A stretch of 64,000 nucleotides of DNA from a bacterium (lineage in GTDB: Bacteria; UBA8248; JACPRG01; G963555815). A program made the translations under genes and the position numbers. The notes under the pieces are model-generated. The model worked only from the letters and a program-made list of their open reading frames with translations, had not been told where the DNA came from and did no database searches. Where the stretch lies: assembly GCA_965249615.1 (NCBI GenBank), contig CBDFMI010000006.1, positions 444,132 through 508,131 of the forward strand. Direction: 5' to 3'. Positions 1 through 64,000 of this stretch are shown in pieces (position 1 is the stretch's first letter; every line of letters starts with the position of its first letter).

Positions 1-28
1 AAGGTGGTCATGGCCAGGCAGACTCCTC

Positions 29-733
29 TTGTTCACAGCCCTTTTTGTGATGGGTGTTGTGCAAGGGGGGGGATTTGCGCAAGAGCCGGATGTGACATTT
101 GAGGCGGGGCAGGAGGCGGTCCTCCAGCCGATCCCCGAAGTGAGCGACAAGTTTTTCGGCCAGAAGGTGGCTATCTTCTCTTTTGTCAACAAATCTCTCT
201 CTCGATATGCCTTTCTGGGGAACGCATCGAGCGATTTCCTCATTGAGTTCCTTCAGGACGCCGGCTTTCGGACGATAGAGGCAACGGGCCCCGAATTCGA
301 CAAGATTATGAGGGAGCTGAGACACAATGTCTCGGACCTCGTCGATGACGACACGGCCGCCCAAGTGGGAAAACACCTGGGGACGAACCTGGCCTTCATG
401 GGATCGGTGACGGACTTCAACATCGTGAAGGGAAAGGGCCGGCGGGGCATCTCGATCGGGGGGTTCGGCCTCGGCGGTAGCGGAGGGTCGATCGCCTATA
501 CTGTCCAGGTGGCGGGGCGCCTCGTGGACATCGAGACGCGGGAGATCCTGGCCTCCAAGACATCCGTCATAAAGAAAGTCTTCAAGGTGTCCGGGGGAAG
601 TTTCGTCACGCCCTGGGGGAGCTTCAGCCAGGATGCGGACGTGAACGTGGTGAACGAGACCGGCGGTAGGATCCTCCAGCAAGCGCTGAACGATATGATG
701 ATCAAGATGGTAAAACGCCTCAATAGATTCTAA
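29..733 (+). CDS. CsgG-family (curli-assembly-like) lipoprotein, possibly N-terminally truncated by window edge
   Basis: 234-aa ORF with hydrophobic signal-like N-terminus; the stretch GNASSDFLIEFLQDAGFRTIE...GKHLGTNLAFMGSVTDFN has CsgG-fold-like conservation; the overlapping antisense ORF 8..940 was judged a GC-rich artefact. Confidence 0.45.
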   Translation: MFTALFVMGVVQGGGFAQEPDVTFEAGQEAVLQPIPEVSDKFFGQKVAIFSFVNKSLSRYAFLGNASSDFLIEFLQDAGFRTIEATGPEFDKIMRELRHNVSDLVDDDTAAQVGKHLGTNLAFMGSVTDFNIVKGKGRRGISIGGFGLGGSGGSIAYTVQVAGRLVDIETREILASKTSVIKKVFKVSGGSFVTPWGSFSQDADVNVVNETGGRILQQALNDMMIKMVKRLNRF

Positions 734-813
734 TCGGTTGCTTGGGGGCCTCCGTCGGAGGAGAGGAAGATAGCGCTGTTTTTCGAAGCCCGTCTTTGGA
801 ACCAGACCTCTTG

Positions 814-2259
814 ATGAAAAGAAGTTTATTTGTGCGAGGAGTCCTGAAAGGGGCCCTAGGGCTGGGGTTTGTCGCTGCCCTGGGCTTGATTCTGACACCC
901 GGGGCCTTTGGTTTGACCCTGGAGGAGGCGGCCCGACCATACCGGGGGAAGACCATCGTCCTGGGGGTGGCCTTCGCCCCTGCCATGAACGGCCTCCTGG
1001 AGCTTGTTGAGAAAGAGTTTGTCGCCCGCACCGGGATCAACGTAAAGATCGAGAAATATAGCCTTGGGCAATGGAACGAAAAGGGCGACGCTGACCTTTT
1101 TTCCCAAACTGGGCATTTCGACGTCCTTCAAATGCATCACAACCGGGCTCAGGACTGGGCCTTCAACGGCCATGTGCGCTGGATTAACGATTTCATGGAG
1201 GACCGAGAGCTCCGGGACCCGGACCTCGACCCTGAGGATTTTTTACAGCCCCTCTGGGATGACTACTGTCTCTTCGAAGACGGAAAGCGGGCCTGCTTTC
1301 CGTCGTTCAATTCTCAGGAGATCTACTGGTATCGAAATGACCTCTTCACGCACCCCGAGGAGCAGGCTGCTTTTAAGAAGAGATACGGGTATGACCTGGG
1401 GCCCGCGAAGACTTTTCAGCAGATGAAGGACATCGCTGAGTTCTTCACCCGAAAGAAGGATGAAAAACTCGCGGGGGGGATCTTGGAGGAAGATTTTTAT
1501 GGAATCGGCTTGTCAGGAGACCAGGAGCAGTCCACCGCTTGGGAGTGGTACACCGTCTTGCAGGGCTGGGGAGGAAGCCTTTTTGACAAGGAGGGGCGTC
1601 CCACCTTCGATCATCCCCGAAATATAGAGGCCATGAAGTGGTGGTTTGACATGCGAAGATTTGCCCCACCCCAGGTGGCCGAAACTGGCCGCATGGGTCT
1701 CTTCATCTGGATGACCAAAGGGAACGTTGCCCAAGCTATCCATCAAATTGACTTCTCTTTCGCTATTGACGACCCGAGGATCTCTAAGACCGTGGGGCTC
1801 TACGGCTATTCCCTTCTCCCCGTCAGGGAAGAGGGGATGGAACCGGGGGGATGGGGCGAGGCCGGGCCCTTGATCATCAGCAGATACAGCAAGAACCCCG
1901 AGGCGGCCTATCTCCTCATCCAGTGGATGAGCTCAAAAGAGGTCCAGGAGAAGTGGATTGAGGGGCCGGGAAGCGGGCTGCCGATCCGAAAATCCACGCT
2001 CAATCTTCCCTTTGTCCTAAAGCATTCGGCCTTTGCTCCTGCCATCCACAGTGCCCGGCGCGGGTGGTTTCAGCCCGGGTTCTCCGACTGGGCCACGGTA
2101 GAGCGGGTCTTTATCGTCACCCTCAGAGAGGCCGCCACCCACGAGACCCAGGTTGGAGAGGCTCTCGGTCGGGTTCAGAAGGGGGCCCTGGAAATTCACC
2201 CCGAGGGGAGCATCAATCCCGGCCAGCCCACAAGAAACGAGCTCTGGACTCACGAATAG
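814..2259 (+). CDS. ABC transporter substrate-binding protein (extracellular solute-binding family 1)
   Basis: Internal ATG at 814 gives a signal peptide (MKRSLFVRGVLKGALGLGFVAALG); ~480 aa, typical size and composition of periplasmic sugar/solute-binding proteins; no adjacent permease or ATPase genes. Confidence 0.65.
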   Translation: MKRSLFVRGVLKGALGLGFVAALGLILTPGAFGLTLEEAARPYRGKTIVLGVAFAPAMNGLLELVEKEFVARTGINVKIEKYSLGQWNEKGDADLFSQTGHFDVLQMHHNRAQDWAFNGHVRWINDFMEDRELRDPDLDPEDFLQPLWDDYCLFEDGKRACFPSFNSQEIYWYRNDLFTHPEEQAAFKKRYGYDLGPAKTFQQMKDIAEFFTRKKDEKLAGGILEEDFYGIGLSGDQEQSTAWEWYTVLQGWGGSLFDKEGRPTFDHPRNIEAMKWWFDMRRFAPPQVAETGRMGLFIWMTKGNVAQAIHQIDFSFAIDDPRISKTVGLYGYSLLPVREEGMEPGGWGEAGPLIISRYSKNPEAAYLLIQWMSSKEVQEKWIEGPGSGLPIRKSTLNLPFVLKHSAFAPAIHSARRGWFQPGFSDWATVERVFIVTLREAATHETQVGEALGRVQKGALEIHPEGSINPGQPTRNELWTHE

Positions 2260-2315
2260 ATCCTTTGGAGTGAGTTCCACCGTCTATCGATAGCCTTCAT
2301 CTTTGGAGGTGAAGG

Positions 2316-3248
2316 ATGCATCACGAGCTTCACGCTTCGCCAAAGACCGTCCATTGGGGCTTCTTTGACAGCCGGCTCAAGCCCGCTCTCTCCGTTGAGT
2401 CGGGAGACCGGGTGACCATCCATACGGTCTCGGGGGGAGGGCCGCCGGATCTCCTCAAAGACAAGATCAAGATTTTGCCGGAGCTCAAATCCATCCACGA
2501 GGAGGTGGAGCGGGGTGCCGGCCCTCACATCATGACCGGCCCCATCTGGGTGAAGGGGGCTGAGCCTGGGGATGTCCTGGAGGTTCGGATAGAAGATGTC
2601 CAGCTCCGCCAGGACTGGGGCTGGAATCTGATGCTGCCGCTAATGGGGGCCCTCTCCGAGAATTTCTGCCTTTCCCGCTATGTTGTCATCCCTCTCGATC
2701 GGGAGCGGATGGTGGCGAAAGGGCTTTCTGACACCCAGGTGCCCCTTCGGCCCTTCTTCGGGATCCTAGCGGTCGCCCCGCCTCCGGGATACGGGCGGGT
2801 CTCGAGCTTCCCGCCCAGAGAGTATGGCGGCAACATGGACAATAAGGAGCTGGTCCCCGGGACCACACTCTACCTCCCCGTCTTCAATCCGGGCGCCCTC
2901 TTTTCAGCCGGCGACGGCCACGCCGCCCAGGGGGATGGCGAGGTCAACCTGACCGCTATCGAGACGGCCATGACGGGGGTCTTCACCCTGATTGTCCGGA
3001 AAGATCTTTCGCTCAAGGTGCCCCGCGCCGAGACTCCGACCCATCACATCACGATGGGGTTTGACTCTGACCTGGATGACGCCGTGAAAGGGGCCCTTCG
3101 GGAGATGATCAAGTTTCTCGTAGAGGTCCAGGGTCTCAGCCCAGAGGATGCCTATACACTCTGCAGCATCGCTGTCGACTTTCGAGTGACCCAGCTTGTG
3201 AACAGCAATAAGGGGATCCACGCCATGCTGCCAAAGGATATCTTCTGA
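2316..3248 (+). CDS. fmdA: Formamidase/acetamidase (FmdA_AmdA family)
   Basis: 310 aa; conserved blocks HHELHASPKTVHWGFFD, GDGHAAQGDGEVNLTAIETAM and MGFDSDLDDA typical of the acetamidase/formamidase family. Confidence 0.85.
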   Translation: MHHELHASPKTVHWGFFDSRLKPALSVESGDRVTIHTVSGGGPPDLLKDKIKILPELKSIHEEVERGAGPHIMTGPIWVKGAEPGDVLEVRIEDVQLRQDWGWNLMLPLMGALSENFCLSRYVVIPLDRERMVAKGLSDTQVPLRPFFGILAVAPPPGYGRVSSFPPREYGGNMDNKELVPGTTLYLPVFNPGALFSAGDGHAAQGDGEVNLTAIETAMTGVFTLIVRKDLSLKVPRAETPTHHITMGFDSDLDDAVKGALREMIKFLVEVQGLSPEDAYTLCSIAVDFRVTQLVNSNKGIHAMLPKDIF

Positions 3249-3338
3249 AGGTCAGAAGGCCTCCTTCGAACAAGAGTCGCTGGCTCTGATAGGGGGTTCG
3301 CTGGGAAGGTGAGGGACCCTCAGTCCCCAAAAGAAGAC

Positions 3339-3368
3339 AAAGGCCCCGGAGATTTCTCCGGGGCCTTT
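3339..3368. terminator. Bidirectional rho-independent terminator hairpin between convergent fmdA and cspA
   Basis: AAAGGCCCCGGAG-attt-CTCCGGGGCCTTT: perfect 13-bp GC-rich stem, 4-nt loop, A-tract 5' and T-tract 3'. Confidence 0.55.
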
Positions 3369-3432
3369 GTCGCCATCATGAGGGCTGGAAACGGGTGTTG
3401 CCTGTTCCCTGTGCCCTTTGGCATGAACCTGG

Positions 3433-3669
3433 TTAAGGAGCCGGCTGTTCCGACTGTTCCGGCTGTTGGCCGGCCCTCACCACGTTCACGGCCCTTGGGC
3501 CTTTGGCGTCCGTCTCGATGTCGAACTCGACGGCTTCACCTTCCGAAAGGGTCCTAAAGCCATCTCCCTTTATGGACGAAAAGTGGACAAATACGTCCTT
3601 TCCGTCTTCCTGGGTGATAAAGCCAAACCCCTTCGCTTCGTTGAACCACTTCACGGTCCCACGCGCCAT
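3433..3669 (-). CDS. cspA: Cold-shock protein (CspA family)
   Basis: 78 aa [33 protein letters not shown]... carries the canonical cold-shock-domain RNP motifs. Confidence 0.92.
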
Positions 3670-3827
3670 TCCTCACATCACCTCCTTTCTTCCTGCGGCC
3701 AGGAGTTTCCTCTTGTCACGGCGCGTCTTCGGGTCCGGCATAAAAAAAGCGAACCCCATGTCCGGGGCTCGCGGCACACTTCCAACGCGGACGGCCTGTC
3801 AACAGCACCCTGACAACTGGCAGCGAG

Positions 3828-3856
3828 AATGTATTATTTTCTTCCTCTTCTGTCAA
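3828..3856 (-). promoter_or_regulatory. Sigma70-like promoter for cspA (TTGACA-N17-TACATT), giving a ~150-nt 5' leader
   Basis: Minus strand reads TTGACA (3856-3851), 17-nt spacer, TACATT (3833-3828); long leaders are typical for csp genes. Confidence 0.4.
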
Positions 3857-4037
3857 CTCTTTTCTTGGTTGCCGAGAATCTTTCGAAAAGCGAAACCAAA
3901 ACGGGTGGGGGAAGGGAATATTGATGATGCAAAGACCCCCTCAAGCCCGTCTTTTTTAAGAGGCCGTCAATTCCCGTTGACATCTTCAGGGGGAACTCCT
4001 AGCCTCCCAGCCAGGAGTTTTAGAAGGAGTCTTCGCA

Positions 4038-4877
4038 TTGAGTCGTCTTTTTGGTTTGGTGCTGGCCCAGCTCGTCATCGGCGGCGTCTCGCTCCTCCTC
4101 TTGGTTCCCTTGCAGACGCTCGGCCGGCGTTTTTTTCGGACCTGCACCTGGATCTTTCTTGGGATACTCCTTTTCAGCTACTGGCTTCAGCCCCCCCCAG
4201 AGGGATATACCCGTCTCGGTTCTTTATTTAGCCAGGGCCTCTGGGCCACATGGGAGGGACGGGAGTTCGGGGGCCTTTCCCTTTATCTACTTCTCATCTT
4301 CTTACATCTTGTCTCACTCTATGCTTGGAGAGACCGGCTGGTCCGAGGTCTCCTCGGCCTGAGCGTCGCCTGTGGCGCCTTTGTGCTGTTCAGCAACTCG
4401 GCGGTCATGACGACGGTCGACATGTCGAGCCTTCAGGTGGGTCTCTTGCCTATAAATTTTTTCCTCTCGGCCTTGGCCCTTGGGACCGTTTTCACAGGGA
4501 TGCTCTTCGGTCACTGGTATCTGGTGGACCCTAGCCTCCCCTTGAGGCTTATCCACCGTTTCAGTTGGCTCCTTGTAGCGGTTCTCGTGGCCCAGGGGGT
4601 TGCGCTGATTTCCTTCGTCGTCTTCGGGTTTGAGCCGAGGCACTTTGCCGCCGTGTGGGGGGAGGGCGCCCTCTTCTCCTCCTGGGGCGTTTTTTTCTGG
4701 GGACGAGCCCTCTTCGGCCTCCTCGGGACTCTCCTCGTGGCCCTGGTCATCCTCTATAGCCTTCGGATCCACGCTACCCGGACTGCGACGGGATTTTTCT
4801 ATATTGCCATCCTCACGGTTTTTACGGGCGAGCTGATGGGGCGGTTCATTCTGTTCCTGGCGGCCGTTCCCGTCTGA
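4038..4877 (+). CDS. Hypothetical polytopic membrane protein
   Basis: 279 aa, TTG start, ~8 hydrophobic segments, no recognisable catalytic motif. Confidence 0.5.
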   Translation: MSRLFGLVLAQLVIGGVSLLLLVPLQTLGRRFFRTCTWIFLGILLFSYWLQPPPEGYTRLGSLFSQGLWATWEGREFGGLSLYLLLIFLHLVSLYAWRDRLVRGLLGLSVACGAFVLFSNSAVMTTVDMSSLQVGLLPINFFLSALALGTVFTGMLFGHWYLVDPSLPLRLIHRFSWLLVAVLVAQGVALISFVVFGFEPRHFAAVWGEGALFSSWGVFFWGRALFGLLGTLLVALVILYSLRIHATRTATGFFYIAILTVFTGELMGRFILFLAAVPV

Positions 4878-4964
4878 GGGCCTGCACGCTCCCCCTGATC
4901 TATCCAGGACAACCTTTTTGTGGGGAGGACCCGAGGTCGGGGCGCCCCCCCCCTCAAAAAATCC

Positions 4965-5441
4965 TCAGCGCATGGTCCAGCCGATATAGAAGGCGCCGGC
5001 GGCGAGGGCCAGATTAAGGAAGGTCCCGACCTGGAGTCTCCGAAGTACCTTCATCTGCTCCTCGATCGGCATGGTGAACTCGCGGAGCTCAAGAGGGGCG
5101 TTGGCCCGGGTGAGCTTGAGGCCAACGCCAAAGAACTGGTGACTGCTGAAGAAGATGATGAGAAAGACGAGGAGAAGTTTCAGACTCAGGGATTTGTAGG
5201 TGATGGTAAAGAAATTCGCCCCAATGGCGATCTTGAGATCCGTTAGGAGGAAAGCCCCCGTCATCAACAGGAGACCAAGGAGAAAGAGGGCGTAGGGGTG
5301 GTAAAAACGGAGGATGCCGGCAACCCGCGCCATACACTCCTCGGGGGCCTTCCTTCGAAGAAGGGGAATGGCAAGAACACCCATGGCGAAGAGTGAGGCG
5401 ATGTAGATGATGGCTGCAAAAAGGTGGACCTTTAGCAACAT
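4965..5441 (-). CDS. Hypothetical membrane protein (4-5 TM)
   Basis: 158 aa, hydrophobic segments throughout, convergent with the upstream membrane protein. Confidence 0.5.
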   Translation of the reverse strand: MLLKVHLFAAIIYIASLFAMGVLAIPLLRRKAPEECMARVAGILRFYHPYALFLLGLLLMTGAFLLTDLKIAIGANFFTITYKSLSLKLLLVFLIIFFSSHQFFGVGLKLTRANAPLELREFTMPIEEQMKVLRRLQVGTFLNLALAAGAFYIGWTMR

Positions 5442-5637
5442 TCCCCGGGTTCCATCCTAGCGAAGACATTCGGGGTCTCAAGGACCCAGTCCGCCTATAG
5501 GGCCCTTTCCTCATTGGAGGTCAGTCTAACCTCTCTTGGACTCTCGTCCAAGGGGGTTGTTTTGCGAGGACGGCAGGTTTCTCGAAAGGGACGGCTTAAG
5601 GGTGTCCGGGCTGAAAACGGGCTGAACAAAAGAGATC

Positions 5638-5666
5638 TTGCTGAATTTTGGAGAGGGGAGTATACT
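5638..5666 (+). promoter_or_regulatory. Putative sigma70-like promoter upstream of fbp (TTGCTG-N17-TATACT)
   Basis: Hexamers at 5638-5643 and 5661-5666 with a 17-nt spacer, ~100 nt upstream of the fbp start. Confidence 0.3.
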
Positions 5667-5769
5667 GGCGCCACTTTTTTACTAACAGATGTTCTCATCC
5701 AATCAGCCCATTCGCATCTGCTGTTCTCTTAATATATCGGTCTTCTATCGTCTGTGGGGAGGAGAAAAG

Positions 5770-6882
5770 ATGGAGATCACGTTAAGTGTCATTAAGGCGG
5801 ACATCGGGAGTGTGGGCGGGCATATCCGCCCGAGTAAACGACTGCTTGAAACGGTGCGGGACTTTGTCTCGCGAGAAGGGGCCTCCCTCGCCATCGATAG
5901 CTATGTGGGAGCGACAGGAGACGACATCGGCATCCTCCTAACCCATACCCGAGGGGCGAGCGATGAGGCCATCCATAAACTCGGCTGGGATGCCTTCAAG
6001 GCCGGGACGGAAGTGGCCAAATCCCAGGGGCTCTACGGCGCGGGTCAGGATCTTCTGAAGGACGCCTTCTCGGGGAATATCCGGGGGCTGGGGCCCGCTG
6101 TTGCAGAGATGACCTTCGAGGAGCGCCCCAATGAGCCCTTCCTCTTCTTTCAGGCCGACAAGACAGACCCGGGGGCCTATAACCTCCCGGTCTATCTTGC
6201 CTTTTTGGACCCCATGTGGTGTCCGGGCCTGATACTGAGCCCGAAGATGAAGGAGGGCTTTAAATTTACCATCATGGACGTGGCTTCCTCCGAGGAGGAC
6301 CGCGTCATTGAGCTCAACGCCCCAGAGGAACTCTACGACATCGCCACCCTCCTTCGGGACAACTCGCGGTTCGTGGTGGAGTCGGTTCACTCCCGCATGG
6401 ATGGGGAGATAGCTGCGGTAGTGAGCACATCGCGACTCCACAACATCGCGGGGACCTATACCGGAAAAGATGACCCTGTCATGCTGATCCGCTCCCAGGG
6501 CGGTTTCCCCGCCACAGGGGAGCTCCTTGCTCCCTACAGCATCGGCCACTTGGTGGCAGGCTGCATGCGGGGAAGCCACAACATGCCCCTCATGCCGGTT
6601 CACTACGGGAGCCCCATGTCCTTCTTCGACGGGCCTCCGGGCGTGAGCTGCCTTGCCTTCTGCGTTCACGAGGGGCGCCTCACTGAGCCGGCCGACGCCT
6701 TCGATCACCCGTTCTGGGACCACATCCGGGTGGAGATCTCTAAGAAGGCCGTCGAGGTCCGCCGCCAGGGCTTCTCAGGCCCCGCCATGCTGGGGATGAA
6801 TGAGCTGGAGTACACAGGGGTCGTGGAACGCCTGTCCCAGCTGGAGGAGCGATTCAGCGTGCGGGAAGAAGTGAAGGCCTGA
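5770..6882 (+). CDS. fbp: Fructose-1,6-bisphosphate aldolase/phosphatase (class V FBPase)
   Basis: N-terminus MEITLSVIKADIGSVGGH is diagnostic of bifunctional FBP aldolase/phosphatase; GGAGG RBS precedes ATG 5770; the ORF-track start at 5689 is an unsupported upstream extension. Confidence 0.9.
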   Translation: MEITLSVIKADIGSVGGHIRPSKRLLETVRDFVSREGASLAIDSYVGATGDDIGILLTHTRGASDEAIHKLGWDAFKAGTEVAKSQGLYGAGQDLLKDAFSGNIRGLGPAVAEMTFEERPNEPFLFFQADKTDPGAYNLPVYLAFLDPMWCPGLILSPKMKEGFKFTIMDVASSEEDRVIELNAPEELYDIATLLRDNSRFVVESVHSRMDGEIAAVVSTSRLHNIAGTYTGKDDPVMLIRSQGGFPATGELLAPYSIGHLVAGCMRGSHNMPLMPVHYGSPMSFFDGPPGVSCLAFCVHEGRLTEPADAFDHPFWDHIRVEISKKAVEVRRQGFSGPAMLGMNELEYTGVVERLSQLEERFSVREEVKA

Positions 6883-7135
6883 AAGACTAAAATCCCGCCT
6901 GAGACCGCGCTAGGGTTCGCAGACTTTTCCGAGGGTCCTCCGTGAGGGTCCTTCACTCGCCCTTTCGCATCAAACCCCTTCCAATTCAGTCTTGCGTGGG
7001 CCGGGGCTCTCTGGCATCTTGGTATCCGGAGTTCTCGACGACAGGCGCAAATGACGGGCATCTGGGAAGAGATGGGGTCCATTTGTTCCTAAATGGCTTC
7101 AGGGATGGATGAGTAGGGAGGAGTCTGGCGTGGCG

Positions 7136-7525
7136 ATGAAATTTCCTGACGAGCTGAAGTACTCAAAGGAGCACGAGTGGGTCCGTGTGGACGGGAACCA
7201 CACCACGGTGGGGATCACGGAGCACGCCCAGGCGGAGCTCGGTGATGTCGTCCACGTGGAGCTTCCTGAGGTGGGAGCTGAGCTGGAGGCCAGCAATTCC
7301 TTTGGGACGGTGGAGTCTGTCAAAGCGGTTTCCGACCTCTTTGCCCCGGTCTCGGGCAAGGTGACCCAGGTTAACTCCGCTCTTGAAGAGCGGCCCGAGG
7401 TGATCAACTCCGACCCTTATGAAGATGGTTGGATGATTATTATTGAGATGTCCGACCCCGGCGAGCTGGATGGCCTGCTCTCCGCGGATGTGTACGGTAC
7501 CTACGTTGAGGAAGAGGACAGCTAA
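7136..7525 (+). CDS. gcvH: Glycine cleavage system H protein
   Basis: MKFPDELKYSKEHEWVRVDG...SVKAVSDLFAPVSGKV includes the lipoyl-lysine motif ESVKA. Confidence 0.9.
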   Translation: MKFPDELKYSKEHEWVRVDGNHTTVGITEHAQAELGDVVHVELPEVGAELEASNSFGTVESVKAVSDLFAPVSGKVTQVNSALEERPEVINSDPYEDGWMIIIEMSDPGELDGLLSADVYGTYVEEEDS

Positions 7526-7673
7526 GTGCGTTTCGTCCTCCGCACCGAAGTGGATGTGGCAGCCAGCTAGGCGGCCATTGGGGCGCCTGGCCTAGAAAGC
7601 CTGCTTTCCTCCACGGCCCCGCCGACAATACCGCAGGCCTGATTCCTCTTTTTTCAAGGAGTGAAGCGCTCCC

Positions 7674-9794
7674 GTGGACGGTTTACAGTCAGATACTGGG
7701 AGCCGCTGGTCTCTTCTGTGGCGGGATTGTTTGGGGTGGCTATCGGTCTCAGCAGGTCTGGGTGTATTTGAATCGATCCTTCTGGCCTTCCAAAGACCTG
7801 AGATCAATCCCTTCGCAGTGATCGATCTTTTGGATCTCCTGAGCTCCGCCATCGTTTTAAATTCCTTGATGATTCTCCCAGTCTCAGCGGGCCATTTCCT
7901 CCTGTGTTTTCGCCTTTTGGGAGATCGCGACCGTCGGGCGCAGGGTCGAAACACGTTTTTATTCCACCTCGTTGTGTTCCTCGCGTTGGTGTTCACCATT
8001 TTTATTGGCCGAAGACTCATCTTCACGATCCCTGCAGCCATCGTGATCGCCACGGCCCTTTGGTTCGGACTGAAATATACACCCAGGCGGCTGGCCCGTA
8101 TGTTCGGGCTGGGTGTCACCGTTTTCCTGCTGGCCTTTCTTTCCTACGAATTTGCACGGCCATTTTATCCCCTAAAAAATCTCCGCGAGGTCCGGAACGA
8201 AGACAGCGCACTTCCAAATGTGCTCCTGGTGCTTGTGGATACGTTGCGGGCGGATCGGCTCTCCACATACGGCTATTCCAGGGAGACGTCCCCGTTCATT
8301 TCAAAGCTCGCGGGAGAGGGGGCGAAATTTACGAATTTCTATGCGAACGCGAGTTGGACTCCGCCGGCGACGGCAACGATTTTGACCGGCGTATTTCCCT
8401 CAATCCATGGAATAAACGGAACGTCGTTCCAAAAGAAGGCTCCGGTTAAGACGCTTTGTGAGGTTCTGCGCGGACACGGATACAACACGGCTGCGTTTGT
8501 CGCGAACCCATGGATCGGTGAGCGCAGTGGATTACTCGAAGGATGCGACTATCACAGCCCGATGTGGAACCCCTTTAGGCGAAACCACCAGAGACGTGAT
8601 GTCCCAGATCCATCCGCACCCTCTTTCCTGATCCTCGCCAGCGAGCCGATGCTGGAAAACATTTTCGTCTGGAGAAAGTTTGTTTTTTTGCCACGCATTT
8701 TCGTTTGGAATAGATTTGTTTCTTTGTCCGATAGGGTTGTAACCAGCCTTTTCATAATTGACAGGAAGAAGAGCCACCTCCTCCGCGGGGCATTTCGCCT
8801 AATTCAGGAGGTTGATGGAGATGGGAATGATAACCGAGAGGAGATAGAAAATCGCATTCCTCGTGCGGATGAGTTTACACATGGAGTCTTGAACTACGTC
8901 GATTATGTGGCATCGGTGGAAAACCATGATGGCCAAAGGACGAAATTCTTTATCTATCTGCACTATGTAGAACCGCATAGCCCGTATCAGTCACCTGGGC
9001 GCTATGGTCGCCTGTTTGATCCCCACTATCCGGATGAGCGTGTGACTGAGTATCCGGATCCGTCTGAAAATGGGACCACGCCGGAATTGCCGGATGCGCA
9101 GCTGCACAACCTTCAAGCACAATACGACGGAGAGACCCGTTACTTTGATGACAACTTCCAGTTCCTTTTCTCGAATCTAGAGGAAAGGGGGTTCGTGGAT
9201 AACACGTTGATTGTCTTTGTTTCTGACCATGGAGAGGAATTCTACGAGCATCGGGGATTTGGGCATGGGGGAACAGTCTTTGAGGAAGTGCTCAGAGTGC
9301 CTCCCATTTTATGGTACCCCGGCAGCTTGCCCGGCGGACTTGAGGTGGAGGAGCCGGGATCCCAGGTGGATCTAATGCCAACGATTATGGAGGTCCTCGG
9401 TCTTCCGGGGCCCGGGGATTTCCAGGGAAGAAGCTTGTTGCCGCTCATATATGGGGAGGAGAGCGGGGCGGCCATCTATGGAGAAAGCTCACGCGAGCCC
9501 CCTGGCCGCGAGCTTAGTTCTCATCGGTTTTTAGTTCATGGCCGATATAAATTTATCAACCAGGAAAAACCTGAGACAGAGCATGAAAAATTTCTTTTTG
9601 ACCTTCAGTTGGATCCGAACGAGCAAGAAAACATCTACGGCTCTGAAAAAAAGATAGCGGAAGAAATGGAGTTGCTACTGGAAAAATTCGTCACATTGGT
9701 CGAGAATGACCCCCGGTACTCTGAAAACCCAGAGGCCATCGGAGTTGACCCGGAACTGGAGGAGCGTCTGAAGGCTCTCGGATACGTTGAATGA
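7674..9794 (+). CDS. Membrane-anchored sulfatase-family protein (LTA-synthase/phosphoglycerol-transferase-like: N-terminal 5-TM domain plus sulfatase domain)
   Basis: GTG start; N-terminal ~170 aa hydrophobic; sulfatase motif LVLVDTLRADRLSTYGYSRETSPF...SWTPPATATILTG; C-terminus ends ...EERLKALGYVE. Confidence 0.8.
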   Translation: MDGLQSDTGSRWSLLWRDCLGWLSVSAGLGVFESILLAFQRPEINPFAVIDLLDLLSSAIVLNSLMILPVSAGHFLLCFRLLGDRDRRAQGRNTFLFHLVVFLALVFTIFIGRRLIFTIPAAIVIATALWFGLKYTPRRLARMFGLGVTVFLLAFLSYEFARPFYPLKNLREVRNEDSALPNVLLVLVDTLRADRLSTYGYSRETSPFISKLAGEGAKFTNFYANASWTPPATATILTGVFPSIHGINGTSFQKKAPVKTLCEVLRGHGYNTAAFVANPWIGERSGLLEGCDYHSPMWNPFRRNHQRRDVPDPSAPSFLILASEPMLENIFVWRKFVFLPRIFVWNRFVSLSDRVVTSLFIIDRKKSHLLRGAFRLIQEVDGDGNDNREEIENRIPRADEFTHGVLNYVDYVASVENHDGQRTKFFIYLHYVEPHSPYQSPGRYGRLFDPHYPDERVTEYPDPSENGTTPELPDAQLHNLQAQYDGETRYFDDNFQFLFSNLEERGFVDNTLIVFVSDHGEEFYEHRGFGHGGTVFEEVLRVPPILWYPGSLPGGLEVEEPGSQVDLMPTIMEVLGLPGPGDFQGRSLLPLIYGEESGAAIYGESSREPPGRELSSHRFLVHGRYKFINQEKPETEHEKFLFDLQLDPNEQENIYGSEKKIAEEMELLLEKFVTLVENDPRYSENPEAIGVDPELEERLKALGYVE

Positions 9795-9831
9795 AGGTTA
9801 AAGGGCTCGACTCGGACTTGGTGCACACAGC

Positions 9832-12039
9832 ATGAACCGCTGGTCCTTGCTTCGGCGAGATTTTTTGGGATGGCTGGCGGTTTCGGCAGGTCTGGGCGTA
9901 TTTGAATCGGTCTTGCTGGCCTTCCAAAGACCTAAGATCAACCCCTTCGCGGCCATCGATCTGGTCGCTCTTTCGATTTCTGCCGTCCTTTTCAACTCCC
10001 TGATGGTTCTACCCGTTTCACTCGGTCATTTTTTCTTGTATTGGCGGTTTTCTGGAGGCCACGACCATCAGGCGCAGGGCCGAAACGTCTTTTTATTTCA
10101 CCTCGTCGTGTTCCTCGCGGTTGCGTTCATCATTTTTATTGGCCGAAGGCTCATCCTTACGGTTCCTGCAACTATTCTGATGTCCGCGGGCCTTTGGTTC
10201 GGCCTTAGATATCTTTCGACAAGGATTGTTCGGGCATTTTCAGTAGGTGCCGGTATTTTCCTCTTGGCACTTTTTTCGTATGAGTCCCTCCGCTTGCCGC
10301 TCTATATCACAGACCCCGATTATGAACTATGGAAGTCGGAAGTTACGTTATGGGAGGAGGAAGACCCGCGATGTGAGACGCACCTGCGCTTCTCTACTCT
10401 CAACGGCGACCTGGGGTCCCTCGATTCCAGGAACTGTTCCAATTACTACCTGGAGAAGTTCAGGCAGGTAGAAGCGGAGCACCAATCACTGCCGAACGTT
10501 ATTCTGGTTCTTGTCGATACGCTTCGCCCCGATCACCTGTCCACATACGGCTATCATCGAGAGACATCGCCTTTTATTTCGAAGCTGGCGGCGGAGGGGC
10601 TAAAATTTACCAATTTCTATGCGAACGGTGCGTGGACCCCGCCGACGACTTCAACGCTTCTAACCGGCGTTTTTCCCGCAATCCATGGGATATATGAGCC
10701 TGGCGGGCAAAAGAGGGAGACAGTCAAAGTCATTTCTGAGACTCTCCGTGACTACGGCTATAACACAGCCGCCTTTATCGCGAATCCACTGATTACGAAA
10801 AGCACTGGGTTGCTGGACGGATATGATTATTTCTACCGAAAACCCAGGCCGCCGGTGTCGCGGCCGTCGTTGAGGCTCGCGAGCTTCCCCAGTCCGGAGA
10901 ACCTCCTCATATGGGTGAAGTTTCTGTCTCTGTCAGATAAGGTGGTCCAGGCGTTTCGGGGTTTTGATGGGAAGAAAAACGATCTTTTAGTTCAGATATT
11001 TCCCTTCAGCCGTGAATTAGAGCCAGAAAGACAGGAAAGGATACGGGAGGAATTCCGTTTCCCCCCCGCGGAAGTCGACATGGATAAAGAACTCGACTTC
11101 CCCCGGGCGAATGAAATGGCGAACGCGGTGCTGAATTACGTGGATTACGCCTTGGCAGGTCCTGACTTCGACGTTGTGCAAACGAAATTCTTCCTCTTTC
11201 TCCACGACATGGGTCCCCACGATCCTTATAAGTTGCCCACGCCATATGACGTCCTCTTCGACCCTGGGCGCCAGGATAGGCCGGAGGCCGAAGGGGCAGT
11301 CCGGTTTTTGGATGAGTCGCCGCCTGCGTCAGTTCGGGAGAGATTGGCCCATGATTTGCCGCTGTATGACGGAGCAATCCGTTTCTTCGATGATAATTTT
11401 CAGGTGCTCTTTTCGGAACTCAAGGAACGGGGGCTTTTGGACAATACCCTAGTGATCTTGCTGGCAGATCATGGGGAAGAATTCTATGAGCACGGTGAAA
11501 TTGGACATGGGGAGAAGGTCTTTGAGGAAATTGTCAGGATCCCCCTTGTCTTGTGGTATCCAGGGGAATTGCCCTAAGGGGTCGAGGTGAAGGAGTTCGG
11601 GTCGCAGGTGGATATAATACCCACGATCGTGGATGTTCTGGATCTGCCAGTACCAGAGGGGTTGCAGGGAAAGAGCCTCTTGCCCGCGATATCCGGGAGG
11701 GGGCTAGAGAGGGTTGTGTACGGAGAAAACTTGCGTGGTTCGCAGGATTTATCGTCGGGAGATATGTTGCGATTTTTGATCCATGGCCGATATAAACTCA
11801 TCACCATGGGGACACCTAAGACAGTGCGGGAAAAATTGCTCTTTGACCTCCAGTCGGACCCGCATGAGAAAAACAACATCTGCGGGTCTGAGAAAAAGAT
11901 AGCGGAAGAAATGGAATCGCTGCTAGAGGATTTCATCGCATTGGTGAAGAAGGACCCTAGGTATTCTGAAGACCTAGAGGCCGTTGAAGTGGACCCGGAA
12001 CTGCAGAAGCGTCTAAAGGCTCTCGGATACATTGAATGA
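9832..12039 (+). pseudogene. Tandem paralog of the preceding sulfatase-family gene, interrupted by an in-frame TAA at 11575-11577 (N-terminal fragment 9832..11577; C-terminal fragment from GTG 11587..12039)
   Basis: Same frame on both sides of the stop (ELP*GVEVKEFGSQVDIIPTIV aligns to SLPGGLEVEEPGSQVDLMPTIM of paralog 1); N-terminal DNA ~85% identical to paralog 1; the C-terminal fragment ends ...QKRLKALGYIE. Confidence 0.6.
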
Positions 12040-12129
12040 GGGTTAAAAAGTTCGCGTCGATCCTGGTGAAAAAGCAGGCTCACCTTTGGCCCGCGATCGG
12101 GTTTTTAGTTTGAGAGGACGTGGGTAAGA

Positions 12130-13806
12130 ATGTCCATCTCCAAGGTCGCCCTCCTGGGTCTTGACGGTGCCACCTTCTACCTCCTTCGCCCCTGGATGGA
12201 GGATGGAACGCTCCCCAATCTTGCGAACCTCCAAAAACGGGGAGCCTCTGGGGTCCTTGCCTCCACCGTTCCACCGGTGACACCGACGGCCTGGTCCACG
12301 TGCATCACGGGGGTAAACCCGGGAAAGCACGGGATATTCGATTTTCGAGATTCTCCCCTCCGTCATCCCGACCGCCCCCTTCTGAGTCTATCCTCTATCC
12401 GCGCCCCCCGGCTCTGGCAGCTCCTGAATGGGGTCGGGAAAAAGACCATCATCCTCAATGTCCCCATGACTTATCCACCTGAGGCGGTGGACGGGTGCAT
12501 GGTCTCGGGGATGATGACACCGGGGCCGGAGGCGAACTACACTTATCCCCTGGAACTCAAGGCGGAGATCCGTCGGGAGATCGGAGAGTACCTGCCGGAT
12601 ATCGACCTGCCCAAGTACGACGCCGAGCGTTATGAGGATGCCCTGGCATACCTGGACTTGATACGGAAAAGTTTTTCCCAGCGGGAAAAACTTTTCTTCC
12701 ACCTCATGGAGAACCGGCCCTGGGATTTCTTCATGGGGGTTTTCATCTTGCCCGACCGGCTCCAACACGTCTTCTGGAAATATCTGGACCCTGAGGCCGG
12801 GCTCTACGGGACCGAGATCGCCCAGCGGCTCCGAGGCTCGGTCATTGACTGCTATCGTCTGATGGATGATTTTATCGGGCGCCTCGTGGAGCGGCTTTCC
12901 TCTGATACCCTCCTTCTTATCATGTCGGACCACGGTTTTGGACCCACCCAGGCCTGGATCAACGTGAGCACCTGGCTGGAGCAGCAGGGTCTCCTCAAGA
13001 TGAGGGGCCAGATGGCCCTGCAGCGACGCCTCTTGTACCATGCTGTGGGGCTGAACGAGGTGGGCTGGCTAAAACGCCTTATCCCGCAGTCCCTTCAGGC
13101 CTTCGCCCGAAAACGGGTGCGTCAGACCAAGTCCGCCTTTCGGACCGACGTTCAGGTCACCCTGGACTGGGATCGGACCCAGGCCTTTTTTCCCAGCATT
13201 CCGGCTCAAGGGATCTACATCAATGTGGAGCGGGACGGAGCGGGGATCGTCCCCCCGGGGGAGGCCTACGAGGCCCTGCGCGCTCGGCTTCGCGATTCGT
13301 TGCTGGCCCTGAAGGACCCGGCGACAGGGGAACGGATCGTGGACGCGGTGCAGTATCGAGAAGAGGTCTACCACGGGCCCGAAACCCCCTACGCCCCGGA
13401 CCTGTTCTTCGTCGCCCGAAATTACAGCTACCTGGGCCGGCCGATGTTTGGGGGCCGAGAGGTCATCCGGTCGCGCGTCCAGGTGCCAAACGGCTTTCAC
13501 CGCCCCGACGGGATCTTCATGGCTCATGGACCTCACGTGGCCTCGGGCCGGGCGGTCACTGGCTCCCACATCGCTGACATCACCCCCACCATCCTCTATA
13601 GTCTCGGCCTCCCCGTCCCAAAAGAGATGGACGGAAAGCCTTTGTCGGAGATCTTTGAGGCGGACTTTCGGCCCGAGAAGAAGGGCCAAGAGGTGAGCGC
13701 TACTGAAAGTCCACAGCCGCCTGAGAGGACTCCCTCTGAGGCTTATCGTCCCGAGGAGGCCTCCGCCATCGAGAAACGCCTTCGGGCCCTGGGGTATGAG
13801 GACTGA
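12130..13806 (+). CDS. Alkaline-phosphatase-superfamily enzyme (type I phosphodiesterase/nucleotide pyrophosphatase family), paralog 1
   Basis: N-terminus VALLGLDGATFYLLRPWMEDGTLPNLANL...VPPVTPTAWSTCITGVNPGKHGIFDF; ~558 aa; ends ...IEKRLRALGYED. Confidence 0.8.
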   Translation: MSISKVALLGLDGATFYLLRPWMEDGTLPNLANLQKRGASGVLASTVPPVTPTAWSTCITGVNPGKHGIFDFRDSPLRHPDRPLLSLSSIRAPRLWQLLNGVGKKTIILNVPMTYPPEAVDGCMVSGMMTPGPEANYTYPLELKAEIRREIGEYLPDIDLPKYDAERYEDALAYLDLIRKSFSQREKLFFHLMENRPWDFFMGVFILPDRLQHVFWKYLDPEAGLYGTEIAQRLRGSVIDCYRLMDDFIGRLVERLSSDTLLLIMSDHGFGPTQAWINVSTWLEQQGLLKMRGQMALQRRLLYHAVGLNEVGWLKRLIPQSLQAFARKRVRQTKSAFRTDVQVTLDWDRTQAFFPSIPAQGIYINVERDGAGIVPPGEAYEALRARLRDSLLALKDPATGERIVDAVQYREEVYHGPETPYAPDLFFVARNYSYLGRPMFGGREVIRSRVQVPNGFHRPDGIFMAHGPHVASGRAVTGSHIADITPTILYSLGLPVPKEMDGKPLSEIFEADFRPEKKGQEVSATESPQPPERTPSEAYRPEEASAIEKRLRALGYED

Positions 13807-14878
13807 GATGGCAGGTCTGATGACGAAAGTCTCCCATGCCCTTCGAGGGGGTTGGGGGACCCTTTTGAAGGTCGGGGTGAGTGGACTGCTCATCCTTGTC
13901 CTCATTTGGCAGGTGGATTTCGATCGGCTTTGGGTCGTCGTCCGGGATATGTCCCCCGCCTGGCTCCTCCTGGCGCTCTTCTTCAAGTCGGGAGGGGTAT
14001 TCTCGAGCATCCTTCGGTGGCGAGTGCTTCTGAAGGGACAGGACCTCGCCGTCCCTTTAAAAGTCCTCACCTCCTCCTTTCTCGAAGGCCGTTTCTTCGG
14101 CACCTTCACGCCGAGCACCATCGGCCTTGACGCCTATCGAACGTATGACCTGGCCAAGTATTCCGGCCGAACAGCGGCCTCGGTTTCAGTCACATTGGTG
14201 GATAAGGTGATCGGGCTGTTCTCTCTCTCCTTTCTCGTGGCGGTCACCTCATTTGCCGGCGCCCGGTTTGTTGGAGGGCAAGGGGTCTTCTCCCTTCTCC
14301 TCGTCTTCTGTGTCCCCCTCTCCCTGTCCCTGATCTTTCTCCTTTTTCCGGGGCTCCTTGGCCGACTCGTCGACATCAGGAGGTGGAAATCAGGAGGATG
14401 GGCGGAGAAGATGGGCCGTTTCGTCGAAACCGTCACCGTCTATCGCCACCACCGGATCCTCATTGTTCAGGCGGTCGGGCTCGCTATCTTGGTCCACCTT
14501 GGGACCACGCTCATGTATTACGGGACGGCCCTTTCGGTGCAAGCCCCGGTCAGCCCCTTGGACATCCTCTTCGTTGGGCCCCTGATGATCACGGCGACGG
14601 TCATCCCTCTTTCTGTGGCCGGGATCGGGGTCCGTGAGGGGACCTTTGTCTTCTTCCTCACTCGGGTGGGGATCGAGGCGGAGGCCGCCATCCTTCTCGC
14701 CTTTCTCGGGTTCCTCGTAGGCGAGGTCATCAGCCTTTTCGGAGGCTTCATCTTCCTGTTGCGCTCCCACGCGTATCATCGGCGTGAGGGGGGGGTCGCC
14801 GGGGCCGCGGAAAGCGGCCTGGGCAAAGCCGGGGGTGAGGAAGAGGCCGTGGGGACAAAGAAAGAGATTGGCTCTTGA
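13796..14878 (+). CDS. Flippase-like / lysyl-phosphatidylglycerol-synthase-type transmembrane-domain protein (UPF0104)
   Basis: ~8 TM segments; the LLILVLIWQVDFDRLWVVVRDMSP and GTFTPSTIGLDAYRTYDL pattern is typical of this family; overlaps neighbouring genes, suggesting translational coupling; exact start (13796, 13808 or 13820) uncertain. Confidence 0.65.
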   Translation: MRTEMAGLMTKVSHALRGGWGTLLKVGVSGLLILVLIWQVDFDRLWVVVRDMSPAWLLLALFFKSGGVFSSILRWRVLLKGQDLAVPLKVLTSSFLEGRFFGTFTPSTIGLDAYRTYDLAKYSGRTAASVSVTLVDKVIGLFSLSFLVAVTSFAGARFVGGQGVFSLLLVFCVPLSLSLIFLLFPGLLGRLVDIRRWKSGGWAEKMGRFVETVTVYRHHRILIVQAVGLAILVHLGTTLMYYGTALSVQAPVSPLDILFVGPLMITATVIPLSVAGIGVREGTFVFFLTRVGIEAEAAILLAFLGFLVGEVISLFGGFIFLLRSHAYHRREGGVAGAAESGLGKAGGEEEAVGTKKEIGS

Positions 14879-16551
14879 GACGCCTCCTCATCATCGGCGT
14901 CGACGCCGGCACCCTGGACCTCATCGAGCCGTGGGCCCGAGCGGGTGATCTCCCCCATCTGGCCCGTCTCCTCAGGGAGGGGGCCTATGGGCGAGTCCAG
15001 TCGACCCTCCCCCCCTCCACCTATCCCGCCTGGACCTCCTTCATGACCGGTCAGAACCCCGGGCGGCACGGTCTCGTGGACTTCACCTTGAGGGAGGGAG
15101 GGCGCTATGCCGTCAGATTCGCCAGCTCCCGAGACCGGCAAAGTGCTAGTTTGTGGGGGATCCTCAGTGAGGCCGGCCGAAGAGTCGCCGTCCTCGGCAT
15201 GCCCGCCACATACCCCCCTGAAGCCGTCAACGGCTGTATGGTCAGCGGATTCGACTCCCCCCTAGCATGGCGTCTCAACGAGAGCTTTTTTCATCCTCGA
15301 GGGCTCCACCGGGAGGTCATACAGGAGGCGGGACTCTTCCCGCTCTCGGCCTGCCGGGAGGATCGGATCGGAAAGGGCTGGCACGAGCGGGCCTATCGGG
15401 AGATCCTGAAATCACTGGAGCAAGAAACTCGCGTGGCGGAGTACCTCCTGGGCCGGGAAGCGTGGGATTGCTTCTGCGTCGTCTTCGGCCAGACAGATAC
15501 GGTGTGCCATCATTTCTGGAAATTCTTCGACCCATCCTCTCCCCGATATGACTCAGAGGGGGCGAGGCGCTTTGGAGACGCCATCCGTCAAGTCTATCGG
15601 CGTGTGGATTCAGCCATCGGTTCCCTGCTGCAAAAGGCGCCCGATGACGTCACGGTCCTCATCGTCTCGGACCACGGAGCGGGGGGGGCAGGAAACCAGA
15701 TTATTCATTTAAACGCTTGGCTGGCCGGGGAGGGCCATCTGACCTTTCGAAAGGGGGGGGTGGGCTACCGTGCCCTTTCAGCCCTGAAGACGCTGGGCCT
15801 CGGCTATCTCCCGAGGAGGGTTCAAGAACAGGTCTTTCGTGCGGGCGGGGGCAGGCTGGCAAATGGGCTAGAATCCCGCTTGCGTTTCGGCCAGATCGAA
15901 TGGGCGAAGACCCGGGTCTATTCCGAGGAGCTGGGTTATTTCCCCTCTCTTTGGATCAACCTTCGGGGGAGGGAGCCTCAGGGGACGGTGGAGCCCGGCA
16001 GGGAATATGAGGATCTGAGGGACGAGATCATCAGCCGCTTAGAGGTTCTCAGACACCCCGTCACGGGGAGGCGCCTCGTTGAGCGGGCCGTTCGGCGAGA
16101 GGAGGTTTATTGGGGCCCCTTTGTGGACCGGGTTCCTGACATTCTCCTGGAGCTCGCCCTCGACGAGGGCTATAGCTACTCCTGCCTTCGAAGTCCAGCC
16201 CGCTCCCAGGGCCCCTTCGTTCGCTCTCTCCAGAGAGCGGAGGGGGCCAGGGGCCAGGGGATGAACGGCTCACACCGACCAGAGGGGTTTTTCGTTCTCT
16301 CGGGTGAGGGGGTGCGCCCGGGGAAGTGCCGGTTCACCCCCCATCTCATGGACTTTGCCCCGACGCTTCTCGCCCTTTTGGGGATCACCCCTTCGGTGGG
16401 GATGGACGGTCGGGTCTTGGAAGAAGTCCTGAGCGTCCCTGAGCCTCATCCCGTCCCCGTCGCCGTGGCAGGGGAAGAGACGCCTTCGGCGGCCCAGGGG
16501 TGGGAAGGCACGGCCTTCCGGCGGCTTCGGGACCTTGGATACCTGGAATGA
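14875..16551 (+). CDS. Alkaline-phosphatase-superfamily enzyme (type I phosphodiesterase family), paralog 2
   Basis: TTG start overlapping upstream stop (TTGA); IIGVDAGTLDLIEPW...LPPSTYPAWTSFMTGQNPGRHGLVDF; ends ...FRRLRDLGYLE. Confidence 0.8.
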   Translation: MRRLLIIGVDAGTLDLIEPWARAGDLPHLARLLREGAYGRVQSTLPPSTYPAWTSFMTGQNPGRHGLVDFTLREGGRYAVRFASSRDRQSASLWGILSEAGRRVAVLGMPATYPPEAVNGCMVSGFDSPLAWRLNESFFHPRGLHREVIQEAGLFPLSACREDRIGKGWHERAYREILKSLEQETRVAEYLLGREAWDCFCVVFGQTDTVCHHFWKFFDPSSPRYDSEGARRFGDAIRQVYRRVDSAIGSLLQKAPDDVTVLIVSDHGAGGAGNQIIHLNAWLAGEGHLTFRKGGVGYRALSALKTLGLGYLPRRVQEQVFRAGGGRLANGLESRLRFGQIEWAKTRVYSEELGYFPSLWINLRGREPQGTVEPGREYEDLRDEIISRLEVLRHPVTGRRLVERAVRREEVYWGPFVDRVPDILLELALDEGYSYSCLRSPARSQGPFVRSLQRAEGARGQGMNGSHRPEGFFVLSGEGVRPGKCRFTPHLMDFAPTLLALLGITPSVGMDGRVLEEVLSVPEPHPVPVAVAGEETPSAAQGWEGTAFRRLRDLGYLE

Positions 16552-17768
16552 GTGGAGAGAAAGGATCTCGTCGGAAGGTGGCCATGGTGGCCCCCTGTCC
16601 CTTCCCAAGCGTTCAGGGCTCCCAGATCCTGATCCAGGATCTGGCCGGGGGCCTCGAGAGGAGGGGACACGAGGTCCACGTGGTCACTTACCCCTTCGGG
16701 GGCTCCCGTCCGACCGCTTCCTTGCGGATCCACCGGGCTGCCTGTCCCCTTCGTTATGCCGTGGACCACCCGGGCCCTCATCTCTATAAACCTTTTCTGG
16801 ACCTCTTCGTCTTGAGAGAGCTCCTGCGGGTCATCCGCGGGGAGGGGATTGAGCTCCTCCACGCCCACAGCTATGAGGGGTTGCTCATCTCCCTGCTGGC
16901 CGGAAGGTGGACGGGCATTCCCGTCCTCTATCACAGCCACACCCTCCTCGAGGAGGAGCTCCCCACCTATTTTCGGGCCTCGTGGAAGCGCGCCCTGGCG
17001 CATTGGGTGGGCCGACTGCTGGACCGACAGCTTCCGCGTCGGTCAGACCATTGCATTGCCCTTTGTCAGAGAACCCTTGGGGCCTTTCGGGCCTTGGGGG
17101 TGGCGGCGGATCGCTCTTCCTGCATTCGTCCTCTGATCTTTTCCCCCGCCGATAAAACTCCTTCCAGGGTGGATGTAGAGCGCCATCCCTTCATCCTCTA
17201 TACGGGAAACCTCCACCCGTATCAGGATCTCAATCTCCTGATGGAGGGGTTCGCCGAGGTGGCCTCGAGGCTCTCAGAGGTCCGCCTGGTTATCGCCACC
17301 CATTCTGACCCTTCCCATTACGCCGCCCTGGCAAGGGCCCTGGGGCTGTCGGAGCGGGTCTCCTTTCGCGTGAAACCTCCCTTGGATGAAGAGTGGGGTT
17401 TGATGCGGAGGGCCGACCTCCTCGTCTGTCCGCGCCTTCGGTGCTCCGGCTACCCCATCAAGCTTTTGAACTACCTGGCGGCTGGAAGGCCCATCCTCGT
17501 CAGTGAGGGCTCGGCCGAGGGGATTCGCCATGGCGAGAACGGCTACGTTGTCTCTCGGCCTGAACCGAAAACCCTGGCGGAGGGGGCTATTCAAATCCTT
17601 CAGTCCCCCGCCTTGGCAAAACGGTTGGGCGAAGGGGCGGCCCGGACCTACCGGGAGGAGGTGGCGGAAGAGCGCTCCTTGTCGGCCATCGAGGCCATCT
17701 ACACGCAGTGTCTGGGGGAGGAGGGGAACGCGGCCCTCCTCGCCCACCCGAGGGAAATGGCCTCATGA
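16548..17768 (+). CDS. Glycosyltransferase family 4 (GT-B fold)
   Basis: ATG overlaps the upstream stop (ATGA); VAMVAPCPFPSVQGSQILIQDLAGGLERRGHEVHVV N-terminal GT4 motif; C-terminal GTLHPYQDL...E...E-type block. Confidence 0.8.
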   Translation: MSGEKGSRRKVAMVAPCPFPSVQGSQILIQDLAGGLERRGHEVHVVTYPFGGSRPTASLRIHRAACPLRYAVDHPGPHLYKPFLDLFVLRELLRVIRGEGIELLHAHSYEGLLISLLAGRWTGIPVLYHSHTLLEEELPTYFRASWKRALAHWVGRLLDRQLPRRSDHCIALCQRTLGAFRALGVAADRSSCIRPLIFSPADKTPSRVDVERHPFILYTGNLHPYQDLNLLMEGFAEVASRLSEVRLVIATHSDPSHYAALARALGLSERVSFRVKPPLDEEWGLMRRADLLVCPRLRCSGYPIKLLNYLAAGRPILVSEGSAEGIRHGENGYVVSRPEPKTLAEGAIQILQSPALAKRLGEGAARTYREEVAEERSLSAIEAIYTQCLGEEGNAALLAHPREMAS

Positions 17769-19168
17769 CCAAGGTCTTGATCCTGGGCCTCGATTGCGCA
17801 GACCCTCGCCTGGTCTTTGACCGCTGGCGACAAGAACTTCCGAACCTCAGACAGCTCATGGAGGCCGGCGTCTGGGGCCCTCTTCAGAGCACCATCCCCC
17901 CCATCACGGTCCCAGCCTGGGCCTGCATGATGACGGGGCGGGACCCTGGAGAGCTAGGGATCTATGGGTTCCGAAACCGGACCTCCTATCAGTACGGGGC
18001 CCTGGGGATCACCAGCTCTCTCTCGGTCCAAGAGGAGACCCTGTGGGACATCCTGGGCCGCACCGGCCGGGAGGTGGTGGTCGTCGGGGTCCCTCCTTCA
18101 TATCCTGTGAAGCCCGTCCGGGGCAGCCTCATCTCCTGCTTTCTCACCCCGAACGCCGAGGTCCCTTTCACGCATCCCCCTGAGCTCAAGGAGGAGGTTC
18201 AGCGTCTTGCCGGCGGGTACCTGTTTGACGTGGAGGGATTCCGGACCGACGACAAGCCCCGGCTCCTCCAACAGATCCACGAGATGACAGAAAAACGCTT
18301 TAGGGTCCTGAAACACCTACTCACCCGAAAGCCGTGGGACTTTTTTATGTCGATGGAGATCGGGGTGGACCGCATGCATCACGGCTTTTGGAAATTTCAC
18401 GATGAGGGCCACATCAAGCACCCCCCGCAAAACCCCTATCAGCACGTCATTCTGGACTATTACCGCTATGTGGACAAGGAGATCGGTGAGCTGGTGGAGT
18501 CCGTCGACGAGGACACGGTCATCATCGTCCTCTCTGATCACGGGGTGAAGAGGATGGAGGGGGGGCTGTGCGTCAACGAATGGCTCATGAAGCAGAAATA
18601 TCTGAGCCTCTCCGCCTACCCCAAGGAGCTCACCTCCCTCAGCAAGCTCGATGTGAACTGGGACCGGACCATGGTCTGGGGAGAAGGGGGGTACTATGGC
18701 CGGATCTATCTCAACGTAAAGGGCCGGGAACCCCAGGGGGTCATCGCCCCAAATGACGTGGAGAAGATCCGGGCAGAGCTGAAACAGGGCATGGAAGAGC
18801 TTTCCGACGAATCAGGGCGCCCCCTCGGGACCCGCGTATTCTATCCCGAGGAGGTCTATCAGGAGGTCCGGAGGATCCCGCCCGATCTCATCGTCTATTT
18901 TGGAGACCTGGACTGGCGCTCTGTCGGGACCGTGGGCCATGGCTCGATCCACACCCGAGAGAATGACACGGGCCCTGACGACGCCAACCACGACACCCAC
19001 GGGATATTCATCATGGCGAAGAAGGCGGACCTCAAAGGGGGCGGGACCGGTCTGGGAACCCGCCTCGACGGTCTCAGCCTCTACGACGTGACCCCCACCG
19101 TCCTGGACCTCCTTGGCCTTCCCATCCCACCCTCGATGCACGGGCGAGTGATTTCTCCTAGAGCCTGA
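17765..19168 (+). CDS. Alkaline-phosphatase-superfamily enzyme (type I phosphodiesterase family), paralog 3
   Basis: ATGA overlap with the glycosyltransferase; MTKVLILGLDCADPRLVFDRW...IPPITVPAWACMMTGRDPGELGIYGF; lacks the LGY tail. Confidence 0.8.
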   Translation: MTKVLILGLDCADPRLVFDRWRQELPNLRQLMEAGVWGPLQSTIPPITVPAWACMMTGRDPGELGIYGFRNRTSYQYGALGITSSLSVQEETLWDILGRTGREVVVVGVPPSYPVKPVRGSLISCFLTPNAEVPFTHPPELKEEVQRLAGGYLFDVEGFRTDDKPRLLQQIHEMTEKRFRVLKHLLTRKPWDFFMSMEIGVDRMHHGFWKFHDEGHIKHPPQNPYQHVILDYYRYVDKEIGELVESVDEDTVIIVLSDHGVKRMEGGLCVNEWLMKQKYLSLSAYPKELTSLSKLDVNWDRTMVWGEGGYYGRIYLNVKGREPQGVIAPNDVEKIRAELKQGMEELSDESGRPLGTRVFYPEEVYQEVRRIPPDLIVYFGDLDWRSVGTVGHGSIHTRENDTGPDDANHDTHGIFIMAKKADLKGGGTGLGTRLDGLSLYDVTPTVLDLLGLPIPPSMHGRVISPRA

Positions 19169-19208
19169 TCGGTCCGCCTGTCTGGCTGAAAGAACCGCCA
19201 GAAAAAGC

Positions 19209-19236
19209 TTGACGGGGAAAAATGGGTGTATATACT
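19209..19236 (+). promoter_or_regulatory. Strong sigma70-like promoter element (TTGACG-N16-TATACT), copy 1 of a 30-bp element repeated at 35897
   Basis: cTTGACGgggaaaaatgggtgtaTATACTc; 27/30 nt identical to 35896-35925. Confidence 0.45.
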
Positions 19237-19326
19237 CGTTGTATCGGAAGAGACTGAAGGAGACGGAATTTCAGTCCGAGAGCGGGGCCACGCAATGGAG
19301 CAGAAATGGCCCAGGAGGGGGTGAAC

Positions 19327-20034
19327 ATGGGCGAGCTTTCTTCCACGGCGAAGCGTGCTGTCTCAGCCTACGGCGGGGCCGATCGCTGGCGAAACGCACG
19401 GGCCATCGAGGCTGTGGTCTCGGCCAACGGCTTGGGCTTCCGCTTGAAGTGGCGGCGTCCTGCCCCAAATGCGGACGTCCGGGTGGAGATAGCGGAACCG
19501 GTCGTCAGGATGGATCTCAAAGATAGCGAGGGGCACATCGGCGTGATGGACCGGGGAGACGTGAGGATTGAGACGTCTTCTGGTAAAGTCGTGGCCTCAC
19601 GGCCGAATCCAGAACACCTGTTTCCCTACGGGCGAAGGGCTTTTTGGTGGGATCGGCTCGACCAGATCTACTTCTCAGGGTACGCCTTGTGGAACTACAT
19701 GACGCTTCCGGCCCTGTTGCTCAGGGACGACATCCAATGGGAGGAGCTCAGAGAGGGGAGCCTTCAGGCGCGTTTTCCCAAACATCTTCCAACACATTGC
19801 GAGGTGCAGCAGTTTCATTTCGAGCCGGCCACAGGGCTCCTGCGCCAGCTCGACTACACGGCGGAGGCCTTCGGAAACTGGGCCAAGGCCGCGAACGTGG
19901 TTTTGGAGCACGGCGAATCGGAGGGGATTCCTTATCCTTCACTGCGTCGGGTTACCCCGCGCCGAGGGGACGGCAGCCCGCGCAAGGGGCCGCTCCTCGT
20001 CGGGATCGAATTCCATCGATTCCGGCTCGTCTAG
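19327..20034 (+). CDS. Hypothetical protein
   Basis: GGAGG RBS 7 nt upstream of ATG 19327 (the 19306 ATG lacks an RBS); 235 aa, no recognisable family. Confidence 0.5.
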   Translation: MGELSSTAKRAVSAYGGADRWRNARAIEAVVSANGLGFRLKWRRPAPNADVRVEIAEPVVRMDLKDSEGHIGVMDRGDVRIETSSGKVVASRPNPEHLFPYGRRAFWWDRLDQIYFSGYALWNYMTLPALLLRDDIQWEELREGSLQARFPKHLPTHCEVQQFHFEPATGLLRQLDYTAEAFGNWAKAANVVLEHGESEGIPYPSLRRVTPRRGDGSPRKGPLLVGIEFHRFRLV

Positions 20035-20042
20035 TCCCCAAT

Positions 20043-20675
20043 CTAGTCGATATATCCCAAGCCCTTCAGTTTGGCCTGGATGGTCTGCTTCTCTTCCTCG
20101 GAATAGACGTAATCGGCGGGCTCGATGTAACCGAATTCTTCCAGCCGAGAGAGAATATGCGCGACAGATTCCTTAACCGACTCTTTGTCCGTCTCGACGG
20201 TTATCTCGGGGTTGAGGGGCTCTTCATAGGGGTCTGAGACCCCCGTAAAATTCTTAATCTCACCCTTAAAAGCTTTCGCGTACATCCCTTTCACGTCCCG
20301 TTCTGCGCAGACCTCAACAGGGCATTTGACGTAGAGCTCCACGAAGCGCCCCACCTCGGCCCTTACGGCGTCTCGGATGGCCCGGTAGGGGGCGATGACC
20401 GCCGCCATGTTGGGAACCCCGTTTCGGGTCAAGAGGTGACAGAGGTATCCCAGGCGAATGATGTGCTTATCGCGGTCCTCTTTGGAGAAGCCGAGGTCGG
20501 CGCTGAGATTGCGGCGCACTTCGTCGCCGTCGAAGACCTCGACGTTCGGAAAACCGCGCTCGTGAAGTTTCTCTCCGAGAAGAACGGCAATCGTGCTTTT
20601 CCCTGAGCAGGGAAGGCCTGTGAACCAGACCGTGAACCCTCTGGGTTTATCTTTGATCACTTTCTCTCTCCTCAA
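20043..20675 (-). CDS. cysC: Adenylylsulfate (APS) kinase with a ~25-aa C-terminal extension
   Basis: P-loop GLPCSGKSTIA, DGDxxR motif FDGDEVRRNL; the extension ends ...QAKLKGLGYID; overlaps sat by ATGA. Confidence 0.9.
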   Translation of the reverse strand: MRREKVIKDKPRGFTVWFTGLPCSGKSTIAVLLGEKLHERGFPNVEVFDGDEVRRNLSADLGFSKEDRDKHIIRLGYLCHLLTRNGVPNMAAVIAPYRAIRDAVRAEVGRFVELYVKCPVEVCAERDVKGMYAKAFKGEIKNFTGVSDPYEEPLNPEITVETDKESVKESVAHILSRLEEFGYIEPADYVYSEEEKQTIQAKLKGLGYID

Positions 20676-21850
20676 GAGCCGCCGTCAGAACCCTGTCCTG
20701 CCCGCTCGGCGTAAGCCTGGTGCAAGACCCGGGCGACTTCAGGCCGCATCACCTCCGGGGGTGGAAGCTCCCCGCGGTCTAAAATTTCCCTCACACGAGT
20801 TCCGCTCAGGAAGACGCGCTCTTTCTCCCCGTGGGGGCAGGTCTTGGCCGTTATCATGGCCTCACACCCACGGCAGTAGAAGGCGTGGTCGAAGAAGAGA
20901 GGGGTGATCCCGATCTCCGAGGCCTCGAACTCGTGGAAGATATGGTGGGCGTCATAGGAGCCGTAGTAAGACCCGACGCCGGCGTGGTCCCGGCCCACGA
21001 TGAAATGGGTACAGCCGTAGTTCTTTCGCACGATAGCGTGGAAGATGGCCTCCTTCGGCCCGGCGTAGCGCATGGCCGCCGGAAACACGGAGAGGACCGT
21101 CCGGTTCTTGGGAAAATAGCTCTCCAGGATCACCCTGTAGGAGGCCATCCGGAGGTCCGCCGCCAGGTCGCCCTCCTTGGTGGCCCCGACCAGGGGATGA
21201 AGTAGGAGGCCGTCCACACATTCTAGGGCGCACTTCTGAATGTACTCGTGGGCGCGATGAATGGGGTTTCGGGTCTGGAAGGCCACGACCGTCTTCCACC
21301 CCTTGAGCTGAAAGAGAAGGCGGGTCTCCTTGGGTTCCAGATGGAAGTTGGACCACTCGGTGGCGGCCCCTCTTCGAAGGAGTTTAATAGGCCCCCCGAT
21401 GAGGACAGGGCCTCGCTCGAAGACCTGGCGAACCCCGGGGTGGTCCGAATCTTTTGTCCCGAAGACCTGCTCCACCTCCCTCTCCTTGTCCGGCTTCCAC
21501 TGAGAGGTGACCCGAAGAAGCCCGGTCGTTTCCTTCCCGACCGTGAGGGTAATCTCGTCACCTATGGAAAGGGTCTGGGCCGTCTTCTCATCCACGCCGA
21601 GGACGATGGGAAGCGTCCAGGGAAGGCCCAAGGCGAGGCGCTGGTCTTCCACCACAGCCTGGTAGTCCTCCTCCTCCATGAATCCCCTTAGGGGGCTGTA
21701 GGCCCCCGTCGCGATGAGTTCGAGATCGGAATGCTCCTGGGCCGACAGGGCGATTTTCGGCAGCCCTTGGGCTTTTTTGTCCAAGGCGGGCCGATCCTCC
21801 TCCCGGACCATCCGGTCGACGAGGACCCCGCCGTGCGGTTTGATAGGCAC
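20672..21850 (-). CDS. sat: Sulfate adenylyltransferase (ATP sulfurylase)
   Basis: 392 aa; QTRNPIHRAHE and GRDHAGVG motifs; start preceded by GAGGAGG RBS. Confidence 0.9.
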   Translation of the reverse strand: MPIKPHGGVLVDRMVREEDRPALDKKAQGLPKIALSAQEHSDLELIATGAYSPLRGFMEEEDYQAVVEDQRLALGLPWTLPIVLGVDEKTAQTLSIGDEITLTVGKETTGLLRVTSQWKPDKEREVEQVFGTKDSDHPGVRQVFERGPVLIGGPIKLLRRGAATEWSNFHLEPKETRLLFQLKGWKTVVAFQTRNPIHRAHEYIQKCALECVDGLLLHPLVGATKEGDLAADLRMASYRVILESYFPKNRTVLSVFPAAMRYAGPKEAIFHAIVRKNYGCTHFIVGRDHAGVGSYYGSYDAHHIFHEFEASEIGITPLFFDHAFYCRGCEAMITAKTCPHGEKERVFLSGTRVREILDRGELPPPEVMRPEVARVLHQAYAERAGQGSDGGS

Positions 21851-22045
21851 CTAAAAACCCTCCTCACCCCGGAGTCCCGGGGAATTGTATGGGGTGGAAA
21901 GACATCGCGCTTTTGTGTCCAAAACGCCAATTCTATCAGACAATTTCGGGTCCGTCCACCTGCCGCTGTGTTCAGGGGATCAGTTGTGGGGGGCCGGCCT
22001 TGCGGGGTTGAGGGCGGGTTTGCTCGAAGCGTCCTTCCCCGGGTC

Positions 22046-23464
22046 TTATCTCCCGGTGGCGGGCTCTAAATTCACCTCGATATAGCGCGCAATCTGGGGG
22101 TGGACTCGGGAGATCTCGTGGTAGATCTGCTGAGCCGCCCTCCGGTAGGTGAAGTGCCCCTTGGGGTCGGAGCGGAGCTTCACCACGTGCATCACCTCCC
22201 GGAGGTTCATCTGCCAGAGGAAGCGGCGGTGATGAGCGTTTAGGACAAAGTAGGGGGCCTCGTTCGGAAAATCCGCCAAAAACTTCTCAAAACACTTCTC
22301 GGCCTTGTCCACCCCTGCCAAATATTCTTGTTTCAACCCGGCGTCCTCGACGAGCTCGGGGATCGAGAACCCGTGGCGGATGGTCGGGGCCTGAGTGCTC
22401 TGGCTGCACATCCGGTGGCGCTTGAGGTCGAGGAAGGCCCCCTGGTCCACGAGACACTCGAAGGTGTAGGTCAGGTACTCCATCTCCCGGATGGGGATGT
22501 CAAAACGCTCTATTCGGCTCAGGGCCTCTTCAATGACTTTTTCCCGAGCTTCTTGGGGCATCTGTGCCACCCTCTCCCGGATGGCCTCGTAGGGGAGATG
22601 ACTGTATTTGAACAAGATGGCCGCCGCCAGGGCGACGTCGGGGTTTTCGGGGACCTGAACCAGCCGGGCATAATTTTCCTGAGGGCCGGACGCCTTTGAG
22701 ACCGGGGAGCCGTTGGTCATGGTAGAGGCGACGAGCTTCCTGAGGGCCGCCTCCGTGTCTCTCAGATAGGCGTTGTCGTCTGCATACTTGACGAGGGTTG
22801 GGGCGGCCGCCTGGCTGACCTCCTTCAGGGTGGTCCCGATCTGTTGGATTTCGGACAGGTCGTGGGAGAGCATCTTGGTGATGGCGTGCTCCAGGTGTCG
22901 GGCGTTGACGGTCATCCCCACATTGGCCAGGGCGGCGGTGGGGAGGAGAAAGCGCGAGCGGTCGAGGGCGTGGGCCCTCACGCGGACGTTGTATCCCCGA
23001 TCCGTCTCGTTCTCCCTCCTTTGGAGGACCCCCTTCTCTTTGATGAAGGCGTCCAGCTTCGTCTGGACGGCGTGGTAGTTCTCGAACATCCACTGCATGG
23101 CCTCGCGGTATTTTTGGCCGAGGGGTGAGGCGTCCACCTCGTCTGGGACATAATAGTCGTCCGGCTTGAAAACCTGATAGCGGGAGGATTTTTCGGTGTA
23201 GGAGGCGAGACGGTTCGCCTCGATGACTTCCGTTGCGTAGCGCGAAACATTCTCGATGGCGATGGAGAGGACGGCGTGCTCGGCCACCGAGGCGTGCCCA
23301 TAGCCGACGACCCATTTCTCATGGAACTCGGCCGAGGCGCTTTCGGTCAGCTCCTTGGCGATCTCGTCAAAGGCCTTTGGGGAGCGACTCGTCTTCGCGA
23401 AGGCGACGGCGACCACCTCGGGCGGGAGGTCCCGGAGGAGATAGATGCGGCGTTTTTTGTCCAT
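22046..23464 (-). CDS. thyX: FAD-dependent thymidylate synthase ThyX, tandem-fused two-repeat form
   Basis: Two ThyX-like halves: the first ...HASVAEHAVLSIAIENVSRYATEVIEANRLASYTEKSSRY (RHR degenerated to ANR), the second with an intact RHR signature LKRHRMCSQSTQ; both halves retain the VNAR/LNAH segment. Confidence 0.7.
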   Translation of the reverse strand: MDKKRRIYLLRDLPPEVVAVAFAKTSRSPKAFDEIAKELTESASAEFHEKWVVGYGHASVAEHAVLSIAIENVSRYATEVIEANRLASYTEKSSRYQVFKPDDYYVPDEVDASPLGQKYREAMQWMFENYHAVQTKLDAFIKEKGVLQRRENETDRGYNVRVRAHALDRSRFLLPTAALANVGMTVNARHLEHAITKMLSHDLSEIQQIGTTLKEVSQAAAPTLVKYADDNAYLRDTEAALRKLVASTMTNGSPVSKASGPQENYARLVQVPENPDVALAAAILFKYSHLPYEAIRERVAQMPQEAREKVIEEALSRIERFDIPIREMEYLTYTFECLVDQGAFLDLKRHRMCSQSTQAPTIRHGFSIPELVEDAGLKQEYLAGVDKAEKCFEKFLADFPNEAPYFVLNAHHRRFLWQMNLREVMHVVKLRSDPKGHFTYRRAAQQIYHEISRVHPQIARYIEVNLEPATGR

Positions 23465-23595
23465 GAGTGCCTTAGCGCAAGAGAATCCAGGGTCTGAAGA
23501 TGGACGAGAATGGCAGGGCCAGCGCTTCTTTTATACCAAAACCCCCACGTCTTTCACAATGACCTCAAAAGGCGGGAATTTTGTTCACAGGACCA

Positions 23596-25074
23596 CTATG
23601 GGACCAGGGCGATGGCCGACGCCCCTTGGAAGAAAGGGGCCGCTGAGGCCTTAACCGCGGAGAGCAGGGGGTCGGGATAGAGCCCGATCAGGAGGACTCC
23701 GACCACCATCAAGCCGAGGGCGAGACGGAGTGGGACGGAGGTGGAGATTTCGACCTTTCCGGCCGGTTCCACCATGTACATATTCACGACGACCTTGAAG
23801 TAGTAGTAGACGGAGAGGACGCTGTTCAGGACCCCGATGAGGGCCAGCCAGATATAGCCTGACTCGATGGCCGCCGAGAAGAGATAGAACTTCCCGACAA
23901 AACCCGCCGTCGGCGGGACCCCCGCCAGAGAGAGAAAGAAGACGACAAAGCCGATGCCGGCCAGGGGGTGGGCCCTCGCGAGTCCCCGAAAATCCTCCAC
24001 CCGGTCTCCTCGGAAGTTTTGGCGGCACAGGAGGATCACCATGGCGAAGGCGCCCATGTTCATGAAGATGTAGACGGCCAGGTAGAGGAGGACGCTTGCC
24101 ATCCCGATCTCGCTGCCGACGACGAGGCCGATCATGACGTAGCCGGCATGGGCCACCGAAGAGTAGGCCAGGAGCCGTTTCAGGTTGGACTGAACCATGG
24201 CGGCGATGTTGCCCCAGGTCATGCTGAAGACGGCCAGGAGCCAGAGGAGAATGGCCCACTGGTCGGCGATCCCCTCGAAGGCGACGGCGAAGATCCGGAG
24301 CAACCCCGCGAAGGCCGCCGCCTTGGTCCCCACGCTCATGAAGGCCGTGATGGAGGTGGGGGCTCCCTGGTAGGCGTCCGGGGCCCACATGTGGAAGGGG
24401 ACGAGGGCGATTTTGAAGGCGAACCCAGCCACGATCATGATGACAGAGAGGGTGAGGAGAATATTGGGGCCTGTCATCTCCCCGAAGGCGGCATGCATGG
24501 CGGCGAGGTTCGTCGTCCCCGTAATGCCGTAAGCGAGTGCGATTCCGTAGAGGATGATCCCCGAACTGAAAGCCCCCAGGAGAAAGTATTTGATCCCTCC
24601 CTCTTGGGACAAGAGATCGCGCTTCATGAAGCCGACCAGCATGTAGATGGGGATGGAGAGAAGCTCCATGCCGATGTAGATGGTCAGGAGGTCGCTCCCC
24701 CCGGCCATCACCATCATCCCGATAACGCTGAAGAGGATCAGGGCGTAGTACTCCCCCAGGTGAATCTCCTCTATCGAGAGGTATCGCAGGGAGATGAGGA
24801 CCGTGAGGACGGTGATCGCCAGAAAGATGAACTTGAAGAAGATGGCGAAGGAGTCCACCCGGTACATGTCGCTGAAGAGGCTGGCCTCCATCCCGATCAG
24901 GGGGAGGGTGAGGAGGCCCGTCACGACGACCCCGAAAAGCGTCAGGAGGCCCAAGAGCGCCTTTCGCCTCTGGGGGACAAAGAGGTCCACCAAAATCACG
25001 AGGCAAACGAGGACCGTCATGGCGATCTCCGGCATGATCGCAAAAAGGTTGACGGCGGGGAGCTTAAGCGGCAT
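23596..25074 (-). CDS. nuoN: NADH-quinone oxidoreductase subunit N
   Basis: 492 aa, 14-TM antiporter-like subunit at the end of the nuo operon. Confidence 0.88.
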   Translation of the reverse strand: MPLKLPAVNLFAIMPEIAMTVLVCLVILVDLFVPQRRKALLGLLTLFGVVVTGLLTLPLIGMEASLFSDMYRVDSFAIFFKFIFLAITVLTVLISLRYLSIEEIHLGEYYALILFSVIGMMVMAGGSDLLTIYIGMELLSIPIYMLVGFMKRDLLSQEGGIKYFLLGAFSSGIILYGIALAYGITGTTNLAAMHAAFGEMTGPNILLTLSVIMIVAGFAFKIALVPFHMWAPDAYQGAPTSITAFMSVGTKAAAFAGLLRIFAVAFEGIADQWAILLWLLAVFSMTWGNIAAMVQSNLKRLLAYSSVAHAGYVMIGLVVGSEIGMASVLLYLAVYIFMNMGAFAMVILLCRQNFRGDRVEDFRGLARAHPLAGIGFVVFFLSLAGVPPTAGFVGKFYLFSAAIESGYIWLALIGVLNSVLSVYYYFKVVVNMYMVEPAGKVEISTSVPLRLALGLMVVGVLLIGLYPDPLLSAVKASAAPFFQGASAIALVP

Positions 25075-25077
25075 CTC

Positions 25078-26673
25078 CTACCTGCTCCATTCTGTGGTCA
25101 GGTACTGGTGCTGTCTCAAGGCCTCAGACGCCTGGGCGGACAGGCTTTCGGGCGTCCCCCGGGCCAGCTCCACGTGCTGGATGAGGTTCTTGACGCTCGG
25201 TTCCATGATTTCGAGGAAAGGCTTGGGGTACATCCCGATCCAGAACATGAGAAGGAGGATGGGGAGCATGTAGGCGACTTCGCGGCGGTTCAAGTCCGGG
25301 AGGTTTTGGTTCTCCTCATGGGTCACGGCCCCGAACATCATCCGCTGGAAGAGCCAGAGCATATAGCCCGCCCCGAGGACGATCCCCGTGACAGCGAAGG
25401 CGGCGTACACCGTGCTCGTCTGAAAGACCCCAAGGAGGATGAGGAATTCTCCCACGAAGCCGTTGAGGCCGGGAAGCCCAATGGACGAGAACATGGCGAT
25501 GGCGAAGACCACCGTGAAGACCGGCATCACGCGCGCGAGGCCGCCGTAGTCGGCGATCATTCGGCTGTGTCTTCGCTCATAGAGGATCCCCACGATCAAG
25601 AAGAGGGCCCCGGTGGAGAGACCGTGGTTCAGGTTCTGAAGGAGGGCCCCAAGAAGACCCTGGGGGTTCAGGGCGAAGATCCCCAGCATGACGAACCCGA
25701 GATGGCTCACGGAGCTATAGGCCACCAATTTTTTAATGTCTTTCTGGGCCATGGCCACAAGGGCCCCGTAGATGATCCCGATGATGGCCAGAAGGGCGAT
25801 GAAGGGGACGAGGTTGAAACTGGCCCTGGGCAGCAGGGGGAGGCTGAAGCGGACGAAGCCGTAGGTCCCCATCTTGAGGAGCACCCCGGCCAGGATGACA
25901 CTCCCCGCCGTGGGGGCCTCCACGTGGGCGTCGGGAAGCCAGGTGTGGAAGGGGAACAAGGGGACCTTGATGGCGAAGCCCACAAAGAGGGCGAGGAAGA
26001 TCCAGAACTGAAAGTTCTCGGGCAGCTTCGGCGCCATCCGGTAGAGCTCAAGCAAATTAAAGGTGAACTCGCCGGAGCCGTAGATGGGGTCGGCGTTCAG
26101 GAAGTAAAGGGCCAGAAAACCCAGGAGGAGGAGGACGCTTCCGAAGAGTGTGTAGAGGAAAAACTTGATGGCGGCGTAGAGCTTCCGAGCCCCCCCCCAG
26201 ATGCCGATGAGGAAATACATGGGGACCAGCATGACCTCCCAGAAGACGTAGAACAGGAAAACGTCAAGGGCCATGAAGACCCCCAGCATCCCTGTCTCCA
26301 GGATGAGGAGGCTCACGTAGTACTCTTTTTGCCGCTCTCCGATGTTGCTGAAGGAGCAGAGAACCGCGACGGAGCTGAGGAGCGTGGTCAGGATGATGAG
26401 GGGGAGGCTGATCCCATCGATGCCAAAGAAGTATTGGACCCCGATGGATGGGATCCACTCCGCGCGTTCGACGAACTGCATTTGGACATTGCTCGGCTCA
26501 AAGTAGGGGATCATGAAGAGTGAGGAAAAGAGGGAGATCAGCGAGACGCCGAAGGCGAACCATTTGATGACGAGTGGTCGCTGCCTGGAGAAGAGGAGCA
26601 TGATCAAGACGGCCCCTACGATGGGGACGTAGGCCGTCATCGAAAGGACGGGGAAGCCGAGGGCGTTTGTCAT
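25078..26673 (-). CDS. nuoM: NADH-quinone oxidoreductase subunit M
   Basis: 531 aa antiporter-like subunit; conserved WLPDAHVEAPTAGSVILAGVLLK block. Confidence 0.9.
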   Translation of the reverse strand: MTNALGFPVLSMTAYVPIVGAVLIMLLFSRQRPLVIKWFAFGVSLISLFSSLFMIPYFEPSNVQMQFVERAEWIPSIGVQYFFGIDGISLPLIILTTLLSSVAVLCSFSNIGERQKEYYVSLLILETGMLGVFMALDVFLFYVFWEVMLVPMYFLIGIWGGARKLYAAIKFFLYTLFGSVLLLLGFLALYFLNADPIYGSGEFTFNLLELYRMAPKLPENFQFWIFLALFVGFAIKVPLFPFHTWLPDAHVEAPTAGSVILAGVLLKMGTYGFVRFSLPLLPRASFNLVPFIALLAIIGIIYGALVAMAQKDIKKLVAYSSVSHLGFVMLGIFALNPQGLLGALLQNLNHGLSTGALFLIVGILYERRHSRMIADYGGLARVMPVFTVVFAIAMFSSIGLPGLNGFVGEFLILLGVFQTSTVYAAFAVTGIVLGAGYMLWLFQRMMFGAVTHEENQNLPDLNRREVAYMLPILLLMFWIGMYPKPFLEIMEPSVKNLIQHVELARGTPESLSAQASEALRQHQYLTTEWSR

Positions 26674-26714
26674 AGAGGCGAAACTCCCAGTCAGGACTTA
26701 GAAGTTATCTTTCC

Positions 26715-28748
26715 TCATCCGAGAAGGAGGAAGAGGCTCACGGTGATGAAAATGCCAAGGAGCATGACCAGGGCATAGTTCTGGACGACGCCCGTCTGAA
26801 GGCGGCGAAGCCCCCGGGCCCAGTTGATGAGAATGACCCCGATCCCATTCACGGCGCCGTCCACCGTTTGAAGATCGAAAATGCCAGACAGCTTGCTGAG
26901 GGCCACCGTTCCCCATGAGACCCCGTTGACAGCCCCGTCCACACCCTTGGCGTCAGTGCCCGAACAAAGATGAGCCAGGCGTATCGAGGGCCGTATGAAG
27001 ACGGCGTGGTAGATCTCGTCCACCCAGTATTTATTGAGGAGGAGCCGGTGGACTCCACGGAATCGCTCGGCCACCTTGGCGGGGAGGTCTGGCCGCTTTC
27101 GATACATGTGGCGGGCCAGCATCCACCCCGACACCCCCACCACCACCGAAAAGACGGCGAGCCACAGCTCCAGAAGGCCGAATCTCCCTGATTTGTTTTC
27201 GGCTGAAGCCGCCACCAGCTGGATGCCGGCATGGCCCCCGTCTGGGAAGACTGGCGCCAAATGCTCGTGAAAGAAGTTCATCTGCGGGATGCCGACCCAG
27301 CCCCCCAGCAGGGCGAGGACGGCGAGGATCACCAAGGGAACCGTCATCACGGCGGGGGATTCGTGGACATGGGAGACGACGTGAGGGTCGCCCCGGGATT
27401 CTCCGTAGAAGGCGAGATAGATGAGGCGGAACATGTAGAAGGCCGTCATGAAGGCGGTGATGATCCCCAGGGCGTAGAGGAAATAGTGGCCGCCCTTAAA
27501 AGTCTCGGCCAGGATCTCGTCTTTGCTGAAGAAGCCCGCGAAGGGCGGAATCCCGGCGATGGCGAGGGCCCCCATGTAAAAGGTGATGGCCGTGACGGGG
27601 AGGCGGCGACGAAGCCCCCCCATGTAGCGAAGGTCCTGCCTCCGCCCCTCCTCCGGGTCGGAGTGCAGGGCGTGGATGACGCTCCCCGCGCCGAGGAACA
27701 TGAGGCCTTTGAAAAAGGCGTGGGTCATGAGATGAAAGATCCCGGCCCCGAAGGCCCCCACCCCAAGGGCCATAAACATGTAGCCGAGCTGGCTCACCGT
27801 GGAGTAGGCCAGGACCTTTTTGATGTCATTCTGGACGAGCGCAATGGAGGCGGCGAAGATGGCCGTGAGGGCCCCGACCAGAGCCACCACGCTCATAGAC
27901 ACGGGGGAGAGGAGATACAAGGCGTTCGAGCGGGCCACCATGTAAACCCCGGCGGTCACCATGGTGGCGGCGTGGATGAGGGCGCTGACCGAAGTGGGGC
28001 CTTCCATGGCGTCCGGAAGCCAGGTGTAGAGGGGAAGCTGGGCCGATTTCCCCACGGCCCCCACAAAGAGGAGGAGTGTAATGGCCGTCGCCGCGCCGGC
28101 GATGGCGGAGCCCGCCACCGCTGCCCCGGCCTGATCGAAGACGCCTGCGTAGTTCAGCGTCCCGAATGTCTGGAAGATGAGAAAGAGGCCGAGGAGGAAA
28201 CTCGCGTCCCCGATGCGGTTCATGATGAAGGCCTTTTTTCCCGCGTCGGCGGCTGACTTCTTGTGGTACCAAAAGCCGATGAGGAGATAAGAACAGAGCC
28301 CCACCCCCTCCCAGCCGACGAACATGAGGAGGTAGTTGTTGGCCAGGATGAGAAGGAGCATCGAGAACATGAAGAGGTTCAGGTAGGCGAAGTAGCGGGA
28401 GTAGCCCGGGTCCCCACGCATATACCCGGCCGAGTAGACGTGGATGACGAACCCCACCCCCGTTACCACGAAGAGCATCACGGCGCTGAGGGGGTCCAGA
28501 AGGAACGCCACCTCGACCAGAAGGCTCGGCACCGGGATCCACTCAAAGAGGCGCACCTCACCGCTCAGGCCCCGGAAGACCGCCTGATAGAGGAGGAGGA
28601 GGGACAGCCCCAGAGAAAGGCCGGTGGAGATAATGGCGGGCCAGTGGGCTTTCCTTCCGATGTAGCGCCCGAGGAATCCGTTCACCAAGACCCCCAGGGC
28701 CGGAAAGACGAGGACGAGAGGCAGAAGATTCAGCACTGATATCACCAC
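26715..28748 (-). CDS. nuoL: NADH-quinone oxidoreductase subunit L
   Basis: 677 aa; antiporter-like core plus C-terminal long-helix extension; [25 protein letters not shown]. Confidence 0.9.
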
Positions 28749-29044
28749 TTCAACAGGTTGATCTCGTCGACGTTTAGGGCGGCTCTTTGCCGGTTGATGG
28801 AGATGATGAGGGCGAGTCCGACGGCGGCCTCGGCCGCCGCCACCGTGATGACAAAGATGGCGAAGACCTGCCCCGTTAGGTTCCCATGGGCCCTGGAGAA
28901 GGCTATCAGGGTCAGGTTGACGGCGTTCAGCATGAGTTCGATGGACATCAGGATGATCATGATGTTTCGCCTGGTCAGGACCCCGACGGCCCCAATCAGG
29001 AAGATGATGCCCCCCAGGGCGAGGTAGTAAGGAATGGGAACCAT
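28742..29044 (-). CDS. nuoK: NADH-quinone oxidoreductase subunit K
   Basis: 100 aa, 3 TM; conserved E in TM2 and TM3 ([11 protein letters not shown]). Confidence 0.88.
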
Positions 29045-29566
29045 TTACTTAATCTCTCGCTTGGCCAGCACGATGGCCCCGATCATGGCCGCCAGGAGGA
29101 GGAGGGAGGCCACCTCAAAGGGGAAGAGGAACTGGGTGTAGAGAACGCCCCCGAAGGCCTCGGTGTTGCCTATCTCCGCGGCGGCCTTCGCCCCCTCTGC
29201 GACAACCCCCGCCGGGGGCAGCAATTCGAAGAATCCCCCCAACAGGATGACCAGGAACTCGGCGGCCAGGAGCCCACCGATGATGAAAGCGAAGGCCCGC
29301 TGGCGGTTCCACTGACGGACCCCCATCTGTTCGCGCACATTAACGAGCATAATGACGAAGACGTAGAGCATCATGATGGCCCCGGCGTAGATGAGGATCT
29401 GGATGGCAGCGAGAAACTCCGCGCCCAGCATGACGTAAAGGGCAGCCACGAAGAAGAAGCTGAGGAGGAGAGCGAGGGCGCTGTGGACCACGTTTCTCAG
29501 GCTGATGACCATCACGGAGGCGGCGATCATCCCGACCGCGAAGATGAGAAAGAATGGCCATTCCAT
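29045..29566 (-). CDS. nuoJ: NADH-quinone oxidoreductase subunit J
   Basis: 173 aa, 5 TM, position between nuoH and nuoK. Confidence 0.85.
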   Translation of the reverse strand: MEWPFFLIFAVGMIAASVMVISLRNVVHSALALLLSFFFVAALYVMLGAEFLAAIQILIYAGAIMMLYVFVIMLVNVREQMGVRQWNRQRAFAFIIGGLLAAEFLVILLGGFFELLPPAGVVAEGAKAAAEIGNTEAFGGVLYTQFLFPFEVASLLLLAAMIGAIVLAKREIK

Positions 29567-29579
29567 CTTGGAATCCCCT

Positions 29580-30662
29580 TTAAACGAGCTGCAGGACGAT
29601 ACCGGTGATAAAAATGTTCAAGAGAGCCAGCGGGAACATCATCTTCCACCCCAGCGCCATGAGCCGGTCATAGCGAAAGCGCGGCAGGGTCCCCCTGATC
29701 CAGATGAACATGAACATCCCGAACAGCACCTTGAGGAAGAACCAGAGAGGTCCTGAGATGAGGACGGCCTTCGTCACCCCCCCGATGTTCTGGACCAGGG
29801 AGGCCAACCCCACAGAGGCGGCGCCGACGGCCGATGCCACCAGGAAGGTGACCAGGTCCACGCCGCCCGAGATGATGGTTTCCAGGAACTGGGGGATTTG
29901 CCAGCCCCCGAAGAAGAGGATCGCCCCGATGGAGCAGATCACCATCATGTTGGCGTACTCAGCCAGGAAGAAGAAGGCGAACTTCATGCCGCTGTACTCG
30001 GTGTGGAAGCCCCCCACCAGCTCTGTCTCGGCCTCGGGGAGGTCGAAGGGGAGGCGGTTGGTCTCGGCGAGCCCGGCGACGAAGTAGAGGACGAAAGCCA
30101 GGGGCTGATAGAAGATGAACCAGACGTTCTTCTGGGCCTCGACGATCTCAAGGAGGTTCAGGGACCCGGCCACCATGAGAGGGCCGATTAGGGCGAACCC
30201 CAAAAAAATCTCGTAGCTGATGAGTTGGGCCGCGCTCCGGAACCCCCCCAGCAGGGAATACTTGCTCCCCGAGGCCCAGCCCGCCATGACGATGCCGAAG
30301 ACACCGAGGGAGGAGATCCCGAGGATGTAGAGGATCCCGATGTTGATGTTGGCGATGAAGAAGTTCCCCGAGATGGGGATGACCGAGTAGACGATGAAGG
30401 CGGGGATGAGGGCGAAGAGCGGGGCCATCAGGAAGACCGGTCGATCCGCCTGGTGCGGGATGATGTCTTCCTTGAGGAAGAGTTTTAGACCGTCGGCGAT
30501 GGGCTGAAGGAGGCCGTGGTAGCCGACCCGCATGGGCCCCATGCGCACCTGAATGTGCCCGATGACCTTCCGCTCGAAGTAGACCATGTAGGCCACCAGG
30601 AACGAGACCGCCCCCCAGATAATCAGGATCTTGATGAGGGCGAAACCAACCTCAAGCCACAT
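29580..30662 (-). CDS. nuoH: NADH-quinone oxidoreductase subunit H
   Basis: 360 aa; [21 protein letters not shown] and EYANMM motifs. Confidence 0.9.
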
Positions 30663-30701
30663 CTGTGTGCACCTTGCCTCCGCTAGGGGGGGTCGCTGAC
30701 C

Positions 30702-31826
30702 TCAGCGATCCACTTCCCCGAGCACAATATCGATGCTTCCGATGGCGGCGACGGCGTCCGAGATGAGGCCGCCCTGCATCATGGTGGAGATCGACTGCAG
30801 ATTCACGAAAGAGGGGGGACGGATCCTCAGCCGGTAAGCCCGGTCGGTCCCGTCACTGACTAGATAGTAGCCCAGCTCCCCCTTGGGACTCTCGATCCGG
30901 TGGTAGACTTCCCCCTTTTTTGGCTTCAACACCCGGGGAACCTTGGCCATGGTCTTTCCGGAGGGGAGGTCGGCGGCGGCCTGCTCGATGATGAAGGCGC
31001 TCTGGCGCATCTCCTCCACACGGACGAGGTAACGGTCATAGACATCGCCATTCTTTCCCACCGGGACGGTGAAGTCAAAATCCTCGTAGGCGGCGTAGGG
31101 CTCTGCACGCCGCACGTCATGGGCCACGCCGGAGGCCCTCAGGATGGGCCCACTGGCCCCGAGGTCAATGGCGTCCTCGGCGGAGAGAACGGCCACTCCG
31201 CGGGTCCTGGACTGCCAGATACGGTTCTCGGTGAGGAGGTCTTCATAATCGTAGATGGCCTTGGGGAACTCGCGGGCGAACTCCAAACACTTGTCGTAAA
31301 AAAGTTTGGGGGGGTCGTGGTAGACGCCTCCGACGCGGAAGGCATGAACCGTGAGCCTCGCCCCAAAGGCGGTCTCGAAAAGATCCAGGACCTTCTCTCG
31401 GTCCCGGAAACAATAGAGGAAGGCCGTCATGGCCCCGATGTCCAGGGCGTGGGTGGCGAGCCAGAGGAGATGACTCGCGATCCGGGTGAGTTCGGCTGTG
31501 ATGACGCGGATGTACTGGGCCCGGGCCGGAACCTCCATCTGAGCAAGCTTTTCCACCGTCTCCACATATCCCAGGTTGTTGGCTGGGGAGGCCACATAAT
31601 CCGTTCGGTCTGTGTAGGGAACGAACTGGGCGTAGGTGATGTTCTCGCCGATCTTCTCGACGCCCCGGTGGAGATAACCGATGTCCACGTCAACCCCTTG
31701 CACAATCTCCCCCTTCAGCCGAAGGATGACGCGAAGGACCCCGTGGGTGCTGGGGTGCTGGGGCCCCATGTTGAGGATGAGCTCTTCCGTCTGGGGGACG
31801 ATGGTCTCTGGGGTGACCTGGGTCAT
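30702..31826 (-). CDS. nuoD: NADH-quinone oxidoreductase subunit D (49-kDa)
   Basis: 374 aa; LNMGPQHPSTHGVLR N-terminal signature. Confidence 0.9.
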   Translation of the reverse strand: MTQVTPETIVPQTEELILNMGPQHPSTHGVLRVILRLKGEIVQGVDVDIGYLHRGVEKIGENITYAQFVPYTDRTDYVASPANNLGYVETVEKLAQMEVPARAQYIRVITAELTRIASHLLWLATHALDIGAMTAFLYCFRDREKVLDLFETAFGARLTVHAFRVGGVYHDPPKLFYDKCLEFAREFPKAIYDYEDLLTENRIWQSRTRGVAVLSAEDAIDLGASGPILRASGVAHDVRRAEPYAAYEDFDFTVPVGKNGDVYDRYLVRVEEMRQSAFIIEQAAADLPSGKTMAKVPRVLKPKKGEVYHRIESPKGELGYYLVSDGTDRAYRLRIRPPSFVNLQSISTMMQGGLISDAVAAIGSIDIVLGEVDR

Positions 31827-31830
31827 AGTC

Positions 31831-32622
31831 TCACTCTCGATGGGCCATGGGCCGGGCGGCGGGCGGGATATGGCTTTCTACCCATTGGAGCCCGAACCCA
31901 TCCCCGCGAACGGGATACTCCTTTCGGAGGGGATGGCCCTCCCAGTCGTCCGGGAGGAGGATCCGTCTGAGGTCGGGGTGGCCCTCGAAATCAATCCCCA
32001 CCATGTCGTAGGCCTCTCGTTCGAGCCAGTTGGCCGTCCGCCAGATGTCAGACACGGTCGGGGCCGTCTCCGCCTCCCCAAGGCGGACCTTCAGCCGAAG
32101 GCGCCCCCTTCGCTCCAAGCCATAGAGGTGATAGACCACCTCGAAGGGGCGATCCCGGTCCGGGTAGTGGACACCGCAGAGGTCCGACAGGAAATTGAAA
32201 TGGTGTTGGTCTTTGAGGTGAAGACAAAGTGGGTGGATCTGGTCCCGCCGGACGACGACGGTGAGTTCGTCCTCTTTTCCCATGAAGGCGGAGACCTCTT
32301 CCACCCCTTCCCCTGAAAAGGCGCGAATGGCCTTCACCAGGGGGAGTTCCTCGAGATTTTCGCCGGGCTTTTTGTCCGCTTTGACCGGTGGCGGGGCCTT
32401 TTTTTGTTCCGAGGCCGGGGGTTTCTCAGCCGGAGGCGCTTTGGGCTCTTCGGATTCAGCCGTTGGAGGGGAAGCTTCGGGAGCGGCTGACTCTTCCCCC
32501 TCGGGCTTTTTGTCCGCCTTGACCGGCGGTGAGGCCTCTTTTTGTTCCGAGGCCGGGGGTTTCTCAGCCGAGGACGCTTCGGGCTCCTCGGGCTCAGCGG
32601 GGGCGGAGTTCTCTTCGGTCAC
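31831..32622 (-). CDS. nuoC: NADH-quinone oxidoreductase subunit C (30-kDa) with ~85-aa Ala/Pro/Glu/Lys-rich N-terminal extension
   Basis: C-terminal 175 aa are canonical NuoC ([19 protein letters not shown]); the N-terminal extension contains a duplicated [19 protein letters not shown] unit; the true start could be downstream. Confidence 0.8.
32364..32600. repeat. ~138-bp tandem direct duplication inside the 5' part of nuoC
   Basis: cgggctttttgtccgcTTTGACCGGtGGcGgGGCCTtTTTTTGTTCCGAGGCCGGGGGTTTCTCAGCCG... recurs at 32364 and 32502 with few substitutions. Confidence 0.7.
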
Positions 32623-32742
32623 CTCGTCTCTCCTCTAGACGACGACCCATCTAACCTGTGCAAAAATTCACAAAAGGCGGCCAAAAAAAAGCTTCCCGTT
32701 GTTCCTTTGGCCTCCCTGACTCACGGTCATCGTTTCCCTGGG

Positions 32743-33219
32743 CTACTTTCGAAGAAACTTTTCCTGCTGGATCTTCTCCTGCAGCTTCAGAATTCCCCAC
32801 ATCAAGGCCTCCGGGCGGGGAGGGCAGCCCGTGAGATAGATGTCGACGGGGACCACTTGGTCCACGCCCTGGAGGGTGGAGTAGGTGTTGAAAGGTCCTC
32901 CTGCCGTCGAGCAGCTCCCCATGGAGACCACCCATCGGGGTTCTGCCATCTGGTCATAGATCTTGCGCAAAACCGGGGCCATCTTGTAGGTGACGGTCCC
33001 GGCCACGATCATCACGTCCGACTGACGCGGGCTCGCCCTGAAGATGACCCCAAAGCGGTCGAGGTCATATCGGGAGGCGCCTGTGGCCATCATCTCAATC
33101 GCGCAGCAGGCCAGGCCGAACTGCATGGGCCAAAGGGCTGATTTTCGGGCCCAATTGACCAGGTAATCGAGGGTTGTCGTGAAGATGTTCTCCTCGAAGC
33201 GGTGTTCCACTACACCCAT
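32743..33219 (-). CDS. nuoB: NADH-quinone oxidoreductase subunit B (20-kDa, N2 cluster)
   Basis: 158 aa; CCAIEMM...GSCSTAGG...CPPRPE cysteine ligands. Confidence 0.92.
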
Positions 33220-33602
33220 TTAAGGGCCCCTTTGCGCCAGGCGTAGAAGTAACCGACGAGGAGGATGAGAATGAAGAGCATCATCTCGACGAGGCCAAAT
33301 AGGCCGAGCCGGCCGTAGACCACCGCCCAGGGAAACAGGAAGACCGCCTCCACGTCAAAAAGGAGGAAGAGGATGGCGACGATGTAAAACCGGATGGAAA
33401 ATTGTTCCCCCGCCCGCGTGAGGGGCGGGATCCCGCACTCATAGGGGGAGAGTTTCTCGGTGTCTGGCCGGTTGGGTCGGATGAGATAGGCCAGGAGGAG
33501 GGTCCCGATTCCGAAGGCCGCCACCACCAGGATGAAAATGAAGATTGGGACATAGGGATGGATGACAGTGTAGTCACTGAAAAACCGGTTAACCAGTTCC
33601 AC
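33210..33602 (-). CDS. nuoA: NADH-quinone oxidoreductase subunit A
   Basis: 130 aa, 3 TM; [13 protein letters not shown] motif; overlaps nuoB. Confidence 0.88.
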
Positions 33603-33714
33603 GCCGGGCCCCCTCGAAACCCCACATCCCTACTTAGTAATTATACTTTATTAGTCCCCGGAAGCGAAGACGCAACGGGAAAAAAGGTCTCCTGATCGGT
33701 CCTTGGATTTTTCT

Positions 33715-34032
33715 TCACGGCTTGAAGAAGACCTCGGTCAGACAGGGGTCGATCTCTGGTTTCAATTCCAGATAACGCTCACTTCGCTGGAGCTGGTTGA
33801 AGAGGGCCGTCTTTCCGGCTACGCCCAGTTCTGACCAGTTGACGCAAGCCTTGGCCTCCTTAACGAGGAGGTCCAGGCGCTTCGCCCGCTCTTTCTCATC
33901 TTCCTCATCGCCCGTCTCGGCCAGGGCCCGAAGGCGCTGGATGCACCCGGAGAGGGTGTCTTCCCGGGAAGGTAGAGACTCGAAGATATAGAGATAGCCC
34001 TCTATCCGCTGACGCAGGGCCTGCGCGTCCAT
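33715..34032 (-). CDS. Hypothetical small protein
   Basis: Internal ATG at 34032 gives 106 aa (MDAQALRQRIEGYLYIFESL...); charged, likely helical; the longer ORF-track version has an Arg-rich improbable N-terminus. Confidence 0.3.
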   Translation of the reverse strand: MDAQALRQRIEGYLYIFESLPSREDTLSGCIQRLRALAETGDEEDEKERAKRLDLLVKEAKACVNWSELGVAGKTALFNQLQRSERYLELKPEIDPCLTEVFFKP

Positions 34033-34267
34033 GGCCCCCCACTTCTTCTTCTCGCTCACCAGGCAACTCCGCCGTCTTAGGGCTTTCCGCGGGCGAGGAC
34101 CGTGGTCCCCACCATCGCGGCGAACCGGATAAGGAAACGACCTCAAAAGGGCGAAAGAAGATCTCTGAAGATAAAGCGCCTTGAGCGATCCTGGTTCCTT
34201 TCCTTGATTTATAGAGCTTCGCAGGCGAAAATGCACCCTCTTTTGCTTTCACGAAAGAGGTTTCGGC

Positions 34268-34867
34268 ATGGCCTGGAAGTTTCCAGCGGAGGAGATGCAT
34301 CTCCTCATCCGTCCCACCCGCCTTCGAACCACCCCTCCTTTTAAAACCCTCCGGCGGATGGGCCTTCGCCGCGGGATGGTCGCCGTGGACCTCGGGTGTG
34401 GACCCGGCTATTTCGCCATTCCCGCTGCCAAGATCGTGGGAGAGAAGGGGCGGGTCTTCGCCTGCGACACCTCGCGGGCGATGTTGCGGGTGGCAAGGGA
34501 GCGGGCCGCTCAGGCCGGCGTCTCGAACCTTGTCCTAAAGCCGTCGACGGAATACGTCTCTTCCTTTGCCAAAGGGGCGGCCGACTTCTGCCTGCTCAGT
34601 TATGTCCTTCACGAGGTCGATGACCCCCCTCGCCTCCTTCGGGAGGCGAGGCGTCTCCTTCGCCCGGGAGGGATCTTCGCCATCATCGACTGGAAGAAGC
34701 GGCCGACCGAAACCGGACCTCCCCTCGAGGACCGGATCTCCACCGCTCGCATGGGGGCGATGCTCCGCAGGCTTGGGTTTAGCGTGGGGGGCCGGTGGAG
34801 CCCCAAGGCAGAAAACTATGTCCTCGTCGGCACCTTGTCGCCGGGGCCCACGAAAGGCTCGAAATAG
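34268..34867 (+). CDS. Class I SAM-dependent methyltransferase
   Basis: Motif I VDLGCGPGYF, acidic loop FACDTS, post-I LLRPGGIFAIID. Confidence 0.8.
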   Translation: MAWKFPAEEMHLLIRPTRLRTTPPFKTLRRMGLRRGMVAVDLGCGPGYFAIPAAKIVGEKGRVFACDTSRAMLRVARERAAQAGVSNLVLKPSTEYVSSFAKGAADFCLLSYVLHEVDDPPRLLREARRLLRPGGIFAIIDWKKRPTETGPPLEDRISTARMGAMLRRLGFSVGGRWSPKAENYVLVGTLSPGPTKGSK

Positions 34868-34953
34868 AAATTCACTGGGCCTGGGGGATTACGAAGAGCC
34901 AGGGGGTTTCCAGGACATTTTCTTTAAATCAGAAAGCGGGAGGGGAGCTCATC

Positions 34954-35610
34954 ATGAATCAGGCCCTCGATGTCACCTGCTATGTCTGCTACGTCTGACC
35001 CTTTGCCTATCGGGCCACGGAGTGGCTCGAACGTCTAAGGGAGAGTCGGCCCCTTCGGGTCGTCTATAAGCCCTTCATCCTGGAGCAGGTGAACTTCCAG
35101 GAGAAGCGGGGTCCGGAATGGAAGATCTGGGAGGACGACTTTTTCCCCAGCCGGGACCTTCCGCCCCTCGAGGCGGCCAGGTGCGCTGCCCTCCAGGGGG
35201 AGGAGGCTTTTGGGCGATTCCATCTCCTCCTCTTTCGAGCGAGACATCAGAAGAATTTTGACATCACGAACCAGCTCATCCTCCTCGACGTGGCCAAGGA
35301 GGCGGGGCTCGATGGAGAGCGCTTCGCCAGTGATCTCAAGAGCCGAAGCCAGTTGGAGGGGGTCGCCCGAGGGCACATGGAGGCCGTCGAGAAGCATGGG
35401 GTCTTCGGCGTCCCGACACTCATCTTCAACGGCGGGAGGCCCCTCTTCGTGAAGCTGGGGGAGGGGAAGTGGGAGGGGAAGGAAGACCAAAAACTCCTGG
35501 AACAACTTCTCAAGCTCTCGGTGGATCAGCCCTATGTCCTAGAGGTGAAACAGCCGAAATCGGCCGTCCTCGCCGAGGAGGCTGAGAAGAAATATCAGGC
35601 CTATCCCTAA
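34954..35610 (+). CDS. DsbA-like (FrnE-type) thiol-disulfide oxidoreductase, candidate selenoprotein with in-frame TGA (Sec) at 34996-34998
   Basis: AGGGGAG RBS 8 nt upstream of ATG 34954; reading through the TGA gives MNQALDVTCYVCYV-U-PFAYRATEWLERL..., continuous with the thioredoxin-fold ORF called from GTG 35089; the motif C-Y-V-U sits where DsbA has C-P-W-C; without read-through the downstream ORF lacks any redox motif. Confidence 0.55.
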
Positions 35611-35751
35611 GAAGGTTCTGAAGAAGTCTCAGGGGGTCGCCTGAGAATCCACGCCGTCGCTTGCCCGTCTGAGGCAGGCTGGCTATATTGGGTTTCGTTT
35701 AGAGAGGAGATGGAAGTTCTCTTCGTTTTCGCGCGGTAGGGCGGGTCAATT

Positions 35752-35853
35752 ATGGACTTGGATTTTCTCTTCGTCGTCGGCGGGATTATCATCCTGGCGG
35801 GGATGGCCTTTATTGTCCTCCTCGGCATCCTTTGGGTATTTCGCCGGGGATAA
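35752..35853 (+). CDS. Possible 33-aa single-TM small peptide
   Basis: MDLDFLFVVGGIIILAGMAFIVLLGILWVFRRG; hydrophobic core with a C-terminal RR; weak RBS. Confidence 0.2.
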   Translation: MDLDFLFVVGGIIILAGMAFIVLLGILWVFRRG

Positions 35854-35896
35854 CCCTCACTTTTCCCATCCCACAGAAAAATCCCGCAGAAAAAAC

Positions 35897-35924
35897 TTGA
35901 CGAGGCAAAATAGGTGTATATACT
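35897..35924 (+). promoter_or_regulatory. Strong sigma70-like promoter (TTGACG-N16-TATACT), copy 2 of the repeated 30-bp element
   Basis: cTTGACGaggcaaaatagggtgtaTATACTc; ~58 nt upstream of the SDR gene start. Confidence 0.45.
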
Positions 35925-35982
35925 CATTTAGATAACACTGGAGACACACGAGCACCTAAACCGATGAGGAGGGGTCGTTGAA

Positions 35983-36711
35983 ATGAGACTAGAGGGGGAA
36001 AGCGTATTGGTCACCGGCGCCAATCGCGGCATAGGCGCAGCACTCGTTAACGCCTTGCTTGGCAAAGGTGTGCGAAAAGTCTATGCCGCCGCAAGGAATC
36101 CCGACAGCCTGCCGGATTTTGGAGATAGCCGTGTTGTACCTATAGCTATCGATATCACTAACACCGAGCAGGTCAAACAAGCGGCCAAGACTGCGGCCGA
36201 TGTCGAGTTACTCATCAACAACGCAGGCGTCGCCGCCTTCACGAGCCTGCTGGATGGTCCCATCGACCTGATAAAGCGAGACATGGACACCAACTACTAC
36301 GGCACTCTGGATATGGTTCGACGCTTTGTGCCCGTGTTGGAAACCAAGACCGATGCGGCAATTGTAAATGTGGTAACCATTGGCGCCTTTGTGAATTTCC
36401 CGATGTTGGGAGGCTATTGCACGTCTAAGTCGGCACTGTTCTCACTTTCCCAGGGAATCCGAATCGAACTCGCGGCTAAGAGCATTGCGATCCACACCGT
36501 TAATCCCGGGCCAATCGACACTGACATGGCCAAGGATTTTCAGGCAGAGAAAACCAGTCCGGAGGTGACCGCAGAGAACACTCTGACAGCGCTGGAAAGC
36601 GGTGAGGTCGATATTTTCCCTGACGCCGGTAGCCAGGGGATGATTAAGGTATGGAAAAGCGACTATCGTGCCCTCGAGCAAATGGTAGCCGAAATGCATA
36701 ACGCGACTTAG
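35983..36711 (+). CDS. SDR-family NAD(P)-dependent oxidoreductase
   Basis: TGANRGIGAAL glycine motif, NNAG, catalytic Y-x3-K (YCTSK); GGAGG RBS; visibly AT-richer codon usage than neighbours. Confidence 0.85.
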   Translation: MRLEGESVLVTGANRGIGAALVNALLGKGVRKVYAAARNPDSLPDFGDSRVVPIAIDITNTEQVKQAAKTAADVELLINNAGVAAFTSLLDGPIDLIKRDMDTNYYGTLDMVRRFVPVLETKTDAAIVNVVTIGAFVNFPMLGGYCTSKSALFSLSQGIRIELAAKSIAIHTVNPGPIDTDMAKDFQAEKTSPEVTAENTLTALESGEVDIFPDAGSQGMIKVWKSDYRALEQMVAEMHNAT

Positions 36712-36804
36712 AAGGGAAAGGAATCGACCAGCAAAAAGGGCACCTATGGGAGACTGTTCGCTGAACGTTCTCCCATCTCCCATTGGCTCTGCTTTTTCAG
36801 AAAG

Positions 36805-36830
36805 AAAGTCCCGAGGAGCCTCGGGACTTT
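36805..36830. terminator. Bidirectional terminator hairpin between the SDR gene and the aminotransferase
   Basis: AAAGTCCCGAGG-ag-CCTCGGGACTTT perfect inverted repeat flanked by A/T runs. Confidence 0.5.
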
Positions 36831-36855
36831 GAGATGCAGAAGGGCCGGAAGCCTT

Positions 36856-38040
36856 TTAGCTTCCCGCCTTCGCCAGGGCCGCCGTCACCTTCCCCATCCG
36901 CTCGACCCCCTTTTCGAGATCTTCCATGGACTGGGCGTAGCAGAGGCGGATATACCCCTGCCCGTGGGGCCCAAAACCGTCTCCGGGGACTGAGGCCACC
37001 TTCCCCTTCTCCAGGAGGTGTTTGGCAAAAGTCATCGAGTCCATCCCTGTCCCTTCGATGTTGGGGAAGAGATAGAAGGCGCCCCCGGGGGTGGGGCATT
37101 TGATGCCGGGGAGCTCGTTCAGGTTCTTCGCCATGTAGTCTCGCCGAAGCAGGTAGCTTTTCACCATTTCCTGGACGGCGGATTCCGACCCGTCGTAGGC
37201 GGCAACGCAGGCCTTCTGGGCGGCCGCAGTGGGGTGGCAGTTCGCGTAGAGCTGAAGCTTTGGTATGGGGGCGATGATCTCGGCTGGACCTGCGGCAAAT
37301 CCTATCCGCCAGCCGGTCATCGCGTAGGTCTTCGAGACCGTGTTCACCGTGATGGTCCGCTCGGCCATCCCAGGGAAGGTGGCGAGGGAATGATGGACGT
37401 GAGGGTCGTAGACAATCCGCTCGTAGACCTCATCAGAGATGACGAGAAGATCCCGTTTCTTTGCCAGCTGACAGATGGCCTCCATGCCCTCTCGGTCCAG
37501 GATGGCCCCGGTCGGGTTGCTCGGCGAATTTATCAGGAGGACCTTCGTCTTCGGGGTGATGAGGGGCTCAATCAGGTGGGCCCTGGCCCGAAAGCCCTCC
37601 TTCTCCAGGAGGGGATACAAGACGGGGGTGGCCCCCGTCAGCTGGACGATGGATGCGTAAGGGGGCCAGCCGGGGTCAGGAAGAAGGACTTCTTCTCCCG
37701 GGTTGACCGTGCCCTGGATGGTGAGAAAGAGGGCGGCCGTCGCCCCTGTCGTGACGACCACCTGGGTGGCCGGGTCCACCGTCATCCCATTTTCGCGGGC
37801 GAGCTTTCGGGCGATGGCCTCCCGAAGCTCCAAGATACCGGCAGAGGAGGTGTAGTGGGTATATCCATCGTCCAGGGCGTCCTTGGCCGCTTGAATGATA
37901 TTGGCGGGGGTGTCGAAGTCCGGCTCTCCGATCTCCAGCCGGACGACATCCTCCATCTTTGCGACGATCTCGAAGATCTCGCGGATCTCAGAGAGGCGGA
38001 GACCCCGAGCCCGCTCTGAAATAAAAGACTTCATGCCCAT
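36856..38040 (-). CDS. PLP-dependent aminotransferase (class I, aspartate/aromatic aminotransferase-like)
   Basis: 394 aa; ...LINSPSNPTGAI..., the lysine motif TVNTVSKTYAMTGWRIG, and ...YIRLCYA. Confidence 0.85.
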   Translation of the reverse strand: MGMKSFISERARGLRLSEIREIFEIVAKMEDVVRLEIGEPDFDTPANIIQAAKDALDDGYTHYTSSAGILELREAIARKLARENGMTVDPATQVVVTTGATAALFLTIQGTVNPGEEVLLPDPGWPPYASIVQLTGATPVLYPLLEKEGFRARAHLIEPLITPKTKVLLINSPSNPTGAILDREGMEAICQLAKKRDLLVISDEVYERIVYDPHVHHSLATFPGMAERTITVNTVSKTYAMTGWRIGFAAGPAEIIAPIPKLQLYANCHPTAAAQKACVAAYDGSESAVQEMVKSYLLRRDYMAKNLNELPGIKCPTPGGAFYLFPNIEGTGMDSMTFAKHLLEKGKVASVPGDGFGPHGQGYIRLCYAQSMEDLEKGVERMGKVTAALAKAGS

Positions 38041-38230
38041 CTCCCCATCTCCAGAGGGAAAGCGAACGCCTTTTTGGTTGAAACCTCTTGATTCTAATGG
38101 GTTAGGCCCTGGAATGGCAAGACATATCGGAGCCCCCGAGGGTTAGAGCCTGTCAGGGGAAGAAGGAATGATTGACGATGATATGGGTGGGCAGAAGACC
38201 TTTGGCCAGTTCACCGCAGTTCAAACCGGT

Positions 38231-40270
38231 TTATTTTGGCCCTTCGACCAGCTTCTCTGGGAGTCTTTCATTGTGGTCGGGCGAGAGCCCGAGGTCCTTG
38301 AGGAGTTTGGCGCTGTAGAAGGCGAGCTCCCAAGATACCGCGGGCCTGATCTGAGAAGGCGTGAGCCCCTCAGCAAACGTCAGGTCAGCCCCCTTGAGGT
38401 TGGCCAGGAGAAGATCGGCCCCTTCGAGGTTAGCCCCGCGCAGGTCGGCCCCTTGGAGGTTGGCCTGGGTCAGTACGGCCCCTTGGAGGTTGGCCTGGAG
38501 CAGGTTGGCCCTCTGGAGGTTGGCCTGGAGCAGGTTGGCCCCCTGGAGGTTGGCGGAAAACAGGACGACTTCCTGGAGATCAGCTCCCTGGAGGTCGCTC
38601 CTCTGGAGGTCGGCCTCGTGGAGGAGGGCCCCTTGAAGTTTTGCCCCCTGCAAGTCGGCATTGACTAGGAAGGAACGAAACCCTGCGGCGTATCGCAGGT
38701 CTCTTCCCCTGAGACGGGCCCCTTTCACCAGACTAAACTCATCTTCGTTCTGTCCCGTCCAGTTTGGGGGCTTGGTTGAAACCTCCACCTCGCTGAAGTC
38801 CGCGAAGGGGCTGAGGCCAATGAGCGCGAAGGCGCCTGGCACCCATCTCCGGATGCTGATCGGTTTCAGGTCGGGGGCGATAGGCGTGGTGGCTTGCCGT
38901 ATGAAGCGAGCAGGAGGGGCAAAGTAGGCGGGGGGGACGCCGTCAATCCCCCCGAGGGCGAACAAAGAAAAGATGGCGCCGATACCGAGGGCCATTGCCA
39001 GGGGCACGTAAATCCTCCCTAAGGCCGATATGTATGGTCCCCAGACCCTCCATCTTCCCTTGAGACGAACCGGGATTAACTCCTCGCCGCGAAGCGTTCT
39101 CCTCGCGAGCTGGATGAACCAAAGGGCGCAAAAGGCTGAAAGGGCCAGAAGGGCTGAGTGAAACCAGGTCCCGGCCCATTCGTGGCGGGGGAGATATCTC
39201 GTCCAGAAGAGAAGGAGCGTTGCCGGGACGACCCACCAGCCAAGGACGAAGGAGATATGCACCTGCAGGCGAGAAAGTGGCGGGCGGTTTTTCCTCAACA
39301 GCGGGAAATGAGCCCGCGCAAGACAATTCAGGAGCCAGGGGTAGGCCCTCTTGTCGATGGGCCTCCCGTCGGGGAAGACAGCGGGAAGATCCGCCAGACC
39401 TTCCCACAGGCGAAGTAGGTGGACATGAAAATAGATGTAGTGGCCAAGAATGAGGAGGGGCACCGCTAAGTAGAACCAGACGATGGGGATCGCGGTCCCG
39501 AGGATGGGAAGGGGCGAGGAAGCGGAGTTGGTCAGGAGCCGGGTGTCTGTCGTCGTGGCGATAGTCAGCAGGGCATAGAGGCATGCCAGCAGCATCGCGA
39601 GGAAGATCTTTCGCGCGCTTTTGGACGCCTCCTCAACAATTCTCAGAGGCTCAAACCTGTGAAGGTCACCCGGGAGCGCCACTGCGTCCAGGTTGGCCCC
39701 GCCAAGCTTCACCCCTGAGAAGTTGACGACCCCCTGGAGGCTGGTCCCCTTCAGGTTTGACCCCCGGAAGTCCGTATCAGTCAGGCTGGCCCCGTGGAGG
39801 TCGGCGTGATCGAGATTGGCCTCGCGGAGGAGGGCCCCTTGAAGCTCGGCCTCGTTCAGGCTGGCCCTCTGGAGCTTGGCCCTCCTCAGACTGGCCCCTT
39901 CAAGGTTGGCCCCGGTCAGGTTGGCTTCCTTGAGGTTGACGTCCTCCAGATTCGCCCCCTTGAGGTTAGCCTTCACTAGGTTGGCCTCCTTGAGGTTGGC
40001 TTCAGACAAGCTCGCCCCTTCGAGGTTGGCCTTAAGCAGATTGGCCTCTTGAAGGTTAGCGCCACTCAGATTGGCCAGTCGGAGATCGGTGTCGGAAAGG
40101 TTGCGTCGTCGGAGGTCAGTGTTCGAGAGATCGGCTTTTTGCCCCTCCTTTTTTGATCCCTGCCACTTCCGGTGCGCCTCAAGGATTTCTGTCAGCTGCT
40201 CCTTGGTGAGCGTCCGAAGCGCGGAAATTTCTTGGGGGATCATTTCAGGTTTGTCGGTTTCCTGACTCAT
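38231..40270 (-). CDS. Pentapeptide-repeat protein with central polytopic membrane domain (PRP-TM-PRP)
   Basis: N-terminal ~150 aa and C-terminal ~130 aa are A(N/D)L.x pentapeptide repeats (ANLSGANLQEANLLKANLEG...); ~6 TM in the middle; start at ATG 40270 (alternative GTG 40297). Confidence 0.8.
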   Translation of the reverse strand: MSQETDKPEMIPQEISALRTLTKEQLTEILEAHRKWQGSKKEGQKADLSNTDLRRRNLSDTDLRLANLSGANLQEANLLKANLEGASLSEANLKEANLVKANLKGANLEDVNLKEANLTGANLEGASLRRAKLQRASLNEAELQGALLREANLDHADLHGASLTDTDFRGSNLKGTSLQGVVNFSGVKLGGANLDAVALPGDLHRFEPLRIVEEASKSARKIFLAMLLACLYALLTIATTTDTRLLTNSASSPLPILGTAIPIVWFYLAVPLLILGHYIYFHVHLLRLWEGLADLPAVFPDGRPIDKRAYPWLLNCLARAHFPLLRKNRPPLSRLQVHISFVLGWWVVPATLLLFWTRYLPRHEWAGTWFHSALLALSAFCALWFIQLARRTLRGEELIPVRLKGRWRVWGPYISALGRIYVPLAMALGIGAIFSLFALGGIDGVPPAYFAPPARFIRQATTPIAPDLKPISIRRWVPGAFALIGLSPFADFSEVEVSTKPPNWTGQNEDEFSLVKGARLRGRDLRYAAGFRSFLVNADLQGAKLQGALLHEADLQRSDLQGADLQEVVLFSANLQGANLLQANLQRANLLQANLQGAVLTQANLQGADLRGANLEGADLLLANLKGADLTFAEGLTPSQIRPAVSWELAFYSAKLLKDLGLSPDHNERLPEKLVEGPK

Positions 40271-40432
40271 CTTCCCTTTACCCGTAATGGGCCGCACTTA
40301 GAGCCGCCAGGGATCTGTGTGGCTCAGATAGTTCTCATAATATCATATGGTTTCGGAGAATTTTGGTCCTGGGCCGTAATCGCCTGGATGCGCCCTGGAC
40401 AGACGGTCAGCCCGTGTCTATATTCTTGTTTT

Positions 40433-40750
40433 ATGGAGCCGAAAGAGCACGTCGAGATCGCATCGGTGGACAAGGAGGGCCGCATAGAACTTTCCCAAAA
40501 GGTTCTCAAGACCCTTGGCGTCGCCCCTGGGAAAGAGGTCAAGCTAAAGGTCCGGGGAAAGCAGGTGACGGTCGAACGTCACATCGCAGACCTTTTTGCG
40601 GAGTACCGCAATAGGCCGAAGGCCCCGGGCATTCAGGAGCTCGCCAAGGCCCAGAAGAAGAAAAAAGAGGAGGCCAAAGAGGAGTTCAAAAAACGTCTCA
40701 AAGAACGTCCTGAAGTCCGCCCCGAAGATCGTCCGGATTTTTGGGATTAG
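40433..40750 (+). CDS. AbrB/MazE/SpoVT-type DNA-binding domain protein with Lys/Glu-rich tail
   Basis: EGRIELSQKVLKTLGVAPGKEVKLKVRGKQVTVE resembles the swapped-hairpin AbrB fold; internal ATG at 40433 chosen over the improbable upstream extension. Confidence 0.5.
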   Translation: MEPKEHVEIASVDKEGRIELSQKVLKTLGVAPGKEVKLKVRGKQVTVERHIADLFAEYRNRPKAPGIQELAKAQKKKKEEAKEEFKKRLKERPEVRPEDRPDFWD

Positions 40751-40941
40751 AATAAAGAGATACGCAGCGAGTTCGATTGCCCGCTGGTTCCCTTTAGTCG
40801 CCGCAAAGAATTCCACGATCAGTCAAATCCCCGCTCTTCCCCTTGACGCCTCAACTTGTTTCTGTTAATTCTTGACCGCCGGTTGGAAGACCTTGTCCGG
40901 CCCCTGCCGCTTGACGAAATTCCCCTCGGAGGAATTCTGCT

Positions 40942-43317
40942 TTGATCTGGATTCGCCTCTTTCTCTTCTTCGTTTCGCTCAGCTTCCTTTTTCCTGGTCT
41001 CGGCGGGGCGCAGGATGTCTTTCCCACCCCCAAGGGTCTAGAGGCAGCTCAAAAATTTTGGATCGACATCTTCACTAAGCACGGCAGGAATCAAGTCGTT
41101 ATCCACGATGCCGATCACCTGGACGTGGTCTATGAAGTCCTCCAGCTTGATGGGCGCGGCCCCTCCGGCAAGGTCAGCCCCAAACGGCGGGAGGCCGGGA
41201 TTCGTCGAGCCAAGAGCCGCTACCGTGAGCTCATCGACTCCTGGAGGAAGAACTCGCCCGACCCCTCTCAGCTGTCGAGCTCCCATAGGCGGATCTATCT
41301 CGCGTTGACGCGCCCGGAGCGCCGCTACAGCCTGCAGGAGGCCCGAAAGAACATTCGCGGGCAACTGGGACTTAAAGAGAGGTTCCGCGAGGGCCTTATC
41401 CGGTCCGGACTTTATCTGAACCGCATGAAGGAGATCTTTCGCCAGCACGGCCTGCCGGACGATCTCATCGCCATCCCCCACGTGGAGTCCTCCTTTCAGA
41501 TCCACGCCCTCTCCAGATACGGGGCTGCGGGGATCTGGCAGTTCACGCGGGACACGGGCCGAAGGTTTCTCACCATCAATTACGCCATCGATGAGCGCCG
41601 GGACCCTATTCTCGCCACTGAAGCGGCGGCAAAACTCCTGAAGGCGAACTTTGCGGATCTGGGGAGCTGGCCCCTCGCCGTGACGGCCTATAACCATGGC
41701 CTCGGAGGGATGAGGAGAGCCGTCCGCACGGTGGGGACCAAAGACCTTCCCACCATTATCCGACGCTACAGGGGGCGGATCTTTGGCTTTGCCTCGAAGA
41801 ATTTTTACGCCGAATTTCTGGCGGCAAGAGAGGTCAACAATCACCCAGAAAAGTATTTCGGCGGGGTTCCTTTTGCGTCTCCCCTGAAGTTCGATGTTTT
41901 CGAAATTCCTGACTACATTGGGATGGAGACCGTCACCCGGCACCTTGGCCTGGGGCAGGAGGAGATCCGAGCGCTGAACCCGGCCCTTCGCCGCCCTATC
42001 CTGGATGGAAGACGGTATCTCCCGAAAGGCTATCCCCTTCGGGTGCCTCCAGGGAGTGGAGAAGAGATCGCCAGGGCCTACGCCGCCATCCCTTCCGACG
42101 AAAAGTCGAGAAGCCAACAGCGCGACCAGTGGTATCGAGTCCGGCGGGGAGATACGCTCATCAAGATCGCCCGCCTCTTCGGGACTTCCCTCAACGCCCT
42201 CGTGGCGGTCAACGATCTCCGAGACCCGGACCGCATCCGTAAAGGGGCGGTCCTCGCCATCCCCCCAGCGCGCGGGTCCAGAGAACAAGGGCGCCCCGGG
42301 TCGTATCAAGTTCAAAGGGGAGACACGCTCGGCAAGATCGCCCGCCTCTTTGGGACCTCCGTCAACGCCCTCATGGCCGCCAACAACCTTCGGAACCCGA
42401 ACCACGTTCGTAAAGGGACGGTTCTGACCGTTCCCTCGACGGAGGCGTCCATCAAGCAGGAGCGTCCTCAGTCGTATCGAGTGCGAAGGGGAGATACGCT
42501 GACCGAGATCGCCCGCCTCTTTGGGACCTCCGTCAAGGCCCTGATGGCCGCCAACGGCCTTCGGAACGCGGACCACGTCCGCAAAGGGGTGGTCCTCGCC
42601 ATCCCCGGGGTGGAGAAGACGACGCTGGCCCGCCTCGAACAGGAGGAGCCGAAACCGAGCCCTCTAAAACCTCCTGAGAAACCCGAGCAAGAGGAGATTG
42701 AGGCTGTCCAAATTGACATTGTCCAAGAGGACATCCCTGAGAAAATCCCTGACGAGGTCTTGAACGGGGAAACCGTCCCCTCAGACGGGAGCCCGGCGGC
42801 ACCCCCGGCCGAGGAAGAGGCCCCCCTTCCTTCTCCTCTCGCCATCTCCGAGGTCAGATTTCCAGAAGCCTCCAGGGACCGAGGCTGGATCATCGTTGAG
42901 CCGGCGGAGACCCTGGGCCATTTTGCCGATTGGCTTGAGGTGGAGACCCAGGCCCTCAGACACCTGAACAGGCTCAGGCGCGGGAGGGCCATTCAGGTCG
43001 GACAGCGGATCTCACTCGCCTTTCAAAAAGTGGGCGTGGAGGTGTTCGAGGCAAGACGGCTTGAGTACCACAGGGGGCTAGAAGAGGACTTCTTTGAGGT
43101 CTACCAGGTCGAGGGAACCGAGCTCCACGCCCTCCAGACCGGGGAGAATATCTGGGCCCTCGCCCGTGGACGCTATGGGGTTCCCTTCTGGCTCGTGGCC
43201 AGATATAATCCTGACAAAATCCTTTCCCGGTTGGGCACAGGGGAGCGGGTGGTCATTCCCATTGTCGGGTCCCGGGCGGCTGAACCGCTTCAAGCGGAGA
43301 CCGGTATCGAGCCCTAA
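40942..43317 (+). CDS. mltD: Membrane-bound lytic murein transglycosylase D-like (SLT domain plus four LysM repeats)
   Basis: TTG start with signal peptide; SLT motif HVESSFQIHALSRYGAAGIWQF; four RRGDTL.KIARLFGTS.NAL repeats (LysM). Confidence 0.85.
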   Translation: MIWIRLFLFFVSLSFLFPGLGGAQDVFPTPKGLEAAQKFWIDIFTKHGRNQVVIHDADHLDVVYEVLQLDGRGPSGKVSPKRREAGIRRAKSRYRELIDSWRKNSPDPSQLSSSHRRIYLALTRPERRYSLQEARKNIRGQLGLKERFREGLIRSGLYLNRMKEIFRQHGLPDDLIAIPHVESSFQIHALSRYGAAGIWQFTRDTGRRFLTINYAIDERRDPILATEAAAKLLKANFADLGSWPLAVTAYNHGLGGMRRAVRTVGTKDLPTIIRRYRGRIFGFASKNFYAEFLAAREVNNHPEKYFGGVPFASPLKFDVFEIPDYIGMETVTRHLGLGQEEIRALNPALRRPILDGRRYLPKGYPLRVPPGSGEEIARAYAAIPSDEKSRSQQRDQWYRVRRGDTLIKIARLFGTSLNALVAVNDLRDPDRIRKGAVLAIPPARGSREQGRPGSYQVQRGDTLGKIARLFGTSVNALMAANNLRNPNHVRKGTVLTVPSTEASIKQERPQSYRVRRGDTLTEIARLFGTSVKALMAANGLRNADHVRKGVVLAIPGVEKTTLARLEQEEPKPSPLKPPEKPEQEEIEAVQIDIVQEDIPEKIPDEVLNGETVPSDGSPAAPPAEEEAPLPSPLAISEVRFPEASRDRGWIIVEPAETLGHFADWLEVETQALRHLNRLRRGRAIQVGQRISLAFQKVGVEVFEARRLEYHRGLEEDFFEVYQVEGTELHALQTGENIWALARGRYGVPFWLVARYNPDKILSRLGTGERVVIPIVGSRAAEPLQAETGIEP

Positions 43318-43402
43318 AGGCAACCCGCCGCTTCCCTCAAAGGGGATCTAAACCGGGCGGGCTGTCCCGTAGGTTCCAAGAGCGACAGCCTCCAGGGGAA
43401 TC

Positions 43403-44569
43403 ATGGACCTCAAGATCTCCAAAGAAGAACTTCAGAAGGCGCTCGCCCGAGTGCAGGGGATCGTCGAGACCCGCACCAGCGCCATGCCCATCCTTCAAAA
43501 CTTCCTCCTCCAGGTGCCTAAAAAAAAGAAAGAGGGCAAGGTGGTCGTCTCCGCCACTGACCTGGACATCAGCTTCCAGGGGACCTACGAGGCAGAGATC
43601 CTCTCCCCGGGCCAGATCACCCTCCCCGCCCGAAAGGTTTTTGACATCGTCAAAGAACTCCCCTCCGCCGAGGTCTCCCTCAAGTTGGAAGAGAATCAAT
43701 GGCTGCGCCTCACGTGTGCGAAAAGCGTCTTCCGGTTCCCAGGGCTTCCGGCGGAGGATTTCCCCGCGGTCCCCTCCCTGCAGGAAGGGCCCACCCTTGA
43801 CCTGAAGGCCCAGGATCTGGCGGAGATGCTCCGGAAAACCATGTTCGCCATCTCGACGGACGAGACCCGTCACGCCCTCAACGGGGTCTTCTTGGAGGGA
43901 GAAAAGGATCGCCTGAGCTTGGTGGCAACCGATGGGCACCGGCTGGCCTTCATCTCCCGGGCCTGTGAGCCCCTTCAAGAGCCGGTTGGATTCATCGTCC
44001 ACCGCAAGGCCGTCGCCGAACTCCTAAAACTTCTCTCTGAGGTGAAAGACACCGTCCGCGTACAGGTCCAGGAAAATCACGTCCTATTCGCCTTGGGTTC
44101 CTTGCTGATCGTCTCAAGGCTCATCGAGGGCCAGTTCCCCAATTACCGCCAGGTCATCCCCAGCCAGAACGAGCGAAAGGTCTCCCTTTCCCGTGCCGCC
44201 CTCTGGGGAGGGCTTCGCCGGGTGTCTCAGATGGCCGACGAGAGGTCCCGCCTGGTCAAGTTCAAGCTGGAGCCCAAGACCCTCTCCCTGCTCACCGACG
44301 CTCGGGAGCTCGGGGAAGCCCACGAGACCCTCGAGGTGGACTATGAGGGAGAGGAGGTCACCGTCGGCTTCAACGCCAGATATGTCCTGGACTTCCTGAA
44401 CGCCATTGAAACCGAGTCGGTTCAAGTCGCGCTGAATGACCCTCTGAGTCCAGGCCTTTTCCGACCCGATGGAGCCGAAGGCCAAGAGAAACCCCCCTCC
44501 GGCAAGGGGAAGAAGAAAGCACCGAGTCAAGAGGAATACCTCTGCGTTATCATGCCCATGCGGGTCTAG
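43403..44569 (+). CDS. dnaN: DNA polymerase III beta sliding clamp
   Basis: MDLKISKEELQKALARVQGIVE...; three-domain length; ...VALNDPLSPGLF C-terminal region. Confidence 0.85.
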   Translation: MDLKISKEELQKALARVQGIVETRTSAMPILQNFLLQVPKKKKEGKVVVSATDLDISFQGTYEAEILSPGQITLPARKVFDIVKELPSAEVSLKLEENQWLRLTCAKSVFRFPGLPAEDFPAVPSLQEGPTLDLKAQDLAEMLRKTMFAISTDETRHALNGVFLEGEKDRLSLVATDGHRLAFISRACEPLQEPVGFIVHRKAVAELLKLLSEVKDTVRVQVQENHVLFALGSLLIVSRLIEGQFPNYRQVIPSQNERKVSLSRAALWGGLRRVSQMADERSRLVKFKLEPKTLSLLTDARELGEAHETLEVDYEGEEVTVGFNARYVLDFLNAIETESVQVALNDPLSPGLFRPDGAEGQEKPPSGKGKKKAPSQEEYLCVIMPMRV

Positions 44570-44613
44570 CCCCTTCGGGCACGCAGTGCCTTTCCCCTTT
44601 TACTGGCGACGCT

Positions 44614-44994
44614 TTAGTCTTCCAGGATGACCTCGGCGAGGGCCATCTCGTCGGTGTGGGAGAGGCTCACGTGGGCCTTTCTGACGCCGAGCGAGTGGGC
44701 TCTTCGCTCGGCGGCACCGTACAGATGAAGGTCTGGACGGCCCCCCTCGGCGGGGAGGACCTCGATCTCCGTCCACGAAAGGCCACCATGGGGCCAGCCC
44801 CTGCCCAGGGCCTTAAAAGCGGCCTCTTTGGCAGCGAAGCGGGCGGCGTAGTGCGTGTACTTTCGCGGGCGGGATTCGCAATAGACGATCTCGGCGGATG
44901 TGAACACCCGGCGGAAGAACCGCGTCCCGTATCGCGTGCCCGCCGATTGAAGCCTTGCCACATCGACGAGGTCAGTCCCGATGCCGACGATCAT
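44614..44994 (-). CDS. acpS: Holo-[acyl-carrier-protein] synthase
   Basis: MIVGIGTDLVDVARL...FAAKEAAFKALG motifs. Confidence 0.85.
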   Translation of the reverse strand: MIVGIGTDLVDVARLQSAGTRYGTRFFRRVFTSAEIVYCESRPRKYTHYAARFAAKEAAFKALGRGWPHGGLSWTEIEVLPAEGGRPDLHLYGAAERRAHSLGVRKAHVSLSHTDEMALAEVILED

Positions 44995-45209
44995 CCGCCA
45001 CCTCCGATGAAAAATCATCCATGGGGAAGTTTTTAGTCATTATAGACGAAGAGGGGCGGGCGTGAGAACCGACTGGCGCCTTGAAAATGTGAAAATGAAA
45101 AATTGAAAAAGTCCTACCTCTTAAAATCCCTTGTCATGGAAGACGGATGGTGTTAGTTTCCTACTTGTCCTGGGTGCTTCAGCTGATGCCTTCCGCAAGT
45201 TCTTCTTAG

Positions 45210-46664
45210 ATGAAATTTGAGCAAGACTTCCAAAGCCTGATCGAGCTCGTCAGCAATGTCACAGACGCCTTCACGGCGGGAGTTTTTCTCCCCGGCCCCG
45301 CGGAGGGAATGCTGACTCTCAGGATCTATCACACCCTCAGCGACCATCTGAGGACCGATGCCCATATTGAGCGCGGGCAGGGGCTTGTCGGCTGGGTGGC
45401 CGAACACGGCAAACCCTTGAATTCCGTAGAGTTCAAGCACGACATCTCTGCCCTCGGTCTCTACGGCGGGCCAGAGGACATCAAATCTTTCATGGCCGTC
45501 CCGATTCGCACCCCAGAGGGGACCGGCGTCCTCTGCATAGACAGCAAGCGTCAATATGTCTTCACCCCCAAGGTTCAAAAGATCCTCCTCGACTTTTCGC
45601 GGCTCATCTCCTACCTGCTGGAGAACTCTGACGTCTACCGGCAGATTGGCCGAGGGGCCATCTCTCTTTCCGATATGCGGGACTACGCAGGGGCCCTCAC
45701 CCATTCCTGCGATGAGGAGGCCTTCCTCGACTCCGCTTGCAATCTGCCAAAGAAACTCCTGGACTATGATGCCTGCCTCATCGCCCTGCGGGCCCCCGGG
45801 GAGGACCGCTTTGAAGTGGCTCGCTGTATCTGTCGCTTGGAGGACCCCCTGGAGGGACGCCCGGTCGACCTCGACCGAAGCCTCGTGGGCTGGGTCCTCT
45901 CCCGCGGGGAGGTCCTTCATCTGCAGACCCTGAACCGAGAGAGGGGCAAGAGTCACCTCATCCATCCCGAAGAGCCGGCGTGGCCCGTGGCCTCTTTCCT
46001 CGGCCTCCCTCTTCAGGTGGCAGAGGATTTCCTCGGCGTCCTCGCCTTCACCCGCTCGAGGCCGGGGGGATTTTTGGATCGGGAGCTTGCGGCGGCCGAA
46101 CTGGTCCAGCGCCTGCTGTCCCTGGGCCTCGCCAACACCAGAATGCATACCAAGTGGCGGAACCTGGCCGAGGTGGACCGCCTCACGGGCCTTCCGAACT
46201 ACCGCCGTTTTCAGGCTCATCTCAAGGCCGCGCTGGAGCGGACCACCGAGCAAAAAGGGTTTCTCGCCCTGCTGGCCGTCGAGGCCGTGGAATTTCCCGA
46301 CCCGGGTCGGGAGGCTTGGCTGGGAGATGGGCTCCTCAAGGAGCTGGCGCTTCTTCACCGGCAGTTTGCGGGGGACCCGGACTTAGTGACATGCTTTCAA
46401 GGACAGAGGTTCCTCCTCGCCTTAGAGGGGGCGAGTCCCGAAGCGGCGCGGGCCCTCGCCGAGAGGCTCCGGGAGGTTGTCGAGGAGACCATCTTTCCTT
46501 CCCAGGGCCCTCAAGTCCGCCTCAGGATCCACATCGGCCTCAGCAGCTTTCCAGAGGACGGTCGCACAGAGGGGCAGCTCGTCCTTCAAGGGCTTCGAGC
46601 GCTGGAGTGGGCCAAGGAAGAGGGGCGAAACACCATCTGTTCTTGCGCGGAGGTAATGGAGTGA
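45210..46664 (+). CDS. GAF-domain protein with C-terminal degenerate GGDEF domain
   Basis: Two GAF-like regions; C-terminal LTGLPNYRRF...DPDLVTCFQGQRFLLAL...ALEWAKEEGRN is GGDEF-like but the signature is QGQRF instead of GG(D/E)EF. Confidence 0.7.
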   Translation: MKFEQDFQSLIELVSNVTDAFTAGVFLPGPAEGMLTLRIYHTLSDHLRTDAHIERGQGLVGWVAEHGKPLNSVEFKHDISALGLYGGPEDIKSFMAVPIRTPEGTGVLCIDSKRQYVFTPKVQKILLDFSRLISYLLENSDVYRQIGRGAISLSDMRDYAGALTHSCDEEAFLDSACNLPKKLLDYDACLIALRAPGEDRFEVARCICRLEDPLEGRPVDLDRSLVGWVLSRGEVLHLQTLNRERGKSHLIHPEEPAWPVASFLGLPLQVAEDFLGVLAFTRSRPGGFLDRELAAAELVQRLLSLGLANTRMHTKWRNLAEVDRLTGLPNYRRFQAHLKAALERTTEQKGFLALLAVEAVEFPDPGREAWLGDGLLKELALLHRQFAGDPDLVTCFQGQRFLLALEGASPEAARALAERLREVVEETIFPSQGPQVRLRIHIGLSSFPEDGRTEGQLVLQGLRALEWAKEEGRNTICSCAEVME

Positions 46665-46666
46665 GG

Positions 46667-47692
46667 ATGCCACTGAGCTTTTTGCCCCGGCGGCTGGCCG
46701 GGGACATCGCCATCGACCTCGGTACCGCCAATACCCTCATCTACATCCCCGGGAGAGGGATCGTGTTGCAGCAACCCTCGGTCGTGGCCGTTGTCCAGGA
46801 CAATGGGGAGGTCCTCGCCGTGGGGGATGGGGCGAAGACCATGTGGGGCAAGACGCCGGACTCCATCACCATCATCCGGCCCATGAAAGATGGCGTCATC
46901 GCTGATTTTGAAGTCACCCGAACCATGATCCAGTACTTCATCCGCCAGGTCTATCAGGGCCGGCGCTACTTCAAGCCTCGAATGATGGTGTGCGTTCCCT
47001 CCGGGATCACCCAGGTGGAAAAACGCGCCGTGAAGGAGTCGGCCTTTCAGTCGGGGGCCCGAAGTGTCCATCTCATCGAGGAGCCCATGGCGGCCGCCAT
47101 CGGCAGCAAGCTGCCCGTCCACGAGGTGGGCGGGAACATGGTCGTCGACATCGGGGGTGGGACCACCGAGGTCGCCGTCATCTCCCGATATGCCACCGCC
47201 TACAGCGAGTCCATCCGAATCGCGGGGGACGAGATGGATGAGGCTATCCAGGCCCAGGTGAAGCGGGTTTACAGGCTTGCCATCGGCCCCTTTGAGGCCG
47301 AACGGGCCAAGATCGAGATCGGCTCCGCCGCCCCCCTGGACTCCCCGCTGACGACTGTCATCCGGGGCCGGGACATTGTGGAGGGGATCCCCAAGGCCAT
47401 CAATGTCGACGACACCATGATCCGTGAGGCCCTCAACGGCCCTGTGAAGGCCATTGTGGAGGCCATCCGGCGGGCCCTGGAGCGTTCCACGCCGGAGCAG
47501 GCCGCCGACATCACGCGAAAGGGCATCGTCCTGGCGGGTGGCGGATCGCTTCTGAAGGGCCTGGGAAAACGCCTGCACGAGGAGACGGGTCTTCGCATCT
47601 ATCGGGCCAAGGACCCCCTAACAGCCATCGTGCGAGGGACCGGGGAAGTCCTGGAAAACATGAAGATAATGCACAAGGTCTGCGTCACCTAG
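46667..47692 (+). CDS. mreB: Rod-shape-determining actin homolog MreB
   Basis: IDLGTANTLIY...MVVDIGGGTTEVAVIS...GIVLAGGGSLLKGL; GGAG RBS; the long ORF-track version 45980.. overlaps the GGDEF gene and is rejected. Confidence 0.92.
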   Translation: MPLSFLPRRLAGDIAIDLGTANTLIYIPGRGIVLQQPSVVAVVQDNGEVLAVGDGAKTMWGKTPDSITIIRPMKDGVIADFEVTRTMIQYFIRQVYQGRRYFKPRMMVCVPSGITQVEKRAVKESAFQSGARSVHLIEEPMAAAIGSKLPVHEVGGNMVVDIGGGTTEVAVISRYATAYSESIRIAGDEMDEAIQAQVKRVYRLAIGPFEAERAKIEIGSAAPLDSPLTTVIRGRDIVEGIPKAINVDDTMIREALNGPVKAIVEAIRRALERSTPEQAADITRKGIVLAGGGSLLKGLGKRLHEETGLRIYRAKDPLTAIVRGTGEVLENMKIMHKVCVT

Positions 47693-47723
47693 GGATTCCT
47701 GAAAGCAGGAACGGGAGCCTTTC

Positions 47724-48359
47724 ATGGGAGTTCTGGATTACGTCATTCTGGGCATCCTGGGGGCCAACGCCCTCTATGGTTTCCTCAGAGGGATGGTCCG
47801 GGAGGCCCTTTCGTTGGCGGTCTGGGTGGCGAGTTATATGGTGGCGGCCCGGGTTTACGGCTTCGGGGCAGCGTACCTGGGTCGGGTTGCCGGGGACCCC
47901 ATCCTGGCGGGCGGGATCAGCTTTACCACCGTCTTCCTCGTGACCACCCTTGTGATTGGGACACTGGTGGGGTTGATTTATCGACTGACCAGCCGAGGCT
48001 CTCCCTCTTTCCCCAGCCGGTTCATCGGATCTATCTTCGGTTTCGCCCGGGGGTTCCTCGTTGTCTCGGTCCTTCTCCTCTTCTCCAACACCTTCTCCGA
48101 ACGGGCCACCCAGGGAGACCTCCTGAACAGTTCTCCCCTGGCCCCCTATTTGGACATTATGACTGAGTCCATCTCCCTGGCTTTCCCCACCGCGAACCAT
48201 GGGTCTCTGGACAACCGGCTCACCCGGGAACTCAAAGACGTCCGAAAAAATCGAGGTGAGGGGCTCCTCGGAAACCTGGCGAAGGCTATGGAAAGCCGTC
48301 AGGACCCCGAGCGGCTTAAAGAAACTGTGAAGGATTTGTCCCTCGAGGAGCTACAATAG
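47724..48359 (+). CDS. cvpA: CvpA-family membrane protein
   Basis: MGVLDYVILGILGANALYGFLRGMVREALSL N-terminus typical of CvpA; 4 TM. Confidence 0.7.
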   Translation: MGVLDYVILGILGANALYGFLRGMVREALSLAVWVASYMVAARVYGFGAAYLGRVAGDPILAGGISFTTVFLVTTLVIGTLVGLIYRLTSRGSPSFPSRFIGSIFGFARGFLVVSVLLLFSNTFSERATQGDLLNSSPLAPYLDIMTESISLAFPTANHGSLDNRLTRELKDVRKNRGEGLLGNLAKAMESRQDPERLKETVKDLSLEELQ

Positions 48360-48390
48360 GGGGCCTCCTCTCTTCGAGGCCCAATCATTC

Positions 48391-49146
48391 TTGACCCCAC
48401 GCCATCGCTCACGGAGACCCCCCGCCTGGATCCAGGCCCTCGCCCACGACCGGGAGAGCGGCGCGACGGTCTTGGCCCAACGGGCGGCGAAGGGCCTTCT
48501 CAAAGCCCTCAAGAGGCATCAAGGCGACAGCGAGTTCATTGAAGAGATCGCTCGCCTCGGTAGGCAGCTTCAGTTGGCCCAACCGGCCATGGCACCCCTC
48601 TTTCACCTGGCGAACGCGGCCCTTCTCGGCGCCTCGGCAAAAAGGCCTGCTGAAGGGGCCACCCGGTCTGTCGCCAAATTCCTTAAATCCCTCGAGTGGG
48701 CCAAGGGCCAGCTTCTTCGGGTTGCCCTCCCCCTCATTCCGAGGGGGGGGCGTCTTCTGACTCATTCAGCCAGCAGCGCCGTTGAGGCCCTCCTTCGGGA
48801 GGTTGAAGGGGTCTCGGTCCTGTGCACCGAGTCCAGGCCGGGCCATGAGGGCCTGGGGCTTCACCGGCGGCTCTCGCGCGCAGGGGTGCACGTTCGCCTC
48901 GTCCCCGACCTGGCGGCCTTTGAAGCTTTTAAAGAGATGGATCTCTTTCTCGTTGGTGCGGACGCCCTCACGCCCCGGGGCCTGATTCACAAGATAGGGA
49001 CGGCTCCCCTGGCGCGATGGGCGAGAGAGCATGGGGTCCCGGTCTTCACGCTGTGCACGACCCAAAAATTTCTGCCCGAGCGGATGCTGCCAGCCCCGCC
49101 TTTGAGAGTGAGGGGCTCTTTGACCGGACGCCTTGGCGGCATTTGA
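48391..49146 (+). CDS. eIF-2B alpha/beta/delta-family protein (MtnA / ribose-1,5-bisphosphate-isomerase-like)
   Basis: VLCTESRPGHEGL...LVGADALTPRGLIHKIGTAPLA motif characteristic of the IF-2B family; shorter than MtnA. Confidence 0.5.
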   Translation: MTPRHRSRRPPAWIQALAHDRESGATVLAQRAAKGLLKALKRHQGDSEFIEEIARLGRQLQLAQPAMAPLFHLANAALLGASAKRPAEGATRSVAKFLKSLEWAKGQLLRVALPLIPRGGRLLTHSASSAVEALLREVEGVSVLCTESRPGHEGLGLHRRLSRAGVHVRLVPDLAAFEAFKEMDLFLVGADALTPRGLIHKIGTAPLARWAREHGVPVFTLCTTQKFLPERMLPAPPLRVRGSLTGRLGGI

Positions 49147-49384
49147 CCTGCGTCGTTACAGAGCGAGGCCCCATGGGGAGAAAGGAGGTGCTTCAAGCGA
49201 TCGCTTCCATCCAGATTGCTCGTGCCTGGAAGACCCTCGCTCGTGAGGAGAGAGAGGGCTGAGGGTTGAGTGCTGTCCGATGCGCCTGACCCCATCGGGG
49301 TGGCTCCGAAGGGAGGGCCTGCGGTATACTCCCCGCGATTTTCTTAAAAATTAAAAATTCTTCTTTCAAGGAGGAAGGAGGTTC

Positions 49385-50506
49385 ATGCGCATTCTAGTGA
49401 CAGGGGGGGCCGGATTTATCGGCTCCTTCCTGGTGGATGAGCTCATCGGGCGCGGCCATGAGGTCAGAGTGTTCGACGCCCTCCTTCCCCAGGTCCACGG
49501 AGATGGGGGCCGACCCGCCTATCTCAATCCAAAGGCCGAGCTCGTTCACGGTGATGTCCGAGACCGGGAGGCCCTTGGCGCCGCCCTGGAGGGGGTGGAA
49601 TGGGTCTACCACAAGGCGGGGGCGGTGGGGGTTGGGCAGTCCCAGTACGAGATCAAGCATTATGTGGATGTCAATATCGGTGGGACTGCGAACCTCCTGG
49701 ATCTCCTGGTGAGTTCAACGAATCAAGTCCGGGGGCTGGTGGTGGCCGCCTCCATGAGCAGCTACGGGGAGGGGAGCTACCGCTGCGAGGGGCAAAAATC
49801 GTGCGGAGTCATCCGCCCCCCCCTTCGGACGCTTGAGCAGATGGCCAAGAGGGAGTGGGAACCCCTCTGTCCCCATTGTGGTGCTCACCTTCACCCCATC
49901 CCGACCGATGAGGAGGCCGCCTTTCACCCCAACTCCGTCTACGCCATCACGAAGCAGGTCCAGGAGGACCTCGTCGTGAATTTCGGAAGGACCTACGCCC
50001 TTCCGGTCGCCTCCTTTCGGTACTTCAACGTCTACGGGCCCCGCCAGTCTCTCTCCAATCCTTACACCGGGGTGGCCGCCATCTTCCTCAGCCGCTTGAA
50101 GAACGACCAGCCTCCGGTGATCTACGAGGACGGCCGCCAGACCCGGGATTTTGTCTCCGTCCATGACGTGGTTCAGGCCAATCTGAGGGCGCTGGAGCAG
50201 GACTGGAAGGGTCCCCTGGTGCTGAACATCGGAAGCGGTGAGCCCCGGAAAATCTCGGGCATCGCCGAGACCCTCGCCCAAGTGCTCGGAAAAGAAATAG
50301 CGCCCGATGTGACCCAGACCCCCAGGAAGGGTGATGTCCGCCACTGTTTTGCCGATATCAGCCGGGCCCAAAAAGCCCTCGATTTTGTCCCTCAAGTGGA
50401 TTTTGAGACGGGGATGCGAGAGCTTATTGAGTGGTCGAGGGAGGTTGAGGCGGAAGACCGGTTCGACCAGGCCGCGGGGGAACTGAAAGCCCGGGGGCTC
50501 CTATGA
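49385..50506 (+). CDS. NAD-dependent epimerase/dehydratase family protein with Cys-rich insertion
   Basis: MRILVTGGAGFIGS Rossmann motif, YxxxK (YAITK); strong AGGAGG RBS; inserted C-x5-C...C-P-H-C segment. Confidence 0.8.
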   Translation: MRILVTGGAGFIGSFLVDELIGRGHEVRVFDALLPQVHGDGGRPAYLNPKAELVHGDVRDREALGAALEGVEWVYHKAGAVGVGQSQYEIKHYVDVNIGGTANLLDLLVSSTNQVRGLVVAASMSSYGEGSYRCEGQKSCGVIRPPLRTLEQMAKREWEPLCPHCGAHLHPIPTDEEAAFHPNSVYAITKQVQEDLVVNFGRTYALPVASFRYFNVYGPRQSLSNPYTGVAAIFLSRLKNDQPPVIYEDGRQTRDFVSVHDVVQANLRALEQDWKGPLVLNIGSGEPRKISGIAETLAQVLGKEIAPDVTQTPRKGDVRHCFADISRAQKALDFVPQVDFETGMRELIEWSREVEAEDRFDQAAGELKARGLL

Positions 50507-50524
50507 GGTCTGCCTGACGAAAAG

Positions 50525-51976
50525 CTAGCGGCGGGATCGGCGTCGGCGACGGAGGGTCTGAAGCTTTAGAAGATTAGTAGGACCCCGTTCTGAGAGGGGA
50601 GACCCGCTCAGGATGGCGATGACGTCGCCCTCTTTGGCCTGCTTGTGTCGCAGGAGTCGCTCCTCCACCTGCTCGAAGACCTTTTCGGTGTGATCGCCCA
50701 GGGGCAAGAACTGGGGAGTCACCCCCCAATAGAGGGCCATCCGCTCGAGGATGCGATCATCATGCGTATAGGCCAGGATGGGCACTGCCGGCCGGTTCCT
50801 TGCGACGAAGCGCGCGGTAAGCCCTGACTGTGTAAAGGCGACGATGGCCCGGGCCTTGAGGGCCTGCACGGCATCACAAGCGGCCCGCGTCACCACACTG
50901 GCCGGGGTGACCGCTCCCTCAGGAGCGACGTCCCGCTTCCGTGCAGCGGTCTCAGCCTCCATGATGATCCGGGATATCATCTCTACGGTGTGGACAGGGT
51001 AACGACCGATGGCGGTCTCCCCGGAGAGCATGACAGCGTCCGTCCCATCCAGGATGGCATTGGCCACGTCAGAGGCCTCAGCCCGGGTCGGGCGTGGGTT
51101 TGAGATCATAGAGAAGAGCATTTGGGTGGCCGTGATAACGGGGAGAGCCCTCGCGTTGGCGGCCCGGATGATCTGCTTTTGGACGATGGGCACCTTCTCC
51201 GGGGGCATCTCAACCCCTAGGTCCCCGCGGGCCACCATGACGCCGTCGGCCGCCTCCAAGATGGCCTCCAGGTGCGAGATGGCCTGGGGTTTCTCCAGCT
51301 TGGCGATGAGGGGAATCTTTGACTTTCGGCGGGCGAGGATCCTTCTTGCCGCCTCCAGGTCCGAAGCCCCCCGCACAAAGGACAGGGCGATATAGTCCAC
51401 TTTCTGGCGGATGCCGAATTCAAGGGCCTCACGGTCTTTTCGGGTGAGCGTGGGGACGTTCACTGCGGAGGCCGGGAGGTTGATCCCCTTGTGGTCTCGA
51501 AGGATCCCTCCCTGGTCGATTCGACACCGGACGTCACCTCCGACCACCTTCTTCACCGTCATCTGAATGAGGCCGTCGTCTATCAGAATGAGGTCTCCCG
51601 GGCGCACATCTTTCGCAAGGAGAGGATGGGTGGTGGAGACTCGCTCGGCCGTCCCCAGGATGGGGCGCGGCGTGAGGACGATCTCTCTGCCCCTGATCAA
51701 TTCGACCGCCCCCTCCCGGATGCGGCGGGTGCGGACCTTGGGGCCGGGAAGGTCCTGCAGGATGGCGATAGGTTTTTGGCATTTCTTAGAGGCGGCCCGA
51801 ACCCGTCGGATGGTCTCGGTGTGCTCGGCGAAAGCCCCGTGGGAAAAATTCACTCGTGCGACGTCCATCCCCGCCAGGATGAGCCGATGGATCATCTCCT
51901 TAGAGTGGCTGGCAGGACCGAGTGTGCACACGATCTTGGCGCGCCGGCGGGTTTTGGAATTTCCTGCTGTCTTCAA
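50525..51976 (-). CDS. pyk: Pyruvate kinase
   Basis: AKIVCTLGPAS...MVARGDLGVEMP...MLSGETA motifs; 483 aa. Confidence 0.92.
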   Translation of the reverse strand: MKTAGNSKTRRRAKIVCTLGPASHSKEMIHRLILAGMDVARVNFSHGAFAEHTETIRRVRAASKKCQKPIAILQDLPGPKVRTRRIREGAVELIRGREIVLTPRPILGTAERVSTTHPLLAKDVRPGDLILIDDGLIQMTVKKVVGGDVRCRIDQGGILRDHKGINLPASAVNVPTLTRKDREALEFGIRQKVDYIALSFVRGASDLEAARRILARRKSKIPLIAKLEKPQAISHLEAILEAADGVMVARGDLGVEMPPEKVPIVQKQIIRAANARALPVITATQMLFSMISNPRPTRAEASDVANAILDGTDAVMLSGETAIGRYPVHTVEMISRIIMEAETAARKRDVAPEGAVTPASVVTRAACDAVQALKARAIVAFTQSGLTARFVARNRPAVPILAYTHDDRILERMALYWGVTPQFLPLGDHTEKVFEQVEERLLRHKQAKEGDVIAILSGSPLSERGPTNLLKLQTLRRRRRSRR

Positions 51977-52026
51977 TGATTTCCTCCGAAGGTCGGATTC
52001 ACCGCACAGGGCGAGGATAGCATAGG

Positions 52027-53285
52027 GTGGATGATCCGGGAAAACCCAGACGGGCTCAGGCGAAGCCCCCCGGGCGGTTTTTCGACGCGAAAAAGGCCCT
52101 CCCTCACGCCCATCAGATCGCTTCCCCTCGCTTGGTCGGGACGGAGGGAGAGGGGGCCGCCGCGGCCTATCTTCGGCGCACTCTCCTTGAGGCCGGGTGG
52201 CAAGTGAGGGAAGAGGCCTTTGGCCTGGGGACGACGGGCTCGGCCTTCACCTCGTGGGCGCTGGGGGGCTCCAGTCTCCTCTGTCTCGCAGCCAGGGTTT
52301 TCAGCCCCGCCCGCCCCTGGGCTTCAGCCGCCCTGGTGACCGCCTTGGGCTTTTTTGCATTGAAGGCGGGTTCTTTGTGGAGGTCCTTCGCTCGAAGGCA
52401 AGCCCTTCGCGAAGCGCCCAAGGGTCGGGGGTCGAAGAACCTAGTGGCGGAAATGGGGACGAGGGAGAAGGAAGCTCCCCGGCTCATTCTCATGGCCCAC
52501 TACGACTCGAAGGGAACAAGCCAATACCTCACGCATACGAGCCAATCCCTCACGCAACGGCTCCTCCTCTTTCTCACTCTTTCTGCCAGCTTCTTCGCCC
52601 TGTCGGTTTTTTATGTTCTCTCGGCGGTCTCCCTTATCGAGCCTGGTGGCTTGGGTGTGAACCTCCTGACGGCACTCGCACTTCTCCTCACTCTCATCCT
52701 GGCGACCGCTCGGACGGATAATTTATCGCCCGGGGGGTTGGACAACGCCTCCGGGGCCGGAGTTGTCCTCGCCCTGGCCGAGACCCTGGCCTCCAGTCCC
52801 ACCCGGGGTCTTTAGGTGGTTTTGGCCTTGACCGGTGCGGAGGAGTTGGGCCTGTGCGGGGCTTATGCCCTCCTTCGCCAACAGAGACACGAGTGGGACC
52901 CTGGAGAGACCGCTGTTATCAACATCGATACAGTGGGGATTCCGCAAAAACTTCGCCTTTTCGGAGGACCGGGGAAGAGATGGGGGGACCGGGCAAGCAC
53001 GCTCCAGGAGCTCCTTCAAGACGCGGCCCACCAAGAGGGGGTTTCTCTCCGGCGGTTCAGCCTCCTTGGCAGTCTTTTGATGGATCATGTCCCTTTCTCC
53101 GATGCGGCTACCCGGCGGTCGACTTCTCCGTCGTGGCCCGGGCGATTGGTCATGCTCACACACGGAGAGATTCTCCCGATTTGATTGAGGAGGAAGGGCT
53201 TGACGAGGTGGGCCGCGTTATTCTCAGGGCCATTTCGCTCATCGAGGAGACGGCCACAGCCACCTCATCGGCTGACGGGCGTTGA
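52027..53285 (+). pseudogene. M28-family metallopeptidase, disrupted (in-frame TAG at 52813-52815 plus -1 frameshift near 53106)
   Basis: M28 zinc-ligand motifs are spread over three ORF fragments: LMAHYDS and DNASGAGVVLALAE (52027..52815), TGAEELGLCGAY (52816..), and HTRRDSPDLIEE in another frame (..53285). Confidence 0.5.
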
Positions 53286-53347
53286 CTTTCAAGGTCGTAG
53301 TTGGTAGCTTTTATAGGGGTTAGTGAACCTTTTAGGGTCGGTGGATC

Positions 53348-54079
53348 GTGCTTTTTTCCGTTAATCTCGGACAAGATAGCAGCGGTATATGGGGACTTGT
53401 CCTCAGTGCTGGGCCGATGGTCCAGTTCGTCCTTCTCATCCTTCTGGCTTTCTCCGTAGTCTCCTGGGCCATCATCTTTTTAAAGTATCGTCTCATCGGG
53501 AGGGCCCAGACGCAGTCAGAGGGCTTCCTTCAGGCCTTTTGGAGCAACAAGAACCTGGATTCCCTCTATGAGATTTCGTCCGGCCTCCTGGAGAGTCCTC
53601 TGGCTAAAGTGTTTCGGGCGGGCTACCGGGAATTTTCCCGGGTCAACCAGGCAGTCTCCGGCGAATCTGGCGAATCGCAGGAGAACTCCATCGCCGTGGC
53701 GACAGAGCTCTCCGGCGTTGACAATATTCGCCGGGCCCTCGTGAGGGCGCGGAGCCTGGAGTCGAACCGGCTGGAGCGGTCCCTCATCTTTCTCGCCACG
53801 ACGGGGAGCACGGCCCCCTTCGTCGGTCTCTTTGGGACGGTGTGGGGGATCATGAATGCCTTTCGGGGGATCGGTCGCACTGGGGCGGCGAGTCTGGCCG
53901 TGGTGGCCCCAGGGATCAGCGAGGCCTTGATCGCCACGGCCGCTGGCCTGGCGGCGGCCATCCCGGCGGTGGTGGCCTACAACTACTATGTGAATCGCAC
54001 CAGGGCCCTTGGGGAGGAGATGGAGAACTTTTCGTCCGAGTTCCTGAACCTGGTCGAGCGCTACTATTTACGGAGGTGA
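53348..54079 (+). CDS. tolQ: Tol-Pal system protein TolQ (MotA/TolQ/ExbB family)
   Basis: 3 TM, ...FLATTGSTAPFVGLFGTVWGIMNAF signature; GTG start. Confidence 0.85.
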   Translation: MLFSVNLGQDSSGIWGLVLSAGPMVQFVLLILLAFSVVSWAIIFLKYRLIGRAQTQSEGFLQAFWSNKNLDSLYEISSGLLESPLAKVFRAGYREFSRVNQAVSGESGESQENSIAVATELSGVDNIRRALVRARSLESNRLERSLIFLATTGSTAPFVGLFGTVWGIMNAFRGIGRTGAASLAVVAPGISEALIATAAGLAAAIPAVVAYNYYVNRTRALGEEMENFSSEFLNLVERYYLRR

Positions 54080-54085
54080 GGCCTC

Positions 54086-54502
54086 TTGGCCCTCGATTCC
54101 AAACAGGGAAGCGCACTCCACGAGATCAACATGATACCCCTCGTGGACGTCATGCTGGTTCTCCTGATCATCTTTATGGTCACAGCCCCTCTCCTTCAGC
54201 AGGGGGTGGACGTGAGTCTTCCCGCTGTGAACGCCCCTGAGCTTCCCCTCCAGGAAGATCAGTTCGTGGTGACCATTACAAAGGAGCGAAAGGTCTACCT
54301 CAACCGGGCTCCGCTCACCCTCTCCCAGCTCGGGGCCAAGCTTCAGGCCCTCTATCAGGATCGATCCAGAAAAGAGGTCTTTCTCAGGTCCGATAAGGAT
54401 GTCCCCTACGGTTTCGTCGTCGAGGTGATGGGGCTGATCCGAAAGAGCGGGATCGGGCGGGTCGGCATGGTGACCGAAGCGACGACCGTAACTGAGCCAT
54501 GA
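54086..54502 (+). CDS. tolR: Tol-Pal system protein TolR (ExbD/TolR family)
   Basis: EINMIPLVDVMLVLLIIFMVTAP single-TM N-terminus. Confidence 0.85.
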   Translation: MALDSKQGSALHEINMIPLVDVMLVLLIIFMVTAPLLQQGVDVSLPAVNAPELPLQEDQFVVTITKERKVYLNRAPLTLSQLGAKLQALYQDRSRKEVFLRSDKDVPYGFVVEVMGLIRKSGIGRVGMVTEATTVTEP

Positions 54503-55335
54503 ATTCTATAGAGATCTCCTCGCGCCAGGCTGGATGGGCCCCCGTGGTAGTCGTCTCAGTGCTGGTTCATGCGGCTATTCTGGGGGGGATCTTGACCCTG
54601 AGCCCATCGTCGGACAAACCCCGGAATTTCTACGCGCCGGCCATGACCGTGAATCTCGTTGGGCCGGGGCCTGCCAGGCCCGCTGCACCGTCCTCCCCTA
54701 GAAAGGTTGAGGCGGCACCGAGGCCTGCCCCTAAGGTGGAACCCAAGAGGACACCTCCACCGAAAGAGACACCAGCGGTTAAGGCGACGCCTGCGCCCAA
54801 GGTGAAAGCTGTGCCCAAGGTGGTGCCCGCACCCAAGCCGAAGCCCCCGGCTGAGGCGAAGGTGGTCGAGCCTACGAAGCCTAAGGAGGAACCTCCTGCC
54901 AAGCAGGAGAGTGTCCCCGAGCCCGAGGAGGCTGAGGTGAAGGCCGGCCTGGAAGAGATCCGGGAGCGGCTTGCCAAGGCGCGGGCCGGAGAGGGAGTAG
55001 AGGGTCCCGGAGGCCCACCCAAGGGGGGTGTCTCCTCGGTCGCCCTGGACCTTCGCCACAGGGCTTATTACAATCAGGTTTGGCAAATCCTCGAGGAGGC
55101 CTGGGTCCTGCCGGGTTCCGCTCGTGCAGAGACCCTTCAGGCGGTTGTCTCCATCGGGCTCGATCCGGCAGGGAAAATTATCGAAGTCAAATTTGAGCGT
55201 CGTTCAGGGAATCGTTATTTCGACGAGTCTGTGGAGCGGGCCCTGGCCAAGGTCGCTCAGTTTCCCACTCCCCCTGAGGCCGCTTCGGGTAGCATCTTTC
55301 GTGTAGGATTGCGCTTCATGCCGAGGGTTCAGTGA
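54499..55335 (+). CDS. tolA: TolA (TM anchor, Pro/Lys/Ala-rich linker, TonB/TolA C-terminal domain)
   Basis: Overlaps tolR by ATGA; the linker PAPKVEPKRTPPPKETPAVKATPAPK; C-terminal domain with YYNQVWQILEEAW. Confidence 0.7.
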   Translation: MNSIEISSRQAGWAPVVVVSVLVHAAILGGILTLSPSSDKPRNFYAPAMTVNLVGPGPARPAAPSSPRKVEAAPRPAPKVEPKRTPPPKETPAVKATPAPKVKAVPKVVPAPKPKPPAEAKVVEPTKPKEEPPAKQESVPEPEEAEVKAGLEEIRERLAKARAGEGVEGPGGPPKGGVSSVALDLRHRAYYNQVWQILEEAWVLPGSARAETLQAVVSIGLDPAGKIIEVKFERRSGNRYFDESVERALAKVAQFPTPPEAASGSIFRVGLRFMPRVQ

Positions 55336-55384
55336 ATCACATCTCCAGACCCTCGGCTTAATTTCAGACGAAGGGCCAACAGGA

Positions 55385-56707
55385 ATGAAGAATCTCAAAA
55401 TATCCAAGTGGACCCTTTGCCTTGCGGTAGGGGTCTTGCTTGTTTTCGCGGCGGTCCCCTCTCATTCCCAGCCCAAGGTCTATCTGGACATCGGCCCCGG
55501 GGGGGGCAGACAGTTGCCCATCGCCATTCCCCCCTTTAAAAACCTCACCCCCGAGAGTGGAGATGAGGCCCTGGGCTGGAAGCTCGGACAGGTCCTTGCG
55601 GACGACCTCGGGGTCACAGGCCTCTTTCGGATCCTTGATCCGGTCACCTTTCTTGAGGATCCCCTTCAGGGGGGGCTGGAACCCGAGGACATCGACTTTC
55701 GGGATTGGACGGCCATTGGGGCGGAGGCCCTGATTAAGGGGGGATTCCGGGTCGAGGGGGAACAGCTAGAGATAGAGGCCAGGCTCTTTGTGGTGGTCCA
55801 GGGGGCCATGGCGGTCGGAAAAAAGTACACCGTCAAGCTCGACGACTATCGCCAGGTCTCCCACAACTTCGCCAATGAGGTGCTGAAAAGCCTGTCCGGC
55901 GAGTCCGGGATCTTCGACACGCAGATCGCCTTTATCTCGTCCCGCCGGGGAAACAAAGAGATCTTTGTGATGGACTACGACGGTTTTAACGTGAGGCAGC
56001 TGACGCGAAACGGCTCGACCAACCTCAAGCCCGCTTGGTCGCCGGATGGGGCGAGACTCTCCTTCACTTCTTTTCAGCAAGGACAGCCGAGTCTCTACAT
56101 GCTGGAGCTGGCCCAGGCCAAGGTGCAGTCCTTTGGCCTCTCGGCTGAGGTGGCAACCGGCGGCGTCTGGTCGCCGGACGGCTCTCTCATGACAGCCGTC
56201 CTCAGCCGTGCTGGAAACGCAGATCTCTATCTTCTTGACCCCGACGGCCAGATCCTTCGCCGGCTCACCGATCACTTCGCTATTGACGTAGACCCGGCCT
56301 GGTCGCCCGACGGAGAATCCATCGCCTTCACTTCCAACCGTTCGGGCTCCCCCCAGGTCCACCTCATGAAGGTCTCGGGCCAAGAGGTCCAGAGGCTCAC
56401 CTTTGAAGGCAATTACAATTCGGGACCCGCCTGGTCTCCGCGGGGAGACCAGATCGTCTTCTCCAGCCTGGCGAATGGACGTTTTGACATCTTCCTCATC
56501 CATCCCGATGGCAGCGGTCTGCTCCAGCTGACCCGAAATGCTGGCGACAATACGGACCCTGTCTGGTCTCCCGACGGGCGCCTTATCGCTTTTACCTCGA
56601 CTCGGAGCGGGAGAGAGGCCATCTACGTCATGAACACCGTGGGCCAGTTTGTCCGCCGCCTTCAGCCCGGGGAGACGCCCGCCTGGTCCCCTCGAAAAAA
56701 GAGATGA
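55385..56707 (+). CDS. tolB: Tol-Pal system beta-propeller protein TolB
   Basis: Signal peptide; repeated P(A)WSPDG blades. Confidence 0.9.
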   Translation: MKNLKISKWTLCLAVGVLLVFAAVPSHSQPKVYLDIGPGGGRQLPIAIPPFKNLTPESGDEALGWKLGQVLADDLGVTGLFRILDPVTFLEDPLQGGLEPEDIDFRDWTAIGAEALIKGGFRVEGEQLEIEARLFVVVQGAMAVGKKYTVKLDDYRQVSHNFANEVLKSLSGESGIFDTQIAFISSRRGNKEIFVMDYDGFNVRQLTRNGSTNLKPAWSPDGARLSFTSFQQGQPSLYMLELAQAKVQSFGLSAEVATGGVWSPDGSLMTAVLSRAGNADLYLLDPDGQILRRLTDHFAIDVDPAWSPDGESIAFTSNRSGSPQVHLMKVSGQEVQRLTFEGNYNSGPAWSPRGDQIVFSSLANGRFDIFLIHPDGSGLLQLTRNAGDNTDPVWSPDGRLIAFTSTRSGREAIYVMNTVGQFVRRLQPGETPAWSPRKKR

Positions 56708-56809
56708 ACATGGAGGGCCGAATAGGATATATTGGGGCGCACCTTTTTTAGGCGATAGATTCGCTGCGGGGGCCTCGAGGGGGTCTTGTGAGAAAGAGGA
56801 GGAAGATAG

Positions 56810-57394
56810 ATGTCCAGAACTTGGCGTAGTCGTGTCCCACTTCTGTCTGTTATTGGTCTGGCTGTCCTTGTGATAGGGTGCCCCAAGGCGCCTCCCGAAG
56901 CGACGCCACCGCCGGCTCATACCCCGCCGCCGAGTGAAGAGGTCCGTCGCCCGGAGCCGCATCGGCCTCCGGTACTGTCCCGGGTCGTTCCGGAAGAGGA
57001 TCGACGGAGGTTGGATCAGGCCCGAAGGGAGCGGGAGTTCCAGCTGGCCCTGTCGAACTTCGAGCGAACGCTCATCCAGTTTGACTTCGACCGATCTGAG
57101 ATCAAAGAGCGGTACAAGGGTGTCCTTCAGCAGAAAGCTGACTTTCTCAGGGCCCATCCCAATATCCGGGTTCAGATTGAAGGGCATGCCGATGAGCGCG
57201 GAACGGTCCAGTACAACCTGGCCCTGGGGGATCGGCGGGCAGAGAGCGCCAAGGCCTTTTTGGCGGCCCTGGGCATCGACGCCAACCGGCTCTCGACCAT
57301 CAGCTTTGGCGAGGAGCGGCCCCTTGACCCGTCTAAGAACGACGTGGCCTACACCAAGAACCGAAGGGCACGCCTTCTCGTGATTGGGCAGTAA
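56810..57394 (+). CDS. pal: Peptidoglycan-associated lipoprotein Pal (OmpA family)
   Basis: Lipobox LVIGC; OmpA-like block FDFDRSEI...IEGHADERGT..YNLALGDRRA. Confidence 0.85.
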   Translation: MSRTWRSRVPLLSVIGLAVLVIGCPKAPPEATPPPAHTPPPSEEVRRPEPHRPPVLSRVVPEEDRRRLDQARREREFQLALSNFERTLIQFDFDRSEIKERYKGVLQQKADFLRAHPNIRVQIEGHADERGTVQYNLALGDRRAESAKAFLAALGIDANRLSTISFGEERPLDPSKNDVAYTKNRRARLLVIGQ

Positions 57395-57436
57395 GAGAAG
57401 GGCGTTTTTCGAGCAGACACCGCCGCTGAGGCTTGA

Positions 57437-58348
57437 ATGGTTCGCGCAACTTCATGGCGTCTGGCAGGTGCAGGCTTCTTCCTCCTGCTTGCCGGCTGCA
57501 TACCAATCGAAGAGGCTGAGGTCTTGCAGCGCGATATCAGGCGCCTTCAGGCGGACGTTGCGACCCTGAAGGACACTGAGGGCACAGAGGGGGGAAAGCG
57601 GACGGCCTCGCAAGAGGTGGAGACACTTCAAACGGAACTAAAGCGGTTGCAAGAAACTCAGGCCGATTTGGAGGCAAGGCTTCAGAGCGCGCTTCAGTCG
57701 ACGGCGACAGCCACCGGGGATGTCGAGGAGACCCAGTTCCTGGCCACCAAAACGGCCAGGGAGCTTGAGGAATTGAAGGGGGGCCTGCAAGGGCGTCTGG
57801 AAGCCCTGGAGAGGGACCTCCTCCTGGTCAAGAATAACCTAGGCTTCAGGTCGAGCGTCCCTCCCACAACACCAGCGGAGTCCCTGCCGTTTCCCCCTGT
57901 GGAGGGAGTCCCGCCCATTCTCCGCCTTGTTCCCGATTCGGGTCCAGCGGCTGTTGCCCCGATCCCGCCTCACATGTCTGAAGAAAGACGCCTTTATGAC
58001 GATGCCCTCGAACTGGCCCTGGGGGGCAACCTCTCCGAGGCGCGAAGGGAGCTTGAGGGCTTCCTGAGGCTCTTCCCGAAGTCTGAGTTCGCGGATGACG
58101 CCCAGTACTCCATCGGGGAGACTTACTTCACCGAGAGACGCTACGAAAAAGCGATCCTGGAATTTGACAAGGTCGTCATCAATTATGATACGGGAGACAG
58201 GCTCGCAAGCGCTCTACTCAAGCAGGGTTATGCCTTCCTCGCCCTGGGGGATGAGACCTCCGCAAGGCAACTGCTGACGCAGGTCATCGATCAACATCCT
58301 GACTCCTCCGAGGCGGAAGAGGCTCTGTCAAAGCTGGAAGACCTGTGA
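57437..58348 (+). CDS. cpoB: Tol-Pal system protein CpoB/YbgF (coiled coil plus TPR)
   Basis: Lipobox LLAGC; coiled-coil N-terminal half; C-terminal TPR-like YSIGETYF...AFLALGD. Confidence 0.8.
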   Translation: MVRATSWRLAGAGFFLLLAGCIPIEEAEVLQRDIRRLQADVATLKDTEGTEGGKRTASQEVETLQTELKRLQETQADLEARLQSALQSTATATGDVEETQFLATKTARELEELKGGLQGRLEALERDLLLVKNNLGFRSSVPPTTPAESLPFPPVEGVPPILRLVPDSGPAAVAPIPPHMSEERRLYDDALELALGGNLSEARRELEGFLRLFPKSEFADDAQYSIGETYFTERRYEKAILEFDKVVINYDTGDRLASALLKQGYAFLALGDETSARQLLTQVIDQHPDSSEAEEALSKLEDL

Positions 58349-58421
58349 TCCCCGGGGGCTCTTGGGTCTTCGCGCCCCCGGCGGCCCGGGAAATACCGCC
58401 TCTTCCCCGCTAAGGACTGCC

Positions 58422-61181
58422 ATGTGGCGCGCCAGACGCAAGCCACGCTGGGGACGGCGACTGGCCGCCGCCTTTGGGCTGCTGGTTGTTCTCCTAGTCG
58501 TCCTTCTTTTTGCCCTTCCCGTTATCCTCCGCTTGGATGCCCTGCGTAACCGAATCGTTCAGGAGTTGAGCCAACAGCTTGCGCGACCGGTGAACGCCGA
58601 GGCTATGCGGTTCAGGATCTTCCCCTCCGCCCGGTTGGAACTGGAGGGGGTGAGCCTCCTGGACCCACCCGACTTCGGCGGCCAACCGGCCCTGACAGCA
58701 CGAAGCCTAGGCGCCCACCTTCGGCTCTTTCCTTTATTGCAACGTCGGCTGGAGATCACAAGCATCGATCTGAGGAAGCCGGTGATCACCCTTCGCCGCG
58801 TTCCGGGTGGGGGGTACAACCTTTTCGGGCCGGCCCCCGCAGGGGAAGAGGTGCCGCCTGGGGGAGGGGAGGAGTCGCCTCCCGCCGGACCCGGCCTCAC
58901 TCCCACCGAACCCGAGTCCCCCCTAGTCTCGCCTCTGGCGGGCCTCCTGATTGCCCGCCTCGGAGTGCGCGATGGGGAATTTCGCCTGGAGCCCGAGATC
59001 GGGAGGACTGAGGCCTTCGCGCTCAAGGGGGTTGATATTGACTTCAGCCAGCCAGCCTTGGGTTCAACGGTAGAGTTCCGCATGAGGGTCCGAGAGCCAA
59101 ACCTCCAATTCACCGCTGAGGCAGGGCCCTTTGAGGACTTTTCGACCTTCCCCACGACCTTCCCCGCGGAGGGAGAACTTCAAATCGGGGGGTTGAGTGT
59201 CGAGACCCTTCAGCCCCTCCTCGCGCGGACCTTTCGAAGGGCCCCCTTTGTCCCGACGGCGGGGAAGGTGGAAGGTGCCCTGCGCTTTATGGGAAACCCC
59301 TCTGAGACCCTTACCCTCCAGGGAGAGCTCTTTCTCTCCGGCCTCCAAGCCTCTTTCCTGGGGAAGCCGGTTCAACAGGCAAGGGGCGAAGAGTTCCGCA
59401 TCCTTCCCAGAATAGAGCTTCAAATTTCGGAGAGTCCAAGCTTGAACGCCGAGGTAGACCTCTTTCCCAAGGCGGGCCGGTTGAAGCTCAGGGCCAAGGC
59501 CGAGGGTATTCACAGAAGCAGCCATTGGCAGGGGTCTCTGGATGGCCCGCAACTTATTCTGACCGAGCTCCTCCCCCTCCTTAAAGCCCTTGCGAGTCCT
59601 TCTTTGGATTCCCTCGAGGCGGATGGGTTCTCCTCTCTGAAGGCCTCCTTTGAGCGCTCGCAGACGGTCTCTACCTTTCACCTGGAGTGGGACGCCCTGG
59701 CGTCGGAGATCCGGTTCGGAGACTTTTTTGGAAAGGGCCGCGGAGTTCCCATGCGCCTTACGGCCGACGCCGTGCGAAAGGAGAACAGCCTGGAGGTCAA
59801 CCCGTTGAGGCTAAAGCTTCGACAGCTGGAGCTCGAGGGATCGCTGATCGCCGAAGCTTTTGGGTCGGGCCCATTACGCCTCAATGCCTCTTCGGGGAAT
59901 TTCCCCCTGGAGGGCCTCGATGAGCTGGTGCCGTTGCTCAAGGCCTATGCCCCGGCGGGCGAGGCCCGGCTGACGATTGCCGCCGTGGGTACCGCCGAAG
60001 AGATTGCCTCGGGAAGGCATCAGGCGGAGATCCTTCTGGAAAAGGCCGCCTTCAGTCTCCCGGGGTTCCCACACCGGGTCAGGGACCTGGAGGGGTTGAT
60101 CCTCGCATCCCTCGGATCTCTTCAACTCTCTGGACTGAAGGCGCTGATCGGGGAATCGGCCCTTGAGATCGAGGCCCAGCTGACGGATTGGAATTCGCCC
60201 CGACTGACTTTCGACGTGCGGGCCCCGCGATTCATCCTGGATGATCTTTTGCCGCCTAAGGGACCCCCCAGGGCGGTTTCGCGCCCTCCCCTCATCCAAA
60301 AGGCCGCCTGGTCTCTCTTCGCGCAGGCCCCGGAAGAAGTCCAGGAGCAGTCCTCCAAATCTTTTCCTCTACTGGCTCGGGCGGAGGCTGAGGGTTCCAT
60401 CCAGGTAGATGAGGGCGCAGCCTTTGGGACAATCTTCCAGAACCTCAAGTCCTCCGTTCAGCTTTCTGAAGGGGTGCTTCGGGCCGACGGGCTGAGGGCG
60501 GAGATCTACGGAGGGACCCTAGAGGGAGAGGGGGAGATGGAAGTGGGAGTTGACCGCCCCGCCTACAAGGCCCGAATTCAAGTTGACGACGCCCGGGTCG
60601 AGGCGCTTCTCGCAGCCTTCGGTGCCTCCAAGGCGCCTCTCGCGGGGCAATTTCGTCTCCAGGGAGATTTCGAGGGCCTGGGTTTCGGCAAAGAGGACAT
60701 AACGAACGGGCTTTCGGGCATGGGAGAGATCTCCCTGACTGATGGGGAGCTCTCCGGCGTTGGATTCCTGGAAGAATTGGAGGCGCTCCTCCAGGTGTCC
60801 GGCCTCTTCTCTGAAGAGGCCGGAAGGATTCGCTTTCGTTCACTTCAAGGCCCCTTCCATTTGGAAGAGGGGCGGCTTTCCTTGCCGGATATCGAGCTCG
60901 TGGCGGACAAGGTGACTCTCCGTGGCGAGGGCCACGTCGGCCTGGACGGGACAGTGGACCTTGAAGTGAGGGCCCTTTTCTCCGACTCGATGAGCCGTCG
61001 GCTCATCCGGGGGATACTGGGGCCCTTGTTCCCGGAGGGAGAGCGGGTCGAGGTGCCTTTCCGGGTGAAAGGCCCCCTTGACTCTCCTGCTGTGCGCCTG
61101 GACCCGGACTTCCTGAAAGAGCGTCTGGGGGAAGACCCCACGCGGGTGCTGGGTGACGTCCTGAAGAGGCTCCTTCGTTGA
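58422..61181 (+). CDS. AsmA-family outer-membrane biogenesis protein
   Basis: Single N-terminal TM then ~900-aa beta-rich region; the N-terminal segment LDALRNRIVQELSQQLARPV resembles AsmA. Confidence 0.7.
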   Translation: MWRARRKPRWGRRLAAAFGLLVVLLVVLLFALPVILRLDALRNRIVQELSQQLARPVNAEAMRFRIFPSARLELEGVSLLDPPDFGGQPALTARSLGAHLRLFPLLQRRLEITSIDLRKPVITLRRVPGGGYNLFGPAPAGEEVPPGGGEESPPAGPGLTPTEPESPLVSPLAGLLIARLGVRDGEFRLEPEIGRTEAFALKGVDIDFSQPALGSTVEFRMRVREPNLQFTAEAGPFEDFSTFPTTFPAEGELQIGGLSVETLQPLLARTFRRAPFVPTAGKVEGALRFMGNPSETLTLQGELFLSGLQASFLGKPVQQARGEEFRILPRIELQISESPSLNAEVDLFPKAGRLKLRAKAEGIHRSSHWQGSLDGPQLILTELLPLLKALASPSLDSLEADGFSSLKASFERSQTVSTFHLEWDALASEIRFGDFFGKGRGVPMRLTADAVRKENSLEVNPLRLKLRQLELEGSLIAEAFGSGPLRLNASSGNFPLEGLDELVPLLKAYAPAGEARLTIAAVGTAEEIASGRHQAEILLEKAAFSLPGFPHRVRDLEGLILASLGSLQLSGLKALIGESALEIEAQLTDWNSPRLTFDVRAPRFILDDLLPPKGPPRAVSRPPLIQKAAWSLFAQAPEEVQEQSSKSFPLLARAEAEGSIQVDEGAAFGTIFQNLKSSVQLSEGVLRADGLRAEIYGGTLEGEGEMEVGVDRPAYKARIQVDDARVEALLAAFGASKAPLAGQFRLQGDFEGLGFGKEDITNGLSGMGEISLTDGELSGVGFLEELEALLQVSGLFSEEAGRIRFRSLQGPFHLEEGRLSLPDIELVADKVTLRGEGHVGLDGTVDLEVRALFSDSMSRRLIRGILGPLFPEGERVEVPFRVKGPLDSPAVRLDPDFLKERLGEDPTRVLGDVLKRLLR

Positions 61182-61194
61182 GAACGAGATCTTT

Positions 61195-62424
61195 TTGGAG
61201 GGGTGGCTGAGAGTGACTCAGATCAAGCTCCCCGACGCCTTGGTGGTTAGCCAGACGTCCAAGATCGTCTTTCTCATCCTGGACGGGCTTGGGGACCTCC
61301 CCGATGGGCCTTCCGCGAAGACCCCTCTTGAGGCCGCCTGGACGCCGCACCTGGACGACCTTTGCGCCGCTGGTGTCTGCGGTCTCCTGGACCCTGTCTC
61401 ACCCGGTATCACACCCGGGAGCGGACCGGGCCATCTCGCCCTCTTTGGCTACGATCCGCTGGCTCATCAGGTGGGCCGGGGGGTCCTCTCCGCCCTGGGT
61501 CTTGATTTTCGTCTGGGGCCGGGGGATCTGGCCGCTCGCATGAATTTTGCGACGCTGGATAAGGCCGGAAATATCACGGACCGACGTGCCGGACGGATCG
61601 ACGACGACTTGAACCGGCGTCTGACCGACCTCCTCAACCAGGGAATCAAATTGGGAGAGGGGGTGCAGTGCTTTGTCCAGACGGAGAGGGAGCATCGGGC
61701 CCTGGTGGTCATTCGGGGGGATGGCCTCTCGGCCGAGGTGTCGGACACTGATCCCCAAAGGACCGGGGTGCCGCCCAGCCCCGCCCGGGCTAGCGGTTCC
61801 TCCGGGACCCGTTCGGCGGAGCTCGTCAACGCCTTTGTGGCCCAGGCAACTGAGCTCCTGCGGGAGCAACCCCGGGCGAACGGAGTCCTTTTGCGGGGGT
61901 TCGACACGCTGAGGCAGCTTCCCTCTATGAAGGAGAGATATGACCTTCGCTGCCTTGCCATCGCGGGATATCCCATGTACCGGGGCCTCGCCCGCCTGGT
62001 GGGCATGGAGGCTCACCCCGGTTCGTCAGACCTTGAGGAACAGATAAAAATTCTGGCTCAGAATTTTAAGGCCTTTGATTTCTTCTATCTCCACGTCAAG
62101 GCCACCGACCTCTTTGGAGAGGACGGAAATTTTGAAGGAAAGAGGCAAGCCATTGAAGCAGTAGATCGGGTGGTTCCACAGATTGTCGATCTCCGCCCAG
62201 ACGTCCTCGTCGTGACCGGGGACCACTCGACCCCGGCCTCCATGCGGGCTCATAGCTGGCACCCGGTCCCCGTCCTGCTCTGGGCAGCGAGATGCCGGCC
62301 CGATGAACTAAAGACCTTTGGAGAGCGGGCCTGTCTTCGGGGGGGGCTTGGCCGCCAACTCATGCGCCATCTCATGGCCCTTGCCCTCGCCCACGGGGGC
62401 CGCTTGGCCAAGTATGGGGCCTGA
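61195..62424 (+). CDS. apgM: 2,3-bisphosphoglycerate-independent phosphoglycerate mutase, archaeal type
   Basis: KIVFLILDGLGD...VVTGDHSTPASMRAHSWHPVPVLLW metalloenzyme motifs. Confidence 0.8.
   Translation: MEGWLRVTQIKLPDALVVSQTSKIVFLILDGLGDLPDGPSAKTPLEAAWTPHLDDLCAAGVCGLLDPVSPGITPGSGPGHLALFGYDPLAHQVGRGVLSALGLDFRLGPGDLAARMNFATLDKAGNITDRRAGRIDDDLNRRLTDLLNQGIKLGEGVQCFVQTEREHRALVVIRGDGLSAEVSDTDPQRTGVPPSPARASGSSGTRSAELVNAFVAQATELLREQPRANGVLLRGFDTLRQLPSMKERYDLRCLAIAGYPMYRGLARLVGMEAHPGSSDLEEQIKILAQNFKAFDFFYLHVKATDLFGEDGNFEGKRQAIEAVDRVVPQIVDLRPDVLVVTGDHSTPASMRAHSWHPVPVLLWAARCRPDELKTFGERACLRGGLGRQLMRHLMALALAHGGRLAKYGA

Positions 62425-64000
<1,576 letters not shown>

Follow-up and report, generated by a model that had tools for sequence, protein, structure and literature searches.

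Complex I passes electrons along a chain of Fe-S clusters to cluster N2 and on to quinone, and the question raised by the operon described here is how N2 could be reached when the genes of an otherwise complete quinone module and membrane arm are not accompanied by nuoI. All structurally studied members of the complex I superfamily that we know of (complex I, NDH-1, MBH, MBS and FHL) have a NuoI homologue, and to our knowledge NuoI is the only bridge to N2 in these enzymes. The operon lies in a bacterial contig (CBDFMI010000006.1) of which a stretch of 64 kb, hereafter the window, was analysed together with related loci in other genomes. It is a real and under-described variant of a known system. 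Our literature search on ten-gene or nuoI-less operons returned nothing beyond passing mention in acidobacterial MAGs, where nuoACDHJKLMN operons were recorded and one missing nuoI was put down to MAG incompleteness (Hausmann et al., bioRxiv 10.1101/197269). Most Acidobacteriota have been scored as having a complete complex I (PMC12361115).

Gene content and integrity of the operon

Ten genes in the order nuoA-B-C-D-H-J-K-L-M-N are contiguous on the minus strand at positions 23596-33602 of the window (Table 1), and all ten open reading frames matched named Pfam and NCBIfam families. This agrees with a preceding sequence-only reading of the same DNA, which had also held that the 13 bp between nuoH and nuoJ leave no room for nuoI; the spacer from the nuoH stop codon to the nuoJ ATG is indeed 13 nt long and contains an AGGGG ribosome-binding site. 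Gene order and the 13-nt junction recurred unchanged on contigs of 2.13, 1.42 and 0.72 Mb from three further assemblies of the species, and with four independent assemblies in agreement an assembly artefact was rejected.

Table 1. Features of the ten-gene nuo operon and its upstream flank, in window positions.
Feature	Position	Strand	Size	Basis or remark
nuoN	23596..25074	-	492 aa	TIGR01770, 459 bits (cut-off 333)
nuoM	25078..26673	-	531 aa	TIGR01972, 633 bits (cut-off 264)
nuoL	26715..28748	-	677 aa	TIGR01974, 750 bits (cut-off 407)
nuoK	28742..29044	-	100 aa	NCBIfam NF004320, 122 bits (cut-off 57)
nuoJ	29045..29566	-	173 aa	Pfam Oxidored_q3, E = 4e-42
nuoH-nuoJ spacer	29567..29579	-	13 nt	Place of nuoI in other operons
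nuoH	29580..30662	-	360 aa	Pfam NADHdh, E = 2e-123
Hydrophobic insertion in NuoH, TMH7-TMH8	29760..29888	-	~43 aa	Alignment; window species only
nuoD	30702..31826	-	374 aa	TIGR01962, 499 bits (cut-off 459); quinone-site subunit without NiFe cysteines
nuoC	31831..32622	-	263 aa (ORF)	Pfam Complex1_30kDa, E = 7e-46; start codon uncertain
nuoB	32743..33219	-	158 aa	NCBIfam NF005012, 258 bits (cut-off 116); carrier of Fe-S cluster N2
nuoA	33210..33602	-	130 aa	Pfam Oxidored_q4, E = 3e-40
Conserved ORF	33715..34059	-	114 aa	No Pfam family; site is the end of canonical nuoN in sister species

The one exception among the 35 residues checked, all otherwise kept, is V65 of NuoJ, replaced by Met in the window operon as it is in the canonical copy taken for comparison. 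NuoB has cysteine at all four N2 ligand positions (C63, C64, C129 and C158 in E. coli numbering), the tandem CC included, and the best PDB match of this subunit was mitochondrial PSST (E = 8e-67). In NuoD the quinone-site His (HPSTHG) and Tyr (DRTDY) are present and neither the N- nor the C-terminus has a Cys motif, and the pair NuoB and NuoD thereby has the N2 ligands, the quinone-site residues and the lack of NiFe cysteines that mark core complex I. Three antiporter-like subunits and NuoH, A, J and K with their chain of Lys and Glu residues are likewise in place: D79 and E81 in NuoA (E. coli numbering), the acidic loop and E-channel residues in NuoH, E36 and E72 in NuoK, E144, K229, K399 and D400 in NuoL, E144, K234, K265 and E407 in NuoM, and E133, K217, K247 and K395 in NuoN. 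In NuoC the 30-kDa domain occupies aa 122-240 and the N-terminal ~90 aa are of low complexity, an extension whose length differs between relatives.

The ten genes are under purifying selection, with a between-strain dN/dS of ~0.19 over all ten as compared to 0.16 for the adjacent thyX. Unique changes in NuoB, C, D and H amounted to 61 in the window lineage and 66 in a sister lineage that retains an adjacent nuoI, which reveals no acceleration of rate. Positions of NuoB, D, H and C with at least 90% conservation in nuoI-containing operons were kept at 93-98% in the ten-gene type, and a systematic change was seen in one column only.

Searches for the missing subunits

Translation of the whole 64 kb window in six frames yielded no CxxCxxCxxxC motif, and searches of all the resulting segments with a NuoI profile and with single NuoE, F, G and I sequences gave a best E of 0.17. 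A tblastn search with the NuoF, G, I and N of the canonical operon in a sister species revealed no remnant. The absence of nuoE, nuoF and nuoG, also part of the sequence-only reading, was in this way confirmed for the window; in the 14-subunit enzyme these three subunits contribute FMN and clusters N1a, N3, N1b, N4 and N5. Operon and window equally lack NuoI with its two [4Fe-4S] clusters (N6a and N6b), and 10 of the 11 genes of an EFG-less operon (A, B, C, D, H, I, J, K, L, M and N) are present. No candidate for a replacement Fe-S protein was found in the operon, nor any redox protein elsewhere in the window.

Database searches extended beyond the window. The canonical NuoN of the sister species retrieved seven clusters at 77-100% identity, followed by a gap to ~64%, and no listed cluster member was situated on contigs of the window species (for one cluster, 15 of 30 members were listed). 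At cluster level and among the matches listed, none of the sister-clade canonical NuoI clusters (165-173 aa) could be tied to the window species. Ten clusters expanded from a canonical Tectomicrobia NuoI query contained no nuoI of this species and were of a 159-aa type from a different sub-clade, and a metagenome scan with the NuoI of one sister lineage (L088) gave a best match of 56% identity in a list dominated by generic ferredoxin-like peptide patterns. Since no canonical NuoN or NuoI could be traced to the window species among the matches listed, the orthologous canonical operon may have been lost there.

Related loci

A tandem arrangement, in which the ten-gene operon directly follows a full nuoI-containing nuoA-N operon, was found in seven lineages of the Nitrospinota and Tectomicrobia (L001, L002/3, L086, L087, L088-90, L176 and L179), and the ten-gene layout is common to at least eight lineages. 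The H-J junction of the sister ten-gene operons measures 13-97 nt, and these operons have an apparent promoter-like site of their own. No orphan nuoI was located within 10 kb of the seven sister loci, where the sole nuoI is the canonical one; it is part of a phylogenetically different, complete operon. The B, D and H paralogues inside one genome are just 50-57% identical.

The window species departs from its sisters. Upstream of nuoA it has unrelated genes where the sisters have the complete nuoA-N operon, and the 14-gene operon is absent without remnant from all four assemblies. Its NuoH is 360 aa long, against 317-327 aa elsewhere, by virtue of the insertion listed in Table 1. The conserved 114-aa ORF upstream of nuoA encodes a protein that is ~95% identical across the four assemblies. 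A one-codon indel occurs in this ORF.

The lack of nuoI had been regarded as unusual when the operon was read by itself, but among the matches listed it is not rare: nuoI is absent from 43 of the 59 closest GTDB loci with both H and J visible, and 23 of those 43 have nuoEFG yet neither nuoB nor nuoI. The window's own species was not among the matches listed in this genome-collection scan with NuoD. Since an NADH-oxidising enzyme needs both N6a/b and N2 as its electron path to quinone, the two missing subunits must come in trans in Acidobacteriota. The gene content of these acidobacterial operons shows that nuoI, and here nuoB as well, can have its place outside the operon, the presence of nuoEFG notwithstanding.

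A NuoD phylogeny, suggested in the sequence-only reading as a means of placing the complex, located the window operon nearest to EFG-less operons. In this tree nuoI-containing and nuoI-less operons share one EFG-less clade, which implies that operons have lost nuoI repeatedly. Outside the clade, the nearest relatives are nuoI-containing A-B-C-D-H-I-J-K-L-M-N operons of 11 genes (e.g. Pyrinomonadaceae). The NuoI of EFG-less type scores 62-65 bits against the canonical type, from which it has diverged strongly. Among nuoI-less lineages, gene content further afield was visible for the tandem ones only, and these also have a complete operon.

How N2 may be served

The ten genes probably specify the quinone module and the pump module of an additional complex I isozyme to which NuoI is supplied in trans. 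NuoB with cluster N2, NuoC and NuoD would constitute the quinone-reducing module, and NuoA, H, J, K, L, M and N a full proton-pumping membrane arm, in an isozyme of the lineage without NADH module; the operon encodes no Fe-S subunit upstream of N2. NuoI would be made from a gene outside the operon, in sister lineages presumably that of the complete 14-gene operon immediately upstream, and the ten-gene product would be a hybrid that takes NuoI, perhaps along with NuoEFG, from the other isozyme. As in ordinary complex I, proton pumping would then be coupled to electron transfer from the N6a/N6b clusters of NuoI via N2 to quinone, or the other way round. From gene neighbourhoods in relatives we infer that the enzyme physically contains NuoI, as a subunit shared between isozymes and not as a dedicated orphan copy. 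Subunit sharing between two isozymes is favoured over a simple operon split because the nuoI near the operons of relatives belongs to a different, complete operon. The sequence-only reading had left a choice between a nuoI encoded elsewhere and another electron-input partner, and the complete nuo operon upstream in every sister lineage, as well as the acidobacterial operons, favours the former; its further expectation for a split, a nuoI in another operon with matching phylogeny, was borne out as to a nearby nuoI in relatives and not as to the phylogeny. Against sharing stands the window species itself, with no upstream operon and no nuoI in the 64 kb window. The divergence of the B, D and H paralogues means that one NuoI would need to fit two rather different partners, and hybrid complex I enzymes are reported to be rare (Spero et al., PMC4453560).

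A simple split would imply a nuoI of the EFG-less lineage standing alone elsewhere in the genome and serving this enzyme only. The 11-gene operons just outside the clade are compatible with such an origin, as are the orphan copies of nuoB and nuoI outside operons in Acidobacteriota; with the canonical copy as the only nuoI within 10 kb at seven sister loci, we hold it to be quite unlikely. A truly NuoI-less enzyme, that is a self-sufficient ten-subunit complex with N2 as sole Fe-S cluster and a soluble or membrane partner docked at the vacated NuoB/NuoD/NuoH surface, is unlikely also. The loss of the upstream operon, together with purifying selection that continues without a change in evolutionary rate, implies that a self-sufficient complex I variant could exist, and the failure to tie an orthologous NuoN or NuoI to the window species among the matches listed is in keeping with it, as are the promoter-like sites of the sister operons. 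Electron exchange with a partner at the vacated NuoI site might be helped by the insertion in NuoH or by the 114-aa ORF, both restricted to the window species, and a precedent is found in Mbx-like operons with a GltD-like flavoprotein in place of the NuoI homologue (PMC4758237). Opposed to this are the absence of remodelling at conserved sites in NuoB, D, H and C, the lack of a candidate replacement Fe-S protein in the operon or of a redox protein in the window, and the nature of the failed nuoI search, which covered database matches listed at cluster level. Moreover, all structurally characterised relatives known to us contain a NuoI homologue.

Decay of the operon to a relic, or its conversion to a cation/proton antiporter of complex I descent without redox function, would explain the want of electron-input subunits and the loss of the adjacent canonical operon in the window species. 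Both are very improbable given ten intact ORFs, the low dN/dS, a layout kept in at least eight lineages, and N2 cysteines and quinone-site His/Tyr that an antiporter would not need.

Implications

If the products are hybrids borrowing NuoI, isozymes share their Fe-S connector, contrary to the reported rarity of such enzymes, and this bears on assembly and regulation; if N2 is served without NuoI, the accepted minimal architecture changes. In Nitrospina, the reverse flow of electrons to ferredoxin is proposed to be powered by a variant complex I (PMC3578206). The composition of the second enzyme matters for models of energy metabolism in Nitrospinota, Tectomicrobia and Acidobacteriota, and is relevant to annotation pipelines that grade complex I as complete or partial.

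Comparison with known systems

Three related classes were rejected. Scores remained below the NCBIfam cut-offs specific to the F420H2 dehydrogenase Fpo (FpoD 381/600, FpoH 287/475, FpoL 470/1050, FpoK 117/145 and FpoC 82/220). A group 4 membrane-bound [NiFe] hydrogenase (Ech/Mbh/Hyc) was dismissed as NuoD is without the CxxC NiFe-binding cysteines, and PDB matches to the MBH and FHL small subunits were much weaker than those to complex I. The 2M-type complex I does not apply to an operon with a single nuoM.

The 11-subunit Nuo11/NDH-1-type enzymes of Chlorobi, Campylobacter, Desulfitobacterium and cyanobacteria (NDH-1) resemble the window operon in having no NADH module, the A/B/C/D/H/J/K/L/M/N core, N2 and the quinone site, but their operons encode NuoI (NdhI), the bearer of N6a/N6b and of the donor-docking side, whereas this one does not. 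Cyanobacterial NDH-1L and NDH-1MS are isozymes that combine a common core with subunits peculiar to each isoform, the genes lying at different loci. There the Q module and most of the membrane arm are shared and NdhD/F are swapped, while here the Fe-S connector would be shared and nearly all else is duplicated. Streptomyces nuo2 is likewise a second, incomplete nuo operon beside a complete one and presumably draws on subunits of the first, but it has kept nuoI2, has no copy of nuoC or nuoEFG, and has nuoD2 apart from the operon (PMC8388888). The arrangement of N. gracilis NUO-2 (PMC3578206) is unlike that of the window operon.

Closer likenesses are the acidobacterial nuoACDHJKLMN and nuoACDEFGHJKLMN operons, which are homologous (NuoD ~60% identical) and have no nuoI between nuoH and nuoJ; they are also without nuoB, whereas the window operon retains nuoB and drops nuoI alone. 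In the tandem 14+10 loci of Nitrospinota and Tectomicrobia MAGs the ten-gene part is orthologous, with NuoD 64-82% identical and nuoH directly followed by nuoJ, and the difference lies in the complete nuoA-N operon with nuoI immediately upstream, which those loci possess and the window species does not.

Gene content and integrity of the operon

Ten adjoining open reading frames in the order nuoA-B-C-D-H-J-K-L-M-N each match one complex I family in Pfam, and most of them also pass the NCBIfam Nuo cut-offs (bit scores, cut-offs in brackets: NuoB 258 (116), NuoD 499 (459), NuoH 354 (305), NuoL 750 (407), NuoM 633 (264) and NuoN 459 (333)). An archaeal Fpo identity was rejected, every Fpo-specific NCBIfam model scoring below its cut-off. 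Between the nuoH stop codon and the nuoJ start lie 13 nt, with a ribosome-binding site inside. The canonical [4Fe-4S] motif CxxCxxCxxxC occurs in no frame of the 64 kb window, and a NuoI profile and NuoE, NuoF, NuoG and NuoI queries returned only noise from all six-frame segments of the window (E at least 0.17). The remaining window genes are of the housekeeping and envelope kind (dnaN, mreB, tol, ligA, pyk, thyX, sat/cysC, sulfatase-like), with no redox partner among them. The sequence-only reading of a nuo operon without nuoE, nuoF, nuoG and nuoI is thus borne out, and the lack of nuoI from the operon is a real finding.

All four N2 cysteines are present in NuoB, whose nearest solved structure is mitochondrial PSST (E = 8e-67). 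In NuoD the quinone-site His (HPSTHG) and Tyr (DRTDY) are in place and the NiFe cysteines are missing, the acidic loop and channel residues of NuoH are conserved, and so are all checked Lys, Glu, His and Asp (E. coli numbering) of NuoA, NuoJ, NuoK and the three antiporter-like subunits. Three further assemblies of the same species (L171, L172 and L173, ~95% DNA identity) have operon and flanks as in the window. Strain comparison over nine codon-aligned nuo genes, nuoC being left out for its length difference, gave ~266 synonymous and 150 non-synonymous differences and a dN/dS of ~0.19, against 0.16 for the adjoining thyX. The operon is thus no assembly artefact and is maintained by purifying selection.

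Tandem nuo operons in sister lineages

The closest NuoD proteins come from MAGs of Nitrospinota, Tectomicrobia and Acidobacteriota, and gene neighbourhoods were inspected in seven sister lineages. In all seven, the ten-gene operon recurs with nuoH directly followed by nuoJ (junction 16-97 nt where measured) and lies directly downstream of a complete nuoA-N operon including nuoE, nuoF, nuoG and nuoI; the NuoB, NuoD and NuoH paralogues within one genome are 50-57% identical. In the searchable literature, operons without nuoI turned up only as a passing remark, and neither the ten-gene type nor the tandem 14+10 arrangement was found to have been analysed. With NuoD 79-82% identical, the window species branches as sister to the L087/L088/L176/L179 group; among the lineages examined, it alone has no 14-gene operon upstream. 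The site of that operon holds, among other genes, those for a UbiE-like methyltransferase and a DsbA-like protein, together with a conserved 114-aa ORF, and no canonical nuo remnants were seen upstream of the window operon.

The motif GTGAAAAAAAGT is conserved in the spacer before the ten-gene nuoA, just past the upstream stop codon. In the sister spacers between the canonical nuoN and the second nuoA, a TTGACG...TATAAT site resembles a promoter and no hairpin resembles a terminator, which would be loosely consistent with separate regulation of the ten-gene operons; the window spacer has a TATAAT at a position different from that in the sister species. NuoH is 360 aa long in the window species, whereas every sister and canonical NuoH measures 317-327 aa; the insertion responsible, found only in the window species, occurs in the one lineage without an adjacent canonical operon. 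The protein of the 114-aa ORF is ~95% identical among four assemblies of the species, matches no family and is absent from the sister species, in which this position is the end of canonical nuoN. Extensions comparable to the NuoC N-terminus (25-190 aa) are found in sister ten-gene operons, and gene callers placed the nuoC start differently in different strains.

Elsewhere in the window, thyX lies directly downstream of nuoN, as it does in L087. The window also encodes a class V fructose-1,6-bisphosphate aldolase/phosphatase, an enzyme type characteristic of archaea and of certain autotrophic bacteria. The ORF antisense to nuoM and nuoN is almost certainly not a gene and represents a spurious open frame, common opposite G+C-rich genes.

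Features of the window and of the sister loci
Feature	Position	Strand	Remarks
Ten-gene nuo operon	23596-33602	-	
NuoH insertion	29760-29888	-	43 aa, Gly/Ala/Val-rich, hydrophobic; TMH7-8 loop, NuoH aa ~259-301
NuoC N-terminus	~32350-32622	-	first ~90 aa acidic, Pro/Lys/Ala-rich, low-complexity; ~45-aa internal repeat
Pre-nuoA spacer, window	33603-33714		
Pre-nuoA spacer, L088	11483-11641		
Pre-nuoA spacer, L087	893-1036		
Pre-nuoA spacer, L176	11531-11718		
114-aa ORF	33715-34059	-	directly upstream of nuoA; acidic, probably helical, three Cys
thyX	22046-23464	-	472 aa, two Thy1 matches, ~2x usual length
Alkaline-phosphatase-superfamily run	7674-19168	+	five paralogues (sulfatase / type I phosphodiesterase), interleaved with lysyl-PG-synthase-like membrane protein and GT4 glycosyltransferase
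Class V fructose-1,6-bisphosphate aldolase/phosphatase	5689-6882	+	FBPase_3 E = 7e-157
Antisense ORF	23968-26523	+	851 aa, opposite nuoM and nuoN
L001			Tectomicrobia
L002/3			Nitrospinota
L176			Nitrospinota, GCA_046758845.1
L086, L087, L088-90, L179			further sister loci among the seven

Source of NuoI

Absence of nuoI from the operon is not absence of NuoI from the enzyme, and the earlier choice between a nuoI encoded elsewhere and a different electron-input partner posed the right alternatives. The omitted subunits E, F, G and I are exactly those carrying the entire Fe-S chain ahead of N2, and the operon duplicates the quinone module and the pump. NuoI is probably supplied in trans, with sharing of the subunit with a complete nuo operon as the favoured form: in the simplest reading, a second isozyme would have its own Q and P modules plugged onto NuoI made at another locus, and possibly onto an N module too. 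Sharing would require one NuoI to fit both NuoB/NuoD/NuoH sets, which is plausible because these surfaces are conserved across all complex I. Where a column of NuoB, NuoD, NuoH or NuoC is at least 90% conserved among nuoI-encoding operons, the ten-gene type keeps it in 93-98% of cases, and a single one is systematically changed; this retention is compatible with NuoI from another locus. For B, C, D and H, relative-rate tests against L087, which kept an adjacent nuoI, counted 61 unique changes in the window lineage vs 66 in L087; for the membrane subunits the counts were 164 vs 148. The window lineage is not accelerated, so the two lineages appear to share one enzyme composition, whatever it is. 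An enzyme truly devoid of NuoI is unlikely, and it is highly improbable that the operon is a relic or has a non-redox function.

A nuoI of the window species was not found in the 64 kb window or in cluster-level listings of canonical NuoN and NuoI relatives. Exact window proteins were located on NCBI/ENA contigs of 881 kb, and near-identical ones on contigs of 2.15, 2.13, 1.42, 0.72 and 0.27 Mb. Sister canonical NuoN as query gave seven clusters at 77-100% identity, followed by a drop to ~60-64%; none of the members listed (half the members for one cluster) was on contigs of the window species, those inspected being tandem loci of other species, and no sister-clade NuoI cluster was tied to the window species in cluster-level listings. 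This points, tentatively, to loss of the orthologous 14-gene operon rather than to its relocation, in a search that a gene on another contig would escape. A dedicated orphan nuoI elsewhere, amounting to a simple split of the operon, is quite doubtful.

Wider distribution among NuoD relatives

In a neighbour-joining NuoD tree without bootstrap values, the window falls inside a monophyletic Nitrospinota/Tectomicrobia ten-gene clade, nested in a larger EFG-less clade that also contains nuoI-bearing operons, implying at least two losses of nuoI from the operon. With the window's NuoD as query, 80 loci were listed from one-genome-per-species GTDB contigs, 59 of them showing nuoH and nuoJ. Among these listed matches, nuoI was present in 16, including 11-gene A-B-C-D-H-I-J-K-L-M-N operons of Pyrinomonadaceae and two deltaproteobacterial-type MAGs, and absent between nuoH and nuoJ in 43, nearly all of Acidobacteriota. 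Also among the matches listed, at least 42 of the 43 lacked nuoB (not scorable in one locus), 23 had nuoE, nuoF and nuoG (A-C-D-E-F-G-H-J-K-L-M) and 20 had none of the three (A-C-D-H-J-K-L-M-N in the 19 with nuoA visible). In most of these loci the envelope gaps are too small for a hidden gene.

In Terriglobia/Acidiferrales (L004-L082), EFG-containing and EFG-less operons both lack nuoB and nuoI together, and no copy of either gene was found within 10 kb of these operons. This pattern suggests that acidobacterial NuoB and NuoI are encoded elsewhere, and they may be common to two isozymes. Electrons from NADH cannot reach quinone through complex I unless clusters N6a/N6b (in NuoI) and N2 (in NuoB) are present; NuoB and NuoI of the EFG-containing operons must therefore come from other loci in the genome. 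Operons of the type nuoACDHJKLMN were noted by Hausmann et al., who ascribed one missing nuoI to MAG incompleteness (bioRxiv 10.1101/197269), and a survey scored complex I as complete in most Acidobacteriota (PMC12361115); both agree with a supply of acidobacterial NuoB and NuoI from elsewhere.

Follow-up and report, generated by a model that had tools for sequence, protein, structure and literature searches.

The locus at 34954-35610 of the window, by which we mean the whole 64,000-nucleotide stretch of contig CBDFMI010000006.1 from a bacterium of the GTDB lineage UBA8248, raises the question of whether an in-frame TGA close to the start of a DsbA-like gene terminates translation or encodes selenocysteine (Sec). 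An ATG at 34954 opens a frame that reaches TGA at codon 15 (34996-34998) and then remains open up to the TAA at 35608-35610, and the product delineated by gene callers is a 173-aa open reading frame (ORF) that begins further downstream, at GTG 35089 (P0001). An earlier, sequence-only reading had pointed to the ribosome-binding site and the ATG, to the TGA after 14 codons and to the uninterrupted continuation of the frame into the GTG-initiated ORF, all of which can be read directly from the sequence, and had proposed a DsbA-like selenoprotein in which the TGA stands for Sec. The Sec/Cys pair among the homologs, the conservation of the TGA, the hairpin that follows it, the extent of the domain and the standard genetic code of the window all agree with this proposal. 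On the evidence of sequence comparison, the product of the locus is very probably a cytoplasmic, DsbA-like oxidoreductase of 218 residues with a thioredoxin fold (FrnE/Rv2466c-type), in which the UGA at codon 15 is recoded to Sec.

Reading frame, gene model and genomic context

The N-terminus obtained by joining the two parts of the frame, MNQALDVTCYVCYV-[TGA]-PFAYRATEWLERL, agrees with the N-termini of homologs that are read through at the same codon, for example MAETLDVTCYVCYV-U in L004. When searched against Pfam, the joined protein aligned with the DSBA domain (PF01323) over residues 7-186, spanning positions 2-190 of the 191 profile positions with a score of 55.5 bits (the gathering threshold of this family is 25.6 bits). 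It follows that the 45 codons preceding GTG 35089 belong to the domain and that the TGA is located inside it. The column of codon 46 in the homologs is occupied by Val or Ala, within a conserved LEQ[VA]N motif, and the sequence-only reading had allowed that homologs might begin at the position equivalent to 35089; they do not, their conservation extending upstream of it. The same reading had described the downstream ORF as devoid of a catalytic cysteine pair, and indeed the GTG-initiated product lacks Sec15 and its start lies inside the DSBA domain. The view that this ORF is an annotation artefact without a catalytic residue is thus supported. The features of the gene are collected in Table 1.

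Table 1. Features of the selenoprotein gene, in coordinates of the window
Feature	Coordinates	Strand	Evidence
Ribosome-binding site, purine-rich, GGGAGGGGAG	34938..34947	+	Read from the sequence; 6 nt before ATG 34954
Full selenoprotein coding sequence (predicted), 218 codons including Sec15, plus stop TAA 35608-35610	34954..35610	+	Translation, span of Pfam DSBA, N-termini of homologs
Cys9, -6 from Sec; C-x-x-C-x-x-U in the subclade of the window	34978..34980	+	Cys in 5/37 distinct clade-1 sequences
Cys12, -3 from Sec; clade-specific C-x-x-U, candidate resolving cysteine	34987..34989	+	Invariant in clade 1
TGA, predicted selenocysteine codon (Sec15), nucleophilic first-Cys position (U-P-F-A)	34996..34998	+	71/80 TGA, 9/80 TGC/TGT; Rv2466c anchor
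Putative bSECIS element	34999..35041	+	MFE fold of 34990-35070; conserved pairing in clade 1
GTG called as start of the truncated 173-aa product; internal Val46 codon of the full protein	35089..35091	+	P0001; alignment of homologs
Cys77 (AARCAA), helical insert; alternative candidate resolving cysteine	35182..35184	+	Invariant in alignment of 19 close homologs

Ahead of the TCYVCYV stretch, which runs up to Sec15, there are just seven residues (MNQALDV), too few for a hydrophobic leader; the protein therefore has no signal peptide and is predicted to be cytoplasmic. The gene is flanked by nuoA-nuoB (on the minus strand) and by genes for a SAM methyltransferase, an SDR, an aminotransferase and a pentapeptide-repeat protein. 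Neither a conserved partner nor sel genes were found beside the homologs, whose neighbourhoods are wholly different from one another, indicating that the gene stands alone.

Scanning the whole 64 kb for in-frame TGA junctions, we obtained 21 that are flanked by coding signal on either side. At TGA 34996 the coding score is positive both before and after the codon, and 34954-35610 is the only one of the 21 junctions at which a redox-type motif coincides with a strong hairpin of the bSECIS type; the scan detected no further credible selenoprotein gene in the 64-kb window. The TolQ/TolR and NuoD/NuoH junctions were rejected as selenoprotein candidates, being merely adjacent genes that lie in the same frame.

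Selenocysteine and cysteine forms of the family

A scan of 185,579 species-representative genomes, with an alignment of the close subfamily as the query, yielded 80 homologous loci. At the column of the window's TGA, 71 of the 80 carry TGA and the remaining 9 carry TGC or TGT, so that the alignment with Cys-containing homologs, which the sequence-only reading had put forward as a check, does place Cys at this column. The alternation of TGA with TGC/TGT at one column is a classic Sec/Cys pair.

The protein databases give the same picture in a distorted form. Our protein search retrieved 60 relatives, and the close ones (P0001-P0027) are all truncated just after the TGA column, save that the sole 'full-length' sequence among them, P0018, has Trp at this column, with TGA in the underlying DNA (L002:416-418). 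P0170, which represents 147 member sequences, likewise has Trp there. The Logan/ENA calls with Trp at the Sec-TGA were presumably made with genetic code 4; the P0018 call also runs past its true TGA stop and so acquires a spurious tail of 30 residues. A Trp aligned with a catalytic Cys is a useful flag for selenoproteins that are hidden by truncated calls. The distant full-length relatives share a conserved [FY]-x-D-[FY]-x-C-P-[FWY]-[AV]-Y motif, the Cys of which aligns with the TGA of the window, and the Cys forms present in the protein database include P0028-P0046 and P0138/141/167/198.

Two clades can be distinguished among the Sec forms. Clade 1 consists of 41 loci and the window, with the motif C-Y-[VI]-U-P-[YF]-A-Y-R-A-[MT]-E-W-L, and its hosts are metagenome-assembled genomes (MAGs) labelled Nitrospinota, Tectomicrobia, Deltaproteobacteria/Thermodesulfobacteriota or just 'bacterium'. 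Clade 2, tallied at 31 sequences, which is one above the number implied by the locus count, has the motif Y-D-[FY]-x-U-P-[YFW]-V-[YH]-N-A-A and comes from Dehalococcoidia, SAR202 and other Chloroflexota; its members are homologs of the window protein, with roughly 35-40% identity to it. Hosts of the Cys forms are Dormibacterota, Chloroflexia, Thermomicrobiales and some Chloroflexota. A neighbour-joining tree has the Cys groups interleaved with the Sec clades, which indicates that Sec and Cys were exchanged more than once.

A second protein search, seeded with a clade-2 sequence, returned 478 clusters, mostly truncated at 188-194 aa, along with close Cys forms that are about 52% identical to the clade-2 Sec forms and read FYDFR-C-PFVYNA. 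One clade-2 locus, from a Dehalococcoidia MAG (JAGWBF010000036.1, L059:3025-3085), has the usual TGA and, 18 codons further on, an in-frame TAA (…KKSYG-TAA); the additional stop may mean that the gene is a pseudogene or is frameshifted, or that this MAG was misassembled there.

A SECIS-type hairpin downstream of the TGA

In the minimum free energy (MFE) fold of 34990-35070, a lower helix directly after the UGA pairs CCCUU (34999-35003) with AAGGG (35037-35041), and an upper stem pairs UCGGGCCAC (35010-35018) with GUGGCUCGA (35022-35030) around the apical loop GGA (35019-35021). The sequence-only reading had expected a SECIS-like hairpin in this GC-rich region and had suggested folding it: a hairpin is present, and the pairing then envisaged, GGGCC with GGCCC over 35011-35052, has to be replaced by the one given here. 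The hairpin at 35010-35030 has 9 bp and a 3-nt loop that starts with GG, is located 20 nt from the UGA and has an energy of -13.5 kcal/mol. It thus conforms in every respect to the published bSECIS model, which specifies a loop of 3-9 nt, an upper stem of 4-16 bp, a G within the first two loop positions, a distance of 16-37 nt from the UGA and an MFE of -7.5 kcal/mol or lower (PMC13188914).

In a search for perfect stems, hairpins that fit this model were found in 87% of the clade-1 sequences and in none of the 9 Cys forms. The mean energy of the best hairpin is -8.4 kcal/mol in clade 1, -6.6 in clade 2 and -2.7 in the Cys forms, a difference that yields p = 1.5e-5 in a Mann-Whitney test in which phylogeny is ignored. 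The clade-2 hairpin is in a slightly shifted register, GCAGCC-GUGU-GGCUG, and has in common with clade 1 the 3' arm encoding Trp-Leu.

Codon usage and covariation within the stem were also examined. The Ala codon in the stem is GCC in all 36 sequences, as against 26 GCC, 6 GCA and 5 GCT for the Ala three codons earlier, which lies outside the stem. The pair that closes the loop is U.G in 15 sequences, C-G in 11 and U-A in 10, and is never C/A (Fisher p = 0.016). Counted over the whole stem, 80% of the cells are paired in clade 1, compared with 30-47% in slid controls, with only one pair changed on both sides; in clade 2 the corresponding values are 76% and 24-56%, with 3 pairs changed on both sides. 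When synonymous codons were resampled with the protein held fixed, the hairpin of the window was equalled or beaten in 19 of 100 samples, and the median z in clade 1 was -1.24. For any single sequence the RNA-level signal is accordingly modest, because the amino acids A-[MT]-E-W-L already favour a hairpin. An Rfam search at the gathering threshold reported nothing in the window, an outcome that is uninformative for bSECIS elements located in coding regions.

The same MFE fold contains a second stable hairpin directly after the SECIS-type element, at 35044-35065, of the type GAGUCGGCCCC-UUCG-GGGUCGUC with a UUCG loop. Its stem is kept, with one base change, in the 97%-identical L003 and was not seen in more distant members of clade 1.

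Position of the predicted selenocysteine in the active site

The Sec of the window aligns with the Cys of relatives containing D-x-x-C-P-W-A, such as P0049, and P0049 in turn aligns end to end with Rv2466c of Mycobacterium tuberculosis (PDB 4NXI; E = 8e-36), with FDPV-C-PWA-W matching FDPL-C-PWC-W. Sec therefore corresponds to the first Cys of the CPWC of Rv2466c, that is, to the first, nucleophilic position; the sequence-only reading had set it one residue off the second Cys, and in this point it has to be revised. The U-P dipeptide is invariant in both Sec clades, and at +3 from Sec there is Ala in the window (U-P-F-A) and Ala or Val across the family. The local motif, C-Y-V-U-P-F-A, hence combines U-P-x-A with an upstream Cys.

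The C-x-x-U motif recognised from the sequence stands, since the residue at -3 is Cys in 37 of the 37 distinct clade-1 sequences, whereas it is Asp in all 29 clade-2 sequences and in all 9 Cys forms. The subclade of the window (5 of the 37 distinct sequences) displays a C-x-x-C-x-x-U ladder, TCYVCYVU. Cys77 is absent from the distant homologs.

Genetic code and selenocysteine machinery

Of the 43 long ORFs in the window, 20 end in TGA and none contains it in frame, which shows that the genetic code is standard. A tRNA scan of the 64-kb window found no tRNA at all, hence no tRNA-Sec, and neither selA nor selB nor selD was found in the window when 30 further ORFs were annotated with Pfam, so that we infer Sec decoding in the source genome from its lineage and from the gene itself. 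With regard to the lineage, the ten most selenoprotein-rich bacteria in BSepDB include three MAGs of 'Nitrospinota' (GTDB UBA8248), with 48-54 selenoprotein genes, and two Dehalococcoidia, with 46-49 (PMC13326102). The TGA forms described here were found in these same listed lineages, 'Nitrospinota' (GTDB UBA8248) and Dehalococcoidia.

Alternative explanations

Were the TGA a genuine stop, the locus would consist of a 14-residue leader peptide and a truncated protein re-initiated downstream, at GTG 35089 or a similar position. This is how the public annotation has it (P0001, 173 aa), and many clade-1 homologs possess a Met seven codons after the TGA (MEWL...), which gene callers take as the start. 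In the window, however, that position is occupied by Thr (ACG) and no start codon precedes codon 46. The stretch of 30 codons that leads from the TGA to GTG 35089 shows protein-level conservation and forms part of the DSBA domain. The 14 upstream codons are conserved as well, with the invariant C-Y-[VI] directly before the TGA, and a product that started at 35089 would be deprived of strand beta-1, helix alpha-1 and the catalytic residue. Termination at this codon thus appears very unlikely.

It is likewise highly improbable that the UGA is read as a standard amino acid (Trp, Gly or Cys), be it through a reassigned code or through near-cognate or suppressor decoding. The Trp that appears in some gene calls (P0018, P0170) would fit such decoding, as would the lack of visible Sec machinery in the 64-kb window, but TGA serves as a terminator of nearly half of the long ORFs of the window and is in frame in none of them, and homologs without the TGA invariably have Cys, and in no case Trp or Gly, at the aligned position. 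Moreover, the SECIS-type hairpin goes with the TGA and is lost in the Cys forms, and the lineages concerned are documented as heavy users of Sec. A pseudogene, or a Cys codon misread in sequencing or assembly, would require just one base change to turn TGC or TGT into TGA, and one relative (L059) does have the additional in-frame TAA. Yet the same TGA recurs in 71 independent genome loci from several phyla, down to about 35% protein identity, with an intact frame before and after it and conserved flanking residues, which makes this explanation extremely unlikely. We consequently retain the recoding of UGA to Sec as the preferred reading.

Other features of the window

Several other regions of the window are of interest in their own right. 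On the plus strand, 7674-19168 contains five genes of the alkaline phosphatase superfamily (two Sulfatase and three Phosphodiest/type I phosphodiesterase) interleaved with genes for an LPG_synthase_TM membrane protein and a GT4 glycosyltransferase; this run looks like a cluster for the modification of lipid or cell-envelope head groups. On the minus strand, genes for sulfate activation (ATP sulfurylase and APS kinase, 20043-21850) adjoin a nuo operon (22046-33602, also on the minus strand) that encodes NuoA, NuoB, NuoC and downstream subunits. Judging by ORF sizes in a partial annotation, the operon has no obvious NuoE/F/G, which suggests a complex I of the 11-subunit type.

The MreB ORF (45980-47692, plus strand), listed at 570 aa, begins with roughly 240 spurious residues, MreB proper starting from about residue 242; this extension overlaps, in another frame, the gene for a GAF-GAF-GGDEF diguanylate cyclase (45210-46664, plus strand). 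Finally, the TGA-junction scan brought up a perfect 12-bp hairpin, UCCGGCCUCUUC-AGA-GAAGAGGCCGGA (-22.1 kcal/mol), at about 60800-60842 on the minus strand within an ORF of the AsmA family (58362-61181), inside a large coding region on the opposite strand.

Proposed mechanism

In bacterial recoding, the complex of SelB, GTP and Sec-tRNA(Sec) binds the apical loop of the SECIS element as the ribosome reaches the UGA, and Sec is delivered in competition with release factor 2. The hairpin at 35010-35030, located directly 3' of the UGA, would serve as such a bacterial SECIS element, given its agreement with the published criteria, and we infer the insertion of Sec at codon 15. By homology, Sec15 should be placed at the N-terminus of helix alpha-1, in the position of the nucleophilic Cys of CPxC enzymes, and could attack a substrate disulfide or an S-thiolated protein, in the manner of the N-terminal Cys of NCgl2478 and Rv2466c, to give a selenenylsulfide. 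Because the canonical resolving residue at +3 is replaced by Ala throughout the family (with Val as the variant mentioned above), the ancestral chemistry was probably of the monothiol type, with resolution by an external low-molecular-weight thiol as the presumed electron donor. In clade 1, either Cys12 or Cys77 might instead resolve the intermediate through an intramolecular Se-S bond. By analogy with the characterised relatives, we propose that the protein functions as a Sec-dependent thiol-disulfide or de-thiolating reductase.

A more tentative scenario, which we consider possible and rather doubtful, is that clade 1, within a monothiol family (nucleophile-P-x-Ala), regained a redox centre of two residues, now on the other side of the nucleophile: the otherwise conserved Asp at -3 would have been replaced by Cys, so that the putative resolving Cys is upstream, and Sec would have kept the position of the nucleophile.

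Implications for annotation and function

The main use of the present finding lies in correcting a truncated gene call. In public records, the members of this family appear as N-terminally truncated proteins of 167-204 aa, annotated 'DsbA family protein' or 'hypothetical protein' and lacking the catalytic residue, and the correction adds one selenoprotein per genome in many genomes of known heavy selenium users. The family also offers a clean natural series of nucleophile and -3 residue, namely Cys/Asp, Sec/Asp and Sec/Cys, from which the contributions of Sec and of the added candidate resolving Cys to an enzyme with a thioredoxin fold and monothiol chemistry could be learned. No new category is opened here, since bacterial SECIS recoding and selenoproteins of the DsbA-like type are firmly established: the gene of the window is very probably a genuine selenoprotein gene, a further member of a known family, with a clade-specific CxxUP variant of the motif.

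Comparison with known systems

That DsbA-like proteins are a recognised selenoprotein family, as the sequence-only reading had stated, is borne out by the literature (PMC1088965; PMC13188914). The first form, UxxC (COG2761/PF01323), was reported from the Sargasso Sea in 2005 (PMC1088965), and DsbA-like selenoproteins rank among the top 20 bacterial selenoprotein families, with representatives in 41 organisms (PMC5029168). The 2026 review by Zhang et al. distinguishes form 1, UxxC, from form 2, DxxUP (PF01323), attributes the latter to Peng et al. 2016 and gives MDP6049977.1 as its reference protein (PMC13188914).

Form 1 resembles the window protein in its DsbA-like thioredoxin fold, in Sec at the first position of CxxC and in a bSECIS directly downstream, but it keeps the resolving Cys at +3, where the window protein has Ala. 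With form 2 the window protein shares the Pfam domain, Sec followed by Pro and the lack of Cys at +3. Clade 2 (Dehalococcoidia/SAR202, YDFx-U-P[YFW]V) has exactly the DxxUP motif and was matched to form 2 by this motif; the name 'crotonase', which the review uses as a label for form 2, occurs in none of the clade-2 search matches. The window protein and the other clade-1 sequences (37 of 37 distinct ones) differ from form 2 in having Cys rather than Asp at -3, that is, CxxUP.

By homology, the reductases of the DsbA-Mrx1 cluster, Rv2466c (PDB 4NXI, 4ZIL, 5XUR) and NCgl2478, are the best mechanistic analogue and the nearest characterised relatives of the family, with which they share the fold and the D-x-x-C-P-[WF] context. 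NCgl2478 of Corynebacterium glutamicum uses its N-terminal Cys as the nucleophile and reduces S-mycothiolated substrates through a monothiol mechanism (PMC8280269). Unlike the window protein, which has Sec in the nucleophilic position and Ala at +3, Rv2466c and NCgl2478 contain CPxC with Cys and use mycothiol. The lineages that encode the window protein are not known to make mycothiol. Against the Pfam model of the Rv2466c-like family (PF22234), the window protein scored 14.7 bits, below the 27-bit threshold, and has Ala in place of the second Cys.

The closest solved structure by sequence is a 'DSBA domain-containing protein', available as wild type and as a Cys-to-Ser mutant (PDB 7DK9 / 7DKA; E = 1.3e-12 over residues 8-170), which has the same monothiol motif, YFDFL-C-PYAW, and differs in being a Cys form with Asp at -3. 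In the searchable literature we found no paper on the function of 7DK9, which is mentioned only in a benchmark of side-chain modelling. Classical periplasmic DsbA has a signal peptide and CPHC, in contrast to the UPFA and the leaderless N-terminus of the window protein, and matches to DsbA structures in the PDB are marginal (E ~0.1-0.3) and confined to the C-terminal part. NCBIfam has no model for the family of the window protein. In CxxU proteins of the SelW/Rdx type, Sec occupies the second position of the canonical CxxC. If a selenenylsulfide forms between Cys12 and Sec15, the window protein would have, within its thioredoxin fold, a CxxU centre that is structurally 'reversed', and would represent a third form of the DsbA-like selenoproteins.
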